Assembly: GCF_003704095.1 (NCBI RefSeq)
Contig: NW_020846987.1
Span: 1 to 64,000 of the forward strand
Direction of reading: 5' to 3'
DNA: 64,000 nucleotides
Origin: Pocillopora damicornis
Lineage: Eukaryota
Shown one piece after another: positions 1-64,000 of this stretch (positions are counted from its first letter, which is position 1; every line of letters starts with the position of its first letter). The notes under the pieces are model-generated. The model saw nothing but the letters and a program-made list of their open reading frames with translations, made no database searches and was not told the origin of the DNA. Position numbers and translations under genes: made by a program.

Positions 1-1519
1 GAGGGGTAGGTGGGCAGTTGCCCAGATACTGATATTGATCCAATAAAGGCATTAAAACAGCTTTTTGGGTTTTTTTTCTCAGTTTTTTGTCTCTCCGTAC
101 GGAACTTTTATTCTTATCTGGCTGTTACAAATGTAAAATGTAAAATGCAGAACTTGCAGGACGGAACATATAATCTTAAAAAAAAATAAAAAACAATAAA
201 CCTGGCTGAAAAAAAGTGACGATCAACAGGTGTTGTCAACTTCAGTCACCAAGAAAAAGATTTGTCTACGAATGACTGTGATGAGATGGAAACCGTCTTT
301 AAATATAAGAGTTGCTATTTGAAGATTTTGACAAGAAGTAAGTTTCATTTTCCACCGTGATATGATGACTGGGGTTTTTTTGGCTGAAACTGACATCTAA
401 TTTTAACTTCACGCCAGAAGAAAGCGGGAAAAATATTGAAGGAGTTATTTTCACATTTATTTACATATTTGATGACTTAGAGTATGCAAAAAAAATATGT
501 TGAAGATATTTTTTCAAAGCCCTAATATTCATGCCATCAAAGTGAATTCGTATGATTGGAGAGAGTTTTATCAGACATCCCAAAGAATTCCTTTCTAGTC
601 TGGGGAAATCACGCGATGCCCTGGGTTGCTCTTCGGATGGCTTCAGCATATTTAGGAGCTCGTTTCGAACCTGCAACTTGTTCTGATGGTACATCTTACC
701 GACCGCAGGCAACTGCTGTGCGTTGAACTACGCAAAAGGCGAGAAAAGGCGTCAGAAATTAATTTACTTTCGGAGTAGGTTCCAAGGATTTATGTAAAGT
801 TCATCACGTGGACAGTTCATCTCTGAAATGTAAACATTTTGAACATTTTTGTGTCAGTTTAGAGCGCTTGTATCCTTATTCAAATGACCCATCTTTGTTA
901 GGACATCGAATAAATTTATTTTCGGGAAAAAGTCCACAAATTCTTGTAATTACTTCTGCATGTGACTTCATCCCTGTGTCTTGCACTTGTAACTTCTACA
1001 TTTAAGTTTAACTCTGCGCGTTTTGTTTATTATTAAGGGAAACAATACGATCGCAGTTTGTCCGAAACCGAAGTGTGATGCTTTTCTTTTTTGGAGCAAA
1101 GTGTTTCACTTTTCCTCTCTGATTATATTTTGCAGCCAACCGGTTTTAACTTGTAAAAAATGTAATGTATCATCAGAGGAAATCTGAGAGATTGAAAACT
1201 GCACAGACTGTAAAGGACAATCTTTATTCATCATTTGTTTTACATGCAAGAATTTGTGCGCAGCGCGATATATAGTTAAAATGAAAGAAACAAAGAAAAA
1301 AAAAACCATAGCAGTTTTCACTGGTTCGCCTGGAAAGTCTGTGGCGACTCCTAATTCATTTTAAAAAATCGACAGTGGTTTAGCGTGGTCTGCATTCTTA
1401 TCGACAGCAATCGTCAACACAGCGGTAAAAATGTTGAAGACAAACGGGGCTTAACCGAGTGAATTCGACATTGTCGATTCGTTTTTCACCAAAGTGTCGA
1501 CGTCAAATAAAACTATTCT

Positions 1520-2215
1520 TTCGGTAATCAAAACTATAACAAAATTCTCGAACGTGATTCGTTATCACCAGCCCGATTTGAGCACTAATGGAAAAGTGTA
1601 TGCCTCATGCTGGTAATTGAACAGTGAAGCATCATTTGCGCGCGCTGTTGTGGTTTGTTTTTTATGCAAACGTATGACCGATGTCTACTTTCTTTCACCA
1701 ATTTTAAAATAAATTTGATCAATAATGGTAATAGGACCGAGTGGAGTCCAATTCGGTCCGTAATCATACGGGTGATTAACAAAATCAGATGGACGCGAAG
1801 CGGGAGTCCGATTTGTTTAACACGATTATGATTACTGACAGAATTAGACGACAAGAAATCCTGTTACCAATAAATCATAACCATTTCAATTTCCGAGAAA
1901 ACAAATACACCTAGAACAAGTATCTACAGTGGAGACAATGTCTTTAGTTAAATATTCCTCTATTTTGGAAATTGCCTTATTTTTCTTTGGATAAGTGGTT
2001 GTTGCCATGGTTAATCTGATCAATTCTGTGATTGGCGGATTTAGCTTAGTGGACCTAGTATGATTGGCTGCTTCAACTTTCCAATTACAGGTGTCCGATT
2101 ACAGCCAACTGTCTGATTACAACTGTACAGAATGATTAGTGAAAAGTGAAGCAGCTGATGCACCAATCACATTTGAGGAAATTATAATGGTAACGATTGA
2201 TTGGTAACAGGATTC
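1520..2215. repeat. Interspersed non-coding repeat with an internal inverted repeat (~1857-1885 vs ~2187-2214)
   Basis: AATCCTGTTACCAATAAATCATAACCAT pairs imperfectly with ATGGTAACGATTGATTGGTAACAGGATT; outer boundaries approximate. Confidence 0.5.
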
Positions 2216-2957
2216 TCCCTTAGCTCCGGTTGGAGCATAGGCCATTAACCACTTCCGTCCTCCANNNNNNNNNNNNNNNNNNNNNNNNNNNNNNNNNNNN
2301 NNNNNNNNNNNNNNNNNNNNNNNNNNNNNNNNNNNNNNNNNNNNNNNNNNNNNNNNNNNNNNNNGGAGACAAGGAACAAGAGGGACGTGCCTATCGATAT
2401 CTTGGCTCAGCTTTTCACAGACTGGGTGATTATTATCAAGGCGGGGGTAGGTGGGCAGATACTGATGTTGATCCAAATCTGCTAAGGACGACTGATCCCC
2501 TTTCCCTTTCCACTGATAACCATGTGATCATGCCCCAAGTTTCTCCGAACCCCCTCCCTCTTAGACGAAAAATAATGGTCGGTTCCTCGTGTCATGGGTG
2601 ACTGAAAATATGCCCACGGAAAATGGGAAAATGCATTTGAGGAATCACAAGCACATTTTTTTATTTGGACTTTATTTGAAAAATGTAAAACTCGTTGAGC
2701 TGAGATTCAAGACCCTCTTCTTTTGAGAGAGCAAAGGAAACCTTCATACTAGTGGATAGTAATAAATTTCATCGGCTGTGCCCTCGGTTCACTGAATTTG
2801 AACCATCATTTCCACATTCTTCACGGACTAAATGCCGCCACAAAGCTATTTGAATGTTCTATTGGTGGACATGACGCAAATGCAGCAAAGTTGAAATGCC
2901 TCACTTGTCTTGCGGAAGCGACCTATGAGAGTTTCTCCCGGAGCAGGTTCCACTTGT

Positions 2958-4328
2958 TTAATCTGTAAGTGGAAAAGACACCGTCCTTAATTCGTCTTCG
3001 TCTTCGACAATCTTGTAGCCGAGAAGATTCATAACCTCGTAACATTCCGTCTCAATTAGGCGCACGATTGAATAAGGGACGTGCGCACGCCATTTTGTTA
3101 CGGAGTCAGTCAGATTTTGCGCACTGTAGGAAAGCCGACGATAAATTGATTTAACGGGTGATGGGGGTACAAATCCTTCGCGCAAAGTACGGTCGATCCA
3201 CAAGCGGACATTCTGTGCAATACCGACCCCAACAAACTGATACAATTGTTCAGCTATTTGATGCGGGTTTGTCGCCAAGTCCTCGTATCGTAGCAGCGTA
3301 TAACGTCCTTGTAACCAAGCTGGGGCACTGACAGCGTATTTTATATTACGCAGCATGTCGCGACATAACGATTGCGCGTGATCACGCACCGATTTTATGG
3401 TCCAATTTTCGTGTGAACTGTGTAGAACGCGCGCATTTACAACGGCGCGCGGATCCCTCACTAAATGAATCACTTTGAGCGAGTAATCGACAGGGCCTGT
3501 GTTGTCCATGAGATAGGAGAGTTTGTGAATGGATTTCATTCGGATTGTTTTGACAACGGTGTGTTTATGTAGTCGACAAATCGCCGACGCTGATTGTGGC
3601 CTTAATGGCGCACATTTTCGGATGCTAAAGTGTGGAGTGTTTATATTCTCGGGGCATAAGGGGGGTGAAGAGATGGCTCGACTTGAAAGGCGATGTCGAA
3701 GTGCACTGTATTGGTACGATAAAAAATCCGTAAAGTACGAAAGTTCCAGAAAGTTACAATGAAAAATGCTGTTGAGAAGATGAGTTACCATTGCATCGTA
3801 AACGCTCTCGGGGCGATTGTCCTTATAATAATCCAAAGATTCCAAAGGTTCAAAAAGGTAAAAAATATTAGGATGCTGATTCAGAAGTTCTCCTAAGAGA
3901 GAGCTTCCGGAAGCGGAGTCCGAGATGATAAGAATATTCTGTCGCAGTTTACTCCCGTATTTACTTGCTAGTGAATCAAGTTCCATGAATTTGTTTAATC
4001 TCTCGTACATTGCGAGCTTCTTACGCAATGCGTCGATTTCTTTGTACAACTTGGAGCAGTTCGTGTCTTGTTCGAAATTTTTATCTGCGTTCTTTGTATT
4101 ATCTTTTGCCGAGCCATCTTTGTCGTTGCATCCGTCGTGATCTGGAATAAACGTCTTGAATTCGTCCATCTTGGAGGCACTTTGAAGTTGCCGATTTTTG
4201 AGACACATCGCATCGGAATCTTCGTTTCTCGTGAGGAAGAGAATGGCACACATTAAAAAAAAGGCGACCAGCAAAAGGGAAGGCGAAATTACTCTTCTTA
4301 AAAAAATTCTCTGGAGAGAACGAAGCAT
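2958..4328 (-). CDS. Carbohydrate sulfotransferase, Gal/GlcNAc-6-O-sulfotransferase (CHST1/CHST3-like) family, single coding exon, type II Golgi membrane protein
   Basis: 456-aa ORF with N-terminal TM (LLLVAFFLMCAILFL), coiled stem, and family motifs SGSSLLGELLNQHPNIFYLFEPL, VVKTIR, VIHLVRDPR, LRYEDLA, IETECYEVMNLLGY. Confidence 0.9.
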   Translation of the reverse strand: MLRSLQRIFLRRVISPSLLLVAFFLMCAILFLTRNEDSDAMCLKNRQLQSASKMDEFKTFIPDHDGCNDKDGSAKDNTKNADKNFEQDTNCSKLYKEIDALRKKLAMYERLNKFMELDSLASKYGSKLRQNILIISDSASGSSLLGELLNQHPNIFYLFEPLESLDYYKDNRPESVYDAMVTHLLNSIFHCNFLELSYFTDFLSYQYSALRHRLSSRAISSPPLCPENINTPHFSIRKCAPLRPQSASAICRLHKHTVVKTIRMKSIHKLSYLMDNTGPVDYSLKVIHLVRDPRAVVNARVLHSSHENWTIKSVRDHAQSLCRDMLRNIKYAVSAPAWLQGRYTLLRYEDLATNPHQIAEQLYQFVGVGIAQNVRLWIDRTLREGFVPPSPVKSIYRRLSYSAQNLTDSVTKWRAHVPYSIVRLIETECYEVMNLLGYKIVEDEDELRTVSFPLTD

Positions 4329-5937
4329 TCTCTTGAAATCCTGCGAATTGGGTTGCGCCGCACCATTTCAAGCAACTGCCTGCTTCATGCTTTTGAAATC
4401 CTCCTTACAAGTAATTCGTGAAAGGCCTCTGGTAACGGCCTTCCATTCACTAGCGACAAATCGCTTTTAAACAACAGTAGGTCTCCCGTGGAAAATTCAT
4501 TCATCGTGTTCTTGACTCTTCGTGAAATATCAATGTTAGCTTGTAACACTGTGCCTGGCACCCGCTTTCGCCAGTCAACCTTTAGTCCACCCGTCAGGTT
4601 TCACATTTTTGTTCTGACCATATATGGAGAGAATAAATTATTGAAGTGACTTTGTTTAGCAATGCTCTCTGAAGCGGTGAAGCGTTGGACATTTCTGCGG
4701 ATAGTTTTTCATAACCCAAAAAATAACAGATTCAAACTTTTCCTTGTTTTAATTAACGTTGCCATTTCTAGCGAAAAAAGTGCAAGGTTTGGCAGAGGTT
4801 CAGAGCAAAAGTGGATTTTGAGTGAAATCTAAATATTTTTACCTGTTTTATTACCCTGTTTGGTACCTGTTTTTTCTGCTCAAATTTTTCTCTCAATTTT
4901 CTTAGTACAACGTCATCAGTTCGACTTCTAAAGATTCCTGCAACTTTGAACCATCGTGGGATTCTGAACAAGTTGTTTTATGAACGATTACTGACTCATC
5001 AAATAACTCCCCAGCCCCTAATTAAATTTCAATTTTTAGCTCCGGATCACTGCTTTTGAAAAAAACAAACATTTCGCCTTACAAAAACAGTCTGTTGAAA
5101 TTATGAAAGAAAGTAACTTTTCATTGGAAACACCGTCAGTAGACCAATCTTTGGTTTCTGAGCAGGTTTGGCTGGTTTGTACGGACGCAAGAAAAAAATC
5201 ATAACAGGTTTGATTTAACAAAATTTCATATGAGGCCAGGAACAAGGGAAAAAAAAAAAACAGAGAAAAGGAAAAGTAAGCGACAAGTAGAAGCATACAG
5301 CCCTTCGATGACCTCTCTCATCCCCAGGAACCATCGGTTCCTTTAGCGAGCAAACCCAACCGGTTAATAGAACTGATGGGCTCTGGGGACGAGCCTGTGT
5401 ACCAAGCCATTCCAACTTAGATGCCACCTGCAAATGAAACCTAAAAGAAACCTGGGAGCAATACTTTTTTGCGATTTCGCTGATGTACTTGAAACAAATT
5501 TACGAATGTCATCCTTTGTGTCAGTTCAGCGGTGTGAGTAAACCGCTGACCGAGAAACTAGCTGAGATTCAATAAGCTTGCAAAATTGAGGAGTTGTCTG
5601 CGGTTCAATTTTTGGGGAGTTTCACTGGAGGCATGACTCAGCGACATCTAAAATAATCTACACGAGTGAAAGACGGAATCCATGATCATTAGGTACCCCT
5701 TATTGAGAATTCGACATAACTTGGGTTAATTTTCTGTTCCACGATAAAAAAAAAAGTGGGTTCAATATTAGTAATATCTGCTTTTTTTGAGGACAACTTT
5801 TCACCACACCACATTTTCGATGAGCTCGTTAATATTCAGAAGTCCCATCATACACTTCACTCGAATGATCGCAGCATGCTGGCAAGGACTCTTGGGATTG
5901 CCGACGATTCGGCTTCGTTGCTCATAGCAGGAGAAAG

Positions 5938-8900
5938 ATGTCTTTAGCAAGGTATTTCCTATCAGCTTTTTCATTTTTAAAAGAAAATATTCTGTAGATT
6001 TTGCTAACAAAACTGACGTTTACTATTTCAGTCTCCTTCCAGCACCGCTGCATGTGCCTTATCGCGAAAGAGATGAAGACGATGACTTAGAGAAAGCTTA
6101 CAAAGAGGTGAGCGTTCTGTGTAGTCGGCCATGTTTGATTTGACCTGTTGTTCGATCGCGAGGTTTATTATGATTTTTACTCGGTCGATCTTTGTTTAGT
6201 TAAAGGTAACAGCTTTTAAGAAAGAGCCTCCTCCATATGGAAAAAGACAGGGCTGGATTCCAAGAAAGTTGGAGGTTTGTTGATGATAACGCTCAGAAAT
6301 TTAAAATTGCCATGCAAATCAAGGTTACACCGCCTGTGATATACAGACTGTAATTATGGACCACCTTATCACCTTTTAGTTGTGTTCTATGTGGTTTTAT
6401 AAATTTATATGCTGCTGAGTTTTTTTCTTACATAGAAGATTCTTGTTGTTATCACATGAGACTCTTGATAATAACATACATCTTGACATGGCAGCTTCAA
6501 CAACAATCACGTTCCTCTATTTCAGTCATAGTCACATGTTTTCTTTCGTAAACGTTGCATTTCAGAAGAATGTGGCATATCATAGAAAAAAATAAGCTAT
6601 ATTTTGCATGGAAGGAATGTAAAGTTTAAGTGCTTACGTAGCCATTTTCAAATTACAGAAAAGGCTTGCCCTCTCATTGATATTAAGCCTTAATTGTTTA
6701 AATGTTTGCAGACATTGAAGTATTTGCACTGTAATTTTTGGTGAAATATAAGGATAAACTTTTGAATGATTTCATGCTATTGGTACAATGTGGAAGAATT
6801 CCTTTTTGCCATTATTACAATCACTTTGATTTGAAAAAATATGAAGGCAGCGAAGCTACATGTTCAAACTAGCAACGTAGCTTGAGAATGATCATTCTGA
6901 AATTTTCTTCCTCTGAATGCACTCTTACAGATATACAGGTTCATGCACATAAGATATCAGGATAATTAACAGCTATTCACTGAAGTGCCAGTGGCTAGTG
7001 GTGATTCTTTACTGAGAACTAGGCTAGGCTAGCCACTGACACTGCTGTGAATAGTTGTTGGAATGATACAGTACAAAAGGATAATTTCAACACTTGCAAA
7101 TACTACACTTGGCCCTGGATGTGAATAGTAAAGAATATTTGGAGTTAAAGTAGCCAATCAGAGCATGTCTTTAACACTGTCCACTGTTTTGATGTATGGC
7201 AAAATATATTGTCAAACTTGAAATTGTTTAACATACTGTTATGTTGATCGTTTTTGTTCTTCAGGACTTTGGTGATGGTGGTGCTTTTCCTGAAATTCAT
7301 GTGGCACAGTATCCTCACATGTATTTTTTTGCTCTAGAGAGCACAATAAGCAGTGTTTTGGCTAATCATCTTCATTATGAGATTTTGTTTGAGGAGAGTT
7401 ACTATAAAGATATTTTAACAGAACTTGTGGCCTTTTTCTGTACTAGACAATGGATTGGTTGGTCTGTGTTCAAGGTGTGACTGGATCATTTTGTAACTTT
7501 AGCCTTACAGTGTCTCTCTCCAACCATGAATATAAATGAGAACTAGCCAGAGGCTTCAATATTTATATTTTTTTGAATGTGTATTTAATTAACTTGCTAT
7601 GGTCTAAGTAAAAGGTTTGATTATGTTTGACCAAAACTTTTCTTAACAAGAATCTTTCAGGTATCCTCTGGACATGGGGCGAACAAAAAAGGTCAGATAT
7701 GTTGTCTTTAAAGGGATAAGAGTGTTATGTGAATTATGTTTTTCTTAGCCTTTGGAACTCTCACTTCTGATGTTTTATGACTTTGTGTTTATTGTATGTT
7801 ACAGCCTGCTTCAGGAACAAATGCTCTACCAGTGCAGCTTGATTCAAAAGGCAGAGTGAAGTATGATGCTCTTGTTAAACAGGGACATGGCAAAGATAAG
7901 GTAACAAAACCTGGTTATGGTTGAAAGGAGAAATAAGAGTTAGAGACAATATCATTTTTACATGAACCCCTCCCAGCAACTCTTTGACACCTAAAAATGA
8001 CTAGCATCTAATTTTTCATCACAATATCAGACCTGTCACGAAAGAACAATGAACCGACGCCATTTATTCTATTCCTTGCAATGACTGTGACAACGAATAC
8101 ATTGGACAGACTAAACATCAGTTTGGTACATGGTTAAAAGAGCACCAAAAAGCAGTTTTTCTGTTGCAGCGTTTAGATCACCCCTGATGAAGGCACTAGA
8201 CAGGAGTGTCAAAACGTTGGGTCTATGAATTGTAACTTCTTCAGTTACATTCATTAAATCTGCAAAACAGAGTAGCATCAAACTATGCCAGATTTTGAGA
8301 GTTAACACTTTTCCGCTGTTACTTTAAATTCATTTTCCATGATTTGAAAAACATAACTTAAAATTTTGTACTGTGTGCTGTTTAGATTAGTAATGACAAT
8401 ACCTCTTGGTTGATTTAGTATCAAATTTAGTTTTTTTAATTTATTTGTCTTATGTTCTCAGGTTGTACACTCCAGATTCCAAGACTTAGTTCCTGTACAT
8501 TTAAAAGATGAAGGTGATCCAGACTTAGAAAGACCATCAGAGGAAGATATTGAAGAGGTAAATTAACCTGCTTATAATGTGATCAAAACACATGGTGTTG
8601 TTCAGCGATACCTTCTTTGTAGCTCTGTGTTAGAGAATCTGTCTATTTTTGGTTGATGTTGTCATCAGAATAAAAAAATAGATAAGTGTTTTTTCCTCTC
8701 AAGAGAATTTCATGGAAATTTGTTTTTACTGACAACATTGTTAGCTATCTAATTCCTTTCTTGAGCATTCTCTCAATACTTTTTGGATTTATGAACTTAT
8801 CTGCATTATTTCAAGGATCCCTTAATATCTTGTATTCTATTAACTTATTTTTTCTGAAATGAATTAACTTCAGACAACCAGGAAAACAAGAGAAGCTCTG

Positions 8901-11900
8901 GAAAAAGAAGTTACAACAAAAATTGCTGCAGCACAGCCCACCCAAGTTGCTCAGAAGCCACAGGCAGCCCAGTACATCAGATACACACCTTCCCAGCAAG
9001 GAGTAGCTTTCAACTCTGGTGCTAAACAGCGAGTCATAAGAATGGTGGAGATGCAGAAAGATCCTATGGAGCCACCAAGATTTAAGTATGGCAATTGAAT
9101 AGGTTACAGATCATTTCTTACCAACAGTCATTTCATACTCAGTCAGTTGAGTCATTTTGTATCCAGCTCGGTTGTTTTGTTCCCAAACTAGTAAAGTATG
9201 TGTCCATGTTGACAACCAACGGAAAGTATTACACTTACACAAACTGTTGTTATTAAAATAGTCACAGGTATAAACAATAGACTTTTCTGTGAATAAGATC
9301 ATGCTTACCTTGTGCTAGGCAATAATTAAGTTGTTTTGGTTAAGAGAGTCACAAGTACACATGTACACAAGACAATTTTGTTTGTTACTTCTCACTTGAC
9401 TCTACTAACTTGTCATACACAATGATTGACATCTGTTCACGCACTCTTGTGTGAGGTATTTTGAAAGCATGTGTAAATTGACCAGGAGTTTGGGTACGAA
9501 CCAACTTAAACTTGGGTTTCAAACCAACCCAAACTTGGGTATGAATCTACTGCATTTGGATAAAAAATGACGTTGGGTACAAAGTGACTGGATACCTTGA
9601 ATACTGCTGTACTACAACATACTGAATCTTTAAGTTTTTTTTTTTCCCCAAAGTTGTGACTGTAAAGTTTGGATGAGTTATCTACATGTTCTTATTTTTC
9701 ATTAACACTACCCTTTTCATCTACTTGAGAGAAAATTGACAGATTATCATCCAGTCTGCCCAATGATCAATCAGTTTCCAGACAAAGCTGATGACAAGTT
9801 TAAGATTGTCATAAGCATATTACTGTTGAAGAATTCTTGGAGCAGATTGCCTGGGAATTCACTCTAAGTCTTCTCTGCTCATCACTGATCTGCCGAATTA
9901 TCTTCCCCTTGTAGCTTAAAAAAATTATTTAGAATTTTGATGGAAGGAAGGCTACTAAGAAAATGAAAGTACTTTGATGCACATCTGAACAGTAATCTTA
10001 CACTTGTCTTGTATATTTTTAGAACAAACAAGAAGATCCCTAGGGGACCCCCCTCACCTCCTGCACCAGTAATGCACTCACCAAGCAGAAAGGTAAGGGA
10101 AAGTGCCCATCAAATGAACGTTCCTTCACAAATCCAGGAAGGCAGTATTCTTAAGAGTACTACTGAGACTTTTTAGGTGGATGTTGCCTGGGGAGTATCT
10201 TTCTAATTTGACGGCTTTGAAATTTTTAATGCAGGTGCAACAGATGAAACTAAAATTTTTCATTTGATTTTGTTGGGACAATTCTAGTTTTGTCCACTAG
10301 TGCGGAAAGGCCCAAAGATATATTAATAAGCTGTAGTGTTTCCACAGAATTGTCCTGTGTCCACTGGTTGTAAGGGAGTTTAGATTTAGTTGGAATTTTC
10401 GGCTGTTACTTGACAAATGCTACAATTAGTGTTTCTTTTCCTCAGGTGACTGTGAAAGAACAGCAGGAGTGGAAGATCCCTCCCTGTATTTCCAACTGGA
10501 AGAATGCCAAGGTAATTTGATTTGAGGACAATTTGAAAATGTACATAAAAAAAAAGAAATCGAGGGAAGGCTCTCTACAGAAAGTGCTTCTCTGAATCAA
10601 GGGCTACATATGGAAAATATGCATACTGATGTTAGGCTATAAAATGTTAAAGTATTTGTTTTGTTGTTGTTGGCTGTAGGGGTACACCATCCCTCTTGAC
10701 AAACGTCTAGCCGCAGATGGGCGTGGTCTTCAAGACCCCCACATCAATGACAAGTTTGCAAAGTTGGCTGAAGCACTGTACATAGCAGACAGAAAGGTGA
10801 ACTTTATTGAGAATGACTTGTAAAGGCCCAACACATGTACTTTATAACTCCTTTTAATATCACTCAACAATGAAATAACATTTGAAAATGTTTAGTTTCT
10901 TTTCTTGCCTCTAAACCAGAAAATCACATTTACCAATTATCTGGATAAATTTTGGTCATTATGAACTGTGGAAATTTGCTCCCATAAATCACAAAAAGTC
11001 ACCAAAGTGCAGAATAATGTTTTACTTACCGGATCTTTCATGTCATGTGGTATTTTGCATCATTTTGGCTGAATTTTGGTAATTTCACTCAGTGGTTGCT
11101 AATTTTGTGCCCACACACGCAATTTTTAACAAGCCAGAGGAGGCAAGACTCCTATCACTGCACCAGATTATACGTTTTGAAACTAAAAAGGGGGAGAAGT
11201 CTGCACTGCAAGCTCACCCCAGTTTCTGTTGCATGTTGTTCTCAAAGCGAATAGCACTGATGCTACTCCCTCTCGGATGTTGATCCATTGCAAGGCTTCC
11301 CCCCTCCACCCTCAAGCATTTCGTCTGGTTTCTCTTAGAGGTCGTTGGTGCCGATTATGCCGCTGAGTGGAGAGAGAAACTTTGAGAGTAGAGTTCCTCA
11401 TGACATCCTTATAATTTTATTGAGGATTGGCCATTGACTTGTACCATTGGCGCTATTGATCTTTTTGTTGTAAATAGCACTACGTACTGCAAGCAATAAC
11501 TTTTTTTATTATCATTATTTTATTACCATTGTGTACCTTGAATATGACAGAGACACAGCGCATTGTGTTGAGAATAATTTGTTTGTTTGAAATTTCTGTC
11601 AGGCTCGGGAAGCTGTTGAAATGAGAGCTCAGCTGGAAAAGAAGGTTGCACAGCGAGAGAAGGAGAAGAAAGAGCAGAAGTTGGCGGCGCTGGCCAAGCA
11701 AGCGAGGGAAGAACGAGCTGGCATCAGAGCTACTGCAGGTAAATCGTGCAGTTTTCAAAACAAACCGAGGGGCGTATTTTAGCTGTAAAGTCCAGTTATT
11801 TCACACTGCAATTACAGCGCAACTCCTGTTGGTTCACCGTGAATACGTAAAATCGAGTTACGCGTCTGTTAAAATCCTACTCGTAGGAATGCCCGGAAAG

Positions 11901-14401
11901 GTTTGTGCGATATAATTGCCGAGAGAAAGAAAGAGGCAAACGTTCCAAGTTTTTAAATTCTTTCTTTTTTAAAACCACTGGTGGTGAGCTTACAGTAGTA
12001 ACTACAAGCAGTTTTCTTCTTGCGAATAGGATCTCAATGGACGATGGACCCTAGAGAAATAAAGTTTGAATACAGTAAAATAAAATGACGAAGGATAAAG
12101 AAATATTGGAAATCTCTATCATAAAAAAGGGATTAAACAAAACTAGGTTCTAGCTGATGTGGGATGATCTAAATTCAAAACAAGTTCCATTTATAAATTG
12201 GTTTGTAATCATTGAACACCTCTCGTCGCAAGTGAAGTGATCTTTATGCGTCTCCTCTAACAAAATTGCTGTCCTGTTTAAAACCCGTATTTTAGAGCGA
12301 TCTGGAGAGGAGAGAGAAAGGGACCAGCTTCGTCATGAACGACACAAGGAGAGAGAAAGAGATCGTAGAATCTCTAAAGCTGCACCTGATAAAAGGTACC
12401 TAAAGGAACTAGATTAAGAAGTTGAGCTCGGTAATGAAATGGAGAAAGATTCTTTTCTTCTTCTCGCGCGTGTGAGACAAAGAAAACTTTTTGTGTTGTA
12501 TTTACGCACATGATGCTTTCGACGTCAGGATCCTTGTTATATATGAACGTAGTATTGGTCTGACTCACCCATAGAGAGTCTCTGTGGCTCAATGGAAGAG
12601 TACTGCTTCGGAGCGCGGAATCCAAAGACCTGAGCTACGATTCCTCATAGGAAGTCAGGTTTTTTTTTTCCACGTTTTTTATAGGACGAAAAAAATACCT
12701 TAGCTAAGGTGAAATAACTTTCCACATGCTCTCCATATCTACTTTTATTTAAAGTAAAATGTTTTTTATCTTGACTATAGCAAAGCTTGATCACCACCCA
12801 TATACTGTAATTTACTCTTATTTCCTTGGAGTGGCTGAAGCCGTATACTATGCAAAAACTCTGCTTGTCGTTCAAAATAGACATTGATTAGGATATTCAC
12901 ATCAGTGGTAACGGTAGATCTTTGCGCACTTACATGGAATGACTGATTGTTCCTATAGGTCCAAACTTCAGCGTGACAAAGAGCGCGACATAAGTGAGCA
13001 GATTGCATTAGGCCTGGCTTCTGCTCCTCCCTCACAGGAAGCAATGTTTGATCAGCGATTATTTAATCAAAGCAAGGTAAGTCACTACAGTTAATGTCAC
13101 AATTATGCGTCTTTTTCGTATTATTTCAAGGGCATATCTAGGTGACGCGTGCAGAGGTGTACACCCCCCTCCCCCTCGAATTGACCTGCGGCTCTCCTAT
13201 ATGCATACAAATGGTTTTTACAAAATCTGCTGTATTATTTGTAATGTACTATCAGTAGTTCAAGTTGTGGTATTGCCTGGTCACCCTTTAATTACGTCAT
13301 ACCTTATTGATGCACCCCCATCGAAGGAAGATCCTGAATCTGCCGCCGTATCCCTTTCCCCCCACCCCCTACCTGCTTACCGATCCAATTGTATTTAGTT
13401 CCTAACCCTCCCCCTTCCACCACTCTTTGACATTCTTGTGCCTTGTCCGTTAGGGCCTGGACTCCGGATTCGCTGGAGATGACGATGGATACAATGTGTA
13501 CGACAAGGCCTGGAGACGAGAGGGCAGCACAGCCAATGCAATCTATAGGCCGAGCAAGAATGTGGACCGCGATGTTTATGGAGATGATCTGGAAAAACTG
13601 GTTCAAACAAGCAGGTAATTAACTGCGATAACCAAGAACCGAGCACTGTGGGACTTTCTTCTGCCCCTAGTTATATTCCCTTTGAGATTATTGTCAAGGT
13701 AGAGTGTTAAAAAAATTTTTTTCATATTTTTTATACTTTTAGTTTGGCTTCGATTAAAGTATTTAGTTGAAAAATCAAAAAACGGTAATAGATTATTATT
13801 TACAATTTGATGAGCTTTTTTCATTATGTACAGTGCTATGTGGCGAAATAGATGCTTGAAAATATTAAAAAACATTGTTCCGAAGAATGCAGAAATGTTC
13901 TGTCCTTTCGCTAATTTTGAGAGTAGTTTTTCAATTGAACAACGAGGGACTTATTGCTTAGCTTTTTTACTCCCAAGATCTCTTTAGTAATTCTCCTTAC
14001 TGTCAGCTTTACAATTCTGATGATGTTACTTCGGAGAATTTGGTATTGGATCAACTAATAATATATATTTTTGCTTATTCTCATCACTTGTCTGGTTGAT
14101 ATTGGATTGACTTTGTAAGGTGAAATTGAAGAGGAGTTAAAGGATTAAGATGAGATGGTTTGGCTGTTACATTCCTCCCACTTTCACGGCTGTTTTACAA
14201 ATTGTTCTTATATCATGTAATCGGCACTTTCCTGTTTTTCAGGTTTCAGCCTGACAAGGGATTTGCTGGCACAGATCGTGGTCAGCGGCGTGACGGGCCA
14301 GTTCAGTTCGAAAAGGAAGAGGAGGATCCTTTTGGTTTGGACAAGTTTCTTACAGAGGCTAAAAAAGGAAAGAGGCCGTTAGACGAACCCTCCAGATCAA
14401 G
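5938..14401 (+). CDS. SNW1: SNW domain-containing protein 1 (SKIP/Prp45), spliced. Exons 5938-5951, 6032-6107, 6200-6274, 7265-7308, 7661-7691, 7805-7900, 8462-8557, 8874-9085, 10023-10092, 10446-10511, 10680-10796, 11603-11738, 12296-12395, 12959-13076, 13454-13614, 14243-14401; terminal exon not assembled at the native locus
   Basis: Manual GT-AG splicing gives one continuous frame: MSLASLLPAP...EPPPYGKRQGWIPR..DFGDGGAFPEIHVAQYPLDMG...YIRYTPSQQ...KDPMEPPRFK..KIPRGPPSPPAPVMHSP...[32 protein letters not shown]...DQRLFNQSKG...DPFGLDKFL. Confidence 0.96.
7309..7660 (+). other. U12-type (minor spliceosome) GT-AG intron, SNW1 intron 4
   Basis: 5' splice site GTATCCTC; branch-like TTTTCTTAAC at 7638-7647, 13 nt before the intron end; the junction restores the conserved HVAQYPLDMG. 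Confidence 0.8.
8150..8235 (+). mobile_element. Penelope-like retroelement terminal remnant
   Basis: CCCCTGATGAAGGC...TCAAAACGTTGG resembles the CTGA(T/A)GA...GAAAC hammerhead-like core found at Penelope ends. Confidence 0.45.
12560..12670 (+). repeat. tRNA-derived SINE-like fragment (same family at ~22650-22730, - strand)
   Basis: GTGGCTCA(A/G)TGG..CGGAGCGCGGAAT..CTGAG..CGATTCCTCAT, with degenerate A/B-box-like sequence. Confidence 0.5.
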
Positions 14402-14865
14402 GTATTATATACCTCACACTCTGATGATAATCGATCGTTTAATTTGTGTGTAAACAGAACTAGAAAGATCGTAGTTTTGGCGCGCCATCTTTTTGGCCGC
14501 CATCTTTGATTTAAATGGCAGAGGAAGGCTGGAGAGAGAANNNNNNNNNNNNNNNNNNNNNNNNNNNNNNNNNNNNNNNNNNNNNNNNNNNNNNNNNNNN
14601 NNNNNNNNNNNNNNNNNNNNNNNNNNNNNNNNNNNNNNNNNNNNNNNNNNNNNNNNNNNNNNNNNNNNNNNNNNNNNNNNNNNNNNNNNNNNNNNNNNNN
14701 NNNNNNNNNNNNNNNNNNNNNNNNNNNNNNNNNNNNNNNNNNNNNNNNNNNNNNNNNNNNNNNNNNNNNNNNGTTCGTGTGGAACAGGCGTCCTAATAGC
14801 TGGCGCGATCGATAAATTAAGCCATTTGTGAATAAAATGATTTGGTTTTATCTAGTATTTTGATA

Positions 14866-14971
14866 AGGTACATTGGCCACCGGAAAGAGTTTCAAAAAGC
14901 TGACCTTTAGAACGTTTGCCCTTTTGTCGAAACGCCAGCTTCAGAAACTCTTTACGGTGGCCAATTTACCT
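14866..14971. repeat. Palindromic MITE-like or Penelope-derived hairpin in the SNW1 last intron (copy at 21991-22095)
   Basis: Arms AGGTACATTGGCCACCGGAAAGAGTTTC and GAAACTCTTTACGGTGGCCAATTTACCT. Confidence 0.6.
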
Positions 14972-15071
14972 NNNNNNNNNNNNNNNNNNNNNNNNNNNNN
15001 NNNNNNNNNNNNNNNNNNNNNNNNNNNNNNNNNNNNNNNNNNNNNNNNNNNNNNNNNNNNNNNNNNNNNNN

Positions 15072-15212
15072 TGCGTTGAAGCCTTTAGGGACAGGACAAC
15101 ATTTCTTGTCTCTCAGGCTGTCCCGGTCAGTGCAGACTCTGGGAAACTGGCCTTCAACCCAGTGTATAGTGACAACAACAAAGACAAGGTATGTGATGGT
15201 GGGGTTAACCAT
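15072..15212 (-). CDS. Tyrosinase-family copy A, 5' fragment only (truncated by gap)
   Basis: MVNPTITYLVFVVVTIHWVEG-QFPRVCTDRDSLRDKKCCP, paralogous to the 29153 copy. Confidence 0.8.
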
Positions 15213-16519
15213 TTTATGAACGGCTCCCTGAGAAACAAAATTTAGGTCTTGTTGTTATCAGTCCTTCGAATTTAGACGTTCAATAATTATGTGAAACAGA
15301 TATCTCTACCTGATTTTAATAGTTTTAATTATGGTTATAACAATGATGATAAGAATTACAATAATGGTGAAGATGATAATAGAAAAACTTTCAAATAGAG
15401 AGAAACTGGGTATGCTTTTTTTGCTTGTTTTTGAAGAAAAGATGAAACTCAAGACAAACGAGGTTAAGGCGATATGAATTTTTTTTAATATCATACGGGT
15501 TACCACTGTACGCTCCAAACACATCTTGTGTCTCTGTTGTCTCTCTCACCTGGTTCTCACGCTTTTTTGGCAACGAATATATCACCGAAATATTTACCAA
15601 AAGGTTTAAACTTCCAAATCCATTGCTGCTCGCTTAAGAAACTGATTATCTCCACAACGTTATTGGAAATGAGCGGCTTTTCTGGCGCAAAATATCTGCG
15701 ACTCGAATTAAAAGAAAAGTTCATCATATCAGGTCCTCAGCTTACAAAGCTACATAATTGACCGCGATTCAAGTGTATTAATTTCATAAAATGGGTCAAA
15801 TTTTCCAGAAAGCATTCCGTAAGCATATATAGCAAGTCTTACTAGTAACTATAATTTTCGGCCTAAAATCAAACTTTATTGTTAGTGACCGTTTCGTTAT
15901 TTTGTCATAAAAACCTCCTTCGATTTTAGTCAGAGCCTCGTTCTCTCTTTAGAAGTAACTCCCGAAACTCGAAATCAATCCGTGATCGGCCTACAACAAA
16001 AGCATATGCATTTCTGCGGGCTTTGACGAACTGAACATAGTTTGATCATCGGATGTTTGAGACATGTGCATCGAGTAGAATCCGCATTCTGTTTCTTGGA
16101 TAGTTATCGTTTCAAATGTGCCTTAGACATTGTTACAACAGGAGCAGTATATAAATCATTTGTAGCGATAATCCTATGAGCGCCTCTTGATTTAGATCGG
16201 AGCGTCGAGGTAAGATCACGTGTCTTCCTTGATAACTAGTTTAATTAAAGCAAACCTTCGTCTTCTTTTAAACTGCAAGCTTAGTTGTTCTTAAGATTTT
16301 GAAATTTCTCTTCTAGTTCCTCTACTTCGTGGTTCTGTTGACAAGTCGACTGAACAGTAAAACTAAATTGCAAAGAAACTATATCTCATCTATATTGATG
16401 GATTCTTAGAAAAAGGTTCTTCAGAATGAGAGTACTGCGTACCTTTGTTCTCAAGATTTCTTAGAATTCTAGGCGTCTCTACAGGACTTTAGACTCTCCC
16501 TATAAAATATACCTTCGGT

Positions 16520-19500
16520 AGACGCTGCCGAATTTTTCTTCTCTCAGAAGACGGCTGTAGTGCCGTCAGCTTTGCATGCGTCGGCAATTTTTACACGAAG
16601 TGTTTCGTCTTGAGCTCCGAATTGCCCCCAAGGATTCAGCAAACGTACTCGTCAAACTGCATTGTTTCTGTCTTCATGCGACAAATTTCAAGTCGAGGCA
16701 CGGAATAACACTTTAGCAAGTATTAGATAGAAATCACTAAATTTATTTCAGAATTAATCGACATAACAAAGCAGATGCGAAGGTACAAAATCTCTACACG
16801 GTTTACACTTATTGTTCGAACATAAATAATATAGCTTTCCTGGAATGCGCTCTTTTTGTCTGCTGCTGTATGAATATATAATTAGTCTGTGACATTCAGT
16901 TGTTGGTTGCTTGAAGGTTTCACAAAAATGTAACATGGTAACGGGTAAAGTGAAATATATCTTCGGTAGACGCTGCAAACTTTTTTTGTCAGAAGACTGC
17001 TGTAGTGCTTTCAGCTTTGTATGCGTCGGCGATTTGTACGCTGCGTTTTGTTTTGAGCTCCGAATTGCCTCCAAGATTCAGCAAACAAGCTTGACAAACT
17101 GCATTATTTCTGTCTTCATATTATAAATTTCAAGTTTAATTACGGAATAACATCCCAGCAAGCATTAGTTAAAAAGCACTAAATTCGTTTCAGAATTAAT
17201 CTACATGACACAGCAGATGCGAGGGTACAAAATCTCTACACGGTTTTCAGTCGGTGATCGAACATAAATAAGAAATCTTTCCGTGAATGCGCTCTTTTTG
17301 TCGGCACTGCTGTATGAATACACAATCACCCTGTGTCATTCAGGTGTTATTTGCTTGAAGAATTCACAAAACTGTAACGTGGTGACGTGTTTAGTTCGTT
17401 GAAAATCTCTTCGAACTTCTCCTAGCTACCGTCAAGAAGGGAACTTAGCAACATACATATCCGCGGCGCGGAACTTCCCTCGCCGAATAAAAACCTTTGC
17501 GCACTTCAAACGTGGAAGTAACACGGCATTCATAAGGAAAACAAGATCAAAGTGTACCTGAACGACGAGCTTGTTAACTGTGCACTCGTAATGCTTCAGT
17601 TTCTTAGGACTGAAACTTTTGGTATCCTTTCCTGAACACTTCTTGCACCGAAGAACGCGCAAATGATCACGGAACGCTGGAATGTACCGCGTGACTTTAG
17701 TTTACCAAAGGAGGAGTAAGCAATGTTTCGTCGGTCGGGCTCCAGTCGATGGCTAGCTCCGTTGTTAGGCATGCTTTCAAATTAGATGCGACTGTAAGTA
17801 GACGATCATGATCCGGTGTTTTCACCGTTCTTAATTTTGAACAATTTTTCGCATTCGCCAGTCCGAAAGACAACCCCAATCCATACCACGGGTTTCTTGT
17901 TTGAAGCAATANNNNNNNNNNNNNNNNNNNNNNNNNNNNNNNNNNNNNNNNNNNNNNNNNNNNNNNNNNNNNNNNNNNNNNNNNNNNNNNNNNNNNNNNN
18001 NNNNNNNNNNNCGAGTGCTCAGTTAACAAGCTAGTCCTTCAGGTACACTTTGATCTTGTTTTCCTAATGAATGCTGTGCTACTTCCACGTTTGAAGCGCG
18101 CGAAGATTTTAACTCGGCGAGGGACGTTCCGCGCCGCGAATATGTTGCTAGGTTCCCTTCTTATCGGTAGCTAGGAGAAGTTAGGAGAGATTTTCAACGA
18201 ACTAAACACGTCACCATGTTACAGTTTTGTGAAACCTTCAAGCAACTAACGCCTGAATGACACAGACTGATTGTGTATTCCTACAGAATAGCAAACAAAA
18301 AGAGCGCATTCCCGTAAAGATTAATTACTTATGTTCGATCAATGAGTGAAAACCGTGTACAGACTTTGTACCTTCGCATCTGCTATGTAATGTCGATTAA
18401 TTCTGAAATGAATTTAGCGATTTCTATCTAATGCTCGCTTGGATGTTATTCCGTACCTTGTCTTGAAATTTATAGTATGAAGACAGAAATAATGCAGTTT
18501 GTAAAGTATGTTTGCTGAATACTGGAGGCAATTCGGAGCTCAAAACAAAACAAAGTGTACAAATCGCCGGCGCATGCAAAACTGAAATAACTACATCAGT
18601 CTTCTGACAGAAAAAAAGTTTGCAGCGTCTACCGAAGATATATTTCACTTTGCCCGTCACCATGTTACACATGTTCGTACAGCAGTGAAGACAAAAAATA
18701 GCGCATTTCCAGAAAGCTATGTTTTTCATATTCGAACAATGAGTGCAAACCTTGTAGAGATGTTATACCTTCGCATCTGTTGTGTGGTGCGGATTAATTT
18801 TGAAATAATTTTTAGTGATTTCTATCTGATGCTCACTGGGATGTTATTCCGCACCTTGACTTGAAATTTGTAGCATGAAGACAGAAATAACGCAGTTGAC
18901 AAGTACGTTTGCTGAATCCTTGGTGGCAATTCGGATTAAAGATGAAGCATACAGTGTACAAATCGCCGACGCATGCAAAGCTGACGGTACTACAGCAATC
19001 TCATAAGAGAAGAAAAAGAGGCGTCTACCAAAGATATATTTTACAGGGAGACTCTAAAGTCTAATAAAGACGCTTAGAATTCTAAGAAATCTTGAGAACA
19101 AAACATGCCGAACAATGAAGCCAGCTGACCGAAGAAGTATTCCTAACTCCCCACTGGGTAAACTAAAATAATTCGATCTGTTCCAGCATTCCGTGGGCGT
19201 TGGCGTGTTATTCGGTTCAAGAAGTGTTCAGAAAAGGATACTAAAAGTTTCAATCCTAAGAAACTGAAGGATTACGAGTACACAGTTAACAAGCTAGTCG
19301 ATCAGGTACACTTTGTTCTTGTTTTCCTTATGAATGCCGTATTAGTTCCACGTTTGAAAAGTGCAAAGATTTTAATTTGGCGAGGGAAGTTCCGCGCCGC
19401 GGATTTTGTATGTTGCTAGGTTCTCTTCTTGTCGGTAGCTAGGAGAGGTTATAAGAGATTTTCAACGAACTAAACACGTCACCATGTTACAGTTTTGTGA

Positions 19501-21164
19501 AACCTTCAAGCAACTAACACCTGAATGACACAGACTGATTGTGTATTCATACAGCAGTGCAGACAAAAAGAGCACATTCACGGAAAGCTTTATTATTTAT
19601 GTTCGATCAATGAGTGCAAAACCGTGTAGAGACTTTGTACCTTCGTATCTGCAGTGTGATGTCGATTAATTCTGAAATAAATTTAGTGATCTCTATCTAA
19701 TGCTCGCTAAGATGTTATTTCGTGCCTTGACTTGAAATTTGTGGAATGAAATAATGTAGTTCGTTAAGTATGTTTGCTGAATTCTTGGAAGCGATTCAGA
19801 GGTCTACACAAAACACATTGTGTACAAATCGCCGACGCATGCAAAGTTGACGGTACTACAGCAGTCTTCTGAGAGACGAAAAATTCGGCAGCGTCTTCCG
19901 AAGGTATCTTTTACAAGGAGATTCTTAAGTCTAATAAAGACGCTTAGAGTTTTAAGAAATCTTGAGTGCAAAGGTACGCTGCACTCTCATTTTGAGGAAA
20001 CCTTTTCTAAGAATCCATCAAAATAGATGAGAGATAGAGTTTCACTGTAATTTAGTTTTACTGTTCAATCGACTTGTCAATCGCACCGCGACGAACAGGA
20101 ACAAACTTTAAGAGGAGAAACTTTCAAAATCTTAAGAACAAAGAAGCTTGCAGTTTTAAAGAAGACGAAGGTATGCATTAATTAAACTCGTTCTCATGGA
20201 AGACACGTAGTCTTACCTCGACGCTCCGATCTTAATCAAGAGGCGCTCATAAGATGATCGCTACAAAGGATTTATGTACTGCTCTTGTTGTAATAATGTT
20301 CAAGGTACATTTTAAACGAAGATTATCCAAGAAACAGAATGCGGATTGTACTCGATCCACATGTCTCAAACATTCGATGATCAAACTATGTTCAGTTCGT
20401 CAAAGTCCTTACCAGAAATACGCGTGCATGATAAAAAGAGCGCATTCCCGGAAAGCCTTACTATTTATGTTCGATCAACGAGTGTAAACCGTGTAGAGAT
20501 TTTGTACCTTCACATCTGCTGCGTGATGTCGATTAATTCTAAAATGAATTTAGTGATTTCTATCTAATGCTCGCTAGGATGTTATTCCACACCCTGACTT
20601 GAAATTTGTAGTATGAAGAAAGAAGTAATGCAGTTTGCCGTAAAGTATGTTCACTGAATCCTGGAGGCAATTTGGAGCTCAAAACAAAACACAGTGTACA
20701 AATCGCCGACGCATGCAAAGCTGAAGGCACTACAGTAGTGTTCTGACAGAAAAAAAGTTTGCAGCGTCTACCGAAGATATATTTCACTTTACTCAACACC
20801 ATGTTACAGTTTTGTGAAACCTTCAAGCAACTAATACCTAGTCACAGAATAATTATATATTCATACAGCAGTGCAGACAAAAATAGCACATTCCCGGAAA
20901 GCTACATTATTCATGTTCGAACAACGAGTGCAACCGTGTAGAGATGTGCCTTCGCATCTGCTGTGTCATGTCGATTAATTGTGAAATAAATTTAGTGATT
21001 TCTATCTGATGCTCGCTAGGATGTTATTCCGCACCTTTACTTGAAATTTGTAGAATGAAGACAGAAATAATGCAGTTTGACAAGTACGTTTACCAAATCC
21101 TTGGTGGCAATTCGGATTAAAGACGAAACATAAAGTGTACAAATCGCAGACGCATGCAAAGCTG
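16520..21164. repeat. ~400-450-bp diverged tandem repeat of the tyrosinase upstream block (also ~26030-27700, 33185-33540, 51255-51480)
   Basis: Recurrent unit ACCGTGTAGAGATTTTGTACCTTCGCATCTGC...TACAAATCGCCGACGCATGCAAAGCTG...CACCATGTTACAGTTTTGTGAAACC; spacing about 440 bp (16780/17220; 20507/20949). Confidence 0.85.
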
Positions 21165-21820
21165 NNNNNNNNNNNNNNNNNNNNNNNNNNNNNNNNNNNN
21201 NNNNNNNNNNNNNNNNNNNNNNNNNNNNNNNNNNNNNNNNNNNNNNNNNNNNNNNNNNNNNNNNGCTCAAATCGGAAATTACATATTTTTTACGATCGTC
21301 ATGCGTGTCTGTGCGTGCACGCTATGGTGGAAATGAGTGGGGAAGGGTGGGAAGATGCCGATATCTCGTTTTAAGCGCGAATTTTAAAAGCAAATTACAA
21401 GGTATTGTGCGATTGTGGCTAATGCGGCACGGAGTAACGTTCTTACCTATATCGTTCTGTCCACAACCAAAAAGGTAACGTATTTTCTTCCCCTAAAAAG
21501 GGGCGTAGTTTGGTAAATATTTAACTCAATAATCACACTGCTTATAAGGCACACATATGTCTAATTTTGCTTCGTTGTCAAGAACTTGGGGTCCGAGCGT
21601 AATGTGAGAAATTACATGTGTAATACAGCAATGATTACTGCCACATTCGACCCAGGTCAACAGAACCTTTTTTTTTGTCATTTAGATTATTATTCCTATG
21701 TACAAGGACACAAATGTTGTTTTGCAAATGTTTTTTAGACGCAAGTTCTGATGTCTCCTTGAGTATTAGTTTGACAGAAGTTCATTACTTTAAATGAAAC
21801 AACAACTTTTGGTTGTTTCA

Positions 21821-23042
21821 TCATTTTCTCTTCGCACTCCGACTTTCGTGATCCCTGGAAAAAAAATAAAAAATAAATAACAAGTAGCAAATAGAATGAG
21901 TAGATTTTCGCTGAGGAGTATTTACGGATTGATTCTGTAGGTTCTGGAAGGTATTACTAAATAATTTGGTTTTTTCAACTATTTTGATACGGTAAATTGG
22001 CCACTGTAAAGAGTTTCTAAAACTGACGTTTCGACAAAAGGGAAAACGCTCGAAACGTCAGCTTTTTAAAACTCTTTCCGGCGGCCAATTTACCTTACCA
22101 ATTCTGTTGATAAAATCAAATAATTTTATTCACAAATAGCTTAATTTATCGATCACACCAGCTGTAAGGACACTTGTTCCTCGCACAAAAGCCACACGAA
22201 TCTATCTATCTACACGTAGGCTATATTCACCCGGCCAACTGTCTACTCCCCCGCCTCCACCCCTCCCCTCACTTTTTACTGTCGCTCACCCCCTTGATAC
22301 AAATTTCTTTCTCTCCCCAGCCTTCCTCTGCCATTTAAATCAAAGCTTGCGGCCATACTTGTCGCTAAGAAAATACCAAGCACTCGCTCTCCAAAACTAC
22401 GCATGCTCTGCAGGGTACACAATGATAGCAAACAAAGAATACTCATATTATAGTTTCGTATATGTATCATTGAAACAGGTGCAAAACTAAAATTGGCTTT
22501 GTCTTGCTAAAAACCACGCTGTCAACTAATTCTTTAACCCTCTCATTTCCTAACCTCACTTTCATTCAACGATTTGGTTTCATTTCCAAAAATATAACTG
22601 GCAGAGAAAGATGTTTTCGTATTGTAAAGAGCGCGGAGCAAATAAAAAACTTTTTGAGTTTTCATGAGGAATCGAACCTCAGACCGTCGAATTCCGCGCT
22701 CCGATGCAGTACCACTGAGCCACATAGACTTTAAAGCAAGCTAAGTCATTACGAGTCCTATGCTGGTGACAAGACGAGATAACATATTTCTCGACTTCAC
22801 TTCAGAATGTATCCTTTGCGATCTTTCTTATTCTGTTTACACACAAAGTAAATGATCGATTATCATCAGAGTTTGAAGTATATAATACCTTGATCTGGAG
22901 GGTTCGTCCAACGGCTTCCTTCCTTTTTAGGCCTCTGTAAGAAACTTATCCAAACCAAAATGGTCTTCCTCTTCCTTTTCAAACTGAACCGGCCCACCAC
23001 GCCGCTGACCACGATCTGTGCCAGCAAATACCTTGTCAGGCT
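21821..23042 (-). pseudogene. SNW1: Duplicated 3' end of SNW1: most of exon 16 (22889-23042), last intron and terminal coding exon (21854-21821, (R)DHESRSAKRK*)
   Basis: Reverse complement matches 14248-14970 with substitutions. Further on, ttttttttccag|G GAT CAC GAA AGT CGG AGT GCG AAG AGA AAA TGA is in phase with exon 16. Confidence 0.85.
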
Positions 23043-23044
23043 AT

Positions 23045-24038
23045 TATTAGCTCACAGCCTTCTGAAGTAAAACTTCTTCGGTGTCTGTTCGTTCGCTTGC
23101 CGGCAATCGATCTTAGAGTAAAATTCTTATCTTCTTCCTCGAGCTACATTTGCAAAGTTACAACAAAAATCAAACGTAATTAGCTCTACTACTTTACATC
23201 ATCTGCGCAAACCAGTTTAATAAGTTTACCTCTCCTTAATACAGTACATAAATACACATGTACAGCCATCAGCCACAACTGCCAATCTCACCTTTCGTAG
23301 CTGGTTCTTCTGGTTTTTCTTCCGATTCTACTTGCTCTGATACTGGATCTTCGACAGCCGGCGTTTCTTCTCTTTCATCAGGCACGTTTTCACCTTCTGG
23401 GGGTGGCTCGTCTTTTGTAATGTCATCCAAATATGGTGTAGTCGAAGAGACATCCTCCTCATCCTCCATGCCTGATGAGAAATCTACCAAGTCTCCTGTT
23501 TCTGGTGAAGCGGACTCTGACATTGTAAAACTGAATATCCACAAACGTTTACGCCTGACCTCCTATATGACACTTTTAAACTTTAAGTAAAAGGACCAGA
23601 AAGTTAGATCTTACGCAAGGACGAAATTTAGAAGTGACGGTGGATTGTGTTTTCAAAACTCACACTGGCGCAATTTTCTATGAGTGGCCATATTTGGGAA
23701 AGCAGATGTGAACGGACCAATCAGAGTAGTCATTATAATTCTCTTTCAATATTCCTCCAAATAAGGAAGTCTCAAAGTTCAAAGTGAACCCAGAGCGATC
23801 TACTGCTTTTTTTCTTTTTATTCTTCAGCAGAAAAAAATACAATCTGATAGAGTTTATTAATTCAGATCGAAAACTCGCTTCGGGGACCACAAACTTATA
23901 TACGAAATGATCCTCGTGTGAACAGCGATAAAGGAAGTTGCAAAAATAGGAAAAATGAAAAATTTCAGGCTTCGCTACGACGGGATTCGAACCTGTTCCT
24001 CCCAGAATACCAGACATATGGTTTTTACTACCTCCTAA
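23045..24038 (-). pseudogene. Duplicated 5' end of the reticulon gene (promoter, exon 1, most of intron 1)
   Basis: Reverse complement of ~54463-55436; MSESASPETGDLVDFSSGMEDEED...EEPATK with an intact GT donor. Confidence 0.88.
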
Positions 24039-25733
24039 GATTCGAAACCACATATCACAAAAGAGGACAATATAGGCAGTTTTTTATTTTTTCCTTGATA
24101 TTGAACGCGATTAATTTTAGTCGGACTTGGAGGTGAAAAAAAAAAAGGATCATGACAAAGATGAACTGAAATAAGGGAAAGAGAAGCCTAAAAAATTCTC
24201 GGTTTCCACTGGGTTTGAACTATGCCTTCCAAACACTAGCTGGGTGCTAATATCAACTGAGCTAACAACGCCAAACCACAGGCATTTTGAAAGCTCTCGT
24301 GTAAAAACAAACAAACAAAAACAAAACAGAAAACAACAAAAAGAAAAAGGCCTCGACGTGGTTCGAACTCATGCCTTCCATGCAAAGTGAGTTTCGAAGC
24401 CACATTTTGGAAGCGAATTTCGTCCAAAGTGTGCAGTGGTTGGCGGGGGGGGGGGGGGGNNNNNNNNNNNNNNNNNNNNNNNNNNNNNNNNNNNNNNNNN
24501 NNNNNNNNNNNNNNNNNNNNAGATTAGATACAAAACTACGACTTGCGAAGAATAGGCTTATGTGGCCGGTGCACAAAGTGAAAAGAAAGTTGATCTAAGG
24601 GCAAAGTGCGATCGCCAGGATTTCCCAGCCAGATCCTGATCCTAAAATACGCACTGGCGTAAATGCCGCCTCCCAACCCCTCCCCCGTCGTGCGTAAGGC
24701 ACGCAGGTTAGTAAATAATAAACAAAGTTCACTCGTGGTCGCATTTAACCAACAAATAGACTTCAAATATCGAGGTGTGCCTCTTATAAAAGTGCTTTTA
24801 CATATATAAAAAAAGAAGACCGTCTTCTTGAAGGCCTTGATGCTTTTTTTGCGTGGTTATATTTTAAGGTTACTTTACTCCACATACGAATGTCTCGCTA
24901 CTGTAATGTTCTTAATACTTCTTTACTAAGCTCAGCACAGCTACACTCCTAAAAAACTAACTCTTTTCTCCTATATTGGGTATACTCAGTTATTCCTTCT
25001 AATCTTCCCAGACTTAAAGTCCACTGTACTTCATACTACTGTACATTATTGTACTGTGCTCTACTCTATGACTCTACCATTTCTACTCTTCTCTTCCTTC
25101 ATCCTCACTTCTTCTCTCTTAGCCTGTTCCAGCCTCTCAATCAGCGAAGACGAGCGAGAAAGCGAACACGCGAAAAATGGCGCGCGCTTCAACTTGCAGG
25201 CAAGCGGGCGTGATCTGCAGACGTCTCCTTGGTAACCGCAGCCGCCGCGTCCTGCTTACTTCAACACAGCGGTCCAACGTCTGCGCATGTGCGCAGGTTG
25301 TAATTACTACGTAGAGTGCTGTCAGAAACGAGTTACACACAGCCTCACATGTAAGTTAGTCGAGGTGTTTTGCAATCGTCTTTGTTTTTGTTAAAGATTA
25401 AAACGGAAAGGTGAATCAACAGGATACCCGTACTTGAATTAGCTTCGTGTTCTTAAATTATCGAGTTTTCTTTCCCTACTTTATTTCCTCTTACAGATAA
25501 CGATGCACGTATCAATTTTCTTTCGCTTATTTTGCGAGACAGGAGCTGTTTTTATGTTTTTTTAGAAATTTTGCGCGGGAAAATGGCGCGCGGCCTGCCA
25601 GAATTGATCCACCCGAGCACATCTGACGTTTGACCGCTGTGTTGCTTGCTTCCCAGTTTTCCCACACTCACTATTTCACGCATCTCTACTTACTAAGAGC
25701 CTAAGGCAGGCTAATTCTCTTCACTCCCTGTCT

Positions 25734-25895
25734 TCAATCAGCCAATAGCAACTGCCATACTAACATGACTGACATCAGCCACCAACACATTAGCTTTCCA
25801 GGCGCTGCAGATTTAGGAAGGTTAGGGTAGTATTTAGGTTGTGGACAATCTCCCAAAGACTTTGATTCATCTTCTTTCTCGTCATCAGGAGACCT
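25734..25895 (-). CDS. Tyrosinase-family copy B, terminal exon only (rest in gap)
   Basis: RSPDDEKEDESKSLGDCPQPKYYPNLPKSAAPGKLMCWWLMSVMLVWQLLLAD*, homologous to 31526-31665. Confidence 0.8.
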   Translation of the reverse strand, partial: RSPDDEKEDESKSLGDCPQPKYYPNLPKSAAPGKLMCWWLMSVMLVWQLLLAD

Positions 25896-28800
25896 NNNNN
25901 NNNNNNNNNNNNNNNNNNNNNNNNNNNNNNNNNNNNNNNNNNNNNNNNNNNNNNNNNNNNNNNNNNNNNNNNNNNNNNNNNNNNNNNNNNNNNNNGTAGC
26001 TAGGAGAAGTTAGGAGAGATTTTCAATGAACTAAACACGTCACCATGTTACAGTTTCGTGAAACCTTCAAGCAACTAACACCTGAATGACACAGACTGAT
26101 TGTGTATTCACACAGCAGTGCTGACAAAAAGGGCGCATTCACGGAAAGCCTTATTATTTATGTTCGATCAACGAGTAAAAACCGTGTAGAGACTTTGTAC
26201 CTTTGCATCTGCTGTGTAATAACACTTAATTCTGAAATGAATTTAGGTATTTCTATCTAATGCTCGATAGGATTTTATTCCGTACCTCGACTTGAAATTT
26301 ATAGTATGAAGGCAGAAGTTATGCAGTTTGTAAAGTATGCTTGCTGAATCCTGGAGGCAATTCGAAGGTCAAGAGAAAACACACGGAGTACAAATCGCTG
26401 ACGCATGCAAAGCTGAAGGCACTACAGCAGTATTCCGATAGAAAAAAGTTTGCAGGGTCTGCCAAATATATATTTTTAACTTTACTCGTCATCATGTTAC
26501 AGTTTACCTTCAAGCAACTAACACCTGGTCACAGACTTATTGTATATTCGTACATATATATTCAGACAACAAAAGAAGAGAAGAAGAAGNNNNNNNNNNN
26601 NNNNNNNNNNNNNNNNNNNNNNNNNNNNNNNNNNNNNNNNNNNNNNNNNNNNNNNNNNNNNNNNNNNNNNNNNNNNNNNNNNNNNNNNNNNNNNNNNNNN
26701 NNNNNNNNNNNNNNNNNNNNNNNNNNNNNNNNNNNNNNNNNNNNNNNNNNNNNNNNNNNNNNNNNNNNNNNNNNNNNNNNNNNNNNNNNNNNNNNNNNNN
26801 NNNNNNNNNNNNNNNNNNNNNNNNNNNNNNNNNNNNNNNNNNNNNNNNNNNNNNNNNNNNNNNNNNNNNNNNNNNNNNNNNNNNNNNNNNNNNNNNNNNN
26901 NNNNNNNNNNNNNNNNNNNNNNNNNNNNNNNNNNNNNNNNNNNNNNNNNNNNNNNNNNNNNNNNNNNNNNNNNNNNNNNNNNNNNNNNNNNNNNNNNNNN
27001 NNNNNNNNNNNNNNNNNNNNNNNNNNNNNNNNNNNNNNNNNNNNNNNNNNNNNNNNNNNNNNNNNNNNNNNNNNNNNNNNNNNNNNNNNNNNNNNNNNNN
27101 NNNNNNNNNNNNNNNNNNNNNNNNNNNNNNNNNNNNNNNNNNNNNNNNNNNNNNNNNNNNNNNNNNNNNNNNNNNNNNNNNNNNNNNNNNNNNNNNNNNN
27201 NNNNNNNNNNNNNNNNCATGTTCGAACAATGAATGAAACCGTGTAGAGATGTTGTACCTTCGCATCTGCTCTGTCATGTCGATTCATTCTGAAATAAATT
27301 TAATGATTTCTATCTGCTGCTCGCTGGGATGTTATTCCGCGCTTTGACTTAAAATTTGTAGTTTGAAGACAGAAATAATGCAATTTGACAAGTCTGTTTG
27401 CTGAATCCTTGGAGGCATTTCGAAGGTCAAGAAGAAACATAAAATGTACAAATTGCCGACGCATGCAAAACTATGTTCGATCAACGAGTAAAAACCGTGT
27501 AGAGATTTTGTACCTTCGCATCAGCTGTGTAATAAAACTTAATTCTGAAATGAATTTAGGTATTTCTATCTAATGCTCGATAGGATTTTATTCCGTACCT
27601 CAACTAGAAATTTGTAGTATGAAGGCAGAAGTAATGCAGTTTGTAAAGTATGCTTGCTGAATCCTTGGAGTTAATTGGGAAGTCAAGACGAAAAATATAG
27701 TGTAAAAACCACCAAATTTCCGAGGTACATTTTAAACGATGACTATTCAATAAACAGAGTGCGGATTGTACTCGATGCACATGTCTCAAACATCTGATGA
27801 TCAAACTAAGTTCAGTTCGTCAAAGTCCTTACCAGAAATGCGCATGCTTTTGTTGTAGGCCGATCTCGGATTGCTTTCGAGTCTCGGTACGTAATTTTCG
27901 GGAGTTGCTTCTAAATAGAGAAAGAGGCTCTGACTAAAATCGAACTGAGGAGGCTTTCATGAAAAAGCAGCGAATTGGTCTTACGCAATAAAGTTTAAAT
28001 TTGGGCCGAAATTTATATTTACTAGCAAGACATGCAGTATATACTTACGGAATGCTTTCTAGGAAAGTTGACCCATTTTATAAATTAAATCCAGTGGCAT
28101 CGCCGTCAATTATGTGGTTTTGTAAGCTGAGGACCTGATGAAATTTTCTTTTAATTCGAGTCGCAGATATTTTGCGTCAGAAAAGCCGCTCATTTCCAAT
28201 AACGTTGTGAAGAAAATCAGTTTCTCAAGCGAGCAGCGATGGATTTAGAAGTTTAAACCTTCTGGTAAATATTTTCGAGGATGGATTCGTTGCCAAATAA
28301 GCGTTAGAACTAGATCAAAGAGACAACAGAGAAACAGGATATGTTTCAAGCGTACAGTGATAACCCGTATGACTTTAAGAAAATTCATATCATCTTAACC
28401 TCGTTTGTTAGGTAGTCTGGATATACTGCGTGACTAATTCGCAGAATGTGAATAACAATTGCGTAGTGAGAACTGGGAGGTAAGTTTCGGGAAATGTAGA
28501 TCCCGATTCACTTAAAAGGAATAAAACCGAAGATTTTGGATCTGAACAGTTGTTACCTTCAAAATCACAAACAGTTAAATTAAGCTGGTTATGATTGCTA
28601 AGTTCTTGAGATAAAGCGAATTCTAAATTACGGCTCGTTGTTGTAAGGATTTTCATGCGACGAATAAACTTATAGCATAAACAATAACAGAACCAGAATA
28701 ATAAAGAGTACAGGTGGAATTTTTCGAGATGCATAATCCAACCGTTTGTGACATAAAAACTGATAAAAAAGAAACATTTATTCAAGAAGCAAAGGTTTTG

Positions 28801-29152
28801 ATGACATCCGGTCCTTTCCAGACTCTAAAATCTAGCAATCCACAGTGTTAAATCATTTTTAGGGTCATGTAGCCCTAAAGATTGGAAACACATGCAGTCA
28901 TTGCAGGATGGATCAATTAACTTCGGGCTTTAGTGAGATAAAATTCAAAAGGAAATGTATAAAATAATTAACCTTTTTTCCCTGGCTTAGCGAGGTTTAA
29001 AGAAAATAATTTTCATTTATTATCATCATCATCATCATCATCATTATTATAATTCTTATCATTATTGTCATTACTATTATTATGTTTCACATAATTGTTG
29101 AACGTCTAAACTCGAAGACCTAAATTTTATCTTTCAGGGAGTCGATCATAAA

Positions 29153-31665
29153 ATGGGTTACCCCATCATCGCATACCTTGTCTTTGTTGTCGTCACTTTA
29201 CCCTGGGTAGAAGGCCAGTTTCCCAGAGTCTGCACTGACCGGGACAGTCTGAGAGACAAGAAATGTTGTCCTACTCCTAGTGACTTCACCACAGAATGTG
29301 GTTACGATGGAGGCAGAGGACAGTGCCATGAATTGACCACCCATGATTGGACATCTAAATACAGCCATTACCGGCCGTTCCAGATGGAGGACGAGAGACA
29401 CAACTGGCCGCATGGTCTTTACCACAAAGTCTGCAAATGCAACGCAAACTATGCAGGTTACGATTGCAGCAAATGCGCGTTTGGCTTCTATGGCAGTACC
29501 TGCACGCAGAAGAAAAATTTGATACGAAGAAATTTTCTGAACCTGACAACCGAGGAGAAAGATCGATACATGAGATACGTCAACATGTCCAAGCACTATG
29601 TAAGTGACTTCGTGGTTACGTCTACTCCTTACAAGGAGATAAACAAAACCGTTATGGAGGGTGGCGACCCAAAGTCCTTCTTTTATAATGTCACTTACTA
29701 TGACTTGTTCACGTGGATGCATTACTATGCTGCAAGTGACACCATTTTACCTCATGATATCACTGAATCTGATATCGACTTCGCACACGATGGTCAGGGA
29801 TTTCCCTCATGGCATCGGTTGTACTTGTTAGCATGGGAGAGAACCTTGCAGGAAATTGGAAACGATGAAGAATTTGCCCTCCCTTTCTGGGACTGGACCG
29901 GGAATCCCACTGGATGCGACCCCGCAGTTTGCTCTGAAGAGCTCCTTGGCGTAACGGACCAAACTACTGGCATTGTGAGGGGCAAATACTTGAATGACTG
30001 GTACGTCCTTTGCACCGGCAAACAAACCCAACAACTAACAAAGCCGTGTAACCCCACCATAACAAGAAATGGATTGAAACGGAACACAGATGATGAGAAG
30101 AAGAAGAAAAAAGGAGAAGGATATACTATGACATTTCCAACAAAAACAGAAGTCAACTTCGCGCTCCGTTTTGAAACCTTTGACCTCCAACCCTACAGCA
30201 AAAGTTCTAGCTGCAGTTTTAGAAACATCCTGGAGGGTTATGCCAGCGCCGAAACTGGTCGTCACCATTCTGACGTCCATGGCATGCACAACCAGGTCCA
30301 CATAGTTGTTGGAGGAGAAATGGGGGACGTACCTTCGGCATCAAACGACCCAATTTTTCCTCTTCATCACGCGTTTGTGGATCGTATCTATGAAAAGTGG
30401 TTGCGGAAGTTTAATAAAGATGCAAATGTGCTATCCACTTACAATGCACCCATTGGTCACAACAGAGATGACGTCATTGTGCCGTTGTTTCCGGTTTACA
30501 CTCACCAACAGATGTTCAAGAAGTCTTTCGAGTTCGGTTATGATTACCAAGACGTCGATGAAAAAGGTGAGAATGAATGTTTTGCTTTCCATTGTATTTT
30601 GGTTGACTTTTATGTGACTAGTTAATTATCAGAGTCAAAACTCCTCTGCCTGCCCAATGTTTTTCAGGCAATGTCCGTGTTTTAAATTGGTTAAATAGAT
30701 TCGTAAAACCAGTGGGCACCACGTGGGATAAAGTGCGCGATATGACCCTTCGCACGAGCTTAGCTGGCGGGGGTACGCCCCCTCCTCCCCTCCTCCCCCC
30801 ATATTTGGGAAAAGTGAATACCGTATTTCCTTGAATAAACGATTGGGTGCTCATAAAATTTCGGCTAAAAGGGTGATGGGGAGGGGGGCGCTTATTGGTA
30901 GGAGGTCGCTTTACCAAGAGGGCGCTCATTAAGTTAGCGCTTTTATAAGCCAAAAAATCAAAATCAAAAGAACAGGTAAAACTCATAAAGGAATTCTACA
31001 AGCGCACGAAGACGGAAATATCCGGAACGGAAAAGAAACTCGGGAACTGAAGCTCAAAAAGTTATAGATAAAGTGGCACCAGAAACAGGTTTTCCTTGCA
31101 TCCCCACTATTTAAGAAAGTGAGGAAGGGGAGGGACGGTTTCTTCAATTTATGGCCTAAGGGGTGAGCACTTATTCGAGAAAATACGGTAATTATAATCC
31201 TTTAAAATTCCATTAGTTCGTGAGTGTTTTCCACTTCTCCCAGTGTTGGTATTTTAAATATCACAATAAATCGAAAGTTTCAGTGATCTTAAACAAGCAT
31301 TTCATTTTTGTCTCTGGGCAAAATTATGACAAATTTATTTTCTTGCCTTTTAGTCTCATGGTAGGAACACTTCTTGGAGAGAAAACTCTGAGGAGTGTAC
31401 TTACACATTCACTTAATTCCAACTCCTCCGCTTCCCACCATTCCTCGTCTCTCCTCTCATACCCTGTGTAGTTTGTCCACTATAACTGTTGCTATCCAAA
31501 ATTCACAAGAAGTACCTTTGTTTAGGCAGGTCTCCTGGTGACGAGAAAGAAGATGAATCAAAGTCTTTGGGAGATTGTCCAACTAAATCTGCAGCGCCTG
31601 GAAAGCTAATGTGTTGGTGGCTGATGTCAGTCATGTTAGTATGGCAGCTACTTTTGGCTGATTGA
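29153..31665 (+). CDS. Tyrosinase/TYRP-family type-3 dicopper oxidase copy C; coding exons 29153-30566 and 31526-31665
   Basis: Signal peptide, QFPRVC Cys-rich EGF-like domain, CuA (WMHYY..FAHDGQGFPSWHR), CuB (HNQVH..SNDPIFPLHHAFVD). Donor AAAG|gtgag and acceptor tttag|GC give the in-frame tail GRSPGDEKEDESKSLGDCPTKSAAPGKLMCWWLMSVMLVWQLLLAD*. Confidence 0.93.
30821..31188. mobile_element. Tc1/mariner-type MITE in the tyrosinase intron (homologous copies in the D, E and F introns)
   Basis: TA|CCGTATTTCCTTGAATAA ... TTATTCGAGAAAATACGG|TA: TIRs with a TA target duplication. Confidence 0.75.
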
Positions 31666-31669
31666 AGAC

Positions 31670-32862
31670 AGGGTGTGAAGAGAATTAGCTTGCTTTAGGC
31701 TCTTAGTAAGTGGAGATGCGTGAAATAGTGGGTGTGGGAAAAGCAGGAAGCAGGCCACACAGCGGTCAAACGTCGGGTGTGCGCAAGGGGTTCAATTCTG
31801 GCAGGCCGCGCGCCATTTTCCCGCGCAAAATTTCTAAGGAATACATAAGAAACAGCTCCTGTCTCGCAAAATAAGCGAAAGAAAATTGAAACGTGCATCG
31901 TAATCTGTAGAAGAAAATAAAAGTAGGGAAAAAGAAAACTCGATAATTTTCGAACACGAAGCTTATTCAAGTACGGGTATCCTGTTGATTCACCTTTCTG
32001 TTTTAATGGTTTCCGAAAAAGAACGACGGTTGCCAAACAAATCGACTCTCTTGAATGTGAAGCTGTGTGTAACTCGTTTTTGACAGCACTCCACGAAGTA
32101 ATTACAACATGCGCACATGCGCAGACGTTGGACCGCTGTGTTGAAGCAAGGGGGGCGTGATGGTTGCGGTTACTAGAAAGACGTCTGCAGATTACGTCCG
32201 CTTGCCCGCAAGCTATCACGCGCGCCATTTTTCGCGTATTCGCTTTTTCGCTCGTCTTCGCTGATGAGAGGCTGGAACAGGCTAAGAGAGAAGAAGTGAG
32301 GATGAAGGAAGAGAAGAGTAGAAGTGGTAGAGTCGTAGAATAGAGCACAGTACGATAATGTACAGTAGCATGAAGTACAGTGGACTTACGTCTGGAAAGA
32401 TTAGAAGGAATAACTGAGTATACACAGTATTGGATAGAAGAGTTAACTTTTTAGGAGTGTAGCTGTGCTGAGCTGAGTAAAAAAGTATTAAGAACATAAC
32501 AGTAGCGAGTGAGTCGTATATGAAGTAAAGTAACCTTAAATCTAACCACACAAAAAAGCATCAAAGCCTTCAAGAAGTTAGAAGTCTTCTTTTTTTCTAT
32601 ATGAAAAAGCACGTTTATAAGCAGCACATCTCGATATTTGAAGTCTATCTTGTGATTAAATGCGACCACGAGTGAACTTTGTCCATTATTTACTAACCTG
32701 CGTGCCTTGCACACAACGAGGGAGGGGTGGGAAGGCGGCATTTAAACCAGTACGTATTTTAGGATCAGGATCTGGGTAAGAAATCCTGTCGTCCCAACTT
32801 TACCCTTTCTTCACTTTGTGCACTGGCCATTCGTTATCAGTCGTTTATTTTGTATCTAATCT
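31670..32862 (+). repeat. Tyrosinase downstream block of the amplified unit; copies at ~24520-25730(-), 35845-36625(+), 36726-37645(-), 40146-41420(-), 44439-45520(+), 52070-52706(-)
   Basis: Shared sequences such as GGCCGCGCGCCATTTTCC, CAAGTACGGGTATCCTGTTGATTCACC and GAAGAGAAGAGTAGAAGTGGTAGAGTCGTAG. Confidence 0.9.
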
Positions 32863-33894
32863 NNNNNNNNNNCCCCCCCGCTAACCACTCCACGCTTTGG
32901 GTAAACTAATGTCATGCCATACATTCCAGCGTTCCGTGGGCATGAGAGCGTTATTCGTGTTACGAAGCGTTCAGGAAAGGATACCAAAAGTTTCAGTCCT
33001 AAGAAACTGAAGTATTACGAGTGCACAGTTGACAAGCTAGTTCAGGTACACTTTGATTATGATTTTCTAATGATTGCCGTGTTACTTCCACATTTGAAGC
33101 GCGCAAACATCCGCGAGGAAAGTTCCACGCCGCAGATTATGTATGTTGCTAGGTTCCCTTCTTGTCGGTAGCTAGGAGAAGTTTGGCAGTGCAGACAAAA
33201 AGAGCGCATTCACGGAAAGCCTTATTATTCATGTTCGATGAATGAGTGCAAATCGTGTACAGAATTTGTACCTTCGCATCTGCTGTGTGATGTCGATTAA
33301 TTCTGAAATAAATTTAGTGATTTCTATCTAATGCTCACAAGAACGTTATTCGGAACCATGACTTGAAATTTGTAGTATGATTTGTCAAGTACTTTTTGCT
33401 GAATCCTTTGAGGCAATTCAGAGGTCAAGACAAAACACAGGATGTACAAATCGCCGACGCATGTAAAGCTGACGGCACTACAGCAGTCTTCTGAGAGAAG
33501 AAAAATTCGGCAGCGTCTACCGAAGGTATATTTTACAGGAAGAGTCTAAAGTATGGTAAAGACGCTTAAAATTCTTGGAAATCTTGAGAACAAAGGTACG
33601 CTGTACTCTCATTCTGAAGAAACCTTTTCAAGATTCCGTCAAATATAGATGAGATATAGTTTCAGTGTAATTTAGGTTAATTGTTCACTCGACTCGTCAG
33701 TGGCACCACGACGTACAGGAACAAACTTCAAGAGAGAAACTTTCAAAATCTTAAAACAACGAAGCTTGCAGTTTTAAAGAAGACGAAGGTATGCTTTAAT
33801 TAAACTAGTTCTCAGGGAAAACACGTGATCTTACCTCGACGCTCCGATCTTAATCAAGAGGTGCTCATAAGATGATCGCTACAAAGGATTTATA

Positions 33895-35117
33895 GAGGGT
33901 CAAGGTTTTTTTGGGATCTGGGAGTAAGAAGGGAGCGAGATGCGGGACAAGACACGGGAATCGAAATTTTGAGGGGTGGGATTCGGGAATCAATCACTTA
34001 AACGCTCCGAACCGAGAACCGGGAAGTCCGATGACGAGGATTTATGAAGAAACTGATATAAGTGAAAGTCCAAAAGGCTAGCCTCCCACAAGCTGATTTT
34101 ATGGGATCGTGTTTCACTTCTCTCCACAAACGCTTTTAACCTGATGAGTCGCATGGCAATCACTTGGTTGTGCATTTATTACAAAGATCCACTTTGCACG
34201 GTGTTAAATTGTGCAAGAAACTTTGGAAATGCAGCCAAAGAAGGCTTACAGGGGACAACCCAGTGGGTGGCGTATTATTTCAAATCCAAAGTCTTGGTAT
34301 CCTGTACCAGAATATGCCATGATCGTTTCGGCCCTTCAGGTATTCAAATGTTATCACCTGTTCCGATAGCACCAAAGAAAAACAGAAAATGAGGGACTGA
34401 GCGCAAACATTTGGTGTAGCAGCGCGTCAGATGGCAAAAACTGGAAGTGTCCCGTTGTACCTCGATTAGAGAGAAATTCAGCTGGGTGAACCGCTCAGCT
34501 TCTAACTCTCTGACTTCGAGGAGCAGCAAAACAAACAGACGAAGAGGAAAATGAGATGTTAGAGTACGATTCCCCAGCAGTGATGAATAATCGGATGAGT
34601 CAATCCCGGATGACGAGACCGCATTTGATGATCGTCACTCTCTTTGGAACGAGAGACTTCGGAAGAAGTATTTTTTTCAACAGCAGAATTGTATTCAGTT
34701 GAATTTTCTTTATTTCCCTTGTTATGGAAGCAACAGGATTGCCGTCACCTTTTTTTTAATGCACTTGGTGACATTGTTATTCGTTTCTTTGATACTGACC
34801 TGTCTTTACTAATATTTTTTTGCGTGATAGAAGTTAAACAGAAGGAAGTCGTCACCGTGACTAGCGTACGTTATTCGTGCAAAACTTTAAAACTTCTAAA
34901 ATTAACGATATCGTTTGGGTGAGAAAAGATAAACGTACGCCTTACGGTGAATAAAGACTTCAACGGATCAATGCTGGATGAGGAAATCATCAATGGACTA
35001 AGAACAAAAATTTATGATCGGGATCGGGATTGGCAGGTATGCACCGTCGGGATTACGGGATTAAGAATGAAATTTAAGTCGAGATCGCGGGATTAAAGAA
35101 CCCCATTGGGGACCCTC
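33895..35117. mobile_element. 1.2-kb non-autonomous DNA element inserted in one upstream block
   Basis: Absent from paralogous sites (20268, 45579). Termini GAGGGTC/GACCCTC, flanks TTTATA/TTTAAA, subterminal CGGGA(T) repeats. Confidence 0.8.
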
Positions 35118-37647
35118 TTTAAATACTGCTCTTGTTGTAGCAATGTCGAAGGTACATTTTAAACGATGAATATCCAAGAAACAGAATTCGGATTCTACTC
35201 GATGCGCATGTCTCAGACATCCGATGATCAAACTATGTTCAGTAAGTCAAAGTCCTTACCTGAATTACGCATGCTTTTGTTATAGGCCGATTGCGAATTG
35301 ATTTTGGGTCTCGGTATGTAATTTCGGGAGTTGCCTATAAAGAGAGAACGAGACTCTGACTAAAATTGATGGAGACTTTCATGAAAAAGTAGCGAAACGG
35401 TCTCTTGCAATAAAGTTTGAAAATTATATTTAACAGTGAGACTTACTGTATATGCTTACGGAATGCTTTCAAGGAAAGTTGACCCATCCTATGAAATTAA
35501 TCTAGTTGCATCGCCGTCAATTATGTTGTTTTGTAAGCTGAGTACCTGATATGATAATCACCTCTTTTAATTCATGTCGCAGATATTTTTCTCCAGAAAA
35601 GCTGCTCATTTCCAATAACGTTGTGAAGAAAATCAGTTTCTCAAGCTAGCAGCAATGGATTTGGAAGTTTAAACCTTTTGGTGAATATTTTCGGTAATGG
35701 ATTCGTTGCCAAAAAATTGTTATTGGAAACAAGGCCAAAGCCGTATGACATTAAGAAAATTCATATCGTCGTAACCTCGTTTATTAAGTAGTCTGGATAT
35801 GCTGCATGACTAATTCCCAGAATGTAATAATAATCGCGTGGTGGCCGGGAAGCAGGCAACACAGCGGTCAAACGTCGGGTGTGCGCGAGGGGGTCAATTC
35901 TGGCAGGCCGCGCGCCATTTTCCCGCGCAACATTCCTAAGGAAAACATGAAAAGCAGCTCCTGTGTCGCAAAATAAGCGAAAGAAAATTGAAACGTCTAT
36001 CGTAATCTGTAGAAGAAAATAATTGTGGAGAAAAAGAAAACTCGACAATTTTCGAACACGGAACTTATTCAAGTACGGGTATCCTGTTGATTCACCTTTC
36101 CGTTTTAATCTTAACCAAAAACAAAGACGGTTGCAAAACACCTCGACTCACTTGCATGTGAGGCTCTGTGTAACTCGTTTCTGACAGCACTCCACGTAGT
36201 AATTACAACCTGCACACATGCACAGACGTTGGACCGCTATGTGGAAGCAAGCAGAACACGGTGGTTGCGGTTACCAGGGAGACGTCTACAGATTACGCCA
36301 GCTTGCCTGCAAGTTAACGCGCGTGCCATTTTTCGCGTATTCGCTTTTTCGCTCGTCTTCGCTGATGAGAGGATGGAACAGGCCAAGATAGAAGAAGTGA
36401 GGATGAAGGAAGAGAAGAGTAGAAGTGGTAGAGTCGTAGAATCGATCACATTACAATAATGTACAGTAGTATGAATTACAGTGGACTTAAGTCTGGACAG
36501 ATTAGAAGGAATAACTGAGTATACCTTATATAAAAGAGAAGAGTTAATTTTTTTAGGATTGTAGCTATGCTGAGCTTAGTAAAGAAGTATTAAGAACATT
36601 ACAGAAGCGTGTGATTTTTATGTGGNNNNNNNNNNNNNNNNNNNNNNNNNNNNNNNNNNNNNNNNNNNNNNNNNNNNNNNNNNNNNNNNNNNNNNNNNNN
36701 NNNNNNNNNNNNNNNNNNNNNNNNNCTTATAAACGTGCTTTTTCATATAGAAAAAAAGAAGACCTTCGTCTTCTTGAAGGCTTCGATGCTTTTTTGTGTT
36801 GTTATATTTTAAGGTTACTTTATTCCACATAAAAATCACACGCTTCTGTAATGTTCTTAATACTTCTTTACTAAGCTCCGCACAGCTGCACTCCTAAAAA
36901 TTTAACTCGTCTCTCTTATATTAGGTGTACTCAGTTATTCCTTTCAATCTTTCCACACTTAAGTCCACTGTACTTCATACTACTGTACATTACTGTACTG
37001 TGCTCTATTCTACGACTCTACCACTTCTACTCTTCTCTTCCTTCCTCCTCACTTCTTCTCTCTTAGCCTGTTCCAGACTCTCATCAGCGAAGACGAGCGA
37101 AAAAGCGAATACGCGAAAAGTGGCGCGCGCGTTAACTTGCAGGCAAGCGGGCGTAATCTGCAGACGTCTACCTAGTAACCGCAACCGCAGCGGCCCGCAT
37201 GCTTCAACACAGCGGTCCAAGGTCTTCGCATGTTCACAGGTTGTAATTACTACGTGAAGTGCTGTCAGAAATGAGTTATACACAGTCTCACATGCAAGTG
37301 AGTCGAGGTGTTTTGCAACCGTAATCAACAAGATACCCGTACTTGAATAAGTTTCGCGTTCGAAAATTGTCGAGTTTGCGTTTTCCCTACTTTTATTCCT
37401 TCTACAGATAACCATGTACGTTTCAATTCACTTTCGCTTATTTTTCAAGACAGGAGCTGTTTTTCATGTTTTCCTATTAAATTTTTGCGCAGGAAAATGG
37501 CGCGCGGCCTGCCAGAATTAATCCCCTCGCGCGCACCCGACGTTTGACCGCAGTGTTGCCTGCTTCCCGCTTTTCCCACACCCACTATTTCACGCATCTC
37601 CACTTACTAAAAGCCTAAGGCAGGCTAATTATCTCCACTCCCTGTCT

Positions 37648-39802
37648 TCAATCAGCCAACAGTAGCTGCCATAGTAACATGACTGACATCAGCCACCAAC
37701 ACATTAGCTTTCCAGGCGCTGCAGATATAGGGGGACGAGTTAAATAATCTCCCAAAGACTCTGATTCATTATCTTTCTCGTGATCAGGAGACCTGCCTAA
37801 ACAAAAAGGTACTTCTTGTGAATTTTGGATAGCAAGTGTTATACTGGACAAACTACATAGGATATGCGAGGAGAGACGAGGAATGGTGGGAAGCGGAAGA
37901 GTGGGAATTAAGTGAATGGGTAAAGACACTCCTCAGAGTTTTCTCTCCAAGTGTTCCTACCATCGGTCTGGAAGGCAAGAAAATAAGTTTGTCATAACTT
38001 TGTCCAGAAACAAAAATGACCACTGAAATGAGATCACTGAAACTTCCAATTTCTTGTGATATTGAAAATACTAACATTGGAGGAAGTGGAAAACACTCAC
38101 GAATCAATGGATCTTTAAAGGATTGTAAGCAGCGTATTTCCTCGAATGAGCGCCCACTCCTTAGCCCATAAATTGAAGTAACCGTTCCCCCCTTCTTCAC
38201 TTTCTTAAATAGTGGTGATGCAAGGAAAACCTGTCTCTATCGCCACTTTATTTATAACTTTTTGAGCTTCAGTTCCCGAGTTTATTTTCCGTTCCACATA
38301 TACCCGTCTTCGTGCGCTCGTAGAATTCCTCTATGTGTTTCACCTGTACTGTTGATTTTTTTTGTCTTATCAGTGCGCTGTTGATTTTTTTTGTCTTATC
38401 AGTGCGCTAACTTAAAAAGTGCCCCCTCGGGAAAGCGACCTCCTACCAATAAGCGCCCCTACCCCCATCACCCTTTTGGCCGAAATTAAATGACCGCCCG
38501 GGCGTTTGTTCGAGGAAATACGGAATTCACTTTTCCCAAATAAGGGGGAGGGGGGGCGTACCCCCGCCAGTGCGAAGTGTCATATCACGCCGGCTTTATC
38601 CCACGTGGTGAAACGACAATTTTGCCGGCTGGTTTTACGAATCTATTTAACCAATTCAAAACACGGACATTGCCTGAAAAACATTGGGCAAGCAGAGGAG
38701 TTCTGACTCTGATAATTAACTAGTCACACAAAAGTCAACCAAAAATACAATGGAAAGCAAAAAATTAACTCTCACCTTTTTCATCGACGTCTTGGTAATC
38801 ATAACCGAACTCGAATGATTTCTTGAACATCTGTTGGTGAGTGTAAACCGGAAACAACGGCACAATGACGTCATCTCTGTTGTGACCAATGGGTGCATCG
38901 TTAGTGGATAGCACATTCGCACTCTTATTAAACTTCCGCAACCATTTTTCATAGATACGATCCACAAACGCGTGATGAAGAGCAAAGATCGGGTCGTTTG
39001 ATGCCGAAGGTACGTCCGCCATTTCTCCTCCAAGAACTATGTGGACCCGGTTGTGCAAGTCGTGGACGTCAAAATGGTGACGACCAGTTTCGGTGCTGGC
39101 ATAACCCTCTAGGATGTTTCTAAAACTGCAGCTGGAACTTTTGTTGTAGGGTGGGAGGTCAAAGGTTTCAAAACGGAGCGCGAAGTTAACTTCTGTTTTT
39201 GTTGGAAATGTCATAGTATATCCTTTTTCCTTCTTTTTCTTCTCCTTCTCATCATCTGTGTTCCGTTTCAATCCAGCTCTTGTATCGGCAGGGTTACACG
39301 GCCTTGTTAGGTCATGGGTTTGTTCGCTGGTGCAAAGGACGTTCCAGTCATTCAAGTATTTGCCCCTCACAATGCCAGTAACTTGGTCCGTTACGCCAAG
39401 GAGCTCTTCAGAGCAAATTGCGGGGTCGCATTGAGTGGGATTCCCAGTCCAGTCCCAGAAAGGAAGGGCAAATTCTTCATCGTTTCCAACTTCCTGCAAG
39501 GTTCTCTCCCATGCCAACAAGTACAACCGATGCCATGAGAGAAATCCCTGACCATCGTGTGCAAAGTCAATATCAGATTCAGTCTTATTATGCGGTAAAA
39601 TGGTGTCACGTGCAGCATAGTAATGCATCCACGTGAACAGGTCATAGCTAGTGACATCAGAAAAGAAGTGCGATGGGTCCCCACCGTGCATAACGGTTCT
39701 GTATATCTCCTCGTAAGAAGTAGACGTAACCACGAAGTCACTTCGATATTCCTTGGATTTTTTGACGTATCTCATGTATCGTTCTTTCTCCCAGGCTGTC
39801 AG
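37648..39802 (-). CDS. Tyrosinase-family copy D, 5' end in gap; exons 39802-38776 and 37796-37648
   Basis: Open frame with all six Cu-ligand His (WMHYY, FAH, WHR, HNRVH, LHH) and a homologous terminal exon. Confidence 0.9.
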
Positions 39803-39956
39803 NNNNNNNNNNNNNNNNNNNNNNNNNNNNNNNNNNNNNNNNNNNNNNNNNNNNNNNNNNNNNNNNNNNNNNNNNNNNNNNNNNNNNNNNNNNNNNNNNN
39901 NNACTTTTTACATAGTATACGAAAAATATGTATTTTTGGGTTTACATGCCCTTTAA

Positions 39957-40145
39957 AGTTGAGAAGAACACTACAACAGCTCTGCTATTTTAATGGTTGG
40001 TCACCAAAAGCTGTTCAGTACCTTTTTAAGCACTTACTTGAAGGGATTCTCAGTGCCGCTTTTCTGGATAGCACCCATAACAGTCATGCCAACCCTATAA
40101 GGCAGCGACACTGTTAACAGCGCCATGGAGAAGAAGGTCACAACA
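39957..40145 (-). pseudogene. Second reticulon fragment: 3' half of the first RHD exon plus the start of the next intron
   Basis: Near-identical reverse complement of 57552-57739 (VVTFFSMALLTVSL.YRVGMTVMGAIQKSGTENPFK|gtaagt). Confidence 0.88.
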
Positions 40146-41424
40146 TCTTGGAAGCGAATTTTTGTCCGAAGTGTGGAGTGGTTGGCTGGTTGGCCGAAGG
40201 GAAGGGGGGTAGGGGGTAGATTAGATACAAAATAAACGGCTGGTGAAGAATTAGCTTGCGTGGCCAATGCACGAAGTGAAGAAAAGGGCAAAGTTGATGT
40301 AAGGGCAAAGTGCGATCGGCAGGATTTCCCACCCAGATCTTGATATCTTAAAATACGTGCTGACGTAAATGCCGCCTTCCCACCCCACCCGCGTCGTGCG
40401 TGAGGCACGCAGTTTAGCAAATAATAAACAAAGTTTACTCGTGGTCGCATTTAACCAACAAATAGACTTCAAATATCGAGATGTGTTGTTTATAAACGTG
40501 CTTTTTCATATATAAAAAAGAAGACCTTCGTCTTCTTGAAGGCTTTGATGAATTTTTGTGTTGTTATATTTTAAGGTTACTTTACTCCACATAAGAATCA
40601 CACGTTTCAGTAATGTTCTTAATACTTCTTTACTAAGCTCAGCCCAGCTACACTCCTAAAAAATTAACTCTTCTCTCTTATATTGGGTATACTCATATAC
40701 TTCATACTACTTTACATTACTGTACTGTGCTCTATTCTACGACTCTACCACTTTTACTCTGCTCTTTCCTCCTTCTCCTTCTTCTCTCTTAGCCTGCTCC
40801 ATCCTCTCAATCAGCGAAGACACGCGAAAAATGGCGCGCGCGTTAACTTGCAGACAAGCGGACGTAATCTGCAGACGTCTCCCTTGTAACCGCAACCGCC
40901 GCGGCTTGCTTGCTTCAACACAGCGGTTCAACGTTTGTACATGTGTGCAGGTTGTAATTACTAAGTGGAGTGTTGTCATAAACGAGTTACACACAGCCTA
41001 ACATACAAGTGAATGAGGTTTTTTTGCAATCGTCTTTGTTTTTGTCAAGAATTGAAACGGAAAGGTCAATCAAAAGGATACCCGTACTTGAATAAGCTTC
41101 GTGTTCGAAAACTGTCGAGTTTTCTCTTTCCCTTCTTTTATTCCTTCTACATATAACGATGCACGTTTCAATTTTCTTTCGCTTATTTTTCGAGACAGGG
41201 GTTGTTTTTCATGTTTTTCTATGAAATTTTCCGCAGGAAAATGGTGACGGGCCTGCCAGAATTGATCCCCTCGCGCACGCCCGACGTTTGACCGCTGTGT
41301 TGCTTGCTTCCTGGTTCACCCCCCCCCCCCCCCCCCCCCCCCCCCCACATACACACACCTCTATTTCACGCATCTCCACTTCCTAAAGAGCCTAAAGCAG
41401 GCTAATTCTCTCCACTTTCTGTCT

Positions 41425-43882
41425 TCAATCAGCCAACAATAGCTGCCATACTAACATGACTGACATCAGCCACCAACACATTAGCTTTCCAGGCGCTCCA
41501 GATTTAGGAAGGTTAGGGTAACAGTCAGGCTGTGGACAATCTCCCAAATACTTTGATTCATCTTCTTTCTCGTCATCAGGAGACCTGCCTATTCAAAGAT
41601 ACTTTCTTGTGAATTTTGGGTATCAAGAGTGATAGCGGACATACTACACAGGGTATGAGAGGAGAGACGAGGAATGGTGGAAAGCGGGGGAGTTGGAATT
41701 AAGTGAATGGGTAAACACACTCCTCAGAGTTCTCTCTCCAAGACGTGTTCCTACAATTGGACTAGGAGGCAAAAACAAAATTTGCCATAACTTTTACCAG
41801 AGAAAAAAACGAAATGCTTGTTTAAGAGCACTGAAACTTTCAATTTATTGTGATATTTAAAATACCAACATTAGGGGAAGTGAAAAACACCCACGAATTA
41901 ATGGAATTTTTAAATGATTATAAGTTCCGTATTTCCTTGAATGAGCGCCTACCCCTTAGCATAAATTGAAGTAACCGAACGAAAACGTTTTTCTATTGCC
42001 ACTTTATCCAAAACCTTTTGAGCTTCAGTTCCCGAGTTTCTTTTCCGTTCCAGATATTTCAGTCTTCATGCGCTTGTAGAATTCCCTTATGTATTTTACC
42101 TGTGGTTTTGACTTTTCCGTCCTATCAGTGCACTAACTCAACTAACGCCTACTCGGTAAGGCGCCCTCCTACCAATAAGCGCCCCTAACCCCCCCCCCCC
42201 CTTTCAGCCACAATTTTATGAGCGCTCGGGCGTTTGTTCGAGGAAATATGGTATTCACTTCTCCTAAATAAAGGGGGAGGGGGTGGGGGTGGGGAAGTGT
42301 ACCTGCACCTTTAGACCCCTGCCAGCTACGCTCATGCAAAGTGTCCTGTTGCGCACCCAATCCCCCGCGGTGAAACAACAATTTTGCCGGCTGGTTTTAC
42401 GAATCTATTTAACCAATTCAAAACGGACACCAACATACAATGGAAAGCAAAATATCCATTCTCACCTTTTTCATCGACGTCTTGGTAATCATAACCGAAC
42501 TCGAAAGATTTCTTGAACATCTGTTGGTGAGTGTAAACCGGAAACAAAGGCACAATGACGTCATCTCTGTTGTGACCAATGGGTGCATCGTAAGTAGATA
42601 GCACATTCGCATCCTTATTAAACTTCCGCAACCATTTTTCATAAATACGATCCACAAACGCGTGATGAAGAAGAAAGATCGGGTCGTTTGATGCTGAAGG
42701 TACGTCCCCCATTTCTCCTCCAACAACTATGTGGACCTGGTTGTGCAAGCCGTGGACGTTAGGAAGGCGAAAACCAGTTTTGGTGCTAACATAACCCTCT
42801 AAGATGTTTTTAAAATTGCAGCTAGACTCTTTATTGTAGGGTGGGAAGTCGAAGGTTTCAAAACGGAGCGCAAAGTTAACTTCTGTTTGTGTTGGAAATG
42901 TCATAGTATATCCTTGTTCCTTCACTTTCTTCTCCTTCTCATCATCTGTGTCCCGTTTCAATCCAGCTCTTGTTATGTTAGGGTAACACGGCTTTTTTAG
43001 GGCATTGGTTTGTTCGCTGGTGCAAAGGACGTACCAGTTATCCAAGTATTTGTCCCTCACGATGCCAGTAGTTTGGTTTGTTACACCAAGGAGCTCTTCA
43101 GAGCAAATTGTAGGGTCGCATTGAGTGGGATTCCCAGTCCAGTCCCAGAAAGGAAGGGCAAATTCTTCATCTCCTCCAATTTCCTGCAAGGTTCTCTCCC
43201 ATGCCAACATGTACAACCGATGCCATGTGGGAAATCCCTGACCATCGTGTGCGAAGTCGATATCAGATTCAGTGACATCATGAGGTAAAATGGTGTCACT
43301 TGCCGCATAGTAATGCATCCACGTGAACAGGTCATAGTTAGTGACATCATAAAAGTAGGACTTTGGGTCGCCACCCTCCATAACGGTTTTGTTTATCTTC
43401 TTGTAAGAAGTAGACGTAACCACGAAGTCACTTACATAGTGCTTGGACATGTTAACGTATCTCATGAATCGATCTTTCTCCTCGGCTGTTAGGTTCAGAA
43501 AATTTCTTCGTATCAAATTTTTCTTCTGCGTGCAGTTCTTGCCATAGTAACCAAATGCGCATTTGCTGCAATCGTAACCTGCATAGTTTGCATTGGATAT
43601 GCAGACTTTATTGTAAAGAGCACGCGGCCAGTTGTGTCTCTCGTCCTCCATCTGGAACGGTCGGTAATGGCTGTACTTGAATGTCCAATCACGAATGGTC
43701 ACTTCCTGGCACTTTCCTCTGTCTCCATCGCAGCCACATAGTGTGGTGAAGCCTTTGGGGACGGGACAACATGTCTTGTCTCTCAGGCTGTCCCGGTCAG
43801 TACAGACTCTGGGAAACTGGCCTTCAACCCAGGGTAAAATGACGACGACAAAGACAAGGTATGCGATGCTGGGGTAACCCAT
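41425..43882 (-). CDS. Tyrosinase-family copy E; coding exons 43882-42466 and 41588-41425
   Basis: Complete ORF with CuA and CuB intact; terminal exon GRSPDDEKEDESKYLGDCPQPDCYPNLPKSGAPGKLMCWWLMSVMLVWQLLLAD*. Confidence 0.92.
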
Positions 43883-46800
43883 TTTATGATCGACTCCCTG
43901 AGAGACAAAATTTAGGTCTTATTGTTATCTGTCCTCCGAGCCTAGACGTTCAACAATTATGTGAAACATAGATATCTTTGTTTAATTTTTAATAGTTCTA
44001 ATAATAGTAATGACAATGATGATAAGAATTATAATAATAATGATGATGATGATAATAGAATCATGAAAACTTTCAAATAGAGAGAAACTGGGTTTTTTCT
44101 GTGTTAGTTTTTGAAGAGAGGTGAAACTCAAACATGAAAATTGTTTTCTATAAACCTCACCGAGCCAGGAAAAAAGGGTTGATTATTTTTCACATTTTCT
44201 TTCGTATTTTATCTCACTAAAGTCCGAAGTTAATTGATCCATCTTGCAACGACTGTGTTTACAAATTTTAGGGCTACAAGATCCTAAAAATGATTTAAAA
44301 CTCTGGATTGATAGATTTTAGAATCTAAAAAGGGCCGGNNNNNNNNNNNNNNNNNNNNNNNNNNNNNNNNNNNNNNNNNNNNNNNNNNNNNNNNNNNNNN
44401 NNNNNNNNNNNNNNNNNNNNNNNNNNNNNNNNNNNNNNACAGCTCCTGTCTCCCAAAATAAACGAAAGAAAATTGAAACGTACATCGTAATCTGTAGAAG
44501 GGAATAAACGTAGAGAAAAAGAAAACTCGATAATTTTCGAACCCGAAGCTTATTCAAGTACGGATATCTTGTTGATTCACCTTTCCGTTTTAATCTTTAA
44601 CAAAAACAAAGACGGTTGCAAAACACCTCGACTCACTTGAATGCGAGGCTGTGTAACTTGTTTCTGACATCACTTCACGTAGTAATTACAACCTGCGCAC
44701 ACGCGCAGAGGTTGGACCGCTGTGTTGAAGCAAGCGGGATGCGGTGGTTGCAGTTACTACGGAGACGTCTGCAGATTACGCCCGCTTGCCTGCAAGTTAA
44801 CGCGCGCGCCATTTTTCACGTGTTCGCTTTTTCGCTCGTCTTCGCTGATGAGAGGCTGAAACAGGCTAAGAGAGAAGAAGTGAGGATGAAGGAAGAGAAG
44901 AGTAGAAATGGTAGAGTCGTAGAATAGAGCACAGTACGATAATGTACAGTAACATGAAGTACAATGGACTTACGTCTGGAAAGATTAGAAGGAATAACTG
45001 AGAATAAACAATATAAGAGGGATGAGTTAATTTTTTAGGAGCTTAGCTGTGCTGAGCTTAGTAAAGAAGTATTGAGAACATTACAGAAGCGACTGATTCG
45101 CATGTGAAGTAAAGTAATCTCATAATCTAACCATTCAAAAACGCACCAAAGCCTTCAAGAAGACGAAGGTTTTCTTTTTACATATGAAAAGGCGCGTTAT
45201 AATAGTACATCTCGATATTTAAAGTCTATTTTTTGATTAAATGCGACCACGAGTGAACTGTGTCTATTATTTACTAACCTGCGTGCTTTGCACACGACGG
45301 GGGTGGGGTGGGAAGGCGGCAGTTACGCCGGTGCGTATTTTAGGATAACAAGATCCGGGTGGGAAATCCTGGCGATCACACATCAACTTACATCAACTTT
45401 GCCCTTCACAGGCCCCCATTCATCGGCCACGCGAGTTAATTCTTTACCAGTCGTTATTTTGTATTTAATCTACCCCTTATCCGCCCCCCTCCCCCCCGCC
45501 TCGCCAACCACTCCACACATAGTCTTATCTCGACGCTCCAATCTTAATCAAGAGGCGCTCATAATATGATCGCTACAAAGGATTTATGTACTGCTTTCGA
45601 TGTAACAATGTTCAAGGTACATTTCAAACGATGACTATCCAAGAAACAGAATGCGGATTTTACTCGATGCACATGTCGCAACCATCCGATGATCAAACTA
45701 TGTTCAATTCGTCAAAGTCCTTAAATGTGCATGCTTTTGTTGTAGGCCGATCGCGGATTGATTTCAGGAGTGCTTCTAAAGAAGGAATTCAGGCTCTGAC
45801 TAAAATCGAAGGAGGCTTTCATGACAAAGTGGCGAAGCGGTCTCTTGCGATAAAGTTTGATTTTGGGCCGAAAATTATATTTACTAGCAAGAAATGCTTT
45901 ATATGCTTACGGGATGCTATCTGGGAAAGTTGACCCGTTTTATGAAATTAATCCAGTTGCATCGCGTCAATTATGTGGTTTTTTTAAGCTGAGGACCTGA
46001 TGTGACGAAATTTTCTTTTGATTCAAGTAGCAGATATTTTGCACCAGAAAAGCCGCTCATTTCTAATAACTTTGTGAAGAAAATCAGTTTCTCAAGCGAG
46101 CAGCAATGGATTTGGAAGTTTAAACCTTTTGGTCAATATTTTCAGTGATGGATTCCTCGCCAAAAAATTGTTATTGGAAACTAGGTCACAGAGACAACAA
46201 AGAAACAGGATATTTTTCAAGCGTACAGTGATAACCCGTATGACATTAAGAAAATTCATATCGTCTTAGCCTCGTTTGTTAGGTAGTCAGGATATACTGC
46301 GTGACTAATTCCCAGAATATGAATAATAATTGCGTGGTGTGAACTGGAAGATAAGTTTCCGGGAATCTGGATCTCGATTCACTTGAAAGGAATTAAACCG
46401 GAGATTTTGGATCTGAAAAGTTGTTGCCTTCAAAGTCACAAACAAAAAAATTAAGCTTCTTGAGATAAAGCGAAATTACGGCTCATTGCTGTGAGGATTT
46501 TCATGTGACGAATAACTTCTGGCGTAAAGAATCAAAGAACCAGAATACTAAACAGTACAGGTCAATGTTTTCGAGATGCATAATCCAATCGTTTGTGATA
46601 TTAAGAGAATAAAAAAAGAAACATTTACTTAAGATTCGATGGCATCCGGCCCTTTTTATATTCTAAAACCTAGCGATCCAGAGTTTTAAATCATTTTAGG
46701 GTCTTGTGGCCCTAAAAATTGTAAACACAGTCATTGCAAGATGGATCAGTTAACTTTGGGCTTTAGTTAGATAAAATACGAAAGAAAATGTGTAAAATAA

Positions 46801-47105
46801 TTAACATTTTCCCCCTGGCCAAGTGAGGTTTATAGATAACAATTGTTATTTTGAGTTTCACCTTTTCCTCAAAAACAAACACCAAAAACACACCCAGTTT
46901 CTCTCTATTTGAAAGTTTTCATGATTTCTATTATTATTATTATCATCATCATTATTATAATTCTTATCATTATTGTTATTACTATTATTAGAACTATTAA
47001 AATTAGACAGAGATATCTATGTTTTACATAATTGTTATACGTCTAGACTCGTAGGACAGATAACAATTAGACCTAAATTTGATCTCTCAGGTAGTCTATC
47101 ATAAA

Positions 47106-48522
47106 ATGGGTTACCCCATCATCGCATGCCTTGTCTTTCTTGTTGTCACTTTACCCTGGGTTGAAGGCCAGTTTCCCAGAGACTGCATTGACCTGGACAG
47201 TCTGAGAGACAAGATATGTTGTCCTGTCCCCAAAGGCTTCACCACACGATGTGGTTGCGATGGAGACAGAGGAAAGTGCCAAGAACTGACCATTCGTGAT
47301 TGGACATTCAAGTACAGCCATTATCGACCGTTCCAGATGGAGGACGAGAGACACAACTGGCCGCGTGCTATTTACCACAAAGTCTGCAAATGCAACGCAA
47401 ACTATGCAGGTTACGATTGCAGCAAATGCGCCTTTGGTTACTATGGCAAGAACTGCACGCAGAAGAAAAATCTAATACGAAGAAATTTTCTAAACCTGAC
47501 AGCCGAGGAGAAAGATCGATACATGAGATACGTCAACATGTCCAAGCACTATGTAAGTGACTTTATGATTACGTCTACTCCTTACGAGGAGATAAACAAA
47601 ACTGTTATGGAGGGTGGCGACCCAAAGTCCTTCTTTTATAATGTCACTAACTATGACTTGTTCACGTGGATGCATTACTATGCTGCAAGTGACACCATTT
47701 TACCTCATGATATCACTGAATCTGATATTGACTTCGCACACGATGGTCAGGGATTTCCCTCATGGCATCGGTTGTACTTGTTGGCATGGGAGAGAACCTT
47801 GCAGGAAGTTGGAAACGATGAAGAATTTGCCCTTCCTTTCTGGGACTGGACTGGGAATCCCAATCAATGCGACCCTACAATTTGCTCAGAAGAGCTCCTT
47901 GGTGTAACAAACCAAACTACTGGCATCCTGAGGGGCAAATACTTGGATAACTGGTACGTCCTTTGCACCAGCGAACAAACCTTTGACCTAACAGAGCCGT
48001 GTGAACCTGATGACAGAAGAGCTGGATTGAAACGGAACACAGATGATGAGAAGGAGAAGAAAGAGAAGGAACAAGGATATACTATGACATTTCCAACAAA
48101 GACAGATGTCAACTTTGCACTCCGTTTTGAAACCTTTGACCTCCCACCCCACAACAAAGAGTCTAGCTGCAATTTTAGAAACATCCTAGAGGGTTATGTT
48201 AGCACCAAAACTGGTTTTCGCCTTCCTAACGTCCACGGCTTGCACAATCGGGTCCACATAGTTGTTGGAGGAGAAATGGGGGACGTGCCTTCGGCATCAA
48301 ACGACCCGATCTTTGCTCTTCATCACGCGTTTGTGGATCGTATCTATGAAAAATGGCTGCGGAAGTTTAATAAGGATGCGAATGTGCTATCTACTTACGA
48401 TGCACCCATTGGTCACAACAGAGATGACGTCATTGTGCCGTTGTTTCCGGTTTACACTCACCAACAGATGTTCAAGAAGTCTTTCGACTTCGGTTATGAT
48501 TACCAAGACGTCGATGAGAAAG
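47106..48522 (+). CDS. Tyrosinase-family copy F, main coding exon; terminal exon expected just past the gap at 49369
   Basis: MGYPIIACLVFL...QDVDEK G|gtgag; CuA and CuB intact; following intron homologous to that of copy C. Confidence 0.92.
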
Positions 48523-60633: not shown

Positions 60634-61851
60634 ACACCAAAACTCCAGTTCATGGAATTCAAATGATTCCAAAATGAGATCTGATTTTCAAGTGTAATTC
60701 TCCCAATTGCCTGCCTTGCTCCTTAATTTGTGTGGATTTTACATGAATGTCAGAGAAAGTTGAAATCTGTTGGAATTTTGTTTGACACTCTTTACTACAG
60801 CATTGGTAGCAGTCGTTGGTTTTCTTTTTATGGAAATGGCTTCACTGAAGAGGTACTGAGTTGAAGACCCAGCCATGGTGTGAAATTTTCCTTGAAAGCT
60901 TCTTTGTCTCAACTGCTGTGGTTTAAGCTCTATGAGGTGTTTCCTATGAAGCTTGGCCATTCCCTTCAGAACAGAACATTAAATAATTATAATTTTGAGG
61001 ACATGTAATAAGGGTTCTTTGTCTGTGAATGACACTTGTTTAAAATGATTGCAGTAATGAAGTAGATAGCATTTTGCAGAGGTTGGTTTTTGAAAATTGA
61101 TGTTATTTATAGATTTTCTTGACAGTGCAGAATTGTTCATGCAGATTTCATCTACTATGTCTGTTGAAACTACAGATATTAAAGGTTTCATTTGGGTTGG
61201 TTGAATGAGGAAAAGTGTTAAAACCTTTTTGTCAGGTTTGTGGGTATTTTGCAGAGATGAATTCTCGTTATGTAGTCTGTTCTCTGAAGGAGTGTGTCCA
61301 CTGTTGATAAATCTGTTAATATTGAAATTTGTGATGGCTGTAGTTTGCACCTGGAGTCCCAAGATCACAAGTTTGCTGAATGGGATCAGTTTCATCATGT
61401 GTTAAAATGAAATAAGCTGTTTAACTGTAATACACATTTGGGAAGTGGGATGGTAGGGTAACTGTCAACAAGACTGAACTAGAGCAATGGTATTTAATCC
61501 AAACTTTTTCTTTGTGTTCCTCAGAAGGCAGGCTTTGTTGTTTGTTGTGGTGATATTCTGCAAGTTTTGTGTCTGATCTTCGAAGTTGAAATCTAACTAA
61601 CTCAGCAAATTTACTTGTTTGCCTCTTTGAAAATAAACTTGCTTAAGTTGATGGGAGCACTAAAAATTTTTAGGTTTTGTTTGGTTTTTCGGAAATTAGT
61701 AATCTATGTCATTTAAAATAACTATTGTGATATGATCTGTATGAGACTGAATTTACACTCGCTGTATAAAGGTTCAATAAGCCAAACGTGTATATTAGAG
61801 AGAGAGACGTAATCTGTACCTGCTTTTCAGCAATACTCAGTTGTATCGCAA

Positions 61852-61939
61852 GAGCTGTAGGTCTTTCGGCCAGCAATCTCACCCAGCCGTCGAAGGTGTG
61901 AGTACGAAGTTAGTGCGCTGGCCGAAACGATCACGGCTC
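61852..61939. repeat. Short inverted-repeat hairpin downstream of RTN
   Basis: GAGCTGTAGGTCTTTCGGCCAGC pairs imperfectly with GCTGGCCGAAACGATCACGGCTC. Confidence 0.55.
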
Positions 61940-63319
61940 ACGGAACGCTATTCGTAGATTGAGACCTTGTAAGTTGCCATATATGCAGTAATAAAAAAAA
62001 AGTCGAACATCGCAACTATTTTATTGAAGTATTTTGGTTTAACAGACATATCAAGTCAACTTGACTTTGTCCAATAAGCAAGTAAATAATGTACGTTGCG
62101 GTTTGAGAGAGAGAGTGAGCGGAAAGGCATGACTGTGTCTTTTTTGGTCTTGAAGGTTATTTGCTATCAAACAAATTATGATTTTCGTGTCTAAAGCAGA
62201 GGGTGCGAAATTAGGAATTAGCCTCTTGTTCTGATTGTTTGTTGAACCTTAATAAAACAAACCTGTATCCGCACATCACTGAGAGTGGCTTTGGATAATC
62301 TCAGATGTGAGATGTTAGTATCTTTTTAACTTCCTGTGAGTGAACATCCTCTAGAAAATCTCGGAGGCCTTTGAATTATATTTAAACTTGAGCAAGTTTC
62401 ACATCGCTTTTCGTCACAACGTCGTCTCATTATTGGGGTGTCCTATTCAAGTTTCCGTTTGGTTGTCAAGCATATGTTGCATATCGATCCAAATGTTCAA
62501 TGTTAGCTCTGGAAGCGGCCAATTGATATCAGTCATAGTTGTTGTTTACTGGTAGCTTTCCTAGGGCTTGGAGGTCCCTCCCAGCCTGGCTAATAGGTAG
62601 TTCTACCTACGAAAGTTCTCCAAAGGCCATTGAAGAAAGAGTAAACGGCACGGCCAATATAAAGAAGCAATGTCAAATTTATTGCAGGGTTGGTAACCAT
62701 TTTTACAACGACGCGAAGATATTTGTGGAGATGAAAACCATTTTAATCCGTATTTGGTGTAGAAAATTTGACCTATTCTCTAAACTGCGTTATTATTCCT
62801 AAGACATATCATTGCTACATACAAATATCAATCTGTCAGATTATCCCATAAAATAAGAAATGTCCTCCTCGAATTCTCAAATGAAAATCATTCCTACGTC
62901 TTTCTCAGTTACCATCATTCCCTTCACTTGCACTTGTGACATTCTGTACTAGAAATGCGTGAGCTAACAGCGCTCAATGAAGCTTAAAAGAATGTTCTAT
63001 TTTCAGGTAAGGGAATACCCCTGGCGGTAATAAGTTCTCAGAGTAGTTTCGAATTCCTTTGCCGCAAATTATTTAGACTTCGTCAATGTTAGATAGCATG
63101 GTTATCGCACAATATGTCATTTCAAATCGGTGTAATACTTCACAAAACATTAGTAACAGTCAAATTTGCGACTCTCCATTGCAGGCTTTTCTAGACGAAA
63201 CGAGAGTAAACCACTCTAGATGTATAGAGTCGCAGCCTTAACCGTGACTGCGAGCTGTTTATAGAACTGGATGGTCTACTTGCTGTCTTGCTCGTAAACC
63301 ATTATTTTTGTCTATAGAG

Positions 63320-63890
63320 CGTATTTCTGTGACGTCAGATTCCTATTATTACATTTGCTCTGACGTTATTGAGAAGAGGGACTTACGTCATCAGTGTCAA
63401 CCTAACCAAATTCGTTACGGCAAATCGCGGAAGTTCATTGAAAAAGCAAGAAATGAGAAAAGGGGCTTTTTAGGAAAAATACTTTAAAGCAAATTTCTTG
63501 AACTATCGAATTTCTTTACCCACGAAATTGCGTGCACATAAAACTTGCAGTTTGATTGTTATATTGTACTCTGTATTGAGCAGTCTTTCTTGTGTCATAA
63601 AAGATTGAAAGATCTCACATTCCATTTTTGTTGCAAATGATGAACAATTGCAGGTTGGCGAGCTTATAGTCTTTCATTTCATTTGCTATATTAGGCGTTA
63701 TTACACTGGACGTACGTTTATCAGTTCAACTATTTATTTCCGTTTCTTTGCTTGTTTGCTTTTGTGTATTATGATCATACAATTTTACCCTTCAAACAAT
63801 ACCGGAAGTTAAAATTACCGGAAATACGTTCCTCTCTTTTTTTTTTCTGCCGGGCAATATGTAGCTGTCACGTGACAATGTTGTCGCCCA
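63320..63890. promoter_or_regulatory. Promoter-like motif cluster, probably for a gene beyond the window
   Basis: CRE TGACGTCA (63330-63337), ETS ACCGGAAGT (63801) and ACCGGAAAT, palindromic E-box TGTCACGTGACA (63866-63877). Confidence 0.4.
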
Positions 63891-64000
63891 TATTGTTAGG
63901 GAAATATTTCTAGTAGAGACAGTAGCGAGTAATAACTCTTTGGTCAGCGAAATTTATCGCCTTTTGGGTTGTGTGTGATTGATGTTTAGAGAATATTCTT

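Follow-up and report, generated by a model that had tools for sequence, protein, structure and literature searches.

We found that partial copies of RTN and SNW1, the two genes that bound a tyrosinase array in Pocillopora damicornis, are joined to each other within this array. Judged from sequence comparisons, the join is very probably the novel junction left behind when a segment was duplicated head-to-tail (in tandem) long ago. In the window (the whole DNA sequence of 64,000 nucleotides that was analysed), the minus strand switches at 23042/23045 from an RTN copy (promoter, exon 1, 247 nt of intron 1) to a copy of the SNW1 penultimate exon, after which copies of the last intron, the terminal exon and the 3′ flank of SNW1 follow in turn. 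The junction itself, read on the minus strand from 23055 to 23031, is GTGAGCTAATA-AT-AGCCTGACAAGG. The features of the stretch, in minus-strand order, and of the two parental regions are as follows:

25737..25895, minus strand: last coding exon of a tyrosinase, with the stop codon at 25736-25734; the contig starts at the exon start or at most 2 nt from it
24521..25736, minus strand: tyrosinase downstream block (3′ UTR and intergenic), common to other tyrosinase units
24460..24520, no strand: assembly gap of 61 N with a true length of about 5-13 nt; continuous
24039..24459, minus strand: intergenic block from the tyrosinase 3′ region to the RTN promoter copy (self-BLAST, long-contig match)
23524..24038, minus strand: copy of the RTN promoter and 5′ UTR region, with 87.4% (23834-24038) and 88.8% (23045-23796) matches to the parent
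23292..23523, minus strand: copy of RTN coding exon 1, with the ATG at 23523, 77 codons plus 1 nt, an intact ORF and the GT donor at 23291-23290 kept
23045..23291, minus strand: copy of the first 247 nt of RTN intron 1, ending at the breakpoint, which equals parental 55436 (self-BLAST, three-way alignment)
23043..23044, minus strand: two filler bases, AT (three-way alignment; letters identical in 11 independent contigs)
22889..23042, minus strand: copy of the SNW1 penultimate coding exon without the acceptor and the first 5 nt, 91.1% identical to 14248-14401
22181..22888, minus strand: copy of the SNW1 last intron, holding a dispersed repeat of about 150 nt at around 22600-22755
21991..22180, minus strand: copy of the 3′ part of the SNW1 terminal exon, 85.8% identical to 14781-14970, with an AATAAA signal
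21265..21990, minus strand: copy of the SNW1 3′ flank, running into a satellite of about 440 bp ahead of the next tyrosinase
14243..14401, plus strand: parental SNW1 penultimate exon, with the breakpoint between 14247 and 14248
54464..55436, plus strand: parental RTN promoter, exon 1 (ATG at 54953) and start of intron 1, with the breakpoint after 55436

In a self-BLAST of the window, 23045-23796 corresponded to 55436-54675 (88.8% identity, E 0) and 23834-24038 to 54668-54464 (87.4%) on the RTN side, and 23042-22819 corresponded to 14248-14471 (91.1%, E 1e-82) and 22180-21991 to 14781-14970 (85.8%) on the SNW1 side. The genes were identified with Pfam, with exons searched singly: SKIP_SNW matched the plus strand exons 8868-9095 and 10680-10820, Tyrosinase matched 29102-30622 and Reticulon matched 57423-57659.

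The original prediction had joined RTN 55436 to SNW1 at about 14248, and a three-way alignment sets the switch in homology exactly at this position. On the SNW1 side the breakpoint is located 5 nt inside the penultimate exon (acceptor 14240-14242) and not in an intron; the parental frame of this exon (...R/FQPDKGFAGTDRG...) carries on from the exon ending at 13615. The join had also been described as having no long homology, which agrees with our searches. When the surroundings of both parental breakpoints (about 1 kb) were compared by BLAST with word size 7, no homology was detected between them (best E 0.076), and the longest common word within 60 nt of these breakpoints was 8 nt long and located off the junction. 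Microhomology was sought at the RTN/SNW1 junction as well, where none was convincing. Non-allelic homologous recombination, or unequal crossing-over, was rejected as the origin of this join, since the parental breakpoints are without a long homologous stretch. We infer end joining or template switching as the mechanism behind the junction.

Moving away from the junction, each side stays collinear with the flank of its bounding gene for more than 2 kb. The sequences next to the junction share 83-91% identity with the window's intact SNW1 and RTN genes; at such identities the join is neither a recent event nor a parental chimera. For RTN, copy and parent are separated by a K2P distance of 0.116 (961 aligned nt), and the exon-1 copy differs from the parental 54953-55184 by 5 synonymous and 6 non-synonymous codon differences. 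The RTN parent carries a dispersed-repeat insertion just upstream, which is absent from the copy. On the SNW1 side, copy and parent are 83-91.5% identical. In an independently assembled contig of 726 kb (ERZ25067899:ctg66790, hereafter the long contig), the two versions of the SNW1 last intron align collinearly, the copy being about 460 nt longer, and the SNW1 3′ flank copy (19062-19967) is collinear with the parental flank (1160-2298) at 83-85% identity. The dispersed repeat of about 150 nt in the intron copy has at least 40 scored matches across the window's own assembly. For the terminal exon, the comparison covers the 3′ part with the AATAAA signal, the parental coding start being within the N gap 14541-14772. 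Copy-versus-parent differences are transposon insertions.

Identical junction letters were found in 11 independently assembled public contigs, of which 10 are Tara Pacific metagenome scaffolds and one is the long contig, and the junction is present in many colonies. As the same letters recur in independent assemblies whose flanks differ by 0.5-4%, an assembly chimera is excluded and the event predates the split of those lineages. Of the stretch's words, 14 DNA runs from 5 studies contain 79-85%. It is extremely improbable that the join is either an assembly chimera or the result of a transposon capturing both gene fragments. The window scaffold is indeed mis-ordered and mis-oriented at N gaps, and the stretch is located between two of these gaps. 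However, the junction is in a part of the sequence without gaps, the independent assemblies reproduce it to the letter, and its flanks differ from the parents by 9-17% and are thus not a mis-join of them. Against a capture by transposons, the fragments derive from precisely the two genes that bound the array, and each runs collinearly into its own flank.

A 93-kb walk along the long contig gave, on one strand, the order SNW1 - TYR1 - TYR2 - [RTN 5′/SNW1 3′] - TYR3...TYR9 - RTN. The junction is thus located between both parents and on the same strand, with duplicated content on either side. Complete tyrosinase genes of the same orientation are present on both sides of the junction, likewise in Tara scaffold L012. 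Partial pieces of SNW1 and RTN occur exactly twice each, as parent and as copy, in the window's own assembly and in the long contig, whose self-comparison was performed without the part homologous to 24297-24347 (later window queries stopped at 24296 and resumed at 24348). As the window scaffold stands, the junction is on the minus strand and therefore not on the same strand as the parents. Wherever the window and the long contig disagree in order or orientation, they do so at an N gap, and the minus-strand placement of the junction is a scaffolding artefact. Moreover, the long contig harbours 9 tyrosinase copies, compared to 3 intact copies, 1 degraded copy and fragments in the window. The locus shows how a short-read scaffold scrambles a tandem cluster: at least five contigs of the window have the wrong orientation or position, and roughly half of the gene copies are absent.

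The right end of the stretch had been annotated as a last tyrosinase exon, which was borne out by two observations. A canonical phase-1 donor (DVDEK/GTGAG) closes the large tyrosinase exon, and a conserved phase-compatible ORF, ending in ...SAAPGKLMCWWLMSVMLVWQLLLAD and a stop, follows 7 tyrosinase units of the long contig, with indels only in-frame. Two hydrophobicity-threshold scans for this exon gave nothing, and a motif search then located it; the encoded C-terminus is a hydrophobic, predicted GPI-signal-like tail. The downstream block (24521-25736) is 82-89% identical to 31583-32807, 44439-45400, 40218-41311 and 35847-36625 in the self-BLAST, and 99.6% identical to L011:2684-4059. Further towards the junction, 24302-24450 corresponds to 52074-52223 (89%, self-BLAST of the window), and 24296-24036 matches the long contig upstream of the parental RTN (88.9%). 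Both sides of the gap at 24460-24520 are collinear on one strand in 10 independent contigs, where they are 168-176 nt apart. Compared to the 163 real letters (24297-24459), this gives the length of about 5-13 nt listed above, sized from flank distances alone. As the gap is in intergenic DNA, no reading frame is at stake.

The junction flanks are homologous to the distal end (54464-55436) and the proximal start (14248-14970) of one contiguous parental segment. With the head-to-tail layout in the long contig and no homology at the breakpoints, this supports the original prediction of a tandem duplication of the SNW1(3′)-TYR-RTN(5′) segment, or an equivalent reintegrated circle. Starting from an ancestral order SNW1, tyrosinase, RTN on a single strand, the segment from 5 nt inside the SNW1 penultimate exon to 247 nt into RTN intron 1 would have been duplicated in tandem. 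Non-homologous joining would have connected the distal (RTN 5′) end of this segment to its proximal (SNW1 3′) start, with the two filler bases in between. Tyrosinase alone would have been duplicated whole, while the two partial gene copies would have persisted mid-array as a dead-end fusion. The present nine-tyrosinase array around the join would then have resulted from later rounds of duplication, deletion and transposon insertion. The gene lists of the long contig show only tyrosinase genes and transposons between SNW1 and RTN, and the earlier claim that only tyrosinase gains dosage is therefore fair.

The same join would also be obtained if a larger tandem duplication had at first included SNW1 and/or RTN as whole genes (SNW1-TYR-RTN-SNW1-TYR-RTN), and a deletion from RTN intron 1 to the SNW1 penultimate exon had later taken out the redundant gene bodies. 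Deletions of similar size do occur in the array: downstream of tyrosinase copy T5, we found a copy of the junction unit that is 97-98% identical and is missing exactly the 3.9 kb with the RTN/SNW1 part. The array also holds 520 nt from an internal exon and intron of RTN, a stray piece that could likewise be taken as a leftover of such a larger duplication. However, this piece breaks an otherwise contiguous sequence and so resembles an insertion more than a remnant, no other SNW1 or RTN 5′ remnant is present in the window's own assembly, and two events are needed where one suffices. We consider this deletion scar unlikely. Somewhat less likely still is that the segment was excised as an extrachromosomal circle and then reintegrated at the locus. 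The junction of such a circle would be the same RTN 5′/SNW1 3′ join in the same head-to-tail layout, but an extra reintegration step is required for an end product that is indistinguishable from a tandem duplication, and the 93 kb that were read contain no second novel junction, as non-homologous reintegration would leave.

The event is old, as the identity between the junction paralogs (83-91%) is similar to that among the tyrosinase copies (88-93%). It is one step of a longer history that yielded the 9 tyrosinase copies. The tyrosinase tree is star-like, with T1 pairing with T4 and T2 with T5, and shows no split between the copies to the left and to the right of the junction; the junction event can therefore not be placed first in this history. 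Gene conversion is evident in the array. Moreover, non-allelic homologous recombination probably acted in the later rounds of amplification, because the units share long homology.

No ORF was found across the fusion, as RTN exon 1 ends in phase 1, whereas phase 2 is used for the SNW1 exon. The copy of this SNW1 exon contains an in-frame TAA at 22929-22927, which is common to all 11 contigs (one contig has a second stop), and is a pseudo-exon. For the RTN exon-1 copy, 10 contigs that were picked by exact protein match showed 3 variable sites, all synonymous, compared to 4.5-13% variable columns in the flanks. The cluster listing of this ORF comprises a further 90 variants, among which are many amino-acid changes, one frameshift and mosaics of copy and parent; in the parental ORF, 2 residues differ between the long contig and the window. 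Purifying selection on the copy was considered and is unsupported, given that the sample was chosen by protein match and that a frameshift is among the 90 variants. The ORF of the copy is intact but without clear constraint. A functional chimeric gene is likewise unsupported, since the SNW1 exon copy has no acceptor and carries the shared TAA, no ORF crosses the fusion, and the exon-1 ORF variants include a frameshift.

It is unlikely that the RTN promoter and exon-1 copy drives a chimeric transcript, which would end at the SNW1 terminal-exon copy with its poly(A) signal or extend into the next tyrosinase. Such a putative transcription unit would have been retained across Pocillopora lineages. 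As hints at a chimeric transcript, we noted that one allele, the exact 84-aa ORF of the RTN exon-1 copy, is found on 102 public contigs, and that 6 RNA runs contain 11-22% of the stretch's words in RNA-derived contigs.

The junction provides a base-level record of the amplification of a coral immune or stress-related family, the tyrosinase-type phenoloxidases, in which a non-homologous head-to-tail duplication would have cut both housekeeping neighbours and copied only tyrosinase. It also offers a stable marker, common to these lineages, by which the later events of the array can be ordered. As a biological principle this is nothing new, and the event is of an ordinary kind in coral genomes. 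Tandem segmental duplications with boundaries in flanking genes leave partial or chimeric copies at the novel junction, as seen in Drosophila and in human copy-number variants. The coral locus is alike in its head-to-tail layout, its single distal-to-proximal junction, its truncated boundary genes and an internal gene that alone is complete. Nothing essential differs, except that the coral scar is old, has outlived more amplification and is present in several Pocillopora lineages. Unequal crossing-over also yields tandem arrays, but the RTN/SNW1 join differs by having no parental homology and two filler bases.

Lineage-specific expansions of tyrosinase (phenoloxidase) have been described in corals, for example in Porites (PMC8691061). 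As here, a tyrosinase-type phenoloxidase expanded within a coral lineage; that study, however, concerns another genus and rests on gene trees rather than on the anatomy of a junction. Tandemly duplicated gene clusters are pervasive in Pocillopora and other coral genomes, and short-read assemblies lose and scramble copies in these clusters (Noel et al. 2023, PMC10236652). The genus and the process are the same as in our case, and copies are likewise lost and scrambled at the tyrosinase locus. The main text of that study contains neither tyrosinase nor breakpoints, and to these clusters the tyrosinase locus adds a junction at base level.

When the stretch was read on the minus strand, the join at 23042/23045 had the sequence GTGAGCTAATA-AT-AGCCTGACAAGG, and a three-way alignment confined the switch of homology from the reticulon gene (RTN) to SNW1 to two bases, as the original prediction had read it at ~23042. 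All the elements listed in that prediction (last tyrosinase exon, RTN 5′ part and SNW1 3′ part) were recovered by self-BLAST, ORF and alignment. In the self-BLAST of the window, the sequence upstream of the join (23045-24038) matched the parental region 54464-55436 with 87-89% identity; this part comprises the promoter and exon 1 of RTN as well as the initial 247 nt of its intron 1. Downstream, 23042-22819 matched SNW1 14248-14471 (91% identity) and 22180-21991 matched SNW1 14781-14970 (86% identity). The two intact parental genes are located at opposite ends of the window, with SNW1 on the plus strand and its exons matching SKIP_SNW (Pfam, exon by exon), and between them we found tyrosinase copies on both strands and a ~440-bp satellite. 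For the domain matches exons were queried singly, so that gene identities refer to single exons rather than to a spliced model.

Features of the window
14243-14401, plus strand: SNW1 C-terminal exon, ...FQPDKGFAGTDRG..., of the SNW1 gene of the window
25895 to 25737, minus strand: last tyrosinase exon, at the right end of the stretch
54953: ATG of parental RTN exon 1, at the opposite window end from SNW1
57423-57659: parental RTN Reticulon-domain exon (Pfam match)

The satellite units (16505-21164, 25996-27708, 33186-33894 and 51256-51960; 78-93% identity among themselves) fill the space from the SNW1-type 3′ flank to each tyrosinase promoter.

The RTN exon-1 copy encodes an 84-aa ORF that was found in 102 public contigs. 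The 10 longest of these were compared, namely the 726-kb contig ERZ25067899:ctg66790 (long contig) and nine scaffolds assembled from different Tara Pacific metagenome samples. All 10 span the junction in one BLAST alignment each (96.2-99.5% identity). These contigs and an eleventh scaffold agree in every letter of the junction and in an in-frame TAA of the SNW1 exon copy, with polymorphisms among the 11 on either side. In addition, 79-85% of the words of the stretch were present in 14 DNA runs from five studies; the runs that contain the stretch are coral and marine metagenomes. Searches of the window's own assembly (234,350,878 bases, 4393 contigs) showed that the junction is unique there and that each partial gene piece occurs only as parent and copy. 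Divergence of 9-17% between the flanks and their parents excludes a mis-assembly of the parental genes as the origin of the join. The fusion of RTN to SNW1 is thus confirmed, with support from independent assemblies.

A run of 61 N (24460-24520) interrupts intergenic DNA, with the tyrosinase 3′ block on one side and the copied RTN promoter on the other, and is crossed by no reading frame. Both sides are collinear and on the same strand in 10 independent contigs, in which the flanks lie 168-176 nt apart versus 163 real letters in window 24297-24459. The gap is therefore continuous and stands for ~5-13 nt, a size taken from the distances between flank alignments.

The window scaffold contains 15 N runs. 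Compared block by block with the long contig, its blocks are 96-100% identical, and those mis-ordered or mis-oriented are 15072-17911, 21265-25895, 39953-44338 and 49469-52706 (all inverted), 44439-49368 (misplaced) and 18012-21164. Every break in order or orientation coincides with an N gap, and thus the minus-strand placement of the stretch is a scaffolding artefact. In the window, about half of the nine tyrosinase copies of the long contig (T1-T9) are either absent or collapsed; T1, T4 and several others have no window counterpart at ≥95% identity. This agrees with published findings that copies in tandem clusters go missing from short-read assemblies of corals (PMC10236652).

A walk along the long contig (record positions 339440-432500, merged into 93,061 bases with no N) gave the following layout.

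Features of the long contig, in merged coordinates
254-477: SNW1 penultimate exon
802-1037: SNW1 terminal exon
4809-6260: tyrosinase T1
10001-11467: tyrosinase T2
12467-15117, opposite strand: LINE element in the last intron of T2 (same figures in piece L025)
15154-15321: T2 last exon
17477-17731: RTN exon-1 copy
17955/17958: RTN-SNW1 junction
17958-19722: SNW1 3′ copy, then satellite
27401: tyrosinase T3
37767: tyrosinase T4
43938: tyrosinase T5
52713: tyrosinase T6
61840: tyrosinase T7
66834: tyrosinase T8
72451-73695: MULE transposon
78833: tyrosinase T9
88303-88557: parental RTN exon 1

Apart from the LINE element, which has its genes on the opposite strand, all these features share one strand. 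This layout is what a head-to-tail duplication predicts, and it supports the tandem-duplication reading first proposed for the stretch. The LINE (L025:12467-15117) carries RVT_1 and endonuclease domains, and its position corresponds to an N gap (49369-49468) in the window. The MULE-type transposase ORF between T8 and T9 (L031:16876-18120) has no window counterpart.

Two further irregularities were observed in the array. A stray second RTN piece, made up of a portion of the Reticulon-domain exon together with intron, is located at window 39953-40145 (parent 57551-57743) and at L033:17968-18489 of the long contig, where it measures ~520 nt. It lies between the 3′ block of the last tyrosinase unit and the region upstream of RTN. 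Its identity to the parent is 97.9% in the window, compared with only 91% in the long contig, and it resembles a templated insertion or the scar of another rearrangement. Downstream of T5, L028:9740-11483 is a copy of the junction unit (97-98% identity) without the 3.9 kb that hold the RTN-SNW1 part; the tyrosinase 3′ region directly abuts the SNW1-derived flank at ~10085/10086 of L028. This structure indicates that the unit was later re-duplicated and then lost sequence by a deletion.

The original prediction of no long homology at the join also held. The best match between the parental breakpoints had an E value of 0.076 (BLAST, word size 7, ~1 kb around both), which is no homology, and the longest word common to both within 60 nt was 8 nt, off the junction. 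The two filler bases and the lack of homology favour end joining or template switching over unequal crossing-over as the likely mechanism.

The RTN-side copy diverges from its parent by a K2P distance of 0.116, and the SNW1-side copy is 83-91.5% identical to its parent and collinear across 2 kb. Comparable divergence was found among the tyrosinase copies (88-93% identity to one another). Orthologous junction contigs differ by at most 4%; paralog divergence is several times larger, which argues from sequence comparison that the duplication is old, older than the separation of the lineages sampled. Because the tree of the tyrosinase copies is star-like, with T1 pairing with T4 and T2 with T5, the junction event is not demonstrable as the first duplication. 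The differences between copy and parent are insertions. A ~150-nt dispersed repeat (at least 40 scored matches in the window's own assembly, 75-89% identity, often in inverted pairs) lies in the copied SNW1 last intron at window ~22600-22755. A several-kb dispersed repeat sits directly upstream of the parental RTN promoter (52807-53372 and 53904-54460; at least 40 scored matches per piece in the assembly, pieces often adjacent) and is absent from the copied promoter. The third is the LINE in the T2 intron.

The SNW1 breakpoint lies 5 nt inside the penultimate exon, which begins GTTTCAG... and whose frame carries on from the exon ending at 13615; the acceptor is therefore absent from the copy. 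The in-frame TAA of the exon copy is at 22929-22927. In the parental SNW1 gene, coding sequence of the terminal exon begins inside an N gap. The RTN exon-1 copy retains its ATG, 77 codons and GT donor, with five synonymous and six non-synonymous codon differences from the parent. Because the phases across the fusion are incompatible (1 versus 2), the SNW1 acceptor is gone and the stop in the SNW1 exon is common to the contigs, the fusion is probably not functional as a protein. Six RNA runs contained 11-22% of the words of the stretch.

At first sight the ORF of exon 1 seemed conserved in the 10 compared contigs (three variable sites, all synonymous). We rejected purifying selection on it as unsupported, since these contigs were picked via an exact protein match to the ORF and its 90%-identity cluster holds 90 further variants, including amino-acid changes and a frameshifted form. 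Some alleles of the copy (protein variants P0005 and P0011; ORF 23272-23523, minus strand) have the residues of the parental type at positions 55, 60 and 83, suggesting gene conversion with the parent.

The large tyrosinase exon terminates at a phase-1 donor (DVDEK/GTGAG). A phase-compatible ORF is kept after seven tyrosinase units of the long contig, with all indels in-frame. This last exon (25737-25895, minus strand) encodes the small residues SAA and then a hydrophobic tail that, as judged from its sequence, resembles a GPI-anchor signal.

Tandem-duplication junctions with truncated boundary genes are a textbook outcome, and the RTN-SNW1 junction is like them in its truncated boundary genes; its reading as a head-to-tail tandem duplication is supported. 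In Pocillopora, tandem duplication is known to be pervasive (PMC10236652), and expansions of tyrosinase genes have been described in corals (PMC8691061). The junction is real, but it represents an ordinary kind of event.
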